DNA of 64,000 nucleotides from Nitrospirales bacterium (GTDB lineage: Bacteria; Nitrospirota; Nitrospiria; Nitrospirales; UBA8639), in contig OY729426.1 in NCBI GenBank assembly GCA_963422365.1, positions 416,001-480,000 of the forward strand, in the 5' to 3' direction. Below, piece after piece: positions 1 to 64,000 of the stretch (within the stretch, counting starts at the first letter, position 1; the number at the start of each line of letters is the position of its first letter). Position numbers and translations under genes: made by a program. The notes under the pieces were generated by a model. That model saw only the letters and a list, made by a program, of their open reading frames with translations, was not told where the DNA came from and ran no database searches.

Positions 1-710
1 TGCTGCAAGAACAGTTCGACGAGCCCGGCGTCAAAGCCATCGTGCTGAGCCATGTGTCGCACGTTGACGGGCGTGTCTTCCCGGTCAGTGAAGTGGCCTC
101 ATTGGCCAGAGCAAGACAGTGCTTGGTTATCATCGACGGGGCTCAAGCCGTTGGCCACATCCCGGTTGATCTGAATGCGCTCGATTTCGACAGCTATTTT
201 TTTACCGGACACAAGTGGTGTGAAGGCCCGCTCGGTACGGGAGCAATGGTGGTGCGTGAAGGACTATTTACGCATCCTCGCTACCACGCGATTGAAGGAA
301 AACACCAAGGTCGGTGTCCAGCATTCCAATTTGAAATCGGGACGCACAACATCGGGCTCATTGGGGGGCTCGCCAAAGCCTGCGAACAACAGCCGCGGAG
401 AAGCAAAGCCGAACCACAGCCGACCTTTCGAGAAACGGCAAAGGAACTGCTGGGCGGGCCTCCACATTGTCATTTCATGGAATGGCAGGGCCCTCATGCC
501 CCCGGCATCCTCACGTTGCAAGGAGCGGATGACCTGGATCATGGGCTCTTTGCCAAACGGCTTGCATCCGAATTGGGGATTATCGTGAAACCCTTTCTAG
601 ACTATCCGGAAGGTGACGCGCCTGCGATTCGGCTGTCAGGGCCTTCGACGATGAATCAACAGGATTTTCAGAAAGGCGTTTCAAAGATTGCGCAACGACT
701 CGGGGGCTAA
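1..710 (+). CDS. Aminotransferase class V / cysteine desulfurase-like PLP enzyme (5'-partial, runs off window)
   Basis: The frame is open from the window edge. Motifs SHVSHVDG, IDGAQAVGH, and FTGHKW (PLP lysine) followed by GPLGTG. Confidence 0.8.
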   Translation, partial: LQEQFDEPGVKAIVLSHVSHVDGRVFPVSEVASLARARQCLVIIDGAQAVGHIPVDLNALDFDSYFFTGHKWCEGPLGTGAMVVREGLFTHPRYHAIEGKHQGRCPAFQFEIGTHNIGLIGGLAKACEQQPRRSKAEPQPTFRETAKELLGGPPHCHFMEWQGPHAPGILTLQGADDLDHGLFAKRLASELGIIVKPFLDYPEGDAPAIRLSGPSTMNQQDFQKGVSKIAQRLGG

Positions 711-833
711 CCTCTCTGTATTTGGGTGGCATCTCATTCTGCCCAGAAGACGGGGCCATGAACCATGTCCCTGTCTCCGTGTAGCTGCCGCATCTCATGC
801 GGCCCTGTACGGGCACCGCATGTGCAAACGCCG

Positions 834-1646
834 TCAGGATGCATCTTCGCCCTGGCGGTTTAATCGTTCCTCTAATCGTCGCAAGGCCTTCTGGGTTGAA
901 CGAAGGTCGCGTAAGATTTCTTCTCGCGAGACGGGTTGCTCCAGTTCTCGAAGGCGTTCAGCCTTGGCTTCTTCCAGATTGTTGAGCACCACTGCGATAA
1001 AGAGATTGATCACCACAAACGTCCCGACCACCACAAAGCTGACAAAATACATCCAGGCCAGCGGATGCAATTCCATGGCGGTATACATCATGTCCGTCCA
1101 ATCTTCCAACGTCACGACACGAAACAATGACAACAGAGAAATGCCCAAACTTCGCCAATGGATGGGATCATGTTCGTGAAACAGCTGGTAGCCCGTAATC
1201 GCATAAATATAAAAGATGATGCTCATCAGGAGCATGACGTGTCCCATACTCGGGATCGAGCGCACGAGTGTCGAGACAATCAGGCGCAATTCCTGAATGG
1301 TGGAAATCAACCGCAGGACTCGCAATAACCGAGCCAGCCTGGCGATCATGGCATACTCCCCGGTCGCAGGAAGCAGCGAGAACACAATCACCGAACAATC
1401 GAAGACATTCCACCCATCCCGAAAATATCGATCAATCTGCGGGGCCACGGCTATCATCTTGAAGGCGGCTTCGAGAATGAACACGGCCAACACGATGTGA
1501 TTCCCCAGATGCATCCATTCTCCATATCGACGAACCAACGCAGGAGACGTCTCCATGCCCAACAACGCCCCGTTCCCGATAATGAGCGCGACAATCACAT
1601 ATTCAAAACCAGGAGCACCGACCAGCCGTTGCGCGAACTGTTTCAT
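834..1646 (-). CDS. Bacterial voltage-gated cation channel (BacNav-like, 6TM ion transporter)
   Basis: S3 'WNVFD', S4 'RLARLLRVLR', pore filter 'VTLEDWTD', S6 'INLFIAVV' and a C-terminal coiled coil. Confidence 0.92.
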   Translation of the reverse strand: MKQFAQRLVGAPGFEYVIVALIIGNGALLGMETSPALVRRYGEWMHLGNHIVLAVFILEAAFKMIAVAPQIDRYFRDGWNVFDCSVIVFSLLPATGEYAMIARLARLLRVLRLISTIQELRLIVSTLVRSIPSMGHVMLLMSIIFYIYAITGYQLFHEHDPIHWRSLGISLLSLFRVVTLEDWTDMMYTAMELHPLAWMYFVSFVVVGTFVVINLFIAVVLNNLEEAKAERLRELEQPVSREEILRDLRSTQKALRRLEERLNRQGEDAS

Positions 1647-1763
1647 CGTCTGTGACCTTTACCTGAGGGAATCCCCGTGCAATGAAAAAAATAAACAGCG
1701 GGAGGTCCCTGAGAACCAGGGACTCTTACCTTACCCCACCCGACGTTGTCTGAGCCGATGCCT

Positions 1764-1794
1764 GTCATTCCCCCGGGTTTTAGCGGGAATCCAG
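1764..1794. repeat. REP-like palindromic element (GTCATTCCC...GCGGGAATCCAG type)
   Basis: The intergenic sequence gtcattcccccgggttttagcgggaatccag has attccc/gggaat arms. Confidence 0.45.
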
Positions 1795-1808
1795 AAAGAA
1801 AACTTGCC

Positions 1809-2720
1809 TTACCCCAGCCCATACCGGCTCAGTCGATCCTCTACAACATGATCCCGGAGCAAGGAGTCAAGCTGAAGATCATATCCCTCTGCTTGGACAA
1901 AGGCCTCCCGAGGAATTAACCCCACCAACTCGCTGCGCGCCACGGCCACACCTCGAAGAGCGGCCTCTCGTTTCACCGCGTCAAAAGCTACGTGAATGGG
2001 CGTGTGGCGATAGTTCGTCAAATTCATCGACACCTGCACGGATCCTTGACTTGTCAGTTCCAGCCCGATGGCCTTGACGGCAGGGAGGCCTCCATTCGCG
2101 GCGCGAAGGGTGTGAGCAATCGTCTGCGCGAGAGACAACTCTCGACTCTGCAACATCACATTGAAGGCAATCAGCGGGAAGCGCGCACCCACGGCAAGCA
2201 CGCCTGTGGTCGGGTGTAGTTGGCCGGGACCGAAATCCGGGACCCACGCCGGATCCGTCTGCATGCGTTTCATCAAAGCCTCCAGCCCACCTTTCCGAAT
2301 CTGTTCTAATCGCTTTCGAAAGGGTCGATTACAGGCTTCCTCATAGAGAAAAACCGGTATCCGAAGGTCCTGTCCAATGCGAGCACCGACCTGCCGAGCG
2401 AGTTGGACGCATTGGTCCATGGTCGAGCCTGACAGCGGAATAAATGGCAAGACATCACACACCCCGAGACGAGGGTGCTGGCCCACGTGATTCTTCAGGT
2501 TGATCAATGCCGAAGCCTTGGCCACCACCGAAAAAGCGGCTTCTTCCACCGCCTCAAAAGACCCGGCAACGGTCAGGACGCATCGGTGGTGGTCCATGTC
2601 CTGGTGCTGGTCAAGCAGGGAAACCCCTTGAACCGAGGCAAGCGCGTTCTTGAGTTTCTCGATCACCCCCGGATTACGCCCTTCACTAAAATTGGGAACA
2701 CTCTCGACTATGCCAGTCAT
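1809..2720 (-). CDS. ftcD: Glutamate formimidoyltransferase
   Basis: N-terminus 'VESVPNFSEGR', plus 'DHHRCVLT', 'HPRLGVCDVLPFIP', 'VGARFPLIAFNV' and 'QVSMNL'. Start set at ATG 2720. Confidence 0.92.
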   Translation of the reverse strand: MTGIVESVPNFSEGRNPGVIEKLKNALASVQGVSLLDQHQDMDHHRCVLTVAGSFEAVEEAAFSVVAKASALINLKNHVGQHPRLGVCDVLPFIPLSGSTMDQCVQLARQVGARIGQDLRIPVFLYEEACNRPFRKRLEQIRKGGLEALMKRMQTDPAWVPDFGPGQLHPTTGVLAVGARFPLIAFNVMLQSRELSLAQTIAHTLRAANGGLPAVKAIGLELTSQGSVQVSMNLTNYRHTPIHVAFDAVKREAALRGVAVARSELVGLIPREAFVQAEGYDLQLDSLLRDHVVEDRLSRYGLG

Positions 2721-2851
2721 AGCCCTGTTTACTGAAATCGTGCTTTGTTGACAACCCCCAAAAGGGGATATTATAGTCAAAACTACTGACAGTTTTTCAT
2801 GTTCACAAGCATCAAGCTCTAACCCTCTAGCCGCTCAGAACAGGTGATCCT

Positions 2852-3382
2852 ATGACGATGACGCAAGTCGAACCCGCGACGACCCTTGCCGAGCTTCAAG
2901 AATCCAAACCGGATCGGGTGACCATTGTGCTCCTGAGTGGCGAGATGGACAAGGCCATGGCCGCCTTTATCATTGCCACAGGGGCCGCGGCCATGGGCAT
3001 GCGCGTCACGATGTTTTTTACGTTCTGGGGCTTGAACGTGATTCGCAAACCCGGCGCCACGAGTGCAGCCAAAGACGTTTTGCGCAAGGCCTTCGGCTGG
3101 CTCAACAAAGGCGGTGCCGACGGCCTTCCTCTGTCCAGGTTTAATTTCGGCGGGATGGGCACCACGATGATGAAAAAAGTCATGCGAGCCAATCACATGC
3201 CTGAAGTGCCGGAATTGATCGAAACCGCCCAGGACCTCGGCGTCACCATGATCGCCTGTACCACGACGCTGGGCTTGTTGGGCATTTCAAAGGAAACCTT
3301 GATCGACGGCGTGGATCAACTCGCCGGTGTCTCAACCTACCTCGCGGAAGCCAAGGACGGCTCAGTGAATTTGTTTATTTGA
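2852..3382 (+). CDS. DsrE/DsrF-like (DsrE2/DrsH family) sulfur relay protein
   Basis: 'SGEMDKAMAAFIIATGAAAMG..MFFTFWGL', 'LPLSRFNFGGMG' and the conserved Cys in 'IACTTT'. Confidence 0.88.
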   Translation: MTMTQVEPATTLAELQESKPDRVTIVLLSGEMDKAMAAFIIATGAAAMGMRVTMFFTFWGLNVIRKPGATSAAKDVLRKAFGWLNKGGADGLPLSRFNFGGMGTTMMKKVMRANHMPEVPELIETAQDLGVTMIACTTTLGLLGISKETLIDGVDQLAGVSTYLAEAKDGSVNLFI

Positions 3383-3405
3383 GCAACACAACGCAAGTCT
3401 TCGCT

Positions 3406-3435
3406 TCTCCCCTTGAGGGAGGGAAGGGTGAGGGG
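3406..3435. repeat. Degenerate REP-like element (CTCCCC..GGGAG..GGGTGAGGGG type)
   Basis: tctccccttgagggagggaagggtgagggg lies between the dsrE-like and tusA genes. Confidence 0.3.
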
Positions 3436-3439
3436 AATT

Positions 3440-3685
3440 ATGATCGAATACGATATCACACTCGATACGCTGGGGTACTTCTGCCCCATGCCCATTATTC
3501 TTACCTCCAAAAAAATGAAAGAACTCACCACAGGCCAGGTCCTCGAAGTCCTCTCCGACGACGAAGGGATTAAAAAAGACATGCCCGCCTGGTGTCAAAC
3601 CACCGGCCACGAATGGGTCGGGCTCGAAGAGGAAGAGACGGATCCCAAAACAGTATATAAGGTCTACGTAAAAAAGGCCAAATAG
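3440..3685 (+). CDS. tusA: Sulfurtransferase TusA family protein
   Basis: 'LDTLGYFCPMPI' (CPxP motif), 'GQVLEVLSDD' and 'DMPAWC'. ATG at 3440. Confidence 0.9.
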   Translation: MIEYDITLDTLGYFCPMPIILTSKKMKELTTGQVLEVLSDDEGIKKDMPAWCQTTGHEWVGLEEEETDPKTVYKVYVKKAK

Positions 3686-3890
3686 AGTCTCCCGCCAGAT
3701 TTCTGCATTTCGAGAGCACTGATCAAGGATCATCGGATCAAGGAGTGCATAGTCAAGTAGATAAGTCCTGATAAGATCTTAAGGTCGTATGAAGAATAAA
3801 ACGACATTCAATTTGTCGTACACTCTCCCGCAACAATGCTTGAGATGCATCCTAAGCCGACCAAGAAAGACCTAGGGAGGCATCCTAGGG

Positions 3891-3910
3891 TTTTTATTGA
3901 CCAATAAAAA
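3891..3910. promoter_or_regulatory. Perfect inverted repeat TTTTTATTG-ac-CAATAAAAA (possible operator), next to a cctagg hairpin at 3871-3889
   Basis: 9-bp arms with a 2-nt spacer, upstream of the 4006 ORF. Confidence 0.35.
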
Positions 3911-4005
3911 AGGCCAACCTAAGATGGAAGAAATTCAAGGGCAGGAATAGCCTGCCTCCTTATCAACTTTCCTTGATAATTCCCATCGGAAAGGAGCCAG
4001 TCGCT

Positions 4006-5154
4006 ATGCAAAAGGACATGCACTACTTCGGCACCTATGCCATGGCCCGGGCTGCTGGTCTGTCACCGCAGGCGTGCCAGACCATTGCAACGGCGGCCGA
4101 GTTCGTTGACGACAATGGGGATAAGAAAACCATCGAGTTCCCGGACGGCGGACGTCTCGATTTCGTACCCACAGCACACCATACGATGGATATCAAGAAC
4201 ATAGACCATCACGATCAACGCCTCATCTGGGTTCCATTTCACTTTATCCCTGGCAACCAAGGCAGGGTGATGTCCGAACGCTTCTTGTGCCGGAAGGACA
4301 GCGAGATTGCTCGTGAGATGATCGAACACAATCTGTCTCTGGCCGACAAACCGTTCGGCCTCTACCTCGCCGGTATCTCGGCGCACGTCTATGCCGATAC
4401 CTTTTCGCACTATGGCTTCTCCGGCGTGAGTTCGCGCTGGAACCGGGTCGACTCGTCGTCGTTCGAGTTCATCGAAGTCGATCCGAAGATTGAGAGTTAT
4501 ATTAAGGAAAAAGCGAAGCACTTTCGAAAAAAATACGGTCGGGAAATTGGTCGGCTTCCCAATTTTCGCAACCCGGAGAAATGGAACGATCATCTGTCGA
4601 ACGTGATTTCGAAACTCAAGGACCGTTTTATGAGTGACGTTGCTGAAAAACTATCCGGGGCACTTGGGCACGCCGCGGTGATGACCTATCCCGACCGCCC
4701 GTATCTTCGATGGCGGTTCAACTATGAATATCCTGGAACGCGATCATCAGGGCTTCGGGACAACCCCGCCACGTTCCTTGAAGCTTGCGAGAACATGCAC
4801 GGCATGTTCCGCGGTCTCGGCGAGCACTACCAAGACGCAAGGCAAGACGAAGGTCGGCAGTTTGATGAAATTCGAGAAGTCGTCACGCAAATTCTCGCTA
4901 TGCAGGCACCGCGCAAGGACCGAGAAGCGGCTTGGAAAAACGCCGCCAAGGACGGAAGGCTATTCTCCGCAGCCGAGAACATTCGGCCTTACCAGGGTTC
5001 TCAATGGAAGAAAGGGCTCGAGAGCTTGAGGAAGGCCACGGACTCGCGCAAAGCCATCGAGAAGCCGATCTTCCGTTTCTACCAAGCGGCCGCAACACAT
5101 CGGACTTTCGTGCTTCGTGATCTTTTGCCGAAGTATGGGTTGGTGGTCGATTGA
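4006..5154 (+). CDS. DUF6765-like protein, possible Zn-dependent phospholipase C/P1-nuclease-like fold
   Basis: N-terminus 'MQKDMHYFGTYAMARAAG', plus 'AEFVDD', 'PFHFIPG' and 'AHVYADTFSH' (HxxxDxxxH). SD ggaaaggag precedes ATG 4006. Confidence 0.65.
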   Translation: MQKDMHYFGTYAMARAAGLSPQACQTIATAAEFVDDNGDKKTIEFPDGGRLDFVPTAHHTMDIKNIDHHDQRLIWVPFHFIPGNQGRVMSERFLCRKDSEIAREMIEHNLSLADKPFGLYLAGISAHVYADTFSHYGFSGVSSRWNRVDSSSFEFIEVDPKIESYIKEKAKHFRKKYGREIGRLPNFRNPEKWNDHLSNVISKLKDRFMSDVAEKLSGALGHAAVMTYPDRPYLRWRFNYEYPGTRSSGLRDNPATFLEACENMHGMFRGLGEHYQDARQDEGRQFDEIREVVTQILAMQAPRKDREAAWKNAAKDGRLFSAAENIRPYQGSQWKKGLESLRKATDSRKAIEKPIFRFYQAAATHRTFVLRDLLPKYGLVVD

Positions 5155-5313
5155 CCTGTTTATGAAAACAGGTCAAAGCCATGCCGCAGGACGATAAGAA
5201 CCACACCGGTTCGAATAATAACAGGGCAAAGGCGGAGATGGCCTTGAACAGGCTAGGTCTGACCGAAAATTGAAAAATCCTTCTATCTTTCTAGTGGGTA
5301 GGGATTCTAAGCA

Positions 5314-5766
5314 TTAACTGTGCTTTTGTTTTTCTAATGCTACCCATTCCTTGACAAGTTTCGGTAGCCTTTCAATAATCTCGTATCCAAACAGAACTTC
5401 ATCCACGTAACCCATATGTAACATATCTACTATCCTGCATAGATAGGACTTGCCACATTCCCACCATGTATAGTGGGAATCAATTATAAGGTAGTACAAA
5501 ACCTTTATATTTTCGTGCTCATGAAGTTCTTCTAATTCCATCCCATCTAGCAAGGTTTCATAGACTCCATCCGCAACCCTGCTACCGAAGGTTGTTGTGT
5601 GGTAATACTCCTTGATTTCCCATATGGCAACTGGGTTAACCGCACCAGGAAATGCAGCATCAACCCTTCGAGCAAGAGTGCGTAATGGTGCGCCATTAAA
5701 AGTAACAGTGGTCAATTCACTTGTGTCATAATGCGCAACGCATTCCTTCAGCGTTTGCTTCGACAA
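5314..5766 (-). pseudogene. 5'-truncated PD-(D/E)xK restriction endonuclease-like gene
   Basis: 'RVDAAFP...IWEIKEY' catalytic-type motif. AT-rich and divergent from a truncated methylase. Confidence 0.55.
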
Positions 5767-5789
5767 GCATATTAATAATTTCAGTTAAA

Positions 5790-6308
5790 TATGCATGTGC
5801 CATTTTTCCCCCTTTTAGGGCTTGCTACGGGGGAGTTGTAAGGTTCCGCAAGCAAGATGGATGGATGTCAACTCCATGGGGTGCACATCAACCAGAAGAT
5901 TTTAACAACCGTACAAATCTATGGCACGATAGAGTTCAGCACATCCAGTTTGAACTAATGGGTTACAAGGATGCTATGCATAAGGCACAAAAAGCAGACA
6001 TGATTGATTGTGACCCACCGTATAAACATAGTCAGGCAATTTTGTATGGTGGTCAGGACTTCAAATTAGAAGAACTTTTTGAAGAAATAGAATACTGCAA
6101 AAACCGTGGCGTGTATGTTGCTTTGAGTCTTGATGAAACAAAGAAGTCGGGAAAGATGGTTTGTGACCTTTCTAGTCCTGATGGAATATTTGAAGAAGAA
6201 ATTTATGTCAACCGGGGCAGGTCAATGCTAAAACGTTTTCAAATGGGTGGTCAGACCCTTGAAAGTGAAGTGGTTGCAGATAGGCTTTTACTTACCTATC
6301 TGTTGTAA
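5790..6308 (+). pseudogene. 5'-truncated Dam-family N6-adenine DNA methyltransferase
   Basis: Motif IV 'DCDPPY' and TRD-like 'RACYGGVVRFRK' are present. The N-terminal SAM-binding motif I is absent. Confidence 0.7.
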
Positions 6309-7229
6309 GACTAACTTGGTTTCCTCCGCACCTTCTCCATTCTGAAGGATTCTGCAAGTTTGGTATCTGTTCATTAGTGCTGACAGCGCCTTCGTTAGTT
6401 CTGCCTTATCTTTCAAGGCTTGTGACAACCGATCAGACCGTTCGCCTAGTACAACCCTAACGCTTCCCGCCAATTCCAGGCATCGCTCATCAGTGAACGC
6501 ATGCACGCCCTCGCTTAAGGCAGCAGGTAAGAGCGATATTGGACGGTGACCATTTATGAGCAAGCTCTCAGGCATTGCATCTTTTTGCCATATCTAATGC
6601 CTTACTGAATTGTGTTTCTGTTATGGCTGATTTTAATTTTTCAATCTTGTCTTCCTGTTGCCCCAATTTTTTAGACACCTTAACGATTTCGTCAAGAATA
6701 CGATTTTTCTGATTTTCACCAACTCTTCGAGAATATATGAATGCGCCAACTCCCAAACCTTGATTTTCACGCATCCTTCCTTTTAAGAATGCATCACGGT
6801 CCGGGCCAATGAGTTTAATTAACTTTGGTGAGACAGGTGAGCCATATGTTGGTCGCTCGCCGAATGTACAACACGTTCCTTGAGGTCTGGTATTGGCATC
6901 AAGCTTGGCTGCAAGCAAGAATGTTTTTCAACACATTGGCAATTTGAACAGCGATATGTAACATAGAAAAACTCGTGATTTTTGCTCTTCAATTGATTCG
7001 TTCCGCCTGATATGCACCGGAAGAACCGTACTCCATTGCATTTCTCATGACCACAGTGCATCCGTATTTCTGGTGTATGCATTGGGCTCAAGAGGCTATA
7101 GGGGTCTTGTTTCGATATTGAGAGATCCGAGACGTGGATGAGTTGATTCGGCGGAGTACTCTCAAGAAACTCAGCAATCGTTTGATATCGAATTTCTTCT
7201 TTTACTGCATCTGTATTGTTGTCAGACAA
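6288..7229 (-). pseudogene. Hypothetical Zn-ribbon + HEPN/DUF4145-like gene split by two frameshifts
   Basis: Three overlapping ORFs (6819-7229, 6568-6918, 6288-6575) read as one protein: HCGHEKC..CSNC, then 'GAFIYSRR', then 'LSEGVH'. Confidence 0.6.
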
Positions 7230-7398
7230 TTTGGTTCCTCTTGAATCGAATGAGTTCCGCTACCCACACAAGCAAGTGAAACATAGTGTGGTGAGTCCAG
7301 CCAAGTGGCTTTTTTGCCGTCATTAGAAGAGGGGGCAGACCACGGTTTCTATAAAATCCTCATAGGATTAGCATCCTGTTATCGACCTACGGAAATAA

Positions 7399-7494
7399 TC
7401 GGCTATTTCCAGAATTGAAAATCATGCCGAAGATATTCGCTTGTCCACTTTAGAAAAATTTGCATCCGCACTCGGACGTAGGCTTGAAATATCA
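7399..7494 (+). pseudogene. C-terminal remnant of an XRE/HigA-like HTH antitoxin
   Basis: Translates as [32 protein letters not shown], preceded by an in-frame TAA at 7396-7398. No start codon. Confidence 0.6.
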
Positions 7495-7564
7495 AGACAA
7501 GGAGGTCTGCAAGGGGGAATAATCGTTCTGCCTATTCTTCTGAGCCAGCAACGTTCGTAGGGGG

Positions 7565-9061
7565 CTATCCGCCCACCAAGGCCGTCACCGCAGGGACTGC
7601 AGCCGTGGGAGCATCCACATTCGAGAACATCAACGTGGAGGCCACGGCCCAGTCGATGAAGGGTTTGGGGTAGATGCCGAGAAGCAGGGTGCCGGCGATA
7701 CTTACGAAAATAACGGCTTTCAGTGGGGTTGATACCGAGAGCGGCGTGGGATCGGTGGGTTCGTTGATATACATTTTTTTGACCACGACCAGGTAGTAGT
7801 ACAGGGAGATGACGATATTGATCAGCCCGACGATTAACAGCGTGTAAAGTTCTTGTTCGATCGCTGCAACAAAAAGATAAAGTTTTCCAATGAATCCCGC
7901 GAGCGGTGGCACACCGGCGAGTGACAACAGAAAGAGCAGCATGGCGGCCGCGAGAAACGGAGATCGTCGATTCAACCCATTGTAATCTTCAATCTCATTG
8001 CTTTTGATCAGATTGCTGACGCCAATGACGACGGCAAAGGCGCCTAAGTTGGCAAACAGGTAGGTGAGCAAATAAAAGAGCATCGCATCACTGCCTTGTT
8101 TGGTCCCAGCCGCCAGTCCGATCATGACGTTGCCGATTTGAGCAATACCGGAATAGGCGAGTAATCGTTTAATGTTCTTCTGAGCGATGGCCACGATGTT
8201 GCCATAGGTCATGGACAAGATGGAGGCCACGATAAACAAGAGTACCCACATGGGTTTAAATGTCACGAGCGCGACGTAGAACATTCGAAGAAGAATGGCC
8301 AACGCCGCACCTTTCGGCGCGATCGACAGAAAAGCGGTGATGGGGGTGGGAGCCCCCTGATAGGTATCGGGAATCCAAGAGTGAAAAGGGACGGCGCCAA
8401 TTTTAAAGCCTAAGGCGGCAAAGATCATGAGAAAGCCAATGGCTAACCCATAGCTGCCGGACATCGACACCATCTCGGAAAACACCAGCGTTCCCGTCTC
8501 TCCATAGACAAGACTGATTCCATACGCGAGTAACCCCGCAGCGAACACGCCCAAGATAAAGAACTTGAGCCCCGCTTCGTTGGATTTCTGATCTTCCCGC
8601 AGATAGGCCACCAAAACGTAAAAACCGAAGGTGGAAAATTCCAACGTGACGAATACGGAGAGTAGGTCTTGCGCCGAGGCCATACACATCATGCCCAAGG
8701 CCGACATCATGACCAGAAAGTAATATTCGCCTCTAAAAAACTTGAATGACTTGACGTAATCGATCGAAGCCAGCACGACCAGCGCCGTGGCAATCAAAAC
8801 AAAAATCTTAAAGAAGATCGCCACCCCATCCAGGACAAACATGTCTTGAAACAGCGCGCCCTGGACTCCGGTGTAATCAAACCAGATCAGATGAATGAGC
8901 GTGACGATGATGCCCCCCACACTCAGGTAGGCCAGGGTTTTGTGATCGATATGTTGAAAGGTAAAGTCGACGGCCAACACCACACACAACCAGATGGTGA
9001 GGAAAATCTCAGGTGCCAGGAGGAGGAGGTCTGAGCCCGATAAAGTGAGATTAAACGTCAC
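7565..9061 (-). CDS. nuoN: NADH-quinone oxidoreductase subunit N
   Basis: 'SNEAGLKFFILG', 'FKIGAVPFHSWIPDTYQGAP' and 'KRLLAYSGIAQ'. Confidence 0.95.
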   Translation of the reverse strand: MTFNLTLSGSDLLLLAPEIFLTIWLCVVLAVDFTFQHIDHKTLAYLSVGGIIVTLIHLIWFDYTGVQGALFQDMFVLDGVAIFFKIFVLIATALVVLASIDYVKSFKFFRGEYYFLVMMSALGMMCMASAQDLLSVFVTLEFSTFGFYVLVAYLREDQKSNEAGLKFFILGVFAAGLLAYGISLVYGETGTLVFSEMVSMSGSYGLAIGFLMIFAALGFKIGAVPFHSWIPDTYQGAPTPITAFLSIAPKGAALAILLRMFYVALVTFKPMWVLLFIVASILSMTYGNIVAIAQKNIKRLLAYSGIAQIGNVMIGLAAGTKQGSDAMLFYLLTYLFANLGAFAVVIGVSNLIKSNEIEDYNGLNRRSPFLAAAMLLFLLSLAGVPPLAGFIGKLYLFVAAIEQELYTLLIVGLINIVISLYYYLVVVKKMYINEPTDPTPLSVSTPLKAVIFVSIAGTLLLGIYPKPFIDWAVASTLMFSNVDAPTAAVPAVTALVGG

Positions 9062-9088
9062 GACTGGGTACGGTTTTTCAACATCAGG

Positions 9089-10684
9089 TTACGGTAACAG
9101 CCCGGTGGTATTTTGCGTAACCATCGGAGCGACTTGGTTGATCCGGTCCAACATCGGCACGACCGTCGATCTCACGACGTGATAAAAATGCATGGGGAAG
9201 ATGCCAAAGAAGATGCTGCAGCCAATCATCATGAGAAGAGGAAGACGATCCACCCATTGCGACGTGTCACGGGCCTGCGCATATTCAGGCGACAGGTTCC
9301 CATAAAACAACCCGCGCATCATTTTAAAGAGATAGGCCAACGTCAACACGATCCCCAACACTGCCACCACCACCTGGAAGGGATATTTCTCCCACGAGCC
9401 GACAATAATCATGATTTCGGCAATAAAGTTCACCGTACCAGGCATACCGACCGATGCCATACAGGCGACAATAAACGCCCCGGCCAAGAACGGCATGTTC
9501 TTGACCAGTCCTCCCAGGGATGGAATATCGCGGGTATGGGTTTGGTCATACACCCAGCCTGCCATGGCGAAGAGCATGCCCGTGGCCAAGGCATGCGCAA
9601 ACATGTAAATCACCGCCCCGGTCAGGCTGATGTAATCCAAGGCGGCCATGCCCAAGAACACGTAGCCCATGTGACTGGAGCTGGAATAGCCGATGACGTA
9701 CTTCGTATCTTTGGCGAAATACGCGACAAACCCGCCATAGACAATGCTGAACACACACAACACCGCGGCGATGGGCATGAGCTCTCGTGTGGCTTCGGGA
9801 AGGATTTCATACGCCACGCGAATAATCGAGAAATGGCCAAGTTTCATCAGCACGCCGGCATGCAACATGCTAGTCGCGGCCGGGGCCGCGGCGTGGCCGA
9901 CGGGAGACCATGAATGCAGCGGCCAAATGGGCGCGATGGACGCAAAGCCGAAAAAGACCAAGACCCAAATAATCGTCGCCATCGTTCCATCAAAATGGGC
10001 CACTTCCCGCAGCACCAGAATATCGAACGTGTGGACGGGCGAGAAATGATAAATCAGCAGGATGCCCATCAACGCGAACACCGCCCCCGCCGAGAGGAAC
10101 AGCGTGAGCTTCATCGCGGCGTATTCTTTGCTGTTCGCCCCGAAGTTCAGAATGAACCCGACCGAATCCCTCAGCTTGCGTCCTTCGGAATCGGTCATGC
10201 CCAAATACCCTTTGGTATGACTCCCCCACACACCCAGCAACAAATACATGGGCAACACCGACATTTCATAAAAAAAGTAGAGGAAGAACAGATCCAGCGA
10301 CATGAAGACCCCGATAGTCGCCGCCGCCAGAATCAACAAGAAGATATAAAATTCTTTAGTGCGATCCTTGATGTGCCACGAAACAAAGATACCCGCAAAC
10401 AGCAGAATGGCCGACGCAAAGACCAAGGGAGCCCCGATGCCATCCACTCCAAGATGAAACGCAATGCCCAGTTCCTCGGACCACGCCCACTTGGTGATAA
10501 ATTGAAAACCGCCTTGGTTGGGATCATAGGCCAGGAAGACGTACAGAGAGGCAAGCAAGGCCATCCCGGCTGAGGCTGCAGCCACGGCACGCACCAGAAG
10601 CGGCTCACGATTGGGAATAAACAGCAACACGACCGCCCCCAGGAACGGCGCAAACAAGGTTGCTAGTAAAGCCCATTCCCCCAT
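9089..10684 (-). CDS. nuoM: NADH-quinone oxidoreductase subunit M (second copy)
   Basis: 'GVDGI', 'FFYEMSVLPMY' and 'PLHSWSPVGHAAAP'. Has a long loop insertion after 'GVWG'. Confidence 0.9.
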   Translation of the reverse strand: MGEWALLATLFAPFLGAVVLLFIPNREPLLVRAVAAASAGMALLASLYVFLAYDPNQGGFQFITKWAWSEELGIAFHLGVDGIGAPLVFASAILLFAGIFVSWHIKDRTKEFYIFLLILAAATIGVFMSLDLFFLYFFYEMSVLPMYLLLGVWGSHTKGYLGMTDSEGRKLRDSVGFILNFGANSKEYAAMKLTLFLSAGAVFALMGILLIYHFSPVHTFDILVLREVAHFDGTMATIIWVLVFFGFASIAPIWPLHSWSPVGHAAAPAATSMLHAGVLMKLGHFSIIRVAYEILPEATRELMPIAAVLCVFSIVYGGFVAYFAKDTKYVIGYSSSSHMGYVFLGMAALDYISLTGAVIYMFAHALATGMLFAMAGWVYDQTHTRDIPSLGGLVKNMPFLAGAFIVACMASVGMPGTVNFIAEIMIIVGSWEKYPFQVVVAVLGIVLTLAYLFKMMRGLFYGNLSPEYAQARDTSQWVDRLPLLMMIGCSIFFGIFPMHFYHVVRSTVVPMLDRINQVAPMVTQNTTGLLP

Positions 10685-10687
10685 CGC

Positions 10688-12259
10688 TTAGTCCTTCCCT
10701 CCGGGTTCATGGGTTAAGGCATGAGACAGCAGCGTCCGATCTCGTTCAACACTCACGAGCGACCCTCGATCCAACCGATCCACCACGGCCTGCACCGATC
10801 CATTGACCATTCGCAAAAACGGTGAAGGGTAGAGCCCGATCCAGAAAATCATCACACACAGAGACACGGCGATTATCGATTCGCGTTGCGTCAGATCCTT
10901 GAGCACTTGAGGAACTTTCTCGCCAATGGGTCCGAACATCGCCCGCTCGTAATACCACAAGAAATAGATTGCCGCGAAGATCACCCCCGAGACGGCCACG
11001 ACACCATACACCCAATGAGCTTGAAAGGCGCCAAGCAGGATCAAAAATTCTCCGATAAATCCATTGGTTCCGGGCAATCCTATCGAAGCCATCCCGATGA
11101 TCAAGAAGAACGTGGCCAGGACGGGCATTTTTGCAGCAAGCCCCCCACAATTCTCGACAAGCGTATGGCCGAGCCGGTCATAGAGAAACCCTGCGAAGAA
11201 AAAGAGCCCTGCGGTGGTAAAACCCAAATTGATCATTTGCAGCAAGCTGCCTTGCAGGCCCTGGAAATTCAAGGCAAACAAGCCCAACACGACAAACCCC
11301 AAATGGCTGATACTGCTGAAGACGAGCAGGCGTCTGAAGTCAGGTTGCATGATGGCGATCAGCGCGCCCCAGACGATGGCGGCCAAGCCCAAGCCCATGA
11401 CAGTCGCCACCACGGTTGCATGTGTCGAGGCTTCCGGCAACAACGGGAAGGTAAACCGAAGGAACCCATACGTTCCCAACTTGACACCCGCCAACACCAC
11501 GGACATCCCGATCGGTCCTTGCACAAGCGCATCCGGCAACCACGTGTGGAAAGGAAAAACCGGCGCCTTAAAGGCCAATCCCATAAAGATGAGCCAAAAG
11601 ATGAGAATCTGATCCTCGACCGGAACGGGAACTTGCAACAAGGCTAAGAAGTCGAAGCTGTAGGTATTCGTGACCTCGTAGTAATTCAAACTTAACAGCG
11701 CGAAGCCGACCAACATGAACACACTGCCCAACAAGGTGTACAAAACATACTTCAGTGCAGCATATTCTTTTTCCTCGCCGACGCCCCACAGTTTAATCAT
11801 GAAATAGCTGGGCACGAGCATGAGTTCCCAGAACACAAAGAAGAGAATCAGGTCGATGGAAACAAAAATCCCCATAATCGTCGTTTCCAACACCAAGATA
11901 CTCATACAGTACGGTTTGATGTTTTCCTGAACGGCATCCCAGGAATAGAGCATGATCAGGACCGTGATGAAAGCCGAGAGGCCGACAAACAAGACGCTGA
12001 TGCCATCGACGGCAAGGTGATAGGAAATACCGAGAGCCGGCATCCAATTCAGTTGTTCGCTGAATTGCATGGCCGCAGATTCCGGTATGAACCGGAGCAA
12101 CAAGAACACGGCAAGGCCTAACTCGAGTATCGCGATTCCCAAGGCAGACTTCTTGATCAGATCGGCATCCCGTTGCGTCCACAACCAGAGGGCCCCGAGA
12201 AGCGGAAGCCAGAGCAGTATCGACAAAATCGGGAATCCAAATTGCAGTTCTTCAAGCAT
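10688..12259 (-). CDS. nuoM: NADH-quinone oxidoreductase subunit M (first copy)
   Basis: 'AVDGIS', 'FFVFWELMLVP', 'KAPVFPFHTWLPDA' and 'GLPGTNGFIGEF'. Start set at ATG 12259. Confidence 0.93.
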   Translation of the reverse strand: MLEELQFGFPILSILLWLPLLGALWLWTQRDADLIKKSALGIAILELGLAVFLLLRFIPESAAMQFSEQLNWMPALGISYHLAVDGISVLFVGLSAFITVLIMLYSWDAVQENIKPYCMSILVLETTIMGIFVSIDLILFFVFWELMLVPSYFMIKLWGVGEEKEYAALKYVLYTLLGSVFMLVGFALLSLNYYEVTNTYSFDFLALLQVPVPVEDQILIFWLIFMGLAFKAPVFPFHTWLPDALVQGPIGMSVVLAGVKLGTYGFLRFTFPLLPEASTHATVVATVMGLGLAAIVWGALIAIMQPDFRRLLVFSSISHLGFVVLGLFALNFQGLQGSLLQMINLGFTTAGLFFFAGFLYDRLGHTLVENCGGLAAKMPVLATFFLIIGMASIGLPGTNGFIGEFLILLGAFQAHWVYGVVAVSGVIFAAIYFLWYYERAMFGPIGEKVPQVLKDLTQRESIIAVSLCVMIFWIGLYPSPFLRMVNGSVQAVVDRLDRGSLVSVERDRTLLSHALTHEPGGKD

Positions 12260-12275
12260 CGCCGATGACTCAACC

Positions 12276-14258
12276 CTACAAAAGAGATGTTCCGGTGAAC
12301 CACACGAAGAGAAAATGCGTGAGAAGAAAAAGACCGATAACAATCACGGCGGCATAATGATTGACTGCCCCGGTTTGCAATTTCCGCCATGACCGGGCCG
12401 CCAAATGATTGGCATACCCCATCACGTTGAGCCCCCCATAAATCACGTGTTTCTCGGCCCAGGTCACTCCTGCCGCGCTGATGTCCGTCCCATGACCGAT
12501 CCCCCTGATGAAGCGATCGATCATGTGTCGATCAATCCAATCCCATATTCGGCCAAGACGTTTACAGGGCTCGACAAAGATGGCATCGTACAGTTCATCT
12601 ACATAGTATTTATTCAAAATAATTCGATACGCTCCGGCATACCGTTTTGACCAATTCTCTGCCATCGTGGGGTTGATCGCGTACATATAGTGCGCCAGCC
12701 CCCACCCACCCAACGCGATACTGATGGCCACCACCATCAATCCGAATAAGGTCCCCATGCTGACGTCATGAGGCACCACGCCTACGGGCGTGGCCACGGA
12801 TTCCAAAAATCCCTGGAACCAGCCATGTTCCGGTGGCACGCCCAGAAACCCGCCCAGCACGGAGAGCCCCGCCAAGATCATTAACGGCCGGGTCATGACC
12901 TGTGGAGACTCATGAATATGACGTTCCACCTTCGGGTCAACCCGGGACTGCCCGTAAAACGTGAGATAAGTGAGACGGAACATATAAAAGGAAGTCAGAA
13001 ATGCCCCAATCGCCGCAAAGAGATACAGCACGTAATGGTGCTGGAGAAAGGCATGGGCCATGATTTCATCTTTACTCCAAAACCCTGCCAAAGGAGGAAT
13101 GCCGGCAATCGCCAAGGTGCCGATGAGAAACACGGTGTACGTGATAGGAATTTTTTTGGAGAGCCCTCCCATTTTTCGAATGTCCTGTTCCCCTTCAAGC
13201 GAATGGATCACCGCACCGGCGGAAAGGAAAAGGAGTGCTTTGAAAAAGGCGTGGGTCACAAGATGGAAAATAGCGGCACTATACGCCCCGACCCCACAGG
13301 CCAAAAACATGTAGCCCAGCTGACTGACGGTTGAATAGGCCAGCACCCGTTTAATGTCGTTTTGCACCAGTCCGATCGTTGCGGCCAATAGCGCGGTGAG
13401 GCCACCGATGATCCCCACCGTGGCCATGGACACGGGGGCCATATCGAATAACACGTGAGTGCGTACCACCATATACACCCCGGCCGTGACCATCGTCGCG
13501 GCATGGATCAACGCACTCACTGGCGTCGGGCCCTCCATGGCGTCTGGCAGCCACGTATACAACGGAATCTGGGCGGATTTCCCGATCGCGCCGACCAACA
13601 GACACAGCGTAATGGCAGTGACGGTTTCGATGGAGAGTTGGTTCGCACGTTCGAAGACTTTCAAGTAATCCAAGGTCTTGAAATTGACGAAGACGAAAAA
13701 GATCGCGAGCAGGAATCCGGCGTCGCCAATCCGGTTGACCACAAACGCCTTGGTGGCAGCCTTGGCCGCAGAGACCTTATTGAAGTAGTACCCGATCAAG
13801 AGATAGGAACAGAGGCCGACCCCTTCCCATCCGATGAAGAGCACCAAGAAATTGTTCCCCATGACGAGCAACAACATGGAGACCATGAACAAATTCATGT
13901 ACACGAAGAAGCGGGTAAATCCGTCTTCTCCATGCATATATCCGACGGAATAGACGTGAATCAGAAATCCAACCCCCGTCACGACCATCAACATCACGGC
14001 GGTCAGCGGATCAATCAGCAATCCGAAATTGACGTGCAGGTCGCCGCCGAAAATCCACGAATAGGCAATGACTTCACGGGGAGTGGGATCGGAAAGAACA
14101 CCTAGGAATACCGTGATGGCACAAAGAAAGGAGAGACCAACGGATCCGACCGCAATACGGCCGGCCAAGTCCGCGGCATACCGATGACCGAGCAGGCCAT
14201 TGACCAGCACCGCAATGAGAGGGAAAACCGGTACGAGAATCACGAGAAGATCGGACAC
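12276..14258 (-). CDS. nuoL: NADH-quinone oxidoreductase subunit L with extended amphipathic helix
   Basis: 'GWEGVGLCSYLLIG', 'NRIGD', 'WLPDAMEGPTPVSALIHAATMVTAG' and 'AYSTVSQLG'. Confidence 0.95.
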   Translation of the reverse strand: MSDLLVILVPVFPLIAVLVNGLLGHRYAADLAGRIAVGSVGLSFLCAITVFLGVLSDPTPREVIAYSWIFGGDLHVNFGLLIDPLTAVMLMVVTGVGFLIHVYSVGYMHGEDGFTRFFVYMNLFMVSMLLLVMGNNFLVLFIGWEGVGLCSYLLIGYYFNKVSAAKAATKAFVVNRIGDAGFLLAIFFVFVNFKTLDYLKVFERANQLSIETVTAITLCLLVGAIGKSAQIPLYTWLPDAMEGPTPVSALIHAATMVTAGVYMVVRTHVLFDMAPVSMATVGIIGGLTALLAATIGLVQNDIKRVLAYSTVSQLGYMFLACGVGAYSAAIFHLVTHAFFKALLFLSAGAVIHSLEGEQDIRKMGGLSKKIPITYTVFLIGTLAIAGIPPLAGFWSKDEIMAHAFLQHHYVLYLFAAIGAFLTSFYMFRLTYLTFYGQSRVDPKVERHIHESPQVMTRPLMILAGLSVLGGFLGVPPEHGWFQGFLESVATPVGVVPHDVSMGTLFGLMVVAISIALGGWGLAHYMYAINPTMAENWSKRYAGAYRIILNKYYVDELYDAIFVEPCKRLGRIWDWIDRHMIDRFIRGIGHGTDISAAGVTWAEKHVIYGGLNVMGYANHLAARSWRKLQTGAVNHYAAVIVIGLFLLTHFLFVWFTGTSLL

Positions 14259-14259
14259 G

Positions 14260-14562
14260 TTACCACTTCAACAGATTAATCTGGTCAACATTCGTTGCAA
14301 TTTTTCCACGGAACACCACGATAATAATCGCCAGGCCGACGGCGGCCTCACCGGCCGCAATGGCAATCACAAACAACGCGGCCAATTGGCCGGCCATCGA
14401 TGAGAGATAATGGGAGAATGCGACAAGATTGATGTTCGCCGCATTCAACATGATCTCGACCGACATCAAGACAATAATAAAATTCCGGCGAATCAGGACG
14501 CCCAGCAACCCCGTCATAAACAGGATGGAACTCAACGCCACATAGGCTGAAAGAGGAATCAT
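14260..14562 (-). CDS. nuoK: NADH-quinone oxidoreductase subunit K
   Basis: '[19 protein letters not shown]' and '[10 protein letters not shown]'. Confidence 0.95.
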
Positions 14563-14572
14563 GATGATCCGC

Positions 14573-15103
14573 TTACGTTGGCTTATCGGCCCCGGGAGCC
14601 GGAGTAGACGGGGGTTTCGCCAAAACAATCGCCCCGATAATTGCGCCTAAGAGAAAGACCCCCACGATCTCGAATAACAACAGGTAGTCGCTAAACATGG
14701 TGATGCCCACGGCATGACTCGGTCCGGTCTGTAACACGACCGCCGGGGTCGCGGTCCCTTTGGCCCCGCCATAGGGGGTATGAAACACCAAAATGAGTAA
14801 TTCGCCAAGAATCGCGACGCCGGCGAACAGGAAAAAGGGATATTTCTTGTGCAGATACTGTTCTTCCGTTTTCAGGTTGAGCAGCATCAAGACAAAGAGA
14901 TAGAGCACAAGGATGGCCCCGGCATACACAATAATTTGCACGGCAAAGAGAAACTCGGCATTGAGTAGGATGAAGAGCCCTGCCACGTGCAGGAGGAAGG
15001 AGAGCAGGCTCAGGCCGCAATGGACAGGATTTTTCAAGGCAATCGTGAAAATCCCGGACAGGATACTCACGGTCGCAAAGTACCCAAACAATAAATAGAT
15101 CAT
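14573..15103 (-). CDS. nuoJ: NADH-quinone oxidoreductase subunit J
   Basis: 'NPVH', '[27 protein letters not shown]' and 'FEIVGVFLL'. Confidence 0.95.
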
Positions 15104-15112
15104 CGTGAAAGA

Positions 15113-15688
15113 CTACGAGTCGGAGACCTTGGTTTTTCTTATAGGTTGCGGAAAATGATAGCGGTAGGCGCGACTCTCCTCATCATCTTGTTCCTGATTA
15201 TGGGCATAGAGATACTTTTTGGCGTCGGCTAGATGTTGCTCGCCTATTTCGTAAAGTCGCTTTTTGTCGAACAGGAGGGTTCGTTTATCATGAGTCGAAT
15301 ACTCATACATCTTCGTCATGGCCAACGCATTGACCGGACAGGCTTCGACGCAATACCCGCAAAACACGCATTTGGTAATATCAATATAAAACTCGGTCGC
15401 ATACCGTTGCAGCGGCAGAGCCTTATCTTCTTCACTGATGACTTTGATGCACCGAGACGGACAGGCCACCTCGCAGAGGTCGCACCCGACGCACCGTTCC
15501 TGTCCATTGTCGTACCGTAACAGGCCCAATGCTCCACGATGCGCATCAGGGATCGTTCGCTTTTCACGAGGATACTGGAAGGTCATCGGGTGATGAAACA
15601 TATGCTTGAACGTGACCTTCATCGCTTTCCAGATTTCTCGAAAGAAGACCGCGTCCAGGAATTTTTTCGTTTGAGTCGGCGTATCCAT
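15113..15688 (-). CDS. nuoI: NADH-quinone oxidoreductase subunit I
   Basis: Two [4Fe-4S] motifs, CVGCDLCEVACP and CVFCGYCVEACP, plus 'TFQYP'. Confidence 0.95.
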   Translation of the reverse strand: MDTPTQTKKFLDAVFFREIWKAMKVTFKHMFHHPMTFQYPREKRTIPDAHRGALGLLRYDNGQERCVGCDLCEVACPSRCIKVISEEDKALPLQRYATEFYIDITKCVFCGYCVEACPVNALAMTKMYEYSTHDKRTLLFDKKRLYEIGEQHLADAKKYLYAHNQEQDDEESRAYRYHFPQPIRKTKVSDS

Positions 15689-15703
15689 AGAAAAGAGACT
15701 TTC

Positions 15704-18396
15704 CTAAACTTTTTCGATCGTCACCCGCGTCAATTTGAAATAGGGCACGCGCGTCACGGGATCCACGGCAACCCGGACTAAATCTTTGACCGGAGGATCA
15801 GTGAAATGTTCAGGAAATGCACAGGTTCCCGGCAACACACTGCCATCAGCTTGCACCCCTAACTCCAGGCTTCCTTGATCCGAGGTCACGCGCACACGTC
15901 CGCCTTCAGCAACCCCCAAGCGTTCCCATTCTTCCAGGGACATCCGTAACGCTTTGGTATTCGGCGAAATCTCCATCAACCCGGAAGCTTTCGTAGACAG
16001 TTTCCCTGAATGATAGATGAGTTGAATCAATTTCAGCCCATAGGGACGACCAGACCCTTGAGCCTTGCCATTGACGGCATACCGGGCACCGACCGAATCC
16101 TGATAGCCGTTCCGAAGATACGCAGCAGGATCGGCAACGACAGGTTGAGGTTGGCCGAGATTATAGTAGCCGGGGAGCAGCTTTCGAATTTCTGCTTGAA
16201 TATCTTGCGTCGTTTCATAAGGAAGCGAATGCCCCATGCTGTTGGCAAGGCCCACCACGATATGCCAATCCAACGCACTCTCGCCCAACGGGTCCAACGC
16301 CGGCCTGACAAATTGAACCATCCCCTCCTGATTGGTGACGGTGCCGTCCTTTTCCGCAAACGTACACGCCGGGAACACCACGTGCGCACGTTGCGCCGTC
16401 TCCGTCAGAAAGGGATCCTGACAGATCAACAATTCCAATTGGCTCAATGCCTCCTCCACGCCGAATGATTTCGGCAGCGTGGCCAACGGATTTTCTCCTA
16501 CCACGTAGAGGGCTTTAATTGTTCCGGCACGACAGCCCTCTAAAATTTCGATAAGGGATTTGCCGGGTTGTGCACTCGGCAACATCGTGTCCCACGCCGC
16601 AGAAAATTTTTGGTGCGCCGCGGCATGATCATAGGCCACCGGTCCCGGAAGGAATTCCGGCGCGACCCCCATATCCACGGCTCCCTGTTCATTCCCCTCT
16701 TCGGCGAACGTGTTTATCCCACACCCGGGCTTATGCAATTTTCCCGTCACCCAAGCCAGATCGATCAGCGATAACAGATTGTCATAGCCATTGGGCTGGC
16801 GCACGATCCCTTCTCCACACACAATGACGGAGTGCGAGGCTTCCGCAAACACTTTGACGATCTCATGAATCGTCTCGATTGAGACCCCCGTTTCCTCAGC
16901 CACGGTGTCAAGAGAAACCGCATGAGCGGCAGCTTTCAGGGCCGCCAATGCTTCAGGATTTTGAACGGTGACATCAGGAACAATGAGATCTTGCTCCAAG
17001 ACCGATTTGACCAATCCCTTGATGAGCGTTCCCTCCGTACCCGGGTTGACCATCGTCGGATGCGACGCCAACTTGGCCAGATTGGTTTGCATGGAATCCA
17101 CCACAATGACCGACGCTTGATAGGTCCCCAGCGCGGCTTTCACTCGCAGACTGGCCACGGATTCGTTTCCGTCACGTTGGCCCCCACCACCAAGATGGCC
17201 TTGGCGTTTGTGAGATCCGCCGAGGTATTCATCATACGAGTGACCCCGAGGGCATGATGAACGGCCCGCACAAAATTCATATGACCATACCGTGCACTAC
17301 TGTCGACATGATTCGTCCCGAGCACGGCCCGCATGAATTTTTGGAAAACATAGAGTTCTTCATTCGTGCATCGTGCGGTCATGACACCCGCAATAGCATC
17401 AGACCCATATTGACCTTTGATTTGCGTCAGCCGGTCGGCGGCCGTATCTAACGCTTCAATCCACGGGGAAGGGACCAGTCCCGTCTCTTTTCGAATGAGC
17501 GGCTTCTTCAGTCGATCTTGACTATCAATGAATTGGAAACCGAACCGCCCCCGCACGCAGATCCCTGCATGACCGTTGATCGTATCCCCTCGATCGCCCC
17601 ATTTATTTTTCCAGGATAAGGGAGAGGTCACCCGCACGACTTCCGTATCCTTGGTTTCCACGTACAGTTGACAGCCATCACCACAGTAATTGCAGGTAGT
17701 CGTGGTTTTTCGGAGTTGCCAGGGTTTATACACGTATTTTGAAAATTTATTGGTAATCGCTCCCACGGGACAGACAGCGAGGCAATCACCGCAAAATTCA
17801 CAATCCAAGGCGTGATCACCCTTCGCCACCACTTGTGTAAACCCGCCCTTCTTCATGAACTGCAAGGCGTCAATGCGCTGAACGTCTTTGCAAATATTGA
17901 TGCATTCCCCGCACGCAATACAGCGATTCATATTGAAGTCGAGCACCAAACTGCGCGTATCTTCAGGAATATTTTTCTGTTTGGCGTTGGCCAGATCGGT
18001 GACCTGATGCTCGAATGCCATGTCTTGCAGTTCGCAATGCCCATCGGCGTCGCAGACCGGACAATCCAGCGGATGCACGGACAGATGTTTTTCAACGGCT
18101 TTCTTCCGAGCCGCAAACAGATCGTCCCCATCCGTACGAATCACCATCCCTTTGGTTGCTTTGGCGGTGCAAGAACGCACCGGCGACTTCTTGCCTTCTT
18201 GCAGCACCAAACACATGCCGCAAGAGCCAAAGGGATCAAAGGTATAGTGATAACACATAGCCGGGACAATTTTGCCCATACTGGAAATCACGTCATACAG
18301 CGAAACTCCTTCTTTCGCGGTGACGGTTTCACCGTCAATGCTCAGCTCAATCGTCGCGGCTTCAGTACCGGGTGTCGTGACTGGTTTGAGTGCCAT
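15704..18396 (-). CDS. nuoG: NuoG / formate-dehydrogenase-like Fe-S subunit, broken by a 1-nt frameshift near 17158
   Basis: ORFs 17140-18396 and 15704-17158 join if one G is added (AAT CCG [G]TG GCC AGT = N-P-V-A-S). Contains the 2Fe-2S, HxxxCxxCxxxxxC, two ferredoxin-type and CxxCxxxC motifs. Confidence 0.85.
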
Positions 18397-18636
18397 CTCT
18401 CTCTCCTACCCCTGTGCTTTAGGAACCCGTTATGTTTTCTCACTCCTGACCCACCTTTTAAGAAAGTCATGCCCGCCGTGGAACCGTGATCCTGTTGCGC
18501 TACGTGGCCTGAAAGCGCCATTGATTGCTACTCATAGCGGGTTTTTGGTTGGGTGGCCCAGTCGCGGATATCACAACCCTTTTGCTCTGCCAACTTTCTC
18601 AGTCTCAGGTACGTTGAAGCCTGAAATTCACTCAAT

Positions 18637-19656
18637 TCATTCTTGGCTTTGGCAAGAGCTCTTTGACGCAGACGCCTGAAATTCACTCAGTTCCTTCTGT
18701 GCTTTGGCCAGAGCTTTCTTCGCTTTTTCCCTTCGAATGTAGTAACGGCCCAGTAGCCTATTATTCTCGAACCCTCCCTGCTGACTCAGTTCTTCAATCC
18801 TCTTATTCAGCACAGGAATATCATGAGTGACATCCCCGATGATCGTTTCCCGTCGAGACTTCCAACTTTGAAGAATATTCTCACATGTCGGCATAATAAA
18901 TCCTTCATCCTGTGGACTATTGCCACCAGTTATCTCGATTCCCTTCCTTGCTTCCTCTCCTATTAACGATGGATCTTTTTCTTTCGCTTTATTTTTTGCA
19001 GATCCAGTCATTTTACGACTTTCGGCAACTAGTCTATTAATTAATGATCTTTTTTCTACTGCTCTTCTATTCGCCTGAATCACAGCTAAGGCTTCTAGAA
19101 GTGCCTCCTTTTTTACAGCATAATCACGGTCAACATGCCTTGGGTCAATACCCTCTTGTCTGGCATAATTCTCAACACGCTTCAGGTCCCTATCCAGATT
19201 TAATAACTCTTGATATCTTTCGTTAAGTACGCTACTTTCAAAGACCTTACTTCCTCCAGGAGTATCAACAGTTACCGTTCTATACAGTGGTACCTCACCA
19301 CTAAATATATCTCCATACGCCCTCTTTAAAGCATTAAAATAATCATCTTTAGTGCGAGTAGGAGGCTTAAATTCACCATGTGTACCATCATAATAACCGC
19401 CACTACTGTATCTAGGATCTTCTACCCACTTAACAGGCAAACTTTTAATCTTATCCTGCTGATTATTATAAGCATTCAACTTCCCAAAATAATTCCTCAT
19501 GTTTTTATTCCCACCACCGAAATTATCTCCAATCGCACCAAAGATTGCCTCTACCATTCCTGGTTTTTGTCGCATCATGTTGACGGGATTCGGGTCCCGC
19601 GTATGAACACAGGCGGACAACCCCAGACCTAGCACCAGCACAAAAATGCCTCGCAC
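18637..19656 (-). CDS. Hypothetical lipoprotein (AT-rich, coiled-coil C-terminus) inserted between nuoD and nuoG
   Basis: Signal peptide with lipobox LSA-C. Two tandem SD+GTG starts (19680 and 19656). Visibly more AT-rich than the flanking nuo genes. Confidence 0.7.
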   Translation of the reverse strand: MRGIFVLVLGLGLSACVHTRDPNPVNMMRQKPGMVEAIFGAIGDNFGGGNKNMRNYFGKLNAYNNQQDKIKSLPVKWVEDPRYSSGGYYDGTHGEFKPPTRTKDDYFNALKRAYGDIFSGEVPLYRTVTVDTPGGSKVFESSVLNERYQELLNLDRDLKRVENYARQEGIDPRHVDRDYAVKKEALLEALAVIQANRRAVEKRSLINRLVAESRKMTGSAKNKAKEKDPSLIGEEARKGIEITGGNSPQDEGFIMPTCENILQSWKSRRETIIGDVTHDIPVLNKRIEELSQQGGFENNRLLGRYYIRREKAKKALAKAQKELSEFQASASKSSCQSQE

Positions 19657-19693
19657 AAAACAATCTCCTTTGGTTCGCACAAAATCTCCTTTG
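19651..19693. repeat. Imperfect tandem duplication of RBS + GTG start (caaaggagat..tttgtgcga twice on the minus strand)
   Basis: tcgcacaaaacaatctcctttg at 19651-19672 and tcgcacaaaatctcctttg at 19675-19693. Confidence 0.8.
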
Positions 19694-19698
19694 TGTCG

Positions 19699-20949
19699 TT
19701 ATCGATCACATTCTCCCATCACGATGTCGTACGATCCGAAGATCGTGACCGCATCGGCGATCATGTATCCTTTGGCCATATAATCAAACGCGCCCATATG
19801 GATAAAGGACGGGGACCGTATCTTCAAGCGATACGGGTTCCCGCCTCCCGTGCTCACGATATAAAACCCCAGTTCACCTTTATGCGCTTCCGTTCCACAA
19901 TAAATTTCCCCGGGTGGCGCATCGAACCCTTGCGAAAACAGTTTGAACTGCTGAATCATCGATTCGAGATTGGTAAACACCCGGTTCTTGGGCGGCAGCG
20001 TGACGCTGGGCACGTCAGCCATCACAGGCCCCTCCTTCGGCATGTGCTCCATGCACTGACGAACGATCTTGATGCTCTCGCGCATTTCTTCAATGCGGAC
20101 CCAATACCGATCATACGTGTCACCATTTTTGCCGACCGGCACGCTGAACTCGCACTTGGGGTAGGCCCCATACGACTCGTATTTGCGTAAGTCATAATCG
20201 ACGCCGGAACCCCGTAGCGTCGGCCCACTCAACCCATAACCCAACGCATCCTCAGCCGAGATGACCGCCACGCCCACGGTCCGAGCCAACCAAATACGGT
20301 TTTTTTCCAGGAACACCACATATTCATCAATCTTGGCAGGAAAGTACGCAAGAAAGTCCCGAATCTTGGTCTCCAGTGAGGGGGTAAAATCCCGTTCCAC
20401 GCCGCCGATACGATACCAACTGGTCGTCAGCCGCGCCCCGCACAGTTCATCGAACCAGTCAAGCAGAATCTCGCGGTCACGGAACGTGTAGAAAAACACG
20501 GTCATCGCACCAATATCGAGCGCCTGCGTCCCCAACCAAAACAAATGCCCGATAATCCGCTGGATTTCCGCCACAATGGTGCGTAAATAGTCCGCCCGCT
20601 CGGGCACGGTCACGTTCATCAGTTTCTCAACGGCCCGACAATACGCAAAGTTGTTGTACATCGCGCAGACGTAGTCGAGACGATCCGTATGAGGAATAAA
20701 TTGATGATACGTCCCATGTTCGGCGAGTTTTTCCACGCCCCGATGGAGAAAGCCCATCACAACCGTGGATTTCGTAATCCGCTCTCCTTCAAGATCAAGA
20801 ATCACTTTCAGCACGCCATGCGTCGCAGGATGCTGCGGCCCCATGTTCAACAGCAATTCCTCGGTCCGGAGGATCGGAAGATTCTTGGTCTCCGGATGCG
20901 CCGGATCGACTTTATAGACGGTTTCGCGTTGGTCCTGTAAGTGCGCCAT
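19699..20949 (-). CDS. nuoD: NADH-quinone oxidoreductase subunit D
   Basis: 'NMGPQHPATHGVL', 'GFLHRGVEK', 'DRLDY' and C-terminal 'DIVMGECDR'. Confidence 0.97.
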   Translation of the reverse strand: MAHLQDQRETVYKVDPAHPETKNLPILRTEELLLNMGPQHPATHGVLKVILDLEGERITKSTVVMGFLHRGVEKLAEHGTYHQFIPHTDRLDYVCAMYNNFAYCRAVEKLMNVTVPERADYLRTIVAEIQRIIGHLFWLGTQALDIGAMTVFFYTFRDREILLDWFDELCGARLTTSWYRIGGVERDFTPSLETKIRDFLAYFPAKIDEYVVFLEKNRIWLARTVGVAVISAEDALGYGLSGPTLRGSGVDYDLRKYESYGAYPKCEFSVPVGKNGDTYDRYWVRIEEMRESIKIVRQCMEHMPKEGPVMADVPSVTLPPKNRVFTNLESMIQQFKLFSQGFDAPPGEIYCGTEAHKGELGFYIVSTGGGNPYRLKIRSPSFIHMGAFDYMAKGYMIADAVTIFGSYDIVMGECDR

Positions 20950-20984
20950 GGTTGCACTTGCTCTCGAAGGATGCCGCCTACTCG

Positions 20985-21485
20985 TCAGGAGGCTGTGCCT
21001 TCATTCAGAAAATCAAACGTATCGCGCCATCCCTTCCCTTGCAGCGGGAAATCTTTTCGCAGCGGATAACCTTCGGGAAAGTCATCCGGCATCAAAATCC
21101 GCCGCATGTCCGGGTGGTTGTTGAAACGAATGCCCATCATGTCAAACACTTCCCGCTCCATAAATTCCGCACCCGGCCAAATATCCGTCAACGAATCAAC
21201 AGAACAATCGTGTTCCGGAACCCGTGCTTTCACGCGAAGGCGATGGCGATGGCGAATGGAATAGACTTCATAGACGACTTCAAAGCGCTCGTCTTCATCC
21301 GGCCAATCCACTGAGCTGACATGCACGATATAATCGCAATCCATGGACGGATCATCCTTCAGGAACCGGCAGATCGCATGTAAGGCTTCGCGTTTCACCG
21401 TCACGGCCAGATCGCCTCGCCATTCTTGGGCATTCACGAACCCGTCGGAAAAGCGGGCTTGGATTGTTTCAGCAAGGGGAGGCAT
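20985..21485 (-). CDS. nuoC: NADH-quinone oxidoreductase subunit C
   Basis: 'RFEVVY' and 'EREVFDMMGIRFNNHPDMRRILM..GYPLRKDFP'. Confidence 0.95.
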   Translation of the reverse strand: MPPLAETIQARFSDGFVNAQEWRGDLAVTVKREALHAICRFLKDDPSMDCDYIVHVSSVDWPDEDERFEVVYEVYSIRHRHRLRVKARVPEHDCSVDSLTDIWPGAEFMEREVFDMMGIRFNNHPDMRRILMPDDFPEGYPLRKDFPLQGKGWRDTFDFLNEGTAS

Positions 21486-22021
21486 TATCCGATTAGCTTC
21501 TCCTTGGGCCTGACCTGCTCGGGCTGTTTGGTAAAAACCCGCTTCTGCATGATCTGATCCTGCAGTTTGAAAATCCCATCGAATAAGGCTTCGGGGGTCG
21601 GCGGACACCCAGGCACATAAATATCAACCGGAACAAATCGATCCACGCCTTGGACCACACTATAGCTATCGTAAATATTACCGGACGTCGCGCAGGACCC
21701 CATGGAAATGACATATTTCGGTTCCGGCATCTGGTCGTAGATTTTTCGAATGACCGGAGCCATACGCCGACACACCGTCCCCGCCACAATCATCAAATCG
21801 GATTGACGCGGAGAACCACGAAACACGCCGGCCCCGTACCGATCGATATCATACCGGGAGGATACCGCGGCAATCATCTCGATCGCGCAGCAAGCCAACC
21901 CGAACGTCATCGGCCAAAGCGATCCTTTCCGCGCCCAATTTGCGGCTTTTTCCAGAGACAGCGTGATGATCCCGATGTCGCCGTCTTTCTCATGCCTGTT
22001 CCCTATTTGTATCAGTCCCAT
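21485..22021 (-). CDS. nuoB: NADH-quinone oxidoreductase subunit B
   Basis: '[10 protein letters not shown]', 'SPRQSD', 'MGSCA' and 'YVPGCPP'. Confidence 0.97.
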
Positions 22022-22034
22022 GGATTCCTCGTTT

Positions 22035-22421
22035 CTAGTCCCACTCCAACGCGCCTTTTCTCCACGCATACACATACGCCACCACGAACAGCCCGATAAA
22101 AATCATCATTTCAATGAGGCCGATCACGCCAAGTTGGTCAAAGGTGACGGCCCAGGGATAGAGAAAAATGACTTCAATATCAAAAATAACAAACAGCATC
22201 GCGATGACATAATACCGGACGGGGAACGGGATACGAGAATCAGAAAACGGCTCACTGCCACATTCATAGACGCTTAATTTTTCAGCTTCCGGGTATTTCG
22301 GTTGGACAAGATAACTCAGGACAAGCGTCACCAGACCGAATCCCAACGCCAGTATCATAAACACGACAATTGGCGAATATTTTGCCAAATAGTCTAACAA
22401 CAGATCGAACTCACTGGCCAT
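22035..22421 (-). CDS. nuoA: NADH-quinone oxidoreductase subunit A
   Basis: 'YECG', '[15 protein letters not shown]' and 'KGALEW'. Confidence 0.96.
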
Positions 22422-22794
22422 GAAAATTTGACCTCGCAAAAGCTGTTCCCCGACATCTTGGATCGGGGGCCAAAAACTTCAATCTTTTCGCAGGAGTTTG
22501 CATCGTAGCACCCTGTTTTCTGACGAATCAAGAGGACAAAAGACCTACCATCCCATTAGCAAAAGCCCCAAGGCCCTGCCCTGTTTTCTCTCGTCCGGCC
22601 TTCCCATGCCTCAGAGAGGCGCCGGCCTACGCTCGAACTACCCCTCTTGGTGGTTTTCAGCAGTCACTCGCCGGCGCGTTGGAAGCAATCCCGGGAGCGA
22701 GAGAGTGAGAAGGAGGACATACGGAATTCAGTTCGTCTGGACATGGGATCAATCTGTTGGTTGGCACGCGTACCGGAATACGGTCCATTACCTT

Positions 22795-23074
22795 ATGACC
22801 CTGATGCTCCGACATCGCGGGCTCAAGCGATTTGTATGAACGCGGAGGTCCGAGCAGCGTGCGTGCCGATCAGGCGGAACGCATTGCACTCGCTTGGGCT
22901 GATCTCGACGACGCCGGCAAGCCCTTGGACCTCGATTTGCCTAGATATCGGCTTCACCGGCTGAAGGGCAAGCTGAAGGGAGTTTGGAGCATCTCGATTT
23001 CCGGAAACTGGCGGCTCATCTTCGGCTTTGAGGAGGGTGATGCGTACGACGTCGACTTGATCGACTCTCACTAG
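22795..23074 (+). pseudogene. higB: HigB/RelE-family toxin with a +1 frameshift near 22830
   Basis: 'RHRGLKR' in one frame continues as 'LYERG...RLHRLKGKLKGVWSISISGNWRLIFGF' if one T of cgaTTTgtat is removed. Confidence 0.8.
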
Positions 23075-23088
23075 CAGGAGGCAAAAAC

Positions 23089-23391
23089 ATGGCGATGAAA
23101 AATCCACCTCATCCCGGCCGCAGCATCAAGGAAAACGGCTTGGACCCGGTCGGTTTGAACGTTACCGAAGCGGCGAAGGTGTTGGGTGTGGCCCGTCACA
23201 CGCTCTCGCGCGTCTTGCGCGTCTTGAATGGACGCGCGGCTATTTCACCGGAGATGGCTATTCGACTGGAGAAGGCAGGATGGTCCAATGCCGAGTTCTG
23301 GTCGCGCAGGCAGACCACCTACGATCTAGCGCAAGCGCGCAAAGGCGAAGACCGGATCAACGTCGAACCCTGCCAGCCACAGGCGGTTTGA
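23089..23391 (+). CDS. higA: HigA-family antitoxin (HTH) with a 9-bp in-frame duplication
   Basis: 'PPHPG', 'TEAAKVLGV' and 'ISPEMAIRL'. cgcgtcttg is repeated at 23209-23226 (RVL-RVL). Confidence 0.88.
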
Positions 23392-24805
23392 TGAAACGAA
23401 AATTGCACGCGGCAACGTGGTCATGTTTGCAGCGTTAGGTCCGCCTGAACTGTCATTCGGTTTATTGCTTGGTGGGCCAGATCGGTTTGGGTGACCAGTG
23501 TCTTCTCTGACGGACCTATCAGCAAGATCCAGGGGCATTTTCACCTAAGAGGGTCTCCTTCGTCATCGAACCGCCCGAAGAATTCGATCCGCTTCAGGCG
23601 ACTCAAGCCAGAATATCTCGACTGGATGAAAGATTTTGCGGAAAGGGCAAACCAAGTAAAGGTTCGAGGGAAAGAGAGCGGAAAACCTTTGGATCGAAGC
23701 GATTGACTGGGAGCCGTGATCCGTTGCGCAAAATCGATCGGCGATCTCGGCATGAATCAGACTGCAGCGAGATACAGAAAAGAGCGCACCCCGGGTACCG
23801 ACTCTACACTAACAGAGATACCAGAGGAAGATGGCGCGGTCATCTTCGAGATGAGTAAGCAGGATCGAATCACAACGTCCTGGGATTGGGGGAAATCCAC
23901 TTGCCGGAGCGAGGCGAAGGTCTGTTCCATTCTATGGGGTAAACGTAGAGACGACTGGTTTCGGGAACTAGACAGCGGCAGGCATTCTCCTCCGGTGAAT
24001 GATTTTATAAGAGATGAAATTCGTACGATATTCTATCGACCACCAGAGGAAGTTGCACTCCCGAGAGACTTTAACAAGACAGAGGCTGGTAGAAGAAAAG
24101 AGAGAGCAACGAGGCGAGAGAGAGGCCGTTGCGCTTCAGGAGAAAAGGCATAGGATGATTCGGATACAGGGCATGGAGTAAATGGACTTCATCGAGAATG
24201 GCTTGGCCTGGCAACCTGAAATACATGGGAGCAGACGATGGACAAAGTCGGGTGAAGATGCGGTCGTCGGAGCCAACCGTGGAGAAAAGCCTTGGTCGCA
24301 CCTCGCCAACATGAAGGAACTTCGCTTCTTGACACCGATGTAAGCTCCGCCTGAGCACCCAGGGAGTCGCGGGGGGGCTCCGGCAGGAACCGGACGGACA
24401 TTTCCTCAAATGCATCGAAGAGACAACGTTTCAAAAAGTCAGGGAAAGAATGGGGAAGGGCTCTTTACGATTTCCGCATATCCTGCGGGGACCGTTTCAA
24501 ATTTTTGGGAGGCACCCCTTGAGAACCTTCCCATTCATTCGTCAGGGGAGCGACCGCCTTGGCCTTTTTCCGCCGATGGATTTGGGTTTGAATGCGTCGC
24601 GGCGCTTTTCCGTCAGATGGGTTTTCTCTATCCGGCTGCACGTGATTCATAGATAAACGGTATGGTAGTCGCAGTTGGCGACAGGAAGCAACACAGGCCC
24701 AAGACACCTTCGCCACGACAGTGGCCAAAGAGACGCAGCCAAATGCGGATCAACGGGAGGCGCGATTCGTGAAAAAGCACGGCGGAAACCGTGCGGGGAA
24801 ATTTG

Positions 24806-25027
24806 TCAGGATCGTGGTCGTTTTCCGTTTTTCGCCAAGTCTTTGATGGCAAGCTGCAACTCGGATTGAATCATCCCCTTCAGCGGCTCACGAAAATTTT
24901 TCGTTTTTAAGGACGTCCGTAATTCTTCCTCGGTGACTTCCTGAATGACCGATGCCAGTGTGTTGTGGATCGCAGTCCGAACGCTCTCTCGAATGACGGA
25001 CTTTATTCCGGCGGTTGAACTTGGCAT
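24806..25027 (-). CDS. Small hypothetical helical protein (73 aa)
   Basis: Strong SD (gggagaaggag) before the ATG, and an amphipathic helical composition. Confidence 0.6.
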   Translation of the reverse strand: MPSSTAGIKSVIRESVRTAIHNTLASVIQEVTEEELRTSLKTKNFREPLKGMIQSELQLAIKDLAKNGKRPRS

Positions 25028-25183
25028 TGCTCCTTCTCCCTTCTTTCGTCAAGACACCGGCTTCAAAGGAGTTGAGGCCGTCAGTCTACCCATGGTTGCC
25101 TGACGGCACAAGAAAGCTTTACCGGGTTTTTCGACAAACAGCAAGACGTTCAATACCAAAAAGTCGCAACAACCGACACGGGA

Positions 25184-25735
25184 TTACGGAGAGGGTGCGG
25201 ACCACTGTGGCATACGCGAAGGCTGCTCTTCTAAATGGCTGGTATCATAAATCCGTTCATTTCCGGTGATGCCGTCCTCATCGGGATCCGACCACATCTC
25301 GCCTTTGCCTGTTTCAAATTCCCCATTCCCGTTGCGATCCAACCAATAGAACAACGGAGCCCCGACCGTCACGACGACGGGTGTACCGAATTCATCCAGC
25401 CAGACTTTGTAGGTTCGTCGGGCTGTCATATAGTTCACCACACTATCCCCGTTCATATCAAATTCACGGAAAAACAGGTCATTGCGCCAATCGTAATACG
25501 CCTTGACCTCACGATCGTCAAATTCTTCGGGCTCTTCCGGAAGAGGCGAGAAATCTCGCAAATGCGTTTCCTGAGAAGACTGGGAAGGCGACCGAGAAGG
25601 CGAATGACTCGGGGGCGGGGTCGCATTCAATGAAGGCTCTTGTCCATACACCTGCAAGGTCGGCATTCCCACAGTCTCAAGGAGAGCCCAGATCATCACA
25701 GGGAGCACACCTGTCCATGTTCTCTTTTTAGACAT
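25184..25735 (-). CDS. Exported hypothetical protein with Ca-binding-like DxNGD motifs
   Basis: Hydrophobic N-terminus, P/S-rich linker, then DMNGDS, DRNGNG and DPDEDG motifs. Confidence 0.6.
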   Translation of the reverse strand: MSKKRTWTGVLPVMIWALLETVGMPTLQVYGQEPSLNATPPPSHSPSRSPSQSSQETHLRDFSPLPEEPEEFDDREVKAYYDWRNDLFFREFDMNGDSVVNYMTARRTYKVWLDEFGTPVVVTVGAPLFYWLDRNGNGEFETGKGEMWSDPDEDGITGNERIYDTSHLEEQPSRMPQWSAPSP

Positions 25736-25940
25736 GACCTGTCACCCGAGTCTAGGCCTCATGAAGCCTGTTCCACATGAGTATTATAATAGAAAAACCG
25801 CAACTCGGCAGGTACAAGGGCCAGACCCACGAGTTCAGTTCACCCTGCCCCCACGGATTCAGACGAGATTCAGGCTTTTGTCTCAGGAACCTGATTCCCT
25901 TCGTTGTGAGGTCATGATTCCTTTGGCACAATAGCCTTGT

Positions 25941-28166
25941 ATGCCCTCATCATATGCCGACGTCGTCTTTCCCCCCAGACTCTCGCAATCCTTTACTTAC
26001 TGTATTCCTCAGTCGTGGAGTTCCATGCCCAAAGTAGGACAATGGGTCCTGGCGCCATTCGGGCCACGTCTCAAGCCGGGGATTATTGTCTCTCTTCGCG
26101 AGAACGCGAAGCAACCTCCTGTCGATCCGAGCCGCATTCGCGAACTCTGTCTCATCACGTCCGCGCACTGGGACCCGAATCCCAATCTCATCGCCTTGGC
26201 GCAATGGATGGCCGACTATTATCTGGCCCCGACAGGAAGCTGTCTGGCACTTGTCCAGCCGCCGAGGCTTCCCTTTCGCCGTCGCACCCGCTGGGCCATT
26301 ACCCCGCAAGGACAACAACGCGTGGAAACCATTCGGCCCGGCACCTCCACGCACAAACTCCTTGCCGCTCTTGCCAAACGTCCCAAAGGCCTGGCGCAAT
26401 CAACCATTGACACGCTTCTGGACAACCCCTCCACAGTGCTGAAAAGGCTCAAACGACACAAATGGATTCAGGACCAGCAAGACTGGACCGAACTGCCGTT
26501 TCAAAGTAGCCCCGCACCCGCATCCCCGGCGAAGGGGGTTCTCGACGTCTCGGATGAAAGTCCCGGCCTTCCCTCATGGTGGAACCGTTTTCAGCAACAC
26601 CTTCAGGCAAAACGATTCAGTGAGGCGCTGACCACTGAATTGGAATTCCCGCATGCTCTGTTAAGCACAGTCATCCGAGAAACGATGGCCCACGCACGCA
26701 TGGTCCTGGTGATTACTCCGAATATCAACCTAGCGGCGCACTTGGTCTCTTATCTTCAGCACTCAGTGAAACGTCCGATAGGAGAGTTTCACAGCGGCCT
26801 TTCGGAAAAACAGCGTTTTCAACAATGGCAAGCCATCAAACAGGGGCTCTATCCCGTGGTCGTGGGGACCAGATCTGCGCTTTTCCTTCCTCTCCCTGCT
26901 CTAGGCTGCGTGTGGCTCGAACATGAAGGGGATCGTGCCTATAAAGAAGATCCCAGTCCACACTATTATGCTCGGGAGGTCGCACGAAAACGAGCCGCGT
27001 TGGACAACGCCGTGCTCGTACTTCATACTCCTTACCCCACACTTGAAACCGTCCATCACTTTGCGAACCACGACGAGTCTTCGCAGTCTCTCCCTAGCCG
27101 GACGAATGCGATTCAGATGGTCAGCCTTCACGATACCGCTTTCGGCACGATTTTCTCCGATGCCTTGCAGCACGGCATCCAGCAGGCCCTGGCCCAAGGT
27201 GGCGGGGCCATTGTCTATCACAATCGCAAAGGGTTTTCCTCGTCCCTCACCTGTCGGGATTGTGGAACGGCACCACAATGCCTGCGCTGCCGGATTTCGT
27301 TGAGTCTCCGACCCTCACAACTGCAATGCTCCTATTGTGGGCAGGCCGAGCCCATGCCGGCCACGTGTCCATCCTGTTCCGGCATTCATCTAGAGCCGGT
27401 TGGATTCGGCACCGAACGCCTTGAAAAAGAATTGCGACGTCTGTACCCCCAGGCAACCATCGGACGCTGTGACGGAAACACGATCAAGAGCGAATCCACT
27501 GCACGCCACATCCGAGAGCAATTTTCCCAAAGGAAGATCCAGATTGTCGTTGGGACACAAATGCTCTTTCAGTCCTCACCCTTCACGCCGGTGAGATGCG
27601 TCGGCATCCCCTATGCGGACGCAGGCCTTCACGTTCCGGACTTTCGATCGTCTGAACGCGTGTTTCACCATGTCCAACAGGCCGTCGATCTGCTAACTCC
27701 CGGCCTCTCCGGATCCGCGATTATTCAAACACGGCTGCCTTCCCACCCGGTGATGCATGCCATCGGCCAACAACAACCCAAGCTCTTCTATGACCACGAA
27801 TTGGCCTTTCGCCAACTGGCGGGGTACCCACCCTTTGGACATCTCATTCAGTTGCACGTCTCGGGCCAAAAGGCAACGGAAACCGAGGAGGCTGCAAAAA
27901 CATGGCGGGAGCACCTCACAAGACAGCTCGCACACATGATCGCAAGAGGAGAGATGCAACGACATGAACAGGACGCCATCCTGGGCCCCCTTGCCTCCCA
28001 TGGGCCCAAAACGCGAGGACTGTCCCGCTATCATCTGTTGGTCAAATTCAAAGACGGGATCGCCGCCAGAAACCTCGTGCGACAGACGCTGGATCGGATG
28101 ACCAAGGAAGAACCCTCTCGACGCATGAAATTTGGGGTGAACGTGGATCCACTTGACGTGATCTAG
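25941..28166 (+). CDS. priA: Primosomal protein N' (PriA) with degenerate helicase motifs
   Basis: 3'-DNA-binding N-domain ('FTY','APFG'), 'HSGLS', 'VVGTRSALF', 'NRKGF', four CxxC pairs, 'GFGTERL', 'PDFRSSER', 'YPPF' and 'VDP'. Confidence 0.92.
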   Translation: MPSSYADVVFPPRLSQSFTYCIPQSWSSMPKVGQWVLAPFGPRLKPGIIVSLRENAKQPPVDPSRIRELCLITSAHWDPNPNLIALAQWMADYYLAPTGSCLALVQPPRLPFRRRTRWAITPQGQQRVETIRPGTSTHKLLAALAKRPKGLAQSTIDTLLDNPSTVLKRLKRHKWIQDQQDWTELPFQSSPAPASPAKGVLDVSDESPGLPSWWNRFQQHLQAKRFSEALTTELEFPHALLSTVIRETMAHARMVLVITPNINLAAHLVSYLQHSVKRPIGEFHSGLSEKQRFQQWQAIKQGLYPVVVGTRSALFLPLPALGCVWLEHEGDRAYKEDPSPHYYAREVARKRAALDNAVLVLHTPYPTLETVHHFANHDESSQSLPSRTNAIQMVSLHDTAFGTIFSDALQHGIQQALAQGGGAIVYHNRKGFSSSLTCRDCGTAPQCLRCRISLSLRPSQLQCSYCGQAEPMPATCPSCSGIHLEPVGFGTERLEKELRRLYPQATIGRCDGNTIKSESTARHIREQFSQRKIQIVVGTQMLFQSSPFTPVRCVGIPYADAGLHVPDFRSSERVFHHVQQAVDLLTPGLSGSAIIQTRLPSHPVMHAIGQQQPKLFYDHELAFRQLAGYPPFGHLIQLHVSGQKATETEEAAKTWREHLTRQLAHMIARGEMQRHEQDAILGPLASHGPKTRGLSRYHLLVKFKDGIAARNLVRQTLDRMTKEEPSRRMKFGVNVDPLDVI

Positions 28167-28304
28167 CAGGAGGATTGTTACGTGCTACGAAAGATACGCT
28201 CGACAAGCACAAAATCTTCATCCGTCATCATGCGCCCGGTTCGGGCGCATGATGGTCGAGAAATCCGGCCACGCTTGCTCCTGTTGTCGGTTTAACCGAT
28301 GATC

Positions 28305-28563
28305 TAAGTATTATGGATGGAACGAAAGTCAATACAACCTGTTGACTTCGTAACGAATTTCATGTTCTGGCTGTTGATATTTTTGCCTTCGAAAAGAAAT
28401 GGAAATTCGTTTTGCAAAAAAACAGCGACCTGCCGTCTTCCAACTACGCCATACTGAATATCAACGAAGTCAGTTACGTGCTACTCTCGTCACCGTTCAT
28501 TGGCCGCCCAAGACGCCGTTCGATGAGGAACCCTTTACTTTGATGAACGAGAGGCTTTCGTAA
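28305..28563 (+). pseudogene. Fragmentary coding remnant converging on the methyltransferase remnant (possible cognate nuclease C-terminus)
   Basis: Short protein-like segments (FEKKWKFVLQKNSDLP; QRSQLRATLVTVHWPP...EPFTLMNE) interrupted by stops and frameshifts. Confidence 0.3.
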
Positions 28564-29110
28564 ACCGCATCTGCGACGCTTTCTTGCCTCTTTTTGCAAA
28601 GACAAGGAAGTATGAATGGTTCTTTCTGGCATGCATCTGATTGATAATCCTGCTCATTCCGGGTTTATTCGGGAGAACAACGATAAACAAATCTTTGCAG
28701 AAGAATCCGATGGTGTCGTATGAGTTGATGATTTCCATAACCCGCCTTCGTGGTCTTCCCTTTCCTGTAAAACCCTTCCATGTAGGGTGGATCGAAGATT
28801 GTCACATCAAATGAATTATTTTGTAAGGGAGGTTTCGGCAGTCTATGCCTTCCGCAATATCGGACGGGGAAAAATCGTAGTTACTCGTATCGATATTTCT
28901 CCAAAAGACTCCTTTGCCATACGCCACATCCGCAATGTTTGCTCCATTTGTAACATGAAGCTTTAACGCCTTTGGGAACACGTCTGCATTCGTTCCGACA
29001 TACGCAGAGAAGATAAGATCTGATGTTGCTACGCCATTGGGTCTTCTTCCTGAAGGCGCATGCTGTCTCGTTAAGTCAAAAAACATTTCAACGTGTTTCG
29101 TCTTCATCAC
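28535..29110 (-). pseudogene. Amino-(N4C/N6A) DNA methyltransferase remnant
   Basis: Motif I-like 'IADVAYGKGVFW', 'DCRNLPY', then a frameshift to '[10 protein letters not shown]' (about 28770-28799) and C-terminal '[12 protein letters not shown]'. Confidence 0.7.
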
Positions 29111-29241
29111 TCCTCGATATTTCCAAATTTCTCTTCCAGAAGTTCCCTTATCGCCTCTGCCATCTTCATACCTGGTCTTGCACACCCTACCTTGATATTG
29201 GCATGAAGAGAAGCTGGAACGTCAATGGTGAGACGTTTCAT
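29107..29241 (-). CDS. ParG-like ribbon-helix-helix protein (possibly a remnant)
   Basis: 'MKRLTIDVPASLHANIKVGCA..GMKMAEAIRELL' fits an RHH pattern. Confidence 0.6.
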   Translation of the reverse strand: MKRLTIDVPASLHANIKVGCARPGMKMAEAIRELLEEKFGNIEE

Positions 29242-29300
29242 TTCAGTCGCCGTTATTCCGAACAGAGGGGACGGCTCACGCACCACCCATCCCCGATTAC

Positions 29301-29338
29301 CAATGTCGGGGACAGGGTTCAATGTCGGGGACAGGGTT
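29301..29338. repeat. Perfect 19-bp tandem duplication CAATGTCGGGGACAGGGTT x2
   Basis: Read directly at 29301-29319 and 29320-29338. Confidence 0.95.
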
Positions 29339-29424
29339 GCGAGATGTGTTTACTGAATCGTATTTCATGATTTACGATTTTACAGAAACTAGCCTCCTCA
29401 AATAAGATGTTTCGCGAAAGTTCT

Positions 29425-29853
29425 TTACCGTTGCTTCTTTCGCTTGGCTTTGGCCTGATTCGGCGTTAATGGAGAATCGGACTCTTGTGGTGGGGATTGG
29501 GTTCGACGGTAAAGCCCATACGCAAAGGTCAGCCAGAAAATCCCTGAAAACACCCCGAACAGCACCGCCGTAAAAACATGGCTCATCTCTTCGATCGGAG
29601 GGTCGGGACCGAATTGCCGGAGTTCGCCTAGCATGAGAAAGGGCCACGCCAGACTTTCAAGCCCCAACAGCAAGGTGGCCCACATCCAGACGTGAGCCAC
29701 GCCGGGACAGATTTTCGCCAATACCACCGTGAGCCCCACAACCACCAGCACGGTCACGGCTAAGGAGAGTCCTCCTTGCAGAAGCCACAGCCCTCCAGCC
29801 ACGGCCATGGCGCCGAGCACGGCATTGACTAGCAGCTTGGGATCGTTCGGCAT
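29425..29853 (-). CDS. Hypothetical membrane protein (about 4 TM)
   Basis: Four hydrophobic segments and a basic C-terminal tail. Confidence 0.7.
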   Translation of the reverse strand: MPNDPKLLVNAVLGAMAVAGGLWLLQGGLSLAVTVLVVVGLTVVLAKICPGVAHVWMWATLLLGLESLAWPFLMLGELRQFGPDPPIEEMSHVFTAVLFGVFSGIFWLTFAYGLYRRTQSPPQESDSPLTPNQAKAKRKKQR

Positions 29854-30283
29854 AGCACCACCGTAGCATATTTATTCTATACACGCACAGCACTATGGCA
29901 GTCATGGAAGGACACATAGGGTGGAGCAGCCAGTGAAGACGTTGCGAAACGCCGGATAGCCTTTGTGGCGACTTTTTCTCCGTCTTTTGTCGCTGGGGGA
30001 TCTCATCACGCCCTCTTCCTGGCCGCATAAAGGCATGTCCCTGCCTCTTTACTTGGCGGCAGAAGGCGAGCAGGGGTGTTGCCGCTACAGGGAAAGGCCG
30101 CATGAGATACGGCTCTACAAATACAGAGAAACGACTGTAGCCGCGCGCGCCATGCTCTGAGGCAGAGCCTACCCCATACCCTGATACGGGGGACATGCAC
30201 TATGGCGACTTCCCATACGCTTGATGACGTGCTGCTGTTTCGGGAATGACGCAACCAAGAACATCGAAGGAAGAACGGAACCC

Positions 30284-30979
30284 TTAAACGGTATCGGTGG
30301 ACGATGGTTCTTCTTCCGTTCCAGAATAAGAAGAAGGACGAATCGAAGACAATTCGTTGGGATGGAGTAAGGTCAAACAGTCTTCGGCCACCGGATCTTT
30401 ATGAAACAACGCATAGATGGGGAACACCTGAGGAGACTCTTCGCCGTGCGCTGAGGGAAACAAGACCGGCACTTCAATCCATGGCATTAACGTTTGTAGG
30501 CTGGCGAGTCTCAGACGAACGGCCAGCAACATGTCCCGGACCCGGAGATCCCATTCATGTGAATCGAGATCCACGGATTTGGTGATGCTCCGATTCCATA
30601 ACGACTTGGTAATCCCCACGGCCACATTAAAACCGATGCGTTGGGCCTTTTTAGTCACATCCACAAGCAACCCGGCATCGATGGCGTCTTGGCGGGAAGT
30701 CACGTGGCGGGCTGGCATCCTGGACTCACCTATCTGCTCCGATAAGACCTCACGATTCACGGTCTCCGCAACCACCGTTTCGTGGGATTCCACTTCCCTT
30801 GATAAGTCTTGGCTGGCCTCGATTGTGTCACACGCATCCACCGCATACCCTCGGGCTGTCAGCATGCCGTCATACACGGCCCGAGCAGACTGCGACCACG
30901 AGGCATCGAAGGGTCGGCCCCGGTAGGCCGCCTCGGCAGCTTTTTTCTCATCATGGGTTAAGGGACGAGACGGATTCAT
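30284..30979 (-). CDS. Hypothetical protein with a DUF6573-like C-terminal domain
   Basis: 'SRQDAIDAGLLVDVT...GFNVAVGIT' pattern. Start set at ATG 30979. Confidence 0.55.
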   Translation of the reverse strand: MNPSRPLTHDEKKAAEAAYRGRPFDASWSQSARAVYDGMLTARGYAVDACDTIEASQDLSREVESHETVVAETVNREVLSEQIGESRMPARHVTSRQDAIDAGLLVDVTKKAQRIGFNVAVGITKSLWNRSITKSVDLDSHEWDLRVRDMLLAVRLRLASLQTLMPWIEVPVLFPSAHGEESPQVFPIYALFHKDPVAEDCLTLLHPNELSSIRPSSYSGTEEEPSSTDTV

Positions 30980-31057
30980 ACTAAAATTGATAAGGCTCAA
31001 CAGGAAACAAGTCAAGGGAGACGAAAATTTTTACTTGACAGAAACCATAACGATTTG

Positions 31058-32587
31058 TCAATGGCCGAGCGGAAGTTGGGAAACCGCAAGTGCATGCCCC
31101 CTTGTCGTTTGTTGAATGAGAGACGTGACACTCGCATCCATCACGTTGAGTAACGGCCCCGGGTACAACCCAACCCAAAACACAACCACCACCAAGGGAA
31201 TCAGGGTTGCGGTTTCTCGCCAGTTCAGATCGGAAAGCCGTGCGGCAACCGACGTTCGAGGTGGTCCCAATGCGACGCGCTGTAACATCCAGAGCATGTA
31301 CGAGGCAGCCAAGACAATGCCGACCAGGGCCAGCAGCACCTTCACGAAACTTTCGTAGGACGTGCCCACGAGCACCAAGAATTCACCGATAAAGTTACAC
31401 GTGCCTGGCAGGCCGAATGACGCCACCGAGAAGAGACAAAACAGCGCCACAAACCGAGGCATGGTTTTGTGAAGACCGCCATAATCATTAATGGACCGAC
31501 TGTGCGTGCGGTCGTACAATTGCCCGATGGCCAAAAACAAAGCGCCGGTGGTGACACCGTGATTGAACATCTGGAGAATCGCGCCCTGGATGCCCTGACT
31601 GTTGAAGACGAAAATGCCAAGGGTCACGAATCCCATATGGGAAATCGAAGAATACGCCACAAGCTTTTTGAGATCGGACTGCGCCAAGGCCATGTATCCG
31701 CCGTAAATAATGGCTGCGATGGACAACCATAAAATAAACGGGGCAAATTGTGCCGAAGCCTCAGGAAAGACGGGAAGACAAAATCGCAGAAATCCATACC
31801 CACCCATTTTCAACAACACGCCCGCGAGAATAACGCTTCCCGCAGTCGGTGCCTCTGAATGGGCAGCGGGGAGCCACGTATGGAAGGGCAACAGGGGCAT
31901 CTTAACAGCAAAGGCTAGAAAGAAGGCGAGGAAAATCCAAAACTGCGCTTCCGATGAATACGTTTGGCCGGTGAGGGTAAGAATGTCGAAGATGCGTCCA
32001 CCTTCCAAGTACAACCCCAAAATCCCCACCAACAACAACAAGCTTCCCGTCAGACTGTACAGCACAAATTTAATGCCGGCTGCTAGGCGTTGAGGTCCTC
32101 CCCATAAAATAATCATGAAATACATGGGAATCATGGTGATTTCCCACAACATAAAGAAGAGAAAAAGATCCAAGGCGGTAAAGACCACAATCATCGCCCC
32201 TTCCACCAACAGAATCAGCATCATGAATGCTCTGACTCTCGTCGTGATGGAATGCCAAGAGCAGAGGACACAGAGAGGACAGAGCAGCGTGGTCAGCAAG
32301 ACCAGTGGGATACTAATGCCATCCACGCCAACGGCATATTGAATATTGAAGGTGGGCATCCATTGCATGCGTTCCACGAACTGCATGCCTTGGTTTCCGA
32401 AATCAAAACTGGACCAGAGCATGAGGGACAGGCCAAAATTCAAGAGCGTCGACGCGAGGGCGGTTCGACGAATCCATTCACGATCCTGAACGAATGCCAG
32501 AACTGCAATCGCAAGAAACGGAACAGCTATCATCCAACTGAGAAGATGATCAGCAAAAATAAAACTCATGATACTTTCTTCAGGCAA
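31058..32587 (-). CDS. NuoM-like proton-pumping antiporter subunit (part of the Mrp/Dab-like cluster)
   Basis: 'GVDGIS', 'WEITMIPMY', 'KMPLLPFHTWLPAAHSEAPTAGSVILAGVLLKMGGYG' and 'AYSSISHMG'. Confidence 0.9.
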   Translation of the reverse strand: MPEESIMSFIFADHLLSWMIAVPFLAIAVLAFVQDREWIRRTALASTLLNFGLSLMLWSSFDFGNQGMQFVERMQWMPTFNIQYAVGVDGISIPLVLLTTLLCPLCVLCSWHSITTRVRAFMMLILLVEGAMIVVFTALDLFLFFMLWEITMIPMYFMIILWGGPQRLAAGIKFVLYSLTGSLLLLVGILGLYLEGGRIFDILTLTGQTYSSEAQFWIFLAFFLAFAVKMPLLPFHTWLPAAHSEAPTAGSVILAGVLLKMGGYGFLRFCLPVFPEASAQFAPFILWLSIAAIIYGGYMALAQSDLKKLVAYSSISHMGFVTLGIFVFNSQGIQGAILQMFNHGVTTGALFLAIGQLYDRTHSRSINDYGGLHKTMPRFVALFCLFSVASFGLPGTCNFIGEFLVLVGTSYESFVKVLLALVGIVLAASYMLWMLQRVALGPPRTSVAARLSDLNWRETATLIPLVVVVFWVGLYPGPLLNVMDASVTSLIQQTTRGHALAVSQLPLGH

Positions 32588-32612
32588 GACCTCTTGGGGA
32601 GCTTCGTGGCAT

Positions 32613-34622
32613 TCATGACACGAGCCAATAGAAAAGTCCTATGGCCACAACCAGCCAAAGCACCATGACCAAGACATGGTGTTGAAGGATTCGTGGTTCA
32701 ACTTTCTGCAACATATGACCTGTGGCATCAGCCTGATACCCCAATCGTTCGACAGGCTTCTCAGGCACACGGATATCAAAAACCTGCCACAGCCATCGGG
32801 CAAGGGCAACGGATCCTTCGGCAAGACTCATGATCACGCGATCAATTCCTCCAAGATCAATGGTTTTCCATAACCAGCCGGCTAATCGAAGCATAGGTTG
32901 AACCACATACACTTCATAGAGTTCGTCGACATACCACTTGTTGAGAAAAAGCACATACAGCGTTTTTCCCCACTCCGACTGTCCGAATGGGGACCGTCGA
33001 GGATTCCTATGCAGCCAGTAGGCGAATCCCGAACCACTCAATGCCACGACAAGCGGTAACACGATCCACAAAGAGCCCTCAGCCGTTGCAGGCAACTCGG
33101 CAAACAAGGGAACGGGCTGTGGCAGGGCAGGCGCTAAAAATTGAGCAAACCACGTCCAGAAGGCCACCAAAAGGCCAGCCATCACGGCTGCTCCGAATAC
33201 GACCCCGATCAGGTGAGGTGGTGAAAACAACCAAGGGCGAGCGATAAAAGAGCCAGCCTTCCCCTGGATTCCTACGGCAAGACTCTGTTGAAAAAGCGAG
33301 ATGATTCCTCGAAAGAGAGACATGCCCGTACAAAAAACCGTGGTTAAGCCAATCACCCAAAAGGCGACTTTCGCGGAGGCAAAATTCTGGACCGTCCACA
33401 AATATTCATAGGGTCCTGAAAAAATCACAAACGGAGGGATACAGGCTAGCATCAATGCTCCAAAGCACAAGACCCCCGTCGGTCGTAAAGCATGTCGGGA
33501 ATCAGGGTGTGCATGGCCATGGGCTTGGACGGATTGCAGGGCGTTGCCGGTCGATAAGAATAAAAACCCTTTCAAAAAGCCATGGGCCAACAAATGGAAA
33601 ATCGCGACGACGAACGCACCAACGCCACACGTCATGATCATGAATCCGATTTGGCTGATCGTCGAATAGGCCAAAAGCTTTTTAATGTCGGACTGGGTCA
33701 GAGAGACCAGGCCAGCGAACAGTGCGGTGGTCGCCCCAATGATCGCAATCACCGTCATCGCGACGGGAGAAAGCACAAACAACGGGCTCAATCGCACCAA
33801 CAGGAACGGACCGGCGTTTACCATGGTCGCAGCGTGAATCAACGCCGACACCGGAGTCGGGGCTTCCATCGCAACGGGTAGCCACACGTGGAGCGGGACC
33901 TGGGCAGACTTCCCTAAGGCCCCCATAAACAACAAGAGCGTAATGAGTGTCACGGTCTGAACCGGCAGATCGAATCCTGCCCACCCCAGCAGGTTCATGG
34001 TGTGCCCGCTCATGCTCTCGGCCTGAGCGAGAATCTGCTGGATATCGAGGGTCCCAAATGCGGCAAACGTGAGGATGACCCCGAACCCCAGTCCCATGTC
34101 CCCCACCGCATTCACCAAGAATGCTTTGGTTGCCGCTCGGCATGCGGACGGTCGCTCCGCCGAGTGGGAAATCAAGAGATACGAACAGAACCCCATGACT
34201 TCCCAAACAATGTACACGAGAAGCAGGTTGCTACTCATGACCAGCATGATCATGGAAAAGGTAAAGAGCGCAATAATGGCGAAGAAGCGACTATACCGTG
34301 AATCACCGATCATGTAGCGGGAAGCATAGATATGCACGACGCAGCTCACCCCTGTGACCAGCAACAACAGCAACACGGTCAGTTGGTCGATATATAGACC
34401 GAGGTCAACGATGAGATTGCCGGACTGCATAAGTCGATACAAAGGAATAGTAATCGGGCCATTGCTCAAGACTTCGACGAACGCGCCTATCGATAGACCA
34501 AAGGAGAGGCCTAACGCAGGAATAGCGACTTTGTGGCTTTTTTCTCCCAACAAGCGTCCCCCCAACGCGAGAGTCAGAAATGCCGTCAAGGGAAGAAGCG
34601 GGATCAGGACATACGCTGACAT
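32613..34622 (-). CDS. NuoL/DabB(MpsA)-like antiporter subunit with extended C-terminal helix
   Basis: 'KSAQVPLHVWLPVAMEAPTPVSALIHAATMVNAGPFLLVRLSPL', 'AYSTISQIG' and 'HGFLKGFLFL'. Confidence 0.88.
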   Translation of the reverse strand: MSAYVLIPLLPLTAFLTLALGGRLLGEKSHKVAIPALGLSFGLSIGAFVEVLSNGPITIPLYRLMQSGNLIVDLGLYIDQLTVLLLLLVTGVSCVVHIYASRYMIGDSRYSRFFAIIALFTFSMIMLVMSSNLLLVYIVWEVMGFCSYLLISHSAERPSACRAATKAFLVNAVGDMGLGFGVILTFAAFGTLDIQQILAQAESMSGHTMNLLGWAGFDLPVQTVTLITLLLFMGALGKSAQVPLHVWLPVAMEAPTPVSALIHAATMVNAGPFLLVRLSPLFVLSPVAMTVIAIIGATTALFAGLVSLTQSDIKKLLAYSTISQIGFMIMTCGVGAFVVAIFHLLAHGFLKGFLFLSTGNALQSVQAHGHAHPDSRHALRPTGVLCFGALMLACIPPFVIFSGPYEYLWTVQNFASAKVAFWVIGLTTVFCTGMSLFRGIISLFQQSLAVGIQGKAGSFIARPWLFSPPHLIGVVFGAAVMAGLLVAFWTWFAQFLAPALPQPVPLFAELPATAEGSLWIVLPLVVALSGSGFAYWLHRNPRRSPFGQSEWGKTLYVLFLNKWYVDELYEVYVVQPMLRLAGWLWKTIDLGGIDRVIMSLAEGSVALARWLWQVFDIRVPEKPVERLGYQADATGHMLQKVEPRILQHHVLVMVLWLVVAIGLFYWLVS

Positions 34623-34650
34623 AGGCTAGTCCAAAATGAACGATGACACA

Positions 34651-36120
34651 TTACAGCCCCGTGGGCAGAGCAGTCGTGAGCAAAAATCCGACAATCGGAT
34701 CGCTGCACAACCCCAAAATAATAATCGCAGCAGACGCGCCTCCCACACTCACCTTTAACGATAAGGGCACATCGACCGGACTCACCACAGGGGATAATTG
34801 ATTGTCCCGGAAAATACGTTCAAAGAGCTTAATAAAATAGGCCAACGTGAGAAGGGTTGAGACGAGCACGGCCCCGACCGCGAAATAATTCTGAACCTCA
34901 ATAGCGCCAAGGATGATGTACCATTTACCGAAAAATCCACCCGTTGGAGGAAATCCGACCATGGACATCGCCATAATGATGAGCGCACCGGTGATCCATG
35001 GGGCTTGCCCACGCAAACGGTTTAAACCATCGATTGTCCGGACGCCATACTGATAGATGATGGCACCAGCCAAGAAAAACAGGGCCGCTTGCATGACCGC
35101 ATCATTGATCAAATAAAACACGCCTCCTGCAAAACCGGTCGGACTTCCCAGGCCCACCCCGATGAGAATCAACCCAATATGAGAAATCCCGCCATAGGCG
35201 AACATTCGTTTGATTTCATGTTGAGCCAACGCGAGAAATGCCCCGATGACTGCTGCGATGGCCCCCAACTCTTCCAGGAGGACCAGGATAGAAATATGCT
35301 CAATTTCCGCCTGAGGCCCGACCACCCAAAACATGATTCGGACCCAGACGACTAACGCCGCTTTGGTGACCAAAGAAGCGAGGAAAGGTGAAATGGCCTC
35401 CGGTGCATGGGTATAGGCATCAGGCAACCATCCGTGAAGGGGCATGAGGGCCATCTTAATCCCAAGACCGAGAAACATGAAAATCAACCCTCCGACAATG
35501 GCTTTGGAAGTTAATAATTCAGGCACTCGTTGGGCCAAGTCGGCCATGTTCAGCGTTCCAGTCGCTGCATAAAAATATCCAACACCCAATAAATACAAGG
35601 AAGCCCCGAGTGCTCCCAAAATCAGATAACGAAAGGCCGAGATGAGAGCCTTACCACCTGCAACGCCTACCAGGGCATACCCTGATAACGCGGCAACTTC
35701 CAGGAACACGAACACGTTAAATAAATCCGCTGCAAAGATAATGCCCGTGATTGCCGAAAGCAGCAAAAGGATCAACGTATAGTACGGGACGACTCTCCGA
35801 CCCAGCGATTGGGGTGAGAGCGGTCCCTCGTTGATAAGGCAAAGCAATGCCAACAGGCTGAAGGTCACCATGACAACACTTGCCAACCCATCATCGACCC
35901 ATTCAATGCCAATCGGGGCTGCCCACCCGCTAAAGGCGTAGCGAATCTCTCCATCATTCAGGACGACCACGAGATTGGCAAGGGCAAGCGGACTCATGGC
36001 GGAAACGGCCACGAACGCCATGGGGCGACACCACTCACGATGTTTCAATCCGACAATGGGCAAAGAGAGCGCCGTCAAGAAGGGGAGCAGGAAGAGAAGT
36101 GCCGGCAAGTGATGATTCAT
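34651..36120 (-). CDS. mrpD: MrpD-like multisubunit cation/H+ antiporter subunit
   Basis: 'GWAAPIGIE', 'DLFNVFVFLE', 'TGTLNMADL', 'KMALMPLHGWLPDAY' and 'PPTGGFFGKW'. Confidence 0.88.
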   Translation of the reverse strand: MNHHLPALLFLLPFLTALSLPIVGLKHREWCRPMAFVAVSAMSPLALANLVVVLNDGEIRYAFSGWAAPIGIEWVDDGLASVVMVTFSLLALLCLINEGPLSPQSLGRRVVPYYTLILLLLSAITGIIFAADLFNVFVFLEVAALSGYALVGVAGGKALISAFRYLILGALGASLYLLGVGYFYAATGTLNMADLAQRVPELLTSKAIVGGLIFMFLGLGIKMALMPLHGWLPDAYTHAPEAISPFLASLVTKAALVVWVRIMFWVVGPQAEIEHISILVLLEELGAIAAVIGAFLALAQHEIKRMFAYGGISHIGLILIGVGLGSPTGFAGGVFYLINDAVMQAALFFLAGAIIYQYGVRTIDGLNRLRGQAPWITGALIIMAMSMVGFPPTGGFFGKWYIILGAIEVQNYFAVGAVLVSTLLTLAYFIKLFERIFRDNQLSPVVSPVDVPLSLKVSVGGASAAIIILGLCSDPIVGFLLTTALPTGL

Positions 36121-36494
36121 TCCAACCTCTTTAAAATTTCATCTTCATCCAAGCTGCCATATTTCCGATAAATTCCTGCAACCAAGGCTAAAGAGACACC
36201 CAAGGTCGCGACCTGGACCACGATCGCCGTGAGCGTCAACACGTGGGGTAATGGATTGGGATAGATGGGAACCTGGGCTGAGTCTGTTTCAGACAAGAGG
36301 ATAGGAACCGTTGCGCCTGTTTTCACGCTTATCGCCACGATAAAGAAAATCACGCTGGTTTGCACGATATACAGACCAATGAGCTTTTTAACAAGGTTAT
36401 GGTGGGTCACCATGATGTAAAATCCCCCAAGAAACAGGATGACGAAGGCGATAAAATTTGGCCTGTGAAGCCACGCCTCAATGAGTTCAAGCAT
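36117..36494 (-). CDS. mrpC: MrpC/MnhC subunit
   Basis: 'NLVKKLIGL' and 'NPLPHVLTLTAIVV'. Confidence 0.9.
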   Translation of the reverse strand: MLELIEAWLHRPNFIAFVILFLGGFYIMVTHHNLVKKLIGLYIVQTSVIFFIVAISVKTGATVPILLSETDSAQVPIYPNPLPHVLTLTAIVVQVATLGVSLALVAGIYRKYGSLDEDEILKRLE

Positions 36495-36936
36495 GGGAGT
36501 CCTCGTCTTCGTCATCGAACGACAGACTAAACACGATAGAGATCGCCGTCACAGCGACATCGACCGCCACACCGATTTGTGTCAGCAGGATCCCCAAATA
36601 ACGGCGTGAAGCGACTTCGAGTCCGGGGGTCTCGATGGCAGCGTAATTCAAAAATTCTCCTCCCCCGATCAGACACAATCCTCCGGCACCGGCAAAAATT
36701 AGTAACCCCAGCCCATCCCCATGCAGCATCTTCCTCGCCACATTGCTGGAAGAAGCGCTGGCCCCAAAAATGAGAATTGAGAAAATCATACTCGTGCCAA
36801 AAACAACCCCACCCACAAATCCTCCACCCGGGCCATACTGTCCAAAGAACAACACATACAGGCCAAAGAGTTGGGCCAAGGGAATCAGGACTCGTCCTAA
36901 CGTGAGAACGATGACGCTATCGTGTGCTTGGATCAT
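36487..36936 (-). CDS. mrpB: MrpB/MnhB-domain subunit
   Basis: 'GQYGPGGGFVGG' and 'GGEFLNY'. Confidence 0.85.
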   Translation of the reverse strand: MIQAHDSVIVLTLGRVLIPLAQLFGLYVLFFGQYGPGGGFVGGVVFGTSMIFSILIFGASASSSNVARKMLHGDGLGLLIFAGAGGLCLIGGGEFLNYAAIETPGLEVASRRYLGILLTQIGVAVDVAVTAISIVFSLSFDDEDEDSHA

Positions 36937-37463
36937 TCCCTGCGCCTCCTGAGCAACAAGGCGCAGGCAAGCCCGGATGTGAAGATCACGACCGTTTCAA
37001 TCAAAGTATCGAGAGAACGATAATCCATGAGCACCGACGTGACGACATTGGGCGTATGGGTGTCCTGCAGACTGTTCTCCAGGTAGACAGGAGCAACGTG
37101 AATGCTCGCGGGAGAAGCAGGATCTCCAAATCGAGGAAGATCACTGGCTGCATACAACAGGAGTAACCCCAGCAGAGGTAAGCCGATCAAAGCGGCCCAG
37201 GGAAGGGACGGACGATGCATACGAATATCCTTTTGAGCCGTTCCAAACAGCGTCAAGAGAAAAAACACCGTGGCCAAGCCGGCGCCCACAACCGCTTCGA
37301 CAAACGCCACATCGACGGCACCAAGCCAGGCCCACACCACCGCTAAAAAGAACCCGTAGGCACCTAAAATAAGCACTGCCGACAGCAAGTCTTTGACCAG
37401 AATGGCCCCGGCCGCTGTCAGAATCAGGAGAATCAGGAGAGGAATTTCAAATGAAAACGTCAC
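36933..37463 (-). CDS. DUF4040 + MrpB N-terminal (MrpA C-terminal-like / MbhD-E-like) subunit
   Basis: 'AVDVAFVEAVVGAG' and 'PNVVTSVLMDYRSLDTLIETVV'. The GTG start overlaps the mrpG stop. Confidence 0.85.
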   Translation of the reverse strand: MTFSFEIPLLILLILTAAGAILVKDLLSAVLILGAYGFFLAVVWAWLGAVDVAFVEAVVGAGLATVFFLLTLFGTAQKDIRMHRPSLPWAALIGLPLLGLLLLYAASDLPRFGDPASPASIHVAPVYLENSLQDTHTPNVVTSVLMDYRSLDTLIETVVIFTSGLACALLLRRRRE

Positions 37464-37759
37464 TGTTGTTCTCGTACCCACGGTTTGAGGCCCGAGCGAA
37501 AAGCCGCTCGAATGGTGGCGTGTGCAATGACAGGATTGATCAGATAGATCAGCGCGAGCACCACCAGAATTTTAAGCAAATTCATGCTGAATCCTTGATA
37601 GACGGCCAACCCTGCCAATATCAGAAACGCCCCCAAGGAATCCGTCAGTGAGAGCGCGTGGGAGCGGGCAAACACATCCGGCAAGCGCACCATGCCAATT
37701 GCCGCAACGACCAGAAAAAACAAACCAACAAGAATGAGCACAATGGCAATCACAGACAT
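37460..37759 (-). CDS. mrpG: MrpG/MnhG subunit
   Basis: 'GMVRLPDVFARSHA..DSLG' and 'NPVIAHA'. Confidence 0.9.
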   Translation of the reverse strand: MSVIAIVLILVGLFFLVVAAIGMVRLPDVFARSHALSLTDSLGAFLILAGLAVYQGFSMNLLKILVVLALIYLINPVIAHATIRAAFRSGLKPWVREQQ

Positions 37760-38026
37760 TTACACATTTCCTCGCTGTTCAAGAAACTTGGCAATGGCCA
37801 AGGCCCCAACCAAATTCAACAGGGCATACCCCGTGGAGATATCCACGAACATGTCGACTCGTTCGTAGACGGTCCCGATCAGCACCAGCAAAATAATGGC
37901 TTTCGTCGAAATCCCATTCAGACCCAACACGCGGTCAAAGACCGTAGGCCCTCGGACCACACGATATAAATACACCAGAATGAGGACAGCGAGCACGATC
38001 AACACGCACAGAAAAAAGAATTTCAT
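37760..38026 (-). CDS. mrpF: MrpF/MnhF subunit
   Basis: 'RVVRGPTVFDRVLG' and 'DISTGYALLN'. Confidence 0.9.
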   Translation of the reverse strand: MKFFFLCVLIVLAVLILVYLYRVVRGPTVFDRVLGLNGISTKAIILLVLIGTVYERVDMFVDISTGYALLNLVGALAIAKFLEQRGNV

Positions 38027-38037
38027 TCTGAACTCGT

Positions 38038-38493
38038 TTATTCCTGGAACACCTGGCCAATTTTTTCTTCAAGGCGTTGTGTGGTCAGATCGTGGCCCGA
38101 TTCATCGTCTATGGCATGGACGATGAGTTCCTGGGCATTGACTTCGGCCGTGATCGTGCCTGGAGTCAGCGTGATGGAATTTCCAAGTAGGACCACGGCT
38201 TCCTGTCGCAGCAACTTCGTTTGATAATGAATGAGCTTCGGCGCAATCGGAAGAGAAGGATGAAGAATGAGCGTAGTCAGATGAAGGCTACTTTGCACAA
38301 TGCGCCCAAATAGCCAAGGCAGATACCCCAGAATTCGCCACACAAGTATTTTTCGAAAAAGAGAATCTGAGTGGCCCGAATTCAACCATGCCACGCCAAA
38401 AGATACTATCAGCCCTAGACCCATATGGAACGGGTTATACTTTACCGATAAAATGAGCCAAATAATAAAAAACGCGACTGTTTTAAGAAACAC
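38038..38493 (-). CDS. mrpE: MrpE/MnhE subunit
   Basis: 'LGNSITLTPGTIT' and 'LIVHAID'. Confidence 0.92.
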   Translation of the reverse strand: MFLKTVAFFIIWLILSVKYNPFHMGLGLIVSFGVAWLNSGHSDSLFRKILVWRILGYLPWLFGRIVQSSLHLTTLILHPSLPIAPKLIHYQTKLLRQEAVVLLGNSITLTPGTITAEVNAQELIVHAIDDESGHDLTTQRLEEKIGQVFQE

Positions 38494-38609
38494 GGCGTTA
38501 GAGAAGAATCTCCATCTCCTTCATTATCAATCGTTCATTGTTTTCGAAAACCGGCATTCTTCTTGAAACCCGGTGCTGTTTTTTCATTGACGCACATGCC
38601 TTCGTTCAC

Positions 38610-38713
38610 AAAAAAAGCCAACCGGATGCCTCGAATGAATCATTCGAAAAGCCTCTGGTTGGCTTGTACTGTGCCTGCCCGTTCACTTGCTAGGCAGTCA
38701 CCCTACCGGCCAA
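38610..38713 (-). ncRNA. Conserved leader RNA, copy A (antiterminator-like hairpin overlapping an intrinsic terminator), upstream of mrpE
   Basis: RNA: UUGGCCG-GUAGGGUGACUG-CCUAGCAAGUGAACGGG-CAGGCACAGUACAAGCCAACC...GGUUGGCUUUUUUU. Matches copies B and C. Confidence 0.8.
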
Positions 38714-38775
38714 GAGTATCGTCAATCGGTTCGCCAAGGATCCTCACCACGATCGCCTCCCGATCCCTGGGAACT

Positions 38776-38804
38776 CTTATACCAATATTGGGCTCATGAC
38801 ACAA
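38776..38804 (-). promoter_or_regulatory. Sigma70-type promoter for the mrp operon: TTGTGT-N17-(TGg)TATAAG
   Basis: -35 at 38799-38804 and extended -10 at 38776-38781, with a 17-bp spacer. Confidence 0.55.
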
Positions 38805-38928
38805 CAGCGTTGCTTGATACGGAAAAAAATTTCAAACAAGGAGGGAGGAGGAACGATCGTTGCTCCGCCTCCAGCGAGTCAAAACAATGACGGAAGCTTT
38901 CCGAAACCGGACTTGCGTTCTGCGTCTG

Positions 38929-40464
38929 TTATTTGCCACTGAGCGATAGAAAGAGCATCGAGCGTCCTCGTCTCAGGAGAACCAGGACCGAATCACTCTC
39001 ATCGAGTCGACCGGTGACGCGATCAAAGTCTTCCACATCCTTAATGGTGATTCGGTTGATTTCCAGGAAGATATCATCCTTTCGTATGCCGGCCCGTGCG
39101 GCACGACTGTCGGGATGAACCTTCAAGACGCGCACCCCCTTCTCATCAGAGGGGGACTCGGAAGCAACCGATTCGACCGTCAACCCCGACAGGACATGAC
39201 GGGCGCCTACCGTCCCCACCTCGCCGCTTCGCCCGGCCAAATGCTTGGGCATCTGTCCAATGACGACGGTGAGGCGCTCGTGGTTGCCTTCACGAAGAAT
39301 CCCCACGTCCACCTTGGTCTCCGGAGGAGTCTCGGCAACATAGGTGCGTAATTTAGTCGAATTTTCGACCGGACGTCCAGCATATTCACGAATGATGTCT
39401 CCCCGTTGAAACCGGCCCCCCTGTGCCGGGCTTCCCTCAATCACGTCGGTGACCAAGGCGCCTTTCGTCTCAGTTGTCTCAAATCGTTTCGCAAGATCAG
39501 GAGACAGGTCTTGGATGGAAACCCCGAGCCATCCTCGTACCACTTTCCCATACGCTTTCAAACTTTGCGCCACACCCTTGGCCATATTGCTCGGGATGGC
39601 AAAACCGATTCCCATATACCCACCGCTTCGGCTGAAGATTGCCGTGTTGATCCCGATGAGTTCCCCTTGCAAATTCACCAGAGCCCCGCCGGAGTTCCCC
39701 GGATTGATGGCCGCATCGGTTTGGATAAAATCCTCGTAATCGACAATGCCGACATTGGCCCGTCCCACGGCACTGATAATGCCCATGGTCACGGTCTGGC
39801 TCAGGCCAAAAGGATTCCCCACTGCCACGACCATTTCTCCAACTTGTAACGTGTTTGAATCACCCCAGGAGAGAAACGGCAAATCCGATGCTGCAATTTT
39901 TAAAATGGCCAGATCGGTTTTGGGATCAGTGCCGATCAATTGTGCGTCAAACTTTCTTTGATCCCCCACCACCACCTGAATTTCATCGCTCTCGGCCACC
40001 ACGTGATGGTTTGTGACAATATATCCGTCAGAATTGACAATGACCCCTGACCCCATGCCCTGTTGTTGGCGTTTGGGCGCCTGTCGGCGTTCTTCTTTGA
40101 ACCTGTCTCCGAAAAATCTCCGAAAGAATGGGTCGTCAAAGAATGGGGAATGGGGAAAAGGAGAACCTGGCGGAGCCGTCGTCTTCACGATGGAAATATT
40201 GACCACCGCAGGCTTGATCTTTTTCGCAATCGCGATGAGATGCTGATTGAAACGGAGAATATCGTCGCTCGTGGAGGGAAGAGAAAAACCGGCTTGTTGA
40301 ATCAGGGGCGTTTGAACGGTATGCTCTTCGGAAGCCTGAATGACCGTGGAGGGCTGGAAGAATGTCGCCCTCGCGCCTAAGACCCCACACACGCAGAGAA
40401 AAATCCCGATCCCCAGAACGACGGGGTTTTTCGTGACATTGATGAGTGACCATCGAACTCGCAT
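38929..40464 (-). CDS. DegP/DegQ (HtrA, Do-family) periplasmic serine protease with 2 PDZ domains
   Basis: 'GSGVIV', 'TNHHVV', 'DLAILK', 'IQTDAAINPGNSGG' and 'RGWLGV'. Confidence 0.95.
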   Translation of the reverse strand: MRVRWSLINVTKNPVVLGIGIFLCVCGVLGARATFFQPSTVIQASEEHTVQTPLIQQAGFSLPSTSDDILRFNQHLIAIAKKIKPAVVNISIVKTTAPPGSPFPHSPFFDDPFFRRFFGDRFKEERRQAPKRQQQGMGSGVIVNSDGYIVTNHHVVAESDEIQVVVGDQRKFDAQLIGTDPKTDLAILKIAASDLPFLSWGDSNTLQVGEMVVAVGNPFGLSQTVTMGIISAVGRANVGIVDYEDFIQTDAAINPGNSGGALVNLQGELIGINTAIFSRSGGYMGIGFAIPSNMAKGVAQSLKAYGKVVRGWLGVSIQDLSPDLAKRFETTETKGALVTDVIEGSPAQGGRFQRGDIIREYAGRPVENSTKLRTYVAETPPETKVDVGILREGNHERLTVVIGQMPKHLAGRSGEVGTVGARHVLSGLTVESVASESPSDEKGVRVLKVHPDSRAARAGIRKDDIFLEINRITIKDVEDFDRVTGRLDESDSVLVLLRRGRSMLFLSLSGK

Positions 40465-40508
40465 CGTACCTTCCTTATCTGAAAATCCTCACAACGACCA
40501 GCAATGAA

Positions 40509-40517
40509 ATTATACCA
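40509..40517 (-). promoter_or_regulatory. Extended -10 promoter element TGgTATAAT upstream of the degP-like gene
   Basis: The minus strand reads ttaTGgTATAATttc about 45 nt before the ATG. Confidence 0.5.
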
Positions 40518-40653
40518 TAATCTTCCGCGTTGCACGTACTCGCTCTTCCGTCGCCGGCACGCTTGCCGCATAACAACGTTCAACGAGGCCTAGACGGCGT
40601 TCGCCTCTTGCCTTACACAGCCCGATGACCGTGACAATGGAGAAACACGTCCC

Positions 40654-43600
40654 TCATCCAATGGGTTCCCATGTGGCATCGGGATGATAGCGATGAAACA
40701 CAAAGGTATGTGGATCGAGGGCCAAGAGATTGAGCCATTGGTTCTGGAAGAGTTGCTGCAGGATCGCATGCTTCTGAATGATGGACGCGATTCGACTCGG
40801 CGGCGCTTCAATAATACCCAGAAGCCGCATCGGTTCGTGATAATGGACGTCACCGTCGTTGACCGTCTGTAAGGGAAATCCTATCTGCAAATCACTCTGG
40901 CTTCCCAACATCACCCCCACGCCCGACACGACGTTGTGGATCACCTTACTCCCACTTCCATAGTGCCACGGATCAACGGCGGAAAAGTAATATCCGGTGT
41001 TAATCCACTCTCCGACGATCAATGGGGCCGTCATGATTTTTTCGAGATTGTTTCCCTCCGCGTCGGCAAGCGGATCATAGGAATGTAAGAAGACGCGACC
41101 GCCTAAATTCAGGCCTTTGGTCAGGCTTCGACGCCCGATTAAAAAAGCCGCATTGCCGGCCAGCCCCCATTCCGGTCGAGGATTGGCCCAATCGCGGCTG
41201 CGTTCCTCGACGTGAGCCAACGCCTGTTGAGGAGAAATCCCGGTCGGCGCGCTTGGAATGCGATGACATCGTTCCAATGCTTGGGTCATGCCCGCTTGTT
41301 CCAAATCCCGGCTCAACACCTGTACATCCTCCGTATGACTCTCGGGCAAGTCTTGCAGATCATAAAACGTGACCCGATCAGTGGTGGTATTGTGCTTGGC
41401 CGGCAGAAACCAGGTATCCTCAGGAATGGGCAATCCCTTTTCGTTGAGGATGCGCCGAACCTCCGGTTCGTTGGCCATGGCCGCAAACACGCGTGCGTTG
41501 GCGTCCCCGGGGTTGCCTCCGCAGGCCCCGCAATCCAATGCCGCGAAATATGGATTGTTGTCCGTCTGACTTCCATGCCCACAGAGCACGACTAGCCGAC
41601 CGTAGTTCCGGGTCAACCCCATGACCCGAAGCCCATTCTCGATGAAGGTGGCCCGCTCGGTAAGGGAGAACCCTTGTGCGAGCCCAGCGGAATCCCTTCG
41701 GGCTTCATCTCTCCCCATTGGGGATTGCCTGGATCGGACGGTGAAGACACCGAGATCTGTGTCGGAACCGGACGGGGAACCCCTCCTTGAAGTTTTGATT
41801 GAATCGCATGGAACGCTTTGGGAATCAGCGTTTTGCCGATTAACCCGAGACTAAAGAAAAACCCCAGCACGTCAATCAGCATCATCGACCCGACGGGATT
41901 ATGTTTTAGATCGTGAAAGAGATGACGACCCAGTTGCTGCCATTGCGCCCCGGTCGAATATTGCTGCAAGGCGCGTTCTTCGCCGAGTCGAGGAATTTCC
42001 GTTACCGCATGGTTGGGAGAAAGTAACACCGGGCATAAGGCAGACCGTTCCTCGCTATCAAAGGCTTGATGACTGATAGGAATACCGAAAAACCCGGCGA
42101 ACCCAAGCGTTTCATACGGACCCTGCGCCTCGACGTGTCGACGGAACGATTCCGATCGGACATCAATGCAGCACACGAGTTGTGCGCGCGGGCGAGTGCC
42201 GAGTGGCGGCACCGTTCCGCGATGGGCCGAAAGTTTTTGGATGATCTCGCCTAGAAAGGCATCTTCATACGCTTCAAGCCACACCGGGCCGTGCCGATCC
42301 AGGGGAAAGACATCCAGCCATCCTAATACCATTCGCGCCTCAGCCACGGAAAGATCGGTCATCTCGAGAGGTGACAGCTCCAAAATTTGAGCAAGGTGAA
42401 ACAGCCGCCAGGCATCACGGCAGATCGCCTGTTCCGCGGCATCGACCGCATGCGTGCCTTCCCCCATTCGGTTCTTGTATTCATCCGGACGATCCTGCCA
42501 GTAGGCGATCAGCGCCGAAACGTTTCCGTCAATCCCCCATTCTCGCTGACAGGCCACATGCGTCAATTCGGATTCATAAAACACACGCACCGCCAGATAC
42601 TGAACGGCATCAACAGGGTGTTTTTGTTGCGCGTGATACGCGGGATTCGTCTCAAGCCAACGAACGTATCGCGTCCAACCCGGCAATTGGGATAACTGCC
42701 GTGAGAGGTAATCGCTCCAGAGCTCCTGTGGAATGCCCAGACGATGCAGACTCGACACAATCGCATCCTCAGGCTCAGGCGGAAGATTGTTGACTTTCTC
42801 CCGTAAATCTCGAATGCCCAAAAAGCGGCTGGACCGATCGCGTTGCGCAAGCTCTCGCCAAGCCGCATAGAATCCCCCGTGCCTGCAGGGCATTTCCCAT
42901 CCGGCTAATCCTTCATCGACAAACGCCGCAAACCATTTGATGAGTTGGTTATTGATCTGTTCGACCAAGTCCGTTCCAGCCAAGACATCCACCCAATCGC
43001 TGGTGGTTTGCTGAGACGGCAAGGCAATGTCGATGGAAGCGCGTGGCCCCTCTGACACGTTTAGGCTTGCATGCCCGGCGGCGTGGTCGCCGGACAGAGC
43101 ATCGGACAGCCCTAATGCCGACAATATGGCTTGCCACAGCTTCGCAAGATACGCCTCCTCGGGATGATCCCGACATTGCTCACACTCTCGGAGCATTCGC
43201 TCGATGATGCGTTGTCTGGATTCGTCTGAAAGGTCGTGGCGAAATCGTTTCGTGGCTCCATCACCGCCGAGTTCCCATTGCAGCAGGGCGGGCTCCAACG
43301 CCTCAAATCCAAACACCACATGCCCATGCCACACCTCATCGACCGTGATCCGACGACTCCCGACCGTAATCGCCTGTTGTGTGTCCTGTCGAGGGCCCAT
43401 TCGCGCTAAGGCCCGGTTGAGACTGTCGCGGGTGATGCGTCCCGCTCGATAAAACCGACGATACTCTTCATTAGGCAAGTACCCATTTCCACCAAGAAGC
43501 TGTTTGCCTTTTTGAACGGCCTGATCAAAGGGAAGATATTCGAATCCGTGCAAGGGATTTTGGGCAACCATGACTTGCATGGGCCAAAAGGGTGGAATCG

Positions 43601-43679
43601 GTTCGCTAGCCTGGGCAACCGTCTGGCGGAGCAGATCGCGTTCTTCTTGGGAAATCGCATGCATCGACGTGGTGCTCAT
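40654..43679 (-). CDS. dabA: DabA / MpsB (DUF2309, UPF0753) beta-carbonic-anhydrase-like inorganic carbon transporter subunit; 1-nt frameshift near 41684
   Basis: 'PPFWP..VAQNPLHGFE', 'LPGW', Zn ligands 'CIDVRSE', 'GHGS' and 'DCGAC', plus 'RPEWGLA' and 'HEPMRL'. The two ORFs join if one G is added (CTG GG[G] CTC GCA CAA). Confidence 0.9.
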
Positions 43680-43702
43680 AACATTGCTTGTGCCTTGCTA
43701 GG

Positions 43703-43800
43703 AAAAAACCAACCGTTTTCGTTCCATCCATCTCAGAAAAACACGGTTGGCTCGTCCTGTCACTGAACGCTTTGTCGGGAAGCCCAGCCACCACACAGCC
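43703..43800 (-). ncRNA. Conserved leader RNA, copy B, upstream of dabA
   Basis: RNA: GGCU-GUGUGGUGGCUG-GGCUUCCCGACAAAGCGUU-CAGUGACAGGACGAGCCAACCGU...ACGGUUGGUUUUUU. Ends 24 nt before the ATG. Confidence 0.75.
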
Positions 43801-43884
43801 TTCGTTCGTAGGTCAGACTCAATCCGGGACCACCTGCCTGCTTTCATGTGCATACCTGCCTCAGGGAAGCAGGGGGGGCTCTCC

Positions 43885-43914
43885 TTGACCTCTACAAAGT
43901 CATGGCTTATACCA
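43885..43914. promoter_or_regulatory. Overlapping divergent promoter candidates for dabA (minus strand, TGgTATAAG) and DUF2294 (plus strand, TTGACC-N17-TATACC)
   Basis: Sequence ttgacctctacaaagtcatggcttatacca. Confidence 0.4.
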
Positions 43915-43992
43915 TTGTTATATCAGGGACTGCAGACGGGCTCAAGAGATTTCTGGTCAGCCAAAAGCTCTTCCAACCCTGTGACCCCCCCT

Positions 43993-44364
43993 ATGAAAAA
44001 TGGATCGACCAAAGGCGAAGTTGAGACAGCCATCCGCAATGCCGTCATCAAATTCGAACAAGAATTTATGGGGCGCGGGCCGACCGAGGTCAAGGCGTTC
44101 ATCCTTCATGACATAGTCTTGGTACGGCTCAAGGGCGTCTTGACTCCAGCCGAGCGTCAACTCGCGAAAAATACTGAGGGGGTTGATATGGTCAAACGCA
44201 TGCGGCAGAACCTGATCTCACAAGGACGGGAAAGACTCTGTAGCCAAATTGCAGCCATTACCGGGACAGAAGTCACAGGCCTGTTCACCGATATCGAAAC
44301 GCACATCGGTGAGCGGATGATTGTCTTTACTCTTGAAAATGACCTCGACAATACCTCTCGCTAG
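43993..44364 (+). CDS. DUF2294 / MpsC-family protein
   Basis: 'TKGEVE..I..FEQEFMGRGP..VKAFIL.DIVLVRLKGVLTPAERQL...VKRMR'. Divergent from dabA. Confidence 0.88.
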   Translation: MKNGSTKGEVETAIRNAVIKFEQEFMGRGPTEVKAFILHDIVLVRLKGVLTPAERQLAKNTEGVDMVKRMRQNLISQGRERLCSQIAAITGTEVTGLFTDIETHIGERMIVFTLENDLDNTSR

Positions 44365-44551
44365 CCCACCACAGTCTTCACAAACATTTCCACGTTCTAT
44401 TGGCAGAAAAATCCAAAAAGGACTTCTAGCCCTCGGATAGAGGATTGAGGAAAAATTTGGACATGGAACGATACGAAAAGGGTTACGAGAGAATGTTCCC
44501 GGCGGGAAAGGGCCTAAGGATGCCTTCGGCTTTCGGAGAAAAACGAATAGC

Positions 44552-44707
44552 TTAGAAAATCTTGGCTATCAACGCACGAAATGGGTTGACAGCCGCTTCA
44601 GATTTCGCACCACTCTTAGCTTGGGAAGAAGAAACATTTTTTTCGTCTTTCTTCGGTGCTTTTTGATCACAGTGAAGACTTCTGTACAAGATACGAAATT
44701 CACTCAT
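44552..44707 (-). CDS. Small hypothetical protein (51 aa)
   Basis: SD ggaggggg precedes ATG 44707. A sigma54 promoter lies directly upstream. Confidence 0.55.
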   Translation of the reverse strand: MSEFRILYRSLHCDQKAPKKDEKNVSSSQAKSGAKSEAAVNPFRALIAKIF

Positions 44708-44753
44708 GATATCCCCCCTCCAAAGGTTTGAACAAGAACTGTTTCTGGTATGA

Positions 44754-44770
44754 AGCAAAGGAGGTGCCAA
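44754..44770 (-). promoter_or_regulatory. Sigma54 (-24/-12) promoter TTGGCACCTCCTTTGCT
   Basis: GG-N10-GC with a near-consensus TGGCAC..TTGCT. An AT-rich, IHF-like tract lies upstream (about 44800-44830). Confidence 0.7.
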
Positions 44771-45025
44771 GTTTCACAAAGGAACATCTTCAAATAAAAC
44801 TCTAAAAAAACAATTTGTTATGAATATAAAACGCTAGATCGTCCAACAATGATGAGGGAATAAGCAAAAACGCACATGCTCGGATGAGCGAAATCGCACC
44901 AAAATACTGGGAGCAACATGGCTATCATGGGCTATTAGGGCGATGGGTCTGGAAGGAAATGGGAGGAGAACGCACGCAATCCGTTACGTGCAGCTTGTCG
45001 CTCTTCAAAAAAGAATGAAGCCCCT

Positions 45026-46675
45026 CTAGCCCTTAGGCTTTACGTGAGCAGCCACGATGGAGTCAGCCATCGGGCGGTGCTGGGCCAACCCCCGAATGAA
45101 CAACTCACAACCCTTTTCTTCGAATTCGTTGGTCCATTCATAAAGTTTTGACATCACGGTGTGATCGACAAGTCGCGTCTCGGCCAGATTCAGGGTAACT
45201 GTTTTCCCTTCCTCGAGAAAGCGATGAAGATGCTTGCGCAAGGGAATCCACGTACTGAAGACGGCGGACTCTCGCACCACAATGATCGCTGAGTGATCAT
45301 CTTCATGCGTGACCTCAGCATGTAATTTGAAAAACGAGGGAATCGGTGCGCCATTCATGATGTGAATGGCGACCTTGACTCCTATTCCAATGCCGATTCC
45401 CAACAGGAGATCTGTCGCAAGCACGCCCACGATCGTGGACACAAACACAATGAACTGGTCTTTTCCCAAATGATACATATGGAGAAACTCTTGTGGAGAC
45501 GCCAACCGAAACCCCGTAAAGACCAACAACGCGCCTAAGGCCGCCAGAGGGATCTGGTTGATAATCCCTGGAATCACGGCGACGAATGCCAGCAGACACA
45601 GCCCATGAAACATGTTGGCAAATCGCGTCCTCGCCCCATTATCGATGTTCGCTTTGCTTCGAACGATCTCCGAAATCATCGGCAACCCGCCCACCAAGGC
45701 CGCCAGCGTATTGCCGAGGCCCACGGCAAGCATGTCTCGATCCAAATTCGTCTTTCGCTGCCAGGGGTCGATCTGATCGATGGCCTTCGCACTGAGTAAC
45801 GACTCAAGGCTCCCAATTAAGGCAAACATGATCACGTACTTGATTCCGATCGAAGTGGTTAACCCTGAGAAATCCGGGAACGTGAGGGCATTGAACATGT
45901 TCTTCGGAACATCCACCAAAAACTTTGTTCCTACAGCAGCCGTCTGCTCATGAACGGTGTAGGTGGCTTCTTGGCTGATATTCAAATACAGCCCCATGGG
46001 AACCGCGACGAACAACACAAGCATCGGCGCTGGAATCACTTTCCATTTGGGGTGTTTGATCAGCGTAGACCCAACCATAATGAGGAGACTCACGATCCCG
46101 ATCAAGCCAATTTTGGGATTCATCTCCATGACAAAATTCGGGATACCGGCCAACAACTCTAATGGGGTGCCTTCTGGGCTCAGCCCCATGACCACCGGAA
46201 ACTGTTTGGCGATGATGATGACCCCGATGGCTGACAATAATCCATGAATCGCCGTTGTCGGGAAAAATTCCCCAAGAATCCCGGCACGGAAGACCCCGAA
46301 CAAAATTTGAATGAGGCCTGCGGCCACCCCGACTCCAAGCGCTAACCGATAGGCTTGAAAGTCGGCAGCAGGATCCTTCCCGCCGGTAAACCCGAATTCA
46401 GTCACACACCCGATGGCGATCACGATGAGTCCAGCAGCCGGGCCTTTGATCGTGAGTTCTGAATTACTAAAGAACGTGGCCATGATGCCGCCGATAATGG
46501 CGGTAAAGATGCCGGCAATGGCAGGATACCCACACGCCAAGGCAATGCCGAGGCACAGTGGAAGCGCAATCAGAAAAACAAGAAATCCGGAAAGAAGGTC
46601 TGCCCTCCAGTTTTGCTGAAGTCCGGCAAGTGTTCCTCTCGGTATCTCTGCTCCATCAGTGTTCATGCTCGTCAC
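45026..46675 (-). CDS. SulP/SLC26-family anion (probable bicarbonate) transporter with a short STAS-like domain
   Basis: 'DLLSGFLVFLIALPLCLGIALACG', 'IKGPAAGL', 'ESLLSAKAID' and 'GGLPMISEIVRSKANI'. Confidence 0.92.
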   Translation of the reverse strand: MTSMNTDGAEIPRGTLAGLQQNWRADLLSGFLVFLIALPLCLGIALACGYPAIAGIFTAIIGGIMATFFSNSELTIKGPAAGLIVIAIGCVTEFGFTGGKDPAADFQAYRLALGVGVAAGLIQILFGVFRAGILGEFFPTTAIHGLLSAIGVIIIAKQFPVVMGLSPEGTPLELLAGIPNFVMEMNPKIGLIGIVSLLIMVGSTLIKHPKWKVIPAPMLVLFVAVPMGLYLNISQEATYTVHEQTAAVGTKFLVDVPKNMFNALTFPDFSGLTTSIGIKYVIMFALIGSLESLLSAKAIDQIDPWQRKTNLDRDMLAVGLGNTLAALVGGLPMISEIVRSKANIDNGARTRFANMFHGLCLLAFVAVIPGIINQIPLAALGALLVFTGFRLASPQEFLHMYHLGKDQFIVFVSTIVGVLATDLLLGIGIGIGVKVAIHIMNGAPIPSFFKLHAEVTHEDDHSAIIVVRESAVFSTWIPLRKHLHRFLEEGKTVTLNLAETRLVDHTVMSKLYEWTNEFEEKGCELFIRGLAQHRPMADSIVAAHVKPKG

Positions 46676-46698
46676 CCCATTTATCCTGTACGCGGCAG

Positions 46699-46799
46699 AA
46701 AAAAAGCCGGTTGCTCTTCAGGGATCATGTTCCCGAATGCTCAACCGGCTTGTACTGTCGCTGGCCTCAGACAGCCGATAACCAGCTACCCTACACACC
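46699..46799 (-). ncRNA. Conserved leader RNA, copy C, upstream of sulP
   Basis: RNA: GGUGU-GUAGGGUAGCUG-GUUAUCGGCUGUCUGAGGC-CAGCGACAGUACAAGCCGGUUG...CAACCGGCUUUUUUU. Ends 24 nt before the start. Confidence 0.8.
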
Positions 46800-46865
46800 T
46801 GCCTATTCAAAGTGAGCCATCAAACAACAAAAGTCTCACCATTTCGTTTTGTTCGATTTTGAAGA

Positions 46866-46894
46866 ATTTTATCTCGATGGCCTCTCGGGAGCAA
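46866..46894 (-). promoter_or_regulatory. Sigma70-type promoter for sulP: TTGCTC-N17-TAAAAT
   Basis: -35 at 46889-46894 and -10 at 46866-46871. Confidence 0.6.
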
Positions 46895-46935
46895 CCGTTT
46901 TTCTTTCCGCTAAAGAATTCCTCGCATGCCCAACA

Positions 46936-48372
46936 TTAAAATTGATTCGAGTTCATCCACAGATGAACGAGGATACTCGCCGCATAACCAAGCGCAATGA
47001 CCGGGGTCCATTTGAGGTGACCAAAGAACGTATACTTGCCTCGTGCCTGCCCCATCAACGCCACCCCGGCGGCTGACCCAATCGATAGCATGCTCCCCCC
47101 AACCCCGGCCGTTAAGGTCACCAACAGCCACTGCCCCTGAGACATCTCGGGATTCATCGTCAACACGGCAAACATCACCGGAATGTTATCGACGATGGCG
47201 GACAAGATCCCGACCATCGTATTCGCAAACGTGGGCCCCCATCCGACATACATCACCTGAGCCACCACCGCGAGGTAGCCGAGAAAACCCAACCCTCCCA
47301 CACACAGGACGACTCCATAGAAAAACAGCAAGGTATCCCATTCTGCACGGGCAACTTTTTGAAAGATATCGAACGGAACCACATCGCCATGAACTCCCCG
47401 AGCGTTCTTCTCACTCGAGGGTCCCAGCTCCACATATGTATTGTGCGTCTTTTTCAGGTAATATCCCCAAAATCCCAGGTAGGCCAAGCCGGTCATCATG
47501 CCCACCATGGGTGGGAGGTGAAGGAAGTTATGAAAACTCACGGCGGTACAAATGGTGAAAAAGAATAAGAGCATAATCACCTGTGCCCCCCGCTTCATGA
47601 CCACCACTTCGTCTGACGGCGCCGGTGACACCTGAGGAACGGCGAAGTGCATCAACCCGGCCGGCACGATGAAGTTGACTGCCGAGGGAACAAACAAGAG
47701 GAAAAACGTGAAAAAATCCACAATCCCTTTTTGCCACACCATCAACGTCGTGATGTCGCCAAAGGGACTGAACGCCCCACCCGCGTTGGCCGCCACGACA
47801 ATATTGACACACGCCAAACTGACGAACCGAGGATTATCTGCCCCAACCGCAAGCACCACGGCGCACATCAGCAAGGCCGTCGTCAGATTGTCCGCCACCG
47901 GCGAAATAAAGAACGCCAAGATTCCCGTGAGCCAAAACAGTTGACGATAGGTCAACCCCCTGCGCACCAACCACGATCGCAGACTTTCGAAGACCAGCCG
48001 TTCTTCCAGAGCATTGATGTACGTCATGGCGACAAGCAGAAATAACATCAATTCTGCGTATTCGAGAATATTGTGACGGAGCGCTTGCGCAACGACATGA
48101 GGATCATTGCCGGGATACGCCCAAGCCACCAACGCCCAAATGATTCCCGCAGCCAACATGACGGGTTTTGATTTTCTGAGGTGTGTAAACTCCTCGGCCA
48201 TGACCAACGCATAGGCCAGCACAAAAATACCCAGCGCGAAATACCCAATGGGTGAATGGGTCAGATCAAGCTGGGCAACTGGACCCTCCGCACCCCAACT
48301 GAGTTCAGGAAAGCCGAGCAGCAGCGCGACGCTGCTGAAGGAGAAAACGGTTATTGAGGGGTGATTCATCAT
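46936..48372 (-). CDS. nhaD: NhaD-family Na+/H+ antiporter
   Basis: 'EEFTHLRKSKP', 'FFISPVADNLTTAL', 'NAGGAFSPFGDITTLMVW', 'SAIVDNIP' and 'GGSMLSIGSAAGV'. Start set at ATG 48372. Confidence 0.92.
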   Translation of the reverse strand: MMNHPSITVFSFSSVALLLGFPELSWGAEGPVAQLDLTHSPIGYFALGIFVLAYALVMAEEFTHLRKSKPVMLAAGIIWALVAWAYPGNDPHVVAQALRHNILEYAELMLFLLVAMTYINALEERLVFESLRSWLVRRGLTYRQLFWLTGILAFFISPVADNLTTALLMCAVVLAVGADNPRFVSLACVNIVVAANAGGAFSPFGDITTLMVWQKGIVDFFTFFLLFVPSAVNFIVPAGLMHFAVPQVSPAPSDEVVVMKRGAQVIMLLFFFTICTAVSFHNFLHLPPMVGMMTGLAYLGFWGYYLKKTHNTYVELGPSSEKNARGVHGDVVPFDIFQKVARAEWDTLLFFYGVVLCVGGLGFLGYLAVVAQVMYVGWGPTFANTMVGILSAIVDNIPVMFAVLTMNPEMSQGQWLLVTLTAGVGGSMLSIGSAAGVALMGQARGKYTFFGHLKWTPVIALGYAASILVHLWMNSNQF

Positions 48373-48575
48373 GACGAGTTTGCCGTCAGCCAATTTTTGG
48401 GAAACATAGCAAAGACGGAAATCCTTTCTCAATAACTTTGGAATAGATAGACTATCTCGGAAATCGGCAGAAACAGACTTGACGAGAATCGTCAAACCCC
48501 AGGAGAGCACACGCAAAAACTTTCCCATCCCGTCGCACGGCAGGACGTTCAAAAGCGAACTGCTGAAACAGCTTG

Positions 48576-49160
48576 TTAATTCAAGGGCACTTCGATGACG
48601 AGCCCCCCCATCACATCATTAAGTTTGAAATCACGCTTTGGAGACTCGGTGTGCGCATTATGACAAGATACGCAGGCTCGACTCACGGCCCGGTCCGGAT
48701 AGATCGCCTGAAAATAGCGTTTGTGATTCAGCGTCATTTCGCCTTCCATCACCTCGCCGAATTTGACGACTTGTTCCACCATCTGCCGTTCCTGATCGGA
48801 AACGGGAGCATTTCGGGAATTGAGAGGCCAGAGACTGACTAACCGATAGCGAAACGGAGCATCTCGCAAACGAAGACTTCGAGATGCTTCGCGTAAAAAT
48901 TGGGCGGGCAAAGGCAAGGTTTTATCATTCACCCAATCTTCGGAAGCATTCACAATAAGCATGGCTTCCATACGCGCGACAACGTGCTGCGTATAAAAAG
49001 TTCGATCGGCCTCAATCACCCCGTGGAGGTAATCAGCAACGGTTCTTGCAGGAATACCCTGGACGGGAAGTCTTTGAGTACTGATGATCCATCCCAACAC
49101 AATTCCCAGCAAAAGGATCACCCCGCACAAACCGACTGTTCGTAGATTCAGGTCTTTCAT
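48576..49160 (-). CDS. DUF3365 (Tll0287-like) heme c-binding periplasmic protein
   Basis: N-terminal TM, 'LPLPAQF', 'YRLVSLWPLN..NAP', CVSCH and 'GDV/DVMGG'. Confidence 0.85.
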   Translation of the reverse strand: MKDLNLRTVGLCGVILLLGIVLGWIISTQRLPVQGIPARTVADYLHGVIEADRTFYTQHVVARMEAMLIVNASEDWVNDKTLPLPAQFLREASRSLRLRDAPFRYRLVSLWPLNSRNAPVSDQERQMVEQVVKFGEVMEGEMTLNHKRYFQAIYPDRAVSRACVSCHNAHTESPKRDFKLNDVMGGLVIEVPLN

Positions 49161-49199
49161 GTCACGAATGTTCTGAGAAAAAACCCCAGAGTTCCCAGA

Positions 49200-49614
49200 A
49201 TTGCACGTTGCGACCTTTCTTCATGAAACAGCCACACCCAAAAAGCTGCATCGAGCAAGTGACGGATGCGACTGAGATGGAGGATCCATTATACCTGAAC
49301 GGGGGCCGACTCACCAGAGGGCTGTCACGAATCCCTCACAACCTATGCAAGTCATGGGGACTCTTGACGGATCGCCTGGGCTTGCACAATCAGGCAAGCG
49401 CCTGTTCGAGCGCTTCAGTGAAATGAGCATAAAGATGGTCGGACTTTATTCGATGTCGTTCGTTAAGATCGACAAGCGTCTGCTGTGAGCGAAATGACAT
49501 CCCAACGACGAAGACGGCCACGCCGAGTCCACAAGGGGCCATGTGGTCGAACAATCAAAATCCGGTTCCGAACGGTCGGTTCAAACCGTCCACTCATTTC
49601 CCCTCACCTTCCAT
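49200..49614 (-). pseudogene. Degraded gene for a membrane-anchored helical (four-helix-bundle sensor-like) protein
   Basis: SD gagggag + ATG 49614 is followed by an early stop. Another frame gives the TM + helix segment 'CGLGVAVFVVGMSFRSQQTLVDL...'. The 3' boundary is approximate. Confidence 0.35.
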
Positions 49615-49644
49615 GATGTTCTCCCTCAATAACCCGAAAGACTC

Positions 49645-49682
49645 AAACTTGACGCTCTCTACGAAACTTGACGCTCTCTACG
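49645..49682. repeat. Perfect 19-bp tandem duplication AAACTTGACGCTCTCTACG x2
   Basis: Read directly at 49645-49663 and 49664-49682. Confidence 0.95.
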
Positions 49683-49687
49683 CAATA

Positions 49688-49704
49688 AGCAATGTGAATG
49701 CCTA
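49688..49704 (-). promoter_or_regulatory. Probable sigma54 promoter TAGGCATTCACATTGCT
   Basis: GG-N10-GC spacing. Divergent from the HK/sigma54-activator operon. Confidence 0.5.
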
Positions 49705-49861
49705 AGATTAAACCGTACGACACGCTGTATTCACAGGAGGTCTAAGCATTCCATTTTCGTTACATTCGTGACCTGAGCGAATTCACGCCATCCGTTGAGT
49801 TCAAAACCTCACCGTTTGACAACTCCACGAGCCAATCCTAAGATACGGACAGAGCCTCACG

Positions 49862-51790
49862 ATGCGAATTTTTCGAAGATTTAACAACCTTCCGATTGAG
49901 AAAAAGCTCCTTCTCGCCTCGGTTATTCCTATTCTCACGCTCGGTGTCCTCAGCATCGTCACCTTTAATAGTGTTCAAACCTTTTCTCAAGATGAAGACC
50001 GGCTCAACCAAGTGTATCATATTCAAACTACTGCCGCCGACTACTTGCGACTGATTGTCGATTTAGAGACCGGCTTCCGCGGATTCGTCTTAACTCTCCA
50101 ACCAAAATTTCTGAATCCCTATCATGCAGCGAAACAGCGCGTGTTACAGGTTGGACGGACCCTTGCCCAAATGGTGGAACACGATAACAAACAACACGCT
50201 GAAATCTTGCAAGCGCAATCCCTGGTTCAAACGTTACTGAAAGATAAGGATCGTTTGATTGAACAAGCGAAGCTAGGCCATTCGGATCAAGCGCTTCAGT
50301 ACATCGAATCCGGGGCAGGACGGGGGCTGATGTTGAACATTCGAGAACAAATTGCTCGTTTTGATAAGCGGGAAGGCGATGTCTTACGACAGACCTTGGA
50401 ACGAGCATCGCATGACCGGGGCTTTCTTTTGAGTGTGATTGTGGGTGGAGGATCGCTGGCTCTTATCCCCATGGTGTTTGTTCTACGTCTTTTAGCGCAA
50501 TCGATTGCCGGTCCCTTGGTCACTCTGGCCAAATCTGTTGAAAACCGACCAGGCGGGACTGTCCCGGACGTCCCGATCTTAGACCGAGGAGATGAAATCG
50601 GTGACTTGACCAGAGTCATGCACGAGATGAGTCAGCAAATTCGAGAATTCATTGGTCAAATCCAAAAATCGGAAGCTGAGTTGCGCAACCTGAATATGGA
50701 CCTGTCGAATTCAGAATCCAAATATCGGGGAATTGTGGACCACGCCCCCTTTGGTATTTTTACCGCCAAGGACGGCCGAATTATTTTTTGTAATCGCCAT
50801 AATTGGATTCTGGCCGGACAAGATCCAGACGATCCCTTGGACCCGGAATGTATCTGGGATGCCATTCACCCCGGTGACCGCAACCAAGTGTATGGGTCGT
50901 TCTCGAAGGCGACGGGGCAACAGGTTCCCTTTGAAAATGTCTTTCGTTTTGTTCATCCCGATGGGACCACGCATAAGGTCCTGAGCCGCGCAATCCCCAT
51001 TAAAAATGGACAAGGGGGCGGTTCGCTGTATCAAGGCTTTAATGTTGACATCACCGCTTTTGAACAAATGAAGGAAACACTCAGCCGGACGGAACGCCTC
51101 GCCACCTTGGGACAGGTAGCAGCAGGCATCGCGCATGAAATTCGAAATCCCCTTGTTGGCATCGGCTCAACGACTTCGTTACTCATGGAAGATTTTCCGA
51201 ATGAAGACCCCAAACGACAGGACCTGCAAACGATCCTCAAAGAAACCCGCCGGCTGGACCGGATCGTGACTCAGATTGTCGAATACGCCAGACCTCGTGA
51301 CATCGTCCCAGGGTCATTTGAGATGGCCGCGCTTGTTGAAGAAACCTTGGACCTCTTACGGCATCCTGTCGACCAGAAACACCTCAACGTGACCGCGACC
51401 TTTTCCCCGGAACTTCCTGCACTCGAAGCCGATCGTGATCAGGTCAAGCAAGTGGTGCTCAACGCGATTCAAAATTCCATCGAGGTCTTAGGAGAGAACG
51501 GGACAATTCGGGTCGAAGCCCGAGAGGAATTACGAGACGGGTACAGAGGGCTGCTCACCACCATTCATGACAATGGGAAAGGAATCAGCCCGGAGGATCT
51601 CCCGAAAATTTTTGATCCCTTTTTTACGATGGGGAAAAGACGAGGTACAGGGTTGGGGTTAGCCATCTGCCGAAATATCATTGAAGCTCATGGGGGAAGC
51701 ATCCGGGCTGAGAGTCAAGTGGGGGTTGGAACCGTCATGTCCATCTGGCTTCCGTTAACCCTTCAACAACAACCCGCAACCGTGGCCTAA
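49862..51790 (+). CDS. Sensor histidine kinase (CHASE3-HAMP-PAS-HisKA-HATPase)
   Basis: 'DLETGFRGF' (CHASE3), 'DEIGDL' (HAMP), 'AIHPGDR' (PAS), 'AHEIRNPL', 'DNGKGI' and 'GTGLGL'. Confidence 0.95.
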   Translation: MRIFRRFNNLPIEKKLLLASVIPILTLGVLSIVTFNSVQTFSQDEDRLNQVYHIQTTAADYLRLIVDLETGFRGFVLTLQPKFLNPYHAAKQRVLQVGRTLAQMVEHDNKQHAEILQAQSLVQTLLKDKDRLIEQAKLGHSDQALQYIESGAGRGLMLNIREQIARFDKREGDVLRQTLERASHDRGFLLSVIVGGGSLALIPMVFVLRLLAQSIAGPLVTLAKSVENRPGGTVPDVPILDRGDEIGDLTRVMHEMSQQIREFIGQIQKSEAELRNLNMDLSNSESKYRGIVDHAPFGIFTAKDGRIIFCNRHNWILAGQDPDDPLDPECIWDAIHPGDRNQVYGSFSKATGQQVPFENVFRFVHPDGTTHKVLSRAIPIKNGQGGGSLYQGFNVDITAFEQMKETLSRTERLATLGQVAAGIAHEIRNPLVGIGSTTSLLMEDFPNEDPKRQDLQTILKETRRLDRIVTQIVEYARPRDIVPGSFEMAALVEETLDLLRHPVDQKHLNVTATFSPELPALEADRDQVKQVVLNAIQNSIEVLGENGTIRVEAREELRDGYRGLLTTIHDNGKGISPEDLPKIFDPFFTMGKRRGTGLGLAICRNIIEAHGGSIRAESQVGVGTVMSIWLPLTLQQQPATVA

Positions 51791-51792
51791 AC

Positions 51793-53187
51793 ATGCGAGC
51801 ATCGATTTTTGTCACCGATGATGATGAAGTCGTTCGATCGTCGATCACCCGCCGATTAACGCGCGACCAGCACGACGTTCGCAGCTTTGACTCTGGAGAA
51901 GCTCTTCTCGAGGGATTGGACCACGATATTCCCGACATGATCCTTCTCGATCTGAAAATGTCAGGCATGACCGGCATCGAGACACTCAAACATATTCGGC
52001 CCAAAGCCCCGCAAACGCTCGTCATCCTTTTGACCGCCTACGGGACCATTGAAGATGCCGTCGAAGCCATGCGATTAGGGGCCTACGACTTTTTGATCAA
52101 AAGCGTTGATCTTTCCGGTGTCGGTCCGGTTGTCGAACGAGCGATTGACTACTTGACCCTCCGTCGCCGGGTCAGTTTTGAAAGCCAAGACCGTGCCGGT
52201 CGATATGCACTCAAGGATCTCATCGCCAACAGCCCCGGCATGCGAGGGCTGGTCGCTCAGGTTCAAGAATTGAGCCAAAACGCGAAAACCACTGTCCTTC
52301 TCCAAGGTGAAACCGGAACAGGCAAGGAATTCATTGCCCGCGTCCTTCATCACAATGGGCCACGACAGGATGCGCCCTTTGTCGGCGTGAATTGCACGGC
52401 CATTCCCCAGGAATTATTTGAAAGCGAACTGTTTGGTTACGAACGAGGTGCGTTTACCGGAGCCGCTCAGCGAAAGCCTGGGCTCTGTGAACAAGCTGAA
52501 GGGGGGACGCTGTTTTTAGATGAAATCGGCGATCTTAATCATTCAATGCAAGCCAAGCTGCTTCGCGTCCTTCAGGAACGCTCCTTCAAACGGCTGGGGG
52601 GGCAAGAAGACATTACGGTGGATTTCAGGCTGATTGCCGCGACGCATCGAGAGTTGAAAAAGGAAGTGAGCCAAGGAGCTTTTCGGGAAGATTTATTTTT
52701 TCGGCTCAACGTCGTGTCTTTGGACCTTCCGCCACTGCGAAAACGCGTTGAAGATATTTATCCCCTGAGTCTTCACTGCTTGTTTCATCATAGCCGGGAT
52801 ATCAATAAAGACATTGGCGAGATCGACACGGGTGCCCGAGCACTTCTTGAGCGCTACGCGTACCCAGGCAACATTCGTGAGCTAGAAAACATCATCGAAC
52901 GAGCCGTGATCTTTTGTCATGGAAAAACGTTAACATCTGGGGACTTGCCCCGGGAACTCCATGGGGAAACAAAAAAAGTCATTTCATCCACCACTCAAAA
53001 CGACGAACCGATTCTCAGGTTGGAGATGGCGTTAGGGCAGCAAACATTGGCGGAAACTGAATTCACGATCATTGAGGAAGTAATGAAACTCTGTGGACAG
53101 AATAAAACGTTAGCCGCTCAAAAATTAGGACTCACTCGGTTTGCGCTGGACCGACGCTTGAAAAAAATCTCTGATGAATCGGAATAG
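51793..53187 (+). CDS. Sigma54-dependent NtrC/AtoC-family response regulator
   Basis: Receiver 'DDD..LLDLKM', Walker A 'GETGTGKE', 'ESELFG..GAFTGA', 'LFLDEIG', 'PGNIREL' and a Fis-type HTH. Confidence 0.96.
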   Translation: MRASIFVTDDDEVVRSSITRRLTRDQHDVRSFDSGEALLEGLDHDIPDMILLDLKMSGMTGIETLKHIRPKAPQTLVILLTAYGTIEDAVEAMRLGAYDFLIKSVDLSGVGPVVERAIDYLTLRRRVSFESQDRAGRYALKDLIANSPGMRGLVAQVQELSQNAKTTVLLQGETGTGKEFIARVLHHNGPRQDAPFVGVNCTAIPQELFESELFGYERGAFTGAAQRKPGLCEQAEGGTLFLDEIGDLNHSMQAKLLRVLQERSFKRLGGQEDITVDFRLIAATHRELKKEVSQGAFREDLFFRLNVVSLDLPPLRKRVEDIYPLSLHCLFHHSRDINKDIGEIDTGARALLERYAYPGNIRELENIIERAVIFCHGKTLTSGDLPRELHGETKKVISSTTQNDEPILRLEMALGQQTLAETEFTIIEEVMKLCGQNKTLAAQKLGLTRFALDRRLKKISDESE

Positions 53188-53688
53188 CCTGAGGCTGGTC
53201 CAGCACAAAACTGTTTGGAGAGCTTCCATTCGTGATCCAGGCCTCTCCCAGAAATGCATCACGCCACACCCGTCGATCAAATGGACCCCACGACCAACAT
53301 CTATCAAATTGCCGGACTCGATCATTTGGGCCGAGGGTTTAATCGACGGGTCGAAATGAAAGTCATGCCTGAAACGGTTCAGGCCATTTTCCGGTATGAA
53401 CACTTTCTTCTGGAACCTGAGGCACAAGGCACCGAACGCGCCGCCGTCGCCATCCTCATCAGCCAATTACAGGACCGGGGCTACACCCAACTTCGCAGCC
53501 GTCTCCAATTTCGAGGAGAGGCGTATTTAGGCAATCAAGAACTGTGGGAAGAACACCTAGAGCCTGAGCCACGGGGAATACTGGCTCGACTGTTGCAGAC
53601 AATCCGAAGCACGTTCCACGGAGAAGACCACTGTCAAGTCTCTTCCTGCCGACGATTTCCAGAAAATTCCAAAAGTGGACGACCGTGA
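53174..53688 (+). CDS. Hypothetical protein, probably one gene with a 1-nt frameshift near 53262
   Basis: ORF 53174 overlaps the regulator's stop, and ORF 53254-53688 continues in another frame. The total length is one base short of a multiple of three. Confidence 0.45.
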
Positions 53689-53728
53689 GGTTGAAAGGGG
53701 TTGAGATAACACAGGCGGAGACAAGATA

Positions 53729-55141
53729 GTGGCAGAAGAAAATATGAAAATTTCTATTAAAAACTTCGGTCCTATTGCAGAGGCACAAGACATTGATCTC
53801 TGTCCTTTGACCGTTTTTGTCGGTCCAAGCAATACGGGGAAATCTTACCTCGCCGTGCTCATTTATGCTTTGTTTGAATCCTTTCAGACTAGAGAATATC
53901 TCCCTTTTCACCACAGAAGAAGAAAGAAGCACGAAGACATGCGTCTATCCGACTTTGGCAAAGCAATTTCGGCTGAAGTCAATGACTTCTTAACCCGATT
54001 AACCAAGGAGGGAATAAAAATAACAAACTTTCTTGATTTACCTGAAAAGTTGCAAAAGTTGGTCAAGGAAGAAATGGGACGAGAGCTTGCTCAAATGTTT
54101 TATCAAGAACTTCCTCGTTGTATGGGAACTTCCACAAAGGAAAATCAATTAATAACTGATAAATTCTTTTTGCATTTTGAAGACAATAAAAAAAGCTTCA
54201 AATTAAGTTCTTTAAATAAAAATGCCACTATGGAAATCAAGAATTTCCGTTTTGAGAAGGGGTATTTTCGCAGGTTTATGTCCCTTTCAAACGATATGCC
54301 AAACGAGATAAGAGCAGAGATATTTCTTGACAGTGTACTAGGAGAACTTGCCGGTTATTCCGATTACGTCTCGAAATCTTTCTATCTGCCTGCGGCAAGA
54401 ACTGGCATCATGCAAAGCCATCAGGCCATAGTCGGAGCACTGGTAAAACGAACTCCCTTTGCAGGATTAGAAGCTGTTTCTGTCCCTACCCTCAGTGGGA
54501 TAGTCTCTGATTTTCTACAGGAACTTATCAGTATGGACACAAGTCAAAAAAAGGGAAATACTATCTCTAACATAGCAGATGATATGGAAGAAAAGATTTT
54601 GAAAGGTTCCATTAAGACAAAACCTTTCGAAGCCATTCAATACCCACAGTTTTTATATAAGCAGAACGGACTGGAAGTCCCATTACTTTGTTCCTCATCA
54701 ATGGTCTCTGAGCTTGCTCCCGTTGTTCTTTTTATTAGACACAGAGTAGGGAAAGGCGATTTGTTGATTATTGAGGAACCTGAAGCACATCTACACCCTG
54801 AAGCTCAAAGAAACATTGCAGAAGTCGTTGTTCATCTGGTCCGTGCAGGTGTTCGGGTTATGGTAACAACGCACAGTGATTATTTTCTGGACCAACTCGC
54901 AAATCATGTTCGCTTGTCAAAATTGACGAAATCTAAACGGAGTAAATTGACTGACCGTCAGAATGCATGTTTACAAGAGGACGAAATTGGTGCCTATGTG
55001 TTTAGACGGCAAGAGGGAGGAACAATCGTTGAAAAATTGCATTTTGACCGGGAAAACGGTTTGTCCCCAGAAGACCACGATACGGTATCTTCAGATTTGT
55101 ATAACGAAACCGTTGGGATTCTGGAACAATTTGATCCATAG
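53729..55141 (+). CDS. ABC-type ATPase (AAA_15/AAA_21, OLD/AbiEii-like)
   Basis: 'IKNFGPI', Walker A 'GPSNTGKS', 'YLPAARTG', signature-like 'SSSMVSEL', Walker B 'LIIEEPEAHLHP' and H-loop 'TTHS'. AT-rich. Confidence 0.9.
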   Translation: MAEENMKISIKNFGPIAEAQDIDLCPLTVFVGPSNTGKSYLAVLIYALFESFQTREYLPFHHRRRKKHEDMRLSDFGKAISAEVNDFLTRLTKEGIKITNFLDLPEKLQKLVKEEMGRELAQMFYQELPRCMGTSTKENQLITDKFFLHFEDNKKSFKLSSLNKNATMEIKNFRFEKGYFRRFMSLSNDMPNEIRAEIFLDSVLGELAGYSDYVSKSFYLPAARTGIMQSHQAIVGALVKRTPFAGLEAVSVPTLSGIVSDFLQELISMDTSQKKGNTISNIADDMEEKILKGSIKTKPFEAIQYPQFLYKQNGLEVPLLCSSSMVSELAPVVLFIRHRVGKGDLLIIEEPEAHLHPEAQRNIAEVVVHLVRAGVRVMVTTHSDYFLDQLANHVRLSKLTKSKRSKLTDRQNACLQEDEIGAYVFRRQEGGTIVEKLHFDRENGLSPEDHDTVSSDLYNETVGILEQFDP

Positions 55142-55153
55142 AATCGACAAAGA

Positions 55154-55627
55154 ATGAGTTTTATTGTCCAAACGCTAAAAAATACATTCGGTCAATGTAT
55201 CCGTAACTCTTGCAAAGATCCACATTGCACACTCAATTTGAGTGCCTTTCCAAATAAAAAGATCATTTTGGATATCGATTGCATTGCAGAACAAAGACCA
55301 TCCCACGTTCAAGGCAAAAGATGCGACTACGTAATTGTAGTCGAGGAAGGTGGCGTTATATTTCTTCTCCCCGTTGAGTTTAAGACTACTCGGGTGATTC
55401 CAGATGAGGTAAAGAAACAGTTGGAAGGTGGGATTAGGTTTTTTAAGAAGCACCACCAAAATCAATTCAACTGTTATCCGGTATTGGTCTCTAAAAGTCT
55501 CGGACGCCCAATCAGTAGAAAGCTTCAGCAAGTTTCAATAAGTTATAACGGGAAAAAAGCAAGAATTAAGCACGTTTTATGCAATCGCTCGTTGTCATGG
55601 AATAAAATAAGTGGTTGTTCTAGCTAA
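55154..55627 (+). CDS. Small putative PD-(D/E)xK nuclease-like protein
   Basis: 'KRCDYVIV...LPVEFK...KQL'. Starts 12 bp after the ATPase. AT-rich. Confidence 0.6.
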   Translation: MSFIVQTLKNTFGQCIRNSCKDPHCTLNLSAFPNKKIILDIDCIAEQRPSHVQGKRCDYVIVVEEGGVIFLLPVEFKTTRVIPDEVKKQLEGGIRFFKKHHQNQFNCYPVLVSKSLGRPISRKLQQVSISYNGKKARIKHVLCNRSLSWNKISGCSS

Positions 55628-55895
55628 GGGGTACGATTTGATCCATAACGCTGTGGACGACAAGGGGCAACCGGTCTGCGCGGGTGTTCAAGAATTCCCG
55701 AGGCCAAAGCCCGTGGGGTTGTGCGGATTCCAAGCCTGTCGTTCAAGCATCCAGAGTCTGCGTTTGCTGAGAAAAGTAGACTTGCGGTCTGGCGTCTTTT
55801 GTACCAATCGGGGGTGGGGTGGCCAAACTCATTCGTTGCCCTCCTGAAGCTACCCGAACAATCCGTCGGTTTTGAGCCTCCACACGTCGAACGGC

Positions 55896-56933
55896 TCACG
55901 CCTTTCTTAATCGACTGATACGATCCAGCACCTTCTTGCGGGTTGCATGGTAGTCTTTTTTGCCTTCGGTCAAGGTCAGAAACGTCCGGTAATGCTTGAC
56001 GGCGACATACCTGTTTCCCCGCACTTCGAGAGAATACGCCAAGTTCAGTTGAACCTCGGGGAGCTTGGGAGCCAATAACTCCGCTTGCCGAAGGGAATCC
56101 AATGCTTCGACGAATCGGCCCTGTTGTTGACTCACCAAGGCACGTTGCACCCACAATTGCGGCACCGTGGCATCCCGGGCCAGCCCTTCCACCAACGAGG
56201 CCCGAGCCTTCTCCCATTGGCCTAACCCCAATTGTGCCGTTCCCAACCAAAACCAAGGCTCCCAGGGTTCTGGAGGCTTGACAAACAGGGGCTGCAGGAC
56301 GGTCATGGCGCGTGCATATCGCCGGTTCTTAATGAAATATTGTGCGCGGGCTAACTTGCCTTGAAGGGAAGTGGCATTCCGAAGAAGTGGAGGAACACGG
56401 GTTTTCTGTTGACTGGATGACGCCGCATTGGCGTTGTCCATCGGTGGCGGGGCCGCTCTTGACGGAACACCAGGAGAGGAACGCGGGTTCCGAGCCAGTG
56501 CACGCTTGGCAATCGATGGGTTCGCCTCTGCCGACGGATTGGGGATTGTGGCCGAAGCCGCCTCCTTCGGCTTAGAAATGTCACTTGCCCCGACCAAAGT
56601 CGCTGCGAAAAACTCTTTCCGTTTTTCGGAAATCGACTCAACGATCTGAGACGGAACGTGTTCCACGGAACTCAATTCCTTCACCGCCTCATGCTCCGGG
56701 CTCACCTTGTCTGGATCTGTAATAAGGGGCAGCCCCCAGAGATAGGCCGCAATCCCAATACCCCCAAGTACGACCATGATGGATGACAGACGAAACCTCT
56801 GAGGCGGACGAAAATCTGGTTCCGGGGAATCGGCGGCTTCCGCACTCTCTGGCGCCACCGAACCCTTGGATTGCCGTGCGCGTCGAGCCCGTTCGGCCTG
56901 CAACCGGTTCAGCGCATCGGTGATAATACTCAT
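55896..56933 (-). CDS. Membrane-anchored TPR protein (MshN/GspB-like)
   Basis: N-terminus 'MSIITDALNRL', one TM, a P/A/S-rich linker and C-terminal TPRs. Confidence 0.75.
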   Translation of the reverse strand: MSIITDALNRLQAERARRARQSKGSVAPESAEAADSPEPDFRPPQRFRLSSIMVVLGGIGIAAYLWGLPLITDPDKVSPEHEAVKELSSVEHVPSQIVESISEKRKEFFAATLVGASDISKPKEAASATIPNPSAEANPSIAKRALARNPRSSPGVPSRAAPPPMDNANAASSSQQKTRVPPLLRNATSLQGKLARAQYFIKNRRYARAMTVLQPLFVKPPEPWEPWFWLGTAQLGLGQWEKARASLVEGLARDATVPQLWVQRALVSQQQGRFVEALDSLRQAELLAPKLPEVQLNLAYSLEVRGNRYVAVKHYRTFLTLTEGKKDYHATRKKVLDRISRLRKA

Positions 56934-57002
56934 GGCTCGTCGTTCGTCTTTCTTCTTCTGTCGTTGTTTTCTTTTCGGAAAAGACGTGTGTGTCTTGACG
57001 CC

Positions 57003-57836
57003 TTACGTCAGGCCGGTGATTTCCCGTCTTGCACGCAGGACCATGCGGAGGCTGACCTCGAATCGGCGGCTGGCATAGGCCGCAAGAAGGGAACGATGGC
57101 AAATCTGGTTAATCCGACGAGGCACCCCTCCGCTCAGGTAGTGCGTGAGCATCATGACGCTGGGAGGAAATTGAAACCGGGTCCGTGGGCCTGCGACCCG
57201 CAGGCGATACTGGATATACTGCAGGGTTTCTCGACAATCGAACGGCTTCAATCGAAATCGAATGCTGATGCGTTGCGACAGGGGGCGAAGCACTCGATGA
57301 GACAACGTACGATCGAGTTCGGGTTGTCCCACAAACAACAGGCACATGAGTTTTTCTTTTTCAGTATCCAGGTTTGATAACAGCCTGAGTCCTTCCAACA
57401 CTTTCCCGCTCAACCGATGCGCCTCGTCAACCAAGACCGCCACACGTTCACCCTGTTCGGCCAATCGCAGTAACGCGTGTGACAATGTCCGTTGCAGCGC
57501 CCCAATGCTGCGATCGTCCGGGACCTGCCCGGTGAGGTCCTGGTAAATCGAACTCAGAAGATCCACGTACGATTGATCGGGATTCAAGAGGTAGGCAAAT
57601 CGCACGCCTGTCGGCGGATGCCGCAACAGGTACCGACACACAAGGGTTTTCCCTACCCCGACTTCACCGGTCAACATCGTTAACTCACCACTGGCGATAC
57701 CAAATTGCAAATGCTCCAATGCGTGCAGATGCTGCTGCGCGCGGAAAAAGTAGTCGGTATCCGGCGTGATCTGAAACGGGGCTTCGGTAAAGCCCAGTTG
57801 TTTGTAGCACACATTCAGATCGAGTCTGTCCATCAC
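57003..57836 (-). CDS. ExeA/MshM-family AAA ATPase
   Basis: 'PFQITPD', 'GEVGVGKT', 'VDEAH', 'LRLLSN', 'GQPEL' and 'GVPRRINQIC'. Confidence 0.9.
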   Translation of the reverse strand: MMDRLDLNVCYKQLGFTEAPFQITPDTDYFFRAQQHLHALEHLQFGIASGELTMLTGEVGVGKTLVCRYLLRHPPTGVRFAYLLNPDQSYVDLLSSIYQDLTGQVPDDRSIGALQRTLSHALLRLAEQGERVAVLVDEAHRLSGKVLEGLRLLSNLDTEKEKLMCLLFVGQPELDRTLSHRVLRPLSQRISIRFRLKPFDCRETLQYIQYRLRVAGPRTRFQFPPSVMMLTHYLSGGVPRRINQICHRSLLAAYASRRFEVSLRMVLRARREITGLT

Positions 57837-59449
57837 GTCGCCTTCAGGATACGAGGCATGAGGAAGATGACGTGTTCGGTTTTTCTCTCGGCCTGATAGG
57901 TGCCTCTAAAGAGCCAACCAACCACGGGAATATCTCCCAGCAACGGCACCTTCCGTTCGGTATTCGTGAGTTGCTCTTGGATAAGCCCGCCGATAATCAC
58001 CATCTGTCCATCACGGACGCGGACCAGCCCGCCGGACTGTTTCACATCCAAAATCGGGGCGGTGGACCCATTGGCTGACTGCACGATATTGGTCAACCTG
58101 GTGATAATGGGCGACACATCCATCATGATCCACCCGTCTTGGGAAATCTGCGGAGTCACCGAGAGGACGAGACCCGAAGTCACAGTCCGCACTTGCTCCG
58201 TAATAATGTTTCCAGCCCCTGCCGTCCCTTGTGTCGTGGTTGAGGTAAAAAAGGATTGATCGGTCCCTACCTTAATCAACGCCGGTTGGTTATTCAGTGT
58301 CAGAATCCGAGGCTGGGACACCACCTGCACGTCACCCTGCTCCTGCAAGGCTTTGATCACACCTTCAAAATCGCCGTCATTAAAAGTAAAGGCCGCAGTA
58401 GCCGCTTGCGCGACAAAGCCACCGGCCGGCGCCGTGATGATGTTGGCAAGCTTAAAACTGCCCTTGAAGGCGCTGAGATCAATTCGACTCCAATCCAATC
58501 CTAGACTGTAATCGTCCCGGAGCGCGACTTCATAGATTCTGGCTTGGATCTCAACCTGCCGATAGAGTGAATGGCGGACATTGGCCAGAAACGCCGCAAC
58601 CTCTTCAACCCGCCGATGTAGATCCGTGACTTGAATGGTGCCGGACAAACGATTCACCACGAAGCGCCCTTCGGTCGAGAGGAGCGTGTTAAGCTGTGTT
58701 TCAATCTCTTCCCAAAACTTAATGTGGTCCTGTTGGCTCAATGTCACTTCACCCGCATCCTGCCCCCCGCTTCTCCCGGACCCGGACGTGACTTGTGCTT
58801 TATTGCGTCCCTCACCGGAACGTTCCAGACGAATGTAATCCATCGTGAAGATTCGTGTTTTCAGCCAACGCACGACAATCAGTTCTCCATCTTTTTCCCA
58901 ATAGTACCCCTGCGTATCCAACAGCGCAGCCATGGCTTTTCCCAGATCAAGGCCCTGAAAGTCGACCGTCACAACGCCTTCGACCCCTGGCTCCACAACA
59001 ATATTAAGGGTATTCGCCCGCGAGAACAGGCGTAAGGCATCCACCAACGGCATTTCCCGCGCTCGAAAACTAAAAACCCGGGCAGGCTTGGCGTCGGGAA
59101 AGGAGAGCCCTGAAGGGATTCCCAGCGACATTCGATCTTCAACAGAAAACGGCTGGTCTACGTTTGATGCAGGACTTTCCCGGGAGGCCATCTCCGTAGA
59201 ACGAGCATCAGGCTGAAGCTCCGGTGGCTTGGGGAATTCACTCTGAAGTCGCCCCGTCGACTTTGGGGCAGGGGGGAATAGGGGAACGGTCGTGCAACTG
59301 CCCACCATGAAGGCCAAGAGCACACTCAGCACAATGACCCCATACAATGGTCGCAGCGCCCCATCTTGCATCCGGTCACAAGAAAGACTGCGTGACGCTC
59401 TCATCAGCACGTGGAGGGCTGGAACTTTCATGATTCCTGGAATCTTCAC
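57833..59449 (-). CDS. MshL-like secretin (type IV pilus/T2SS outer-membrane channel); start uncertain
   Basis: Lipobox-like 'VGSC', STN domain, 'QVEIQARIYEV', 'SQPRILTLNNQPA', 'GLVLSVTPQI' and 'KVPLLGDIPVVGWLF'. Confidence 0.9.
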   Translation of the reverse strand: MKIPGIMKVPALHVLMRASRSLSCDRMQDGALRPLYGVIVLSVLLAFMVGSCTTVPLFPPAPKSTGRLQSEFPKPPELQPDARSTEMASRESPASNVDQPFSVEDRMSLGIPSGLSFPDAKPARVFSFRAREMPLVDALRLFSRANTLNIVVEPGVEGVVTVDFQGLDLGKAMAALLDTQGYYWEKDGELIVVRWLKTRIFTMDYIRLERSGEGRNKAQVTSGSGRSGGQDAGEVTLSQQDHIKFWEEIETQLNTLLSTEGRFVVNRLSGTIQVTDLHRRVEEVAAFLANVRHSLYRQVEIQARIYEVALRDDYSLGLDWSRIDLSAFKGSFKLANIITAPAGGFVAQAATAAFTFNDGDFEGVIKALQEQGDVQVVSQPRILTLNNQPALIKVGTDQSFFTSTTTQGTAGAGNIITEQVRTVTSGLVLSVTPQISQDGWIMMDVSPIITRLTNIVQSANGSTAPILDVKQSGGLVRVRDGQMVIIGGLIQEQLTNTERKVPLLGDIPVVGWLFRGTYQAERKTEHVIFLMPRILKAT

Positions 59450-59699
59450 CGTTCTTTACCCTAGGGTGGTGCACTAATACACTCCTAATGTCACTCGTTT
59501 GTCAACCCGTCTGTGCTGCTGCACCATCGGCTCGGCGTGCAAGCGGACCGACGGCATAGGCTGGAAAGGCTCGCAAAAACTCTTCCGCAGAATCGGAGAT
59601 TTCGTTAAGAATGACCGTGCGAAGGCGGCGAGTTCCAAGATGCATGCACGACATACCCAATGAGGCCAAGACCCATGACAAAGACGACGCCTCCCATTG

Positions 59700-60730
59700 C
59701 CATGGCACACCCGTCAAGGCTCAGTTGCGTCGCGGCAGAGTGCTTTCGCTAACCAAGATTGGCAAACCGCGTCTCGGAACACGACCATCAGACACACGGT
59801 GACCAGTACACTCACAATACCGGCCAAAGCCATTCCCCGCATATGGGGAATCATCAACACCGCATTTAGTAACACGAGACTGAGTAATCCAAAAGTGAGT
59901 CCTACGAAAAACGCAAGAGAACCCAGGTTCTGCCCGCTTATGAGTTCGGCCCGAACCCCATACGGTAGAGACCATAAGAGCCACGGTCCAACCACGGTTT
60001 GAGGTAACGTGCCAGCCAAGGGCCAGGCCACCCCATACTTGGTCACCCACTCCTGTCGGTTCATCTCCCTGAGAGTCTAGACGTCTAGAGCCCGAACCCA
60101 GGTACAACCCATAGCACATCAGAAAGATTCCCATCCCTGCCACAGCTGCTAAGACCAGATGCCCATACCGTGGGAGTAGGGAAGGAAGAGAAAGTCCTCC
60201 TCGCAACCCACTAGCTTGAATGTCTTTCCAGTACTCCGGATTCAGCATCAAGATGCCGACCATCACAAAGATCCATGCCACGCCTCCAAAAAGAACGACA
60301 TTGACACTTCCAAGTGCGAGATGAAGGCCCCCGGACGGCCACCCAACCACACTCTCCAATATTTAGAGGCATACAACCCATAATACCCAATAAGGATGGC
60401 ACCAAGGACCACGATCCACATATTGCCGAGGAGGATGGCGGGATACAACACGGGGCCGTATACCGCTTGGACAAACAGGAGGGACGCGACACCTAAGACC
60501 ACGGCGGAAACCAGAAACGAAGGCAACATATTGGCCAATGCCGTACATACCCGTCGGTAGCGTTAGCGACCAGTCCTGTATCCCAGCCAATCAGTTACCA
60601 CCATAATGGGGGTGCCATCGAGAACGAGATTCATGAAGAGGGCATGAAGTAAAAACCCGACCAACGGGAATCCCTGCAAGATGGGCTCTGGGCCAGGCAA
60701 GGCTAAAGGATCGGCAGTGGGAATGTGCAG
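59700..60730 (-). pseudogene. Degraded polytopic membrane protein gene (cytochrome-c-associated / bd-oxidase subunit I-like family)
   Basis: Fragments 'IPTADPLALPGP..LLHALFMNLVLDG', an in-frame stop, 'LGVASLLFVQAVYG' and 'PRYGHLVLAAVA' are spread over several frames. Confidence 0.6.
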
Positions 60731-60865
60731 AGAGGAATTCAGGCCCCCTCATTGTACATCAGTCGGTCGTCACTTAGCGACACGGGTGTCTCTTGTAGCA
60801 GCCAGCAGGGCCACACCCTGCGGCAATGGTCAGGGGGGGGCGGAAACATCGCCCCTCATTTCTTC

Positions 60866-62296
60866 CTATTTCACCAACGTCTTGATGTAATGAATCAATT
60901 GCCAGATATGATTATCGGGCATATTGGGAAAGGCCATCATGCCGGTACGTTTGGAGCCGTGTTTAATGATCCAAAACATCTGACCATCGGAAAGATCCTG
61001 CATGGTTTTCCCACACGTAAAGTTCCGTGGAGGCGGATGCAAGGCGGCTCCCATTGGTCCCTGTCCATCACCTTTGGTTCCATGACAGTTGAAACATGCC
61101 AAGGGTTGAGCCGTTTGCTGGAACAACGTTTCGCCAGCTTTCACGTTGGCTGCATTCGCCGGTAAGGGATTCGTCATGTTTTGAAACTTTCCCGGAGCCC
61201 GCTTGGTCTTGCGTGGCTGTGGGCATACCCCTGACGGGCCCCTCCCCGTTGTGGCAGACGTCATGTCCGGCACTCCCTTAAACGTCGCTTTCAGATACGC
61301 AATGACGTCCGCCACCCCCTGCTGGCCAATCGTGAGTCCCCAATACGGCATGTTGGTGGACTTTCCAACGCTTCGCCCACCATGATAGATCACGTTGTAG
61401 AGATAGTCCGTCGGCAACTTGTCAAAGGCCATCTTGGCATGCACCGCAGGCTTGGGACTCAACCCTGACGCAGCCGGACCATCACCCTCTCCCGTCGCGC
61501 CATGACATTGCGAACAGTACTCTTGATACATCACCATTCCCCGATCCACGCTTGCCTGCGCAAACTCTTGGCTGGTCCAGGGCTCGTAATAGCTGAAATC
61601 CTGAACGCCCAAGGTCAGGAGATACCCGACAATCGCCCGCACGCCGAATTCCGTGGCATCCGCCAAAAATTCTCCGCTGTGAGGCGTAAAGTCTTGGGGA
61701 TTGATCGCAAACCGGAAGAGCCAATCTGGATTATAGCGTCGCCCGGCCTCTGCTAAGTCGGCACTGTGCGGGGCACCGACCAGTTGCCCATTTTCCTCAA
61801 CGGTATGGCATCCGATGCAGGCATGCTCCTTGTACGCCAGGGCGCCGAACTCCGCTTCCTTTTTGGTCACCTTTGAAACGTCGAACGCGTCGATTTTCAC
61901 CCGCGGATCAATCAGGGTTTTTTCAAAATAATCAGTAAGCGCTTCCGCTTGCTCTTGTGTCACGGTGATGTGGACATCGGGGTCTTGACCTTGATCCCAC
62001 CGATAGCTTTTTGCATACAACCTTTTTTCTTTCCCGGTGAGAAACCCGACCAGCCATTTGTGCTGGTACTTGTTCCCAGCCCACATCAAATCCGGAGCTT
62101 TCAAATTGAATCGGCTTTCCGGCTCACCTTGAAACTTGTGACAGGTCGAGCAGACATGCTTCACCATCATTTCAACCGGCTGTTCATCGGCAGCCCAAAG
62201 AGGGGAGAATGCGAACAGGCTCATACAGGCCCCGACGATCGCAACCCTGTATGTCGTTCCCATCATTTTCGATAAAGACCGGAACTGATGCTTCAT
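60866..62296 (-). CDS. Tetraheme cytochrome c (four class-I-like domains)
   Basis: Signal peptide, then CSTCH, CIGCH, CSQCH and CFNCH. SD gagggag precedes ATG 62296. Confidence 0.92.
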   Translation of the reverse strand: MKHQFRSLSKMMGTTYRVAIVGACMSLFAFSPLWAADEQPVEMMVKHVCSTCHKFQGEPESRFNLKAPDLMWAGNKYQHKWLVGFLTGKEKRLYAKSYRWDQGQDPDVHITVTQEQAEALTDYFEKTLIDPRVKIDAFDVSKVTKKEAEFGALAYKEHACIGCHTVEENGQLVGAPHSADLAEAGRRYNPDWLFRFAINPQDFTPHSGEFLADATEFGVRAIVGYLLTLGVQDFSYYEPWTSQEFAQASVDRGMVMYQEYCSQCHGATGEGDGPAASGLSPKPAVHAKMAFDKLPTDYLYNVIYHGGRSVGKSTNMPYWGLTIGQQGVADVIAYLKATFKGVPDMTSATTGRGPSGVCPQPRKTKRAPGKFQNMTNPLPANAANVKAGETLFQQTAQPLACFNCHGTKGDGQGPMGAALHPPPRNFTCGKTMQDLSDGQMFWIIKHGSKRTGMMAFPNMPDNHIWQLIHYIKTLVK

Positions 62297-62310
62297 GTCG
62301 ACTTCTCCCT

Positions 62311-62778
62311 CTACGACTTCATGACAACGTGTGACGTTCGGCCCAATGCACGCACATACAACAGAACGTACCAGGCTTCTTCTTCCGTCAACACAAGCGG
62401 AATAAACGGAGCCATATCCGTGCCAGGGCTTCCATTTTTCAAAATCCAAAACAGTTCGCCATCCGTTCGCGCGGCTTGCCAAACCTTATCTGTAAAGTTT
62501 CTCGGCAATGTTCCGCGCAGTCCTGGAATATCGCCCAGCCCTTTGCCATCCTTCCCATGGCACGTCACGCAAAAGGCTTTGCCCTGAAAAATCTTTTTCC
62601 CTTTTTCAATAGTTTCAGAAGTACTGGGGAAAGGGTTCTGCCACGTCTTGGCTTCCTCAATCTGATCAGGCGGCACGCGCGGCTTGAGAACCATAGAATC
62701 AGCCCCCAAGACCACCGACCCTCCCATCAAAAACACAACCAAGACAGCGCTCGCCCATTGTTGGCCCGTGAATCGCAT
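62311..62778 (-). CDS. Monoheme cytochrome c
   Basis: Signal peptide, CVTCH, 'PRNFT' and 'GSPGTDM' (axial Met). Confidence 0.92.
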   Translation of the reverse strand: MRFTGQQWASAVLVVFLMGGSVVLGADSMVLKPRVPPDQIEEAKTWQNPFPSTSETIEKGKKIFQGKAFCVTCHGKDGKGLGDIPGLRGTLPRNFTDKVWQAARTDGELFWILKNGSPGTDMAPFIPLVLTEEEAWYVLLYVRALGRTSHVVMKS

Positions 62779-62859
62779 CAGACCCTTCCTTTTGTCAAAA
62801 AACCTGGCGGGAGAGGAACGGTGCGGGAAATGATGCGTTCTCCCGCACCGGCCAAGACG

Positions 62860-63378
62860 CTACTCGGTTCGAAATTGATGACCGATCGCATTCGGAATGG
62901 TCACCGTTCCATCAGGAACTTTTTGGCCTGGTTGCCAGAGATGGTAGATGATGCCGTCGGTTTTCGCGGCAGCGGCGGCAATTTCCTTCACCTTGTTTTC
63001 ATCCGCGATGTCTAAAATTTGTACGCGCCCAGTAGCAATTTCTACGGCATGGTCATGGAAATTTCTGTTCCATGTGATAAGCGGGACTTCGTTGCGGGCC
63101 AAGTCTTTGGCCACGAAGTATTCCACCGCGACCAAAGGGGCCTTGGGATCGGTGGACGGAAAGAGCACACATTGGATGATTTCATTAGAAATGCCTTTGC
63201 AATAATGGTGGAATGGCCCGCCGATTGATCCATCAGCCATCATGTGTGGAGCTTGAACGTGGAGATCAAAGCCATCCGACGGACCATTGCCCTCACTGAT
63301 GGCTGGAGTGCTCATCCCTCCAATGAAGAAGAAACTGAGAAGCCCGATGAAACTCATTGCGCGAACAGAATACAACAT
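62860..63378 (-). CDS. Exported DUF1264-like protein
   Basis: Signal peptide, 'HHYCK...IQCVLF', 'AVEY', 'FHDHAVEI' and 'HLWQ'. Confidence 0.7.
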   Translation of the reverse strand: MLYSVRAMSFIGLLSFFFIGGMSTPAISEGNGPSDGFDLHVQAPHMMADGSIGGPFHHYCKGISNEIIQCVLFPSTDPKAPLVAVEYFVAKDLARNEVPLITWNRNFHDHAVEIATGRVQILDIADENKVKEIAAAAAKTDGIIYHLWQPGQKVPDGTVTIPNAIGHQFRTE

Positions 63379-63459
63379 TGTCTACCTCCCTGTGGTTGAT
63401 GTGGTTGAATATGAATATGCATAAAGCTCCCACCCCGAATGAATGGAAACACGTTGGGG

Positions 63460-64000
63460 CTAAGAATTCGCAGCCACCAACGAGTGAAAAGTCGGGTCGG
63501 TTTCCACCAACCCTTTCAAAGTATCATTTTGCAGGAGAAAGACCCAGGATCGGTCTGTGGCTCCTGGAATCTGCTGATACCAGTGTCGCGCTTCCTTCAA
63601 CAGTTCGAACATCGCCTGATTATCACGTTTGGGGCGAAAGGCTAAACTGTACGCCTGCGCATAGGCTGCGGAGAATTTGAGCAAGGGATCAGAGGACAAC
63701 GTAAAGGCTTCAGCCGCTTCTTCGTAACCTTGAACAAGATCAGGATCATCAAAATGCCGACTCCAAGCGACGTTACTGATTCGCGACCAGGCAAGAGCCA
63801 ACAACACCCTCGCACGCAGTTGGGGTTGATCCGTCGGCAATTCGGAGAGCAATTGTTGAGGGACCATGATGGACGTGAACTCATCATTCGTCCACCGATA
63901 GGCCATGCTCAGTTTCAATCGCATTTCAAAATCCCCGGGTTGTAAATCAACTAAGGTTTCCATCGCGGGAATCAAGCGGTACAGATAATCGGCTGGTGTC
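63460..64000 (-). CDS. TPR-like hypothetical protein (5'-partial, runs off window)
   Basis: The frame stays open to the window end and has a helical-repeat composition. Confidence 0.6.
   Translation of the reverse strand, partial: TPADYLYRLIPAMETLVDLQPGDFEMRLKLSMAYRWTNDEFTSIMVPQQLLSELPTDQPQLRARVLLALAWSRISNVAWSRHFDDPDLVQGYEEAAEAFTLSSDPLLKFSAAYAQAYSLAFRPKRDNQAMFELLKEARHWYQQIPGATDRSWVFLLQNDTLKGLVETDPTFHSLVAANS

Follow-up and report, generated by a model that had tools for sequence, protein, structure and literature searches.

Here, we show that three repeated leader sequences in the window (64,000 nucleotides of Nitrospirales DNA) are, judging by their sequence and its conservation, copies of a real and uncatalogued RNA, a probable stop-or-go switch, that precedes CO2-uptake genes. 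All three lie on the minus strand. Copy 1 (38610..38713) comprises a hairpin (38711-38661), a terminator and a U7 tract, and precedes mrpE, an MnhE-family gene. Copy 2 (43703..43800) has its hairpin at 43800-43749, followed by a terminator and U6; it precedes dabA and is divergent from mpsC, which encodes the DUF2294 protein MpsC. Copy 3 (46699..46799), with its hairpin at 46799-46747, an overlapping terminator and U7, precedes a SulP-family gene. An earlier note had described three such shared leaders, each ending in U6-7 and heading the first gene of a unit. We confirm these elements, with their sequences and coordinates, and the consensus given there, with its 17-19 nt spacer, matches at these three places only on both strands of the 2.5 Mb genome. 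We propose, with a probability of about 0.7, that the element provides the RNA component of an as yet undescribed, RAT-like system of protein-dependent antitermination, with MpsC as the candidate protein. The interpretation of the leaders as attenuators is supported; of the options left open earlier, we favour the protein-bound one. MpsC, which earlier appeared just as a reagent, is the probable factor keeping the switch open.

The putative antiterminator gene mpsC (43993..44364, plus strand; PF10057, YbcI) codes for 123 amino acids on record and is the sole copy in the genome; its product is modelled with a pLDDT of 94. Copy 1 heads a unit encoding an Mrp-like arm (MnhE, G, MbhD/E, MnhB, C and D-type) together with NuoL-like and NuoM-like proteins (31058..38493, minus strand). 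The target of copy 2, dabA (40654..43679, minus strand; PF10070), is split into two frames in the assembly; it is intact in read assemblies, with one extra base at 41688 in three DNA runs. The target of copy 3 is a gene for a SulP-family anion transporter (45026..46675, minus strand; PF00916, NCBIfam) that falls below the BicA cut-off. The context also includes, on the minus strand, a DegP/HtrA-type protease gene between dabA and copy 1 (38929..40464) and a gene for an NhaD Na+/H+ antiporter directly upstream of copy 3 (46936..48552; NF038006).

Each copy forms a rod-like hairpin with purine-rich internal loops, and the AAGCC at its 3′ end is also the start of an intrinsic terminator. The hairpin, of about 50 nt (about 47-60 nt across copies), is built up from basal GG/CC pairs. 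Above them follow a first purine-rich loop with ARG at its end, the 3-bp RYH/DRY stem, another purine-rich loop and a variable upper stem. When the right arm of the terminator is removed in folding of the three copies, the 5′ GG(Y) pairs with GCC; when the terminator is present, GCC pairs downstream. The computed energies of the terminator and hairpin states are -41.4 versus -36.5 kcal/mol for copy 1, -33.3 versus -28.2 for copy 2 and -43.2 versus -38.3 for copy 3. Because the terminator thus wins by about 5 kcal/mol unaided in all three copies, the default state is predicted to be OFF. Hairpin and terminator had been considered mutually exclusive. This is true of the basal helix, which is exchanged, but not of the upper hairpin, which is compatible with the terminator.

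The covariation reported for the inner stem extends well beyond this genome. In a Nitrospirales alignment of 104 distinct rows, which was fitted to the model, 14 of 15 pairs show compensatory changes on both sides, and 87.5% of cells are paired versus 79.3% after shuffling. When 35 distant copies are aligned with plain MAFFT, the pairing of the RYH/DRY stem reaches 94%, with both-side changes in 3/3 pairs. The layout of an ON-type attenuator also recurs: an overlapping terminator is seen in 100 of the 110 distinct Nitrospirales copies, the overlap being 5 nt in 93 of those 100, and the four terminator pairs that follow GCC keep their pairing in 141 of 154 copies despite sequence change. These observations bear on the idea that the element is an ordinary terminator next to a duplicated hairpin, a repeat or insulating terminator that does not switch at all. 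Copy 3 does follow nhaD at a distance of about 140 nt, and numerous distant copies sit immediately behind mpsC, an expected place for a terminator. Copy 2, however, lies between divergent genes and has only its own leader to terminate; moreover, the upstream hairpin covaries and its overlap stays fixed at 5 nt, and the genome contains just three copies, all at one functional cluster. We regard this explanation as very improbable.

The case for promoters 55-100 nt upstream is weaker than the earlier note had it. There are -10-like elements 61, 102 and 63 nt upstream of copies 1, 2 and 3, but a sigma-70 consensus scan places none of its sites ahead of the three copies (6 in the region, versus 5.7 expected). 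The extended -10-like element TGGTATAAG occurs before copy 1 (38776..38784, minus strand), where the consensus scan missed it, and again before copy 2 (43906..43914, minus strand), where relatives have a comparable element. The one before copy 3, GATAAAAT (46866..46873, minus strand), is weak. At the U-tract of copy 1, an A-rich tail begins in one contig (38764-38608, minus strand) of a run that is possibly RNA; this hint is a weak one, a single contig at depth 4, and comparable tails are also found within genes.

The element had been left without a known class, and this stands. A cmscan against Rfam 15 gave no relevant match at E<=10, either over 36000-49000 or over copy 3 alone, and none at E<=1 for 17 distant loci; nhaA-II and sul1, tested as part of the Rfam 15-wide cmscan, have no match at the element. 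In the whole genome, the Na+-I riboswitch (DUF1646, RF03071) has a sole match of 12.9 bits and the Li+-I riboswitch (nhaA-I, RF03057) one of 19.9 bits, both away from the copies and below the gathering threshold. According to the portions of PMC9337991 and PMC9646797 available to us, these two classes and the Na+-sensing nhaA-I variants share with our element a size of about 55 nt, ON logic, a position before cation transporter genes and, in some cases, a terminator; they have two stems, P1 and P2, and the P2 loop is conserved, whereas the element here folds into a single rod whose loop is free. When viral contigs were scanned by pattern, 1 and 4 matches came up, the first inside a phage ORF and the others at about 17 bits with model R2, which we treat as chance. 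The copies in the window score 58.9, 43.4 and 57.4 bits (copies 1 to 3) with R2, of which all three are training sequences. A partial match, L096:11385, was kept in alignment A5 and in R2 but left out of the target and terminator counts.

A search outside this genome finds copies across the Nitrospirales and a related form at distant DUF2294 loci, and the presence of the RNA goes with that of the adjacent gene for DUF2294/MpsC rather than with dabA. All 38 genomes of the genus contain dabA and 21 contain MpsC. The RNA is present at >=57 bits in 21/21 of the MpsC-positive genomes; in the 17 MpsC-negative ones, it is absent in 11, present only in decayed form (<30 bits) in 4 and intact in 2. On a DabA tree covering 30/38 of these genomes, 7 label changes are needed, at least 5 of them on starred branches, and the two MpsC-negative genomes with intact RNA have very short branches and an MpsC-positive genome as neighbour. 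Where mpsC and the RNA are adjacent, a single deletion can remove both. Of 80 metagenome loci with DUF2294 (361 kb), 34 contain the related form, with 42 scanner matches. Every match is on the strand of DUF2294, and 32 loci have one <=350 nt downstream; the remaining 46/80 have no scanner match. The same scanner gives 4 other matches in the 2.5 Mb genome. Model R3, built from the metagenome loci only, was tested on genomes outside two focal families, f1 and f2. At E<0.002, it matches in 6/8 MpsC-positive genomes, with a seventh under laxer filters, and in 0/109 MpsC-negative ones; these and the preceding counts are to be read with training sets drawn from MpsC neighbourhoods and related, hence non-independent, genomes. 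The best R3 match in genomes is on a contig other than that of mpsC, and the sole match in a 2.6 Mb Acetoanaerobium record is immediately behind DUF2294.

Several cases qualify this picture. MpsC-bearing genomes in which no RNA was detected are G138, G156, G179 (scanner match only) and G175 (mpsC with stops); R3 has no match in the Staphylococcus plasmid mps locus or in a DUF2294-bearing record of the viral collection; and the Anoxybacillus copy was detected by script only. Three weak R3 matches (L292-L294, E 0.012-0.049), which precede genes without a family or an NTP transferase gene, were set aside. Since the members of R2 are hardly recognised by R3 and vice versa (at best 15.5 bits in any window), we join them in one family by their shared architecture.

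It is also possible, if unlikely, that the element is a new ON riboswitch sensing a small molecule or pH, and that MpsC is merely a co-regulated or co-transferred member of the inorganic-carbon (DIC) module, not its operator. Within the Nitrospirales, conservation of the core, GUAGGGU...ACAGUACAAGCC, is strong, yet between lineages sequence conservation is confined to the basal loops. In some genomes the RNA precedes mpsC itself or divergent MpsC paralogues; however, the position of mpsC relative to the RNA varies (divergent, upstream or downstream) as the targets change, and it frequently adjoins the RNA without being in a position to be controlled by it. Na+-sensing variants coupled to terminators are known, going by the part of PMC9646797 consulted, and intact copies persist in the two MpsC-negative genomes noted above. 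A protein-independent switch would nevertheless be expected in genomes without MpsC, yet it was not found in 109/109 of those outside f1/f2 and is lost or decayed in 15/17 within the genus, all of which retain dabA. In addition, a switch turned ON by bicarbonate would drive uptake genes in the wrong direction.

Protein-dependent antitermination has several precedents. The gene for a BglG/SacY/LicT-type regulator is often adjacent to its target. In the available part of PMC5393181, the RAT hairpins bound by these proteins resemble our element in their variable apex, a stem with two conserved internal loops, a 3′ end that overlaps an intrinsic terminator and a default OFF state; they are 29-33 nt long with a 6-10 nt terminator overlap, unlike the 47-60 nt hairpin and predominant 5-nt overlap here. 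Our candidate protein belongs to DUF2294, and the targets are DIC rather than PTS sugar genes. The CAT domain itself (PF03123) has 0 matches in this 98.6% complete genome, a positive control being found in 4/14. ANTAR proteins likewise mediate antitermination, on target RNAs with twin hairpins and six-base loops. This genome has one ANTAR gene, and ANTAR is found in 38/38 genus genomes versus intact RNA in 23/38, so the two are not co-distributed. HutP, GlpP and PyrR-type proteins are small, ligand-controlled leader-binding regulators encoded beside their terminator; they differ in RNA architecture and targets, and MpsC has no sequence relative among solved structures.

For this last reason, RNA binding by MpsC is suggested by genomic context and by basic residues: R28, R45, K68, R71 and R79 are kept in 88-99% of 104 homologues. 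Residues E54 and D100 are invariant or nearly so. Fold searches with two models of MpsC gave no clear match, from which neither a new fold nor an absence of relatives follows; the best comparisons are with unrelated proteins, at VIA Z 6.6-7.0 (rmsd about 3, 84-95 aligned), and RbfA gives Z 5.8 (rmsd 3.8, 88 aligned). The ESM Atlas yielded no usable match outside PF10057. By analogy with LicT-RAT, we envisage that once the roughly 50-nt hairpin has been transcribed, its 3′ AAGCC would either complete the hairpin or begin the terminator. MpsC in its active state would attach to the lower, looped part of the stem and hold GCC in the upstream pairing, so that transcription could continue into sulP, dabA and the Mrp/NuoL/NuoM unit.

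What signal might MpsC convey? Most targets encode DIC transporters, carbonic anhydrases or enzymes that carboxylate. Among the 110 Nitrospirales copies, they include 38 NuoL-like genes (with dabA downstream in 12/12 loci with room), 25 dabA, 23 sulP, 18 mrpE and 1 LCIB-type carbonic anhydrase; among 35 metagenome copies, 10 PEPCK, 3 NuoL-like and 1 each of SbtA, biotin carboxylase and IDH; and elsewhere in genomes, beta-carbonic anhydrase (3 times), SbtA and IDH. Given these genes, low CO2/bicarbonate, sensed by or through MpsC, is the most likely input, at slightly better than even odds if the rest holds. More tentatively, and with the odds somewhat against it, MpsC may represent a new family of RNA-binding antiterminators that sense CO2/bicarbonate directly, for example through K68/R71/E54/D100, and run an inorganic-carbon regulon in several bacterial phyla, spanning DAB pumps, SbtA, SulP, carbonic anhydrases and carboxylating enzymes.

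MpsC might instead be the partner in another mode, promoting termination or RNA cleavage, acting via another protein or responding to a non-carbon signal such as pH, Na+ or general stress. Expected terminator breakdown after mpsC loss is mostly not borne out: in copies from MpsC-negative genomes, the terminator is apparently intact in 6/8, some before intact sulP or mrpE, and eroded in 2/8, which is at odds with a strictly required antiterminator. E54 and D100 could be catalytic, and NhaD, Mrp, SbtA and SulP would also fit Na+ or pH. Some targets have no clear CO2 link, namely TauC/SsuC-like ABC permeases (5 by Pfam, 1 by eye), DUF4914 (3), HAD hydrolases (2), a DegT aminotransferase, ExbB and an MFS transporter. 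Against this, the conserved features sit in the competing hairpin while the terminator sequence varies freely, and what PEPCK, carbonic anhydrase, IDH and biotin carboxylase have in common is CO2/HCO3- rather than Na+. We give these other modes little chance.

Antitermination by MpsC would address how non-cyanobacterial bacteria sense CO2/bicarbonate and switch DAB/MpsAB pumps, with a named candidate protein, a 50-nt target RNA and a predicted regulon. The window contributes a Nitrospirales form with three targets, together with repeated joint loss of RNA and protein. If true, the model would bring in a new family of RNA-binding proteins and a new signal for antitermination, hint at functions of those SulP proteins, Mrp-like arms, DUF4914 proteins and ABC permeases that MpsC controls, and provide a small CO2-responsive switch usable in engineering. 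At the level of titles and listings, we found neither this RNA nor a regulatory role of MpsC described. The main texts of three motif-discovery papers (PMC11109978, PMC8632094, PMC6429828) and the supplements of the latter two contain no DUF2294, bicarbonate or carbonic anhydrase motif; it might sit renamed in the supplements of PMC5737381 or PMC11109978, which were outside our scope. In S. aureus, as described in the accessible sections of PMC6689103, MpsC is likewise encoded beside the bicarbonate transporter DabAB/MpsAB, with no function assigned and no leader RNA described there; mpsC deletion leaves growth in air unaffected, and mpsA is lower at high CO2, down only 1.7-2.5-fold at 5% CO2.

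We find that all three minus-strand leader RNAs claimed in the earlier note are present, at 38610–38713 (copy 1, before mrpE), 43703–43800 (copy 2, before dabA) and 46699–46799 (copy 3, before sulP). The consensus drawn up there matches exactly these copies and no other site in the 2.5 Mb genome, and a profile built from them returned no additional match in that genome below E 1.8. Along the minus strand, the order is nhaD, copy 3, sulP, copy 2, dabA, degP, copy 1, an Mrp-like arm, and NuoL-like and NuoM-like genes; mpsC (43993–44364), which encodes a DUF2294 protein, lies on the plus strand between sulP and copy 2. The dabA gene (40654–43679, minus strand) occupies two frames in the assembly. 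This split is an assembly error, because three DNA runs from two studies, which may include the source sample, carry one extra base at position 41688. Here, dabA is without an adjoining dabB. The Mrp-like arm (31058–38493), ending in the NuoL-like and NuoM-like genes, has the leader RNA in common with dabA and may be DabA's membrane partner. The sigma70 promoters proposed before the copies are only suggested: copies 1 and 2 are each preceded by TGGTATAAG, copy 3 by a weaker element, and a promoter consensus scan gave no site before any copy.

Each copy folds as a single rod, in which GG(Y) pairs with (G)CC, followed by an internal loop with AA on its 3′ side and, above this, GUR/YAC, a GG/AG loop and an imperfect stem, topped by an apical part that is free. 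The 3′ AAGCC of the hairpin doubles as the start of the terminator. The idea that hairpin and terminator are mutually exclusive holds for the basal helix, the only part exchanged, and not for the rest of the rod. The computed fold of the whole leader is the terminator state, about 5 kcal/mol below the alternative. The sole expression hint comes from sequencing run X1, whose status as RNA is a guess: a single contig of low depth spans the copy-1 leader (38608–38764), begins roughly 5 nt behind the predicted start site and has an A-rich tail at the U-tract. Similar tails also occur inside genes, and all five tailed contigs are oriented like the minus-strand genes.

With a model of the RNA built from 13 sequences (R1), 80 loci surrounding MpsC relatives yielded 89 matches at E ≤ 1, and a terminator comes after nearly all of them. 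The covariation initially claimed from three copies extends across Nitrospirales: in a 106-row alignment, both partners vary in 14 of the 15 pairs. Paired cells make up 87.5% of this alignment; shuffling it leaves 79.3% and sliding it no more than 44.7%, figures to be read in light of its having been fitted to the model, with one basal pair misregistered (55 unpaired cells). The overlapping terminator is seen in 100 of 110 distinct copies, and the overlap is 5 nt in 93. First genes behind these 110 copies are NuoL-like (38), dabA (25), sulP (23), mrpE (18), LCIB-type carbonic anhydrase (1), degP (1) and unclassed (4); a NuoL-like gene is followed by dabA in all 12 loci long enough to tell. A second model of this form, R2, matches 27 of 151 phylum genomes, every one in two focal families of the order.

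R2 misses the MpsC loci of more distant Nitrospirota. By inspection, a hairpin of the same plan (GG-N-AG-RYH ... DRY-AR-GCC) with a terminator adjoins DUF2294 there, and such a hairpin also lies beside DUF2294 in two Bacillota records, before sbtA in Anoxybacillus and before an MFS gene in Acetoanaerobium. Among 80 metagenome DUF2294 loci (361 kb; the best 80 of at least 585, without taxonomy), a structure-only scanner found 42 matches in 34 loci. Every match sits on the strand of DUF2294, in 32 loci at most 350 nt downstream of it; the other 46 loci gave no match. In the genome studied here, the scanner returned the three copies plus four other sites. A plain alignment of 35 metagenome copies has an invariant basal GG/CC, and the next three pairs covary. 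The Nitrospirales and distant forms have their architecture in common; their models barely cross-detect. Tandem RNA pairs, each RNA with its own terminator, stand between DUF2294 and the target in six compared loci (L199:6329–6480, L204:9665–9813, L210, L219, L226 and L277). The Anoxybacillus DUF2294 gene is also preceded by a long structured leader (L192:8740–8995). A Staphylococcus plasmid (L194:2170–2504) carries an mpsAB-mpsC unit flanked by IS6 elements; immediately ahead of the start of mpsA is a terminator-like hairpin, which R3, a model of the related form, does not match. In Bacillus badius, a distant DUF2294 gene directly precedes fdhD (L325:4962–6131).

R3 was trained on metagenome loci only. 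Outside the two focal families, MpsC occurs in 8 of 117 phylum genomes, and R3 matches six of these at E < 0.002 and one more when the filters are relaxed. At that threshold it matches no MpsC-negative genome out of 109 (one match, at E 0.049). The best R3 match and mpsC lie on different contigs, the match preceding an ATP-citrate-lyase or succinyl-CoA-ligase-like gene. No RNA copy was detected in some MpsC-positive genomes. Within the genus, dabA and an ANTAR gene are found in 38/38 genomes and MpsC in 21/38. An RNA copy of at least 57 bits is present in all 21; in the 17 MpsC-negative genomes, the RNA is absent from 11, represented by decayed copies only in 4, and intact in 2. A quick DabA tree, a gene tree rather than a species tree (two paralogue groups, covering 30 of the 38), contains 7 label changes, at least 5 on starred branches, and places both exceptions next to a nearly identical MpsC-positive genome. 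One exception has an otherwise similar locus without the mpsC gene. We attach no P value to the co-occurrence, because most of R2's training sequences came from MpsC loci and related genomes are not independent. Counting against the MpsC model, as do the MpsC-positive genomes and metagenome loci in which no copy was detected, 6 of 8 copies in MpsC-negative genomes still seem to have an intact terminator. Many genus members have two dabA types, one often TGA-broken (G010, G016, G017, G009, G019, G031), and the RNA is often kept before the broken copy.

As the earlier note suggested, we compared the three copies with known classes; none fits, and no Rfam 15 family matches the leader RNA. Na+-I and Li+-I riboswitch identities were rejected. 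The literature searched yielded no description of it. The leader RNA is almost certainly a real, uncatalogued terminator-switch RNA. It would work in the same way as the LicT-family RAT hairpin (PMC5393181), but differs in hairpin size and terminator overlap; moreover, RAT systems use a CAT-domain protein, and no CAT domain was found in this genome. The switch is most likely operated by MpsC as antiterminator (probability roughly 0.7), with RNA binding predicted, and the pair is most likely a new variant of protein-mediated antitermination. MpsC has 123 residues and an alpha/beta model (pLDDT 94); G-R-G-P, R45, K68, R71, R79, E54 and D100 are conserved among 104 homologues. Solved structures include no sequence relative, and fold searches with the models gave no clear match. 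Another point against the MpsC model is that mpsC deletion in S. aureus left growth unaffected (PMC6689103). Two longer homologues, P0125 and P0128, join DUF2294 to a beta-carbonic anhydrase domain and may be frameshift fusions.

What does the switch respond to? Next genes behind the 35 metagenome copies are PEPCK (10), MpsC or a paralogue (7), ABC permease (4, one by eye), NuoL-like (3), DUF4914 (3), unclassed (3), and SbtA, biotin carboxylase, IDH, DegT aminotransferase and HAD hydrolase (1 each). Eighteen further copies precede MpsC or a paralogue (4), beta-carbonic anhydrase (3), NuoL or MrpD-like (3), ABC permease (2), and IDH, SbtA, a citrate-lyase-like gene, MFS, ExbB and a HAD-Sua5 fusion (1 each). 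By established enzymology, the theme running through these genes is the supply or consumption of CO2/bicarbonate; several targets are without a CO2 link, a point against the model. A bicarbonate-binding ON switch would have the wrong sign, because the target genes are needed at low DIC, and a protein inactivated by CO2 or bicarbonate would fit the needed one. The leader would terminate by default, and MpsC would open the downstream genes; CO2 or bicarbonate would inactivate MpsC, such that low inorganic carbon would mean ON. This whole model, including a response probably to low inorganic carbon, is tentative. S. aureus mpsA is 1.7–2.5-fold lower at 5% CO2 (PMC6689103). In L242, L252 and L267, the RNA has DUF4914 as its first gene, a place taken by PEPCK in ten other loci, which hints at a CO2-linked function of DUF4914. 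Some loci have a divergent MpsC paralogue behind the RNA (L210:4236–4616, L213:6575–6955, L231:2111–2494, L255:834–1241, L284:4600–4959) and hence under its control; these paralogues are possible modulators.
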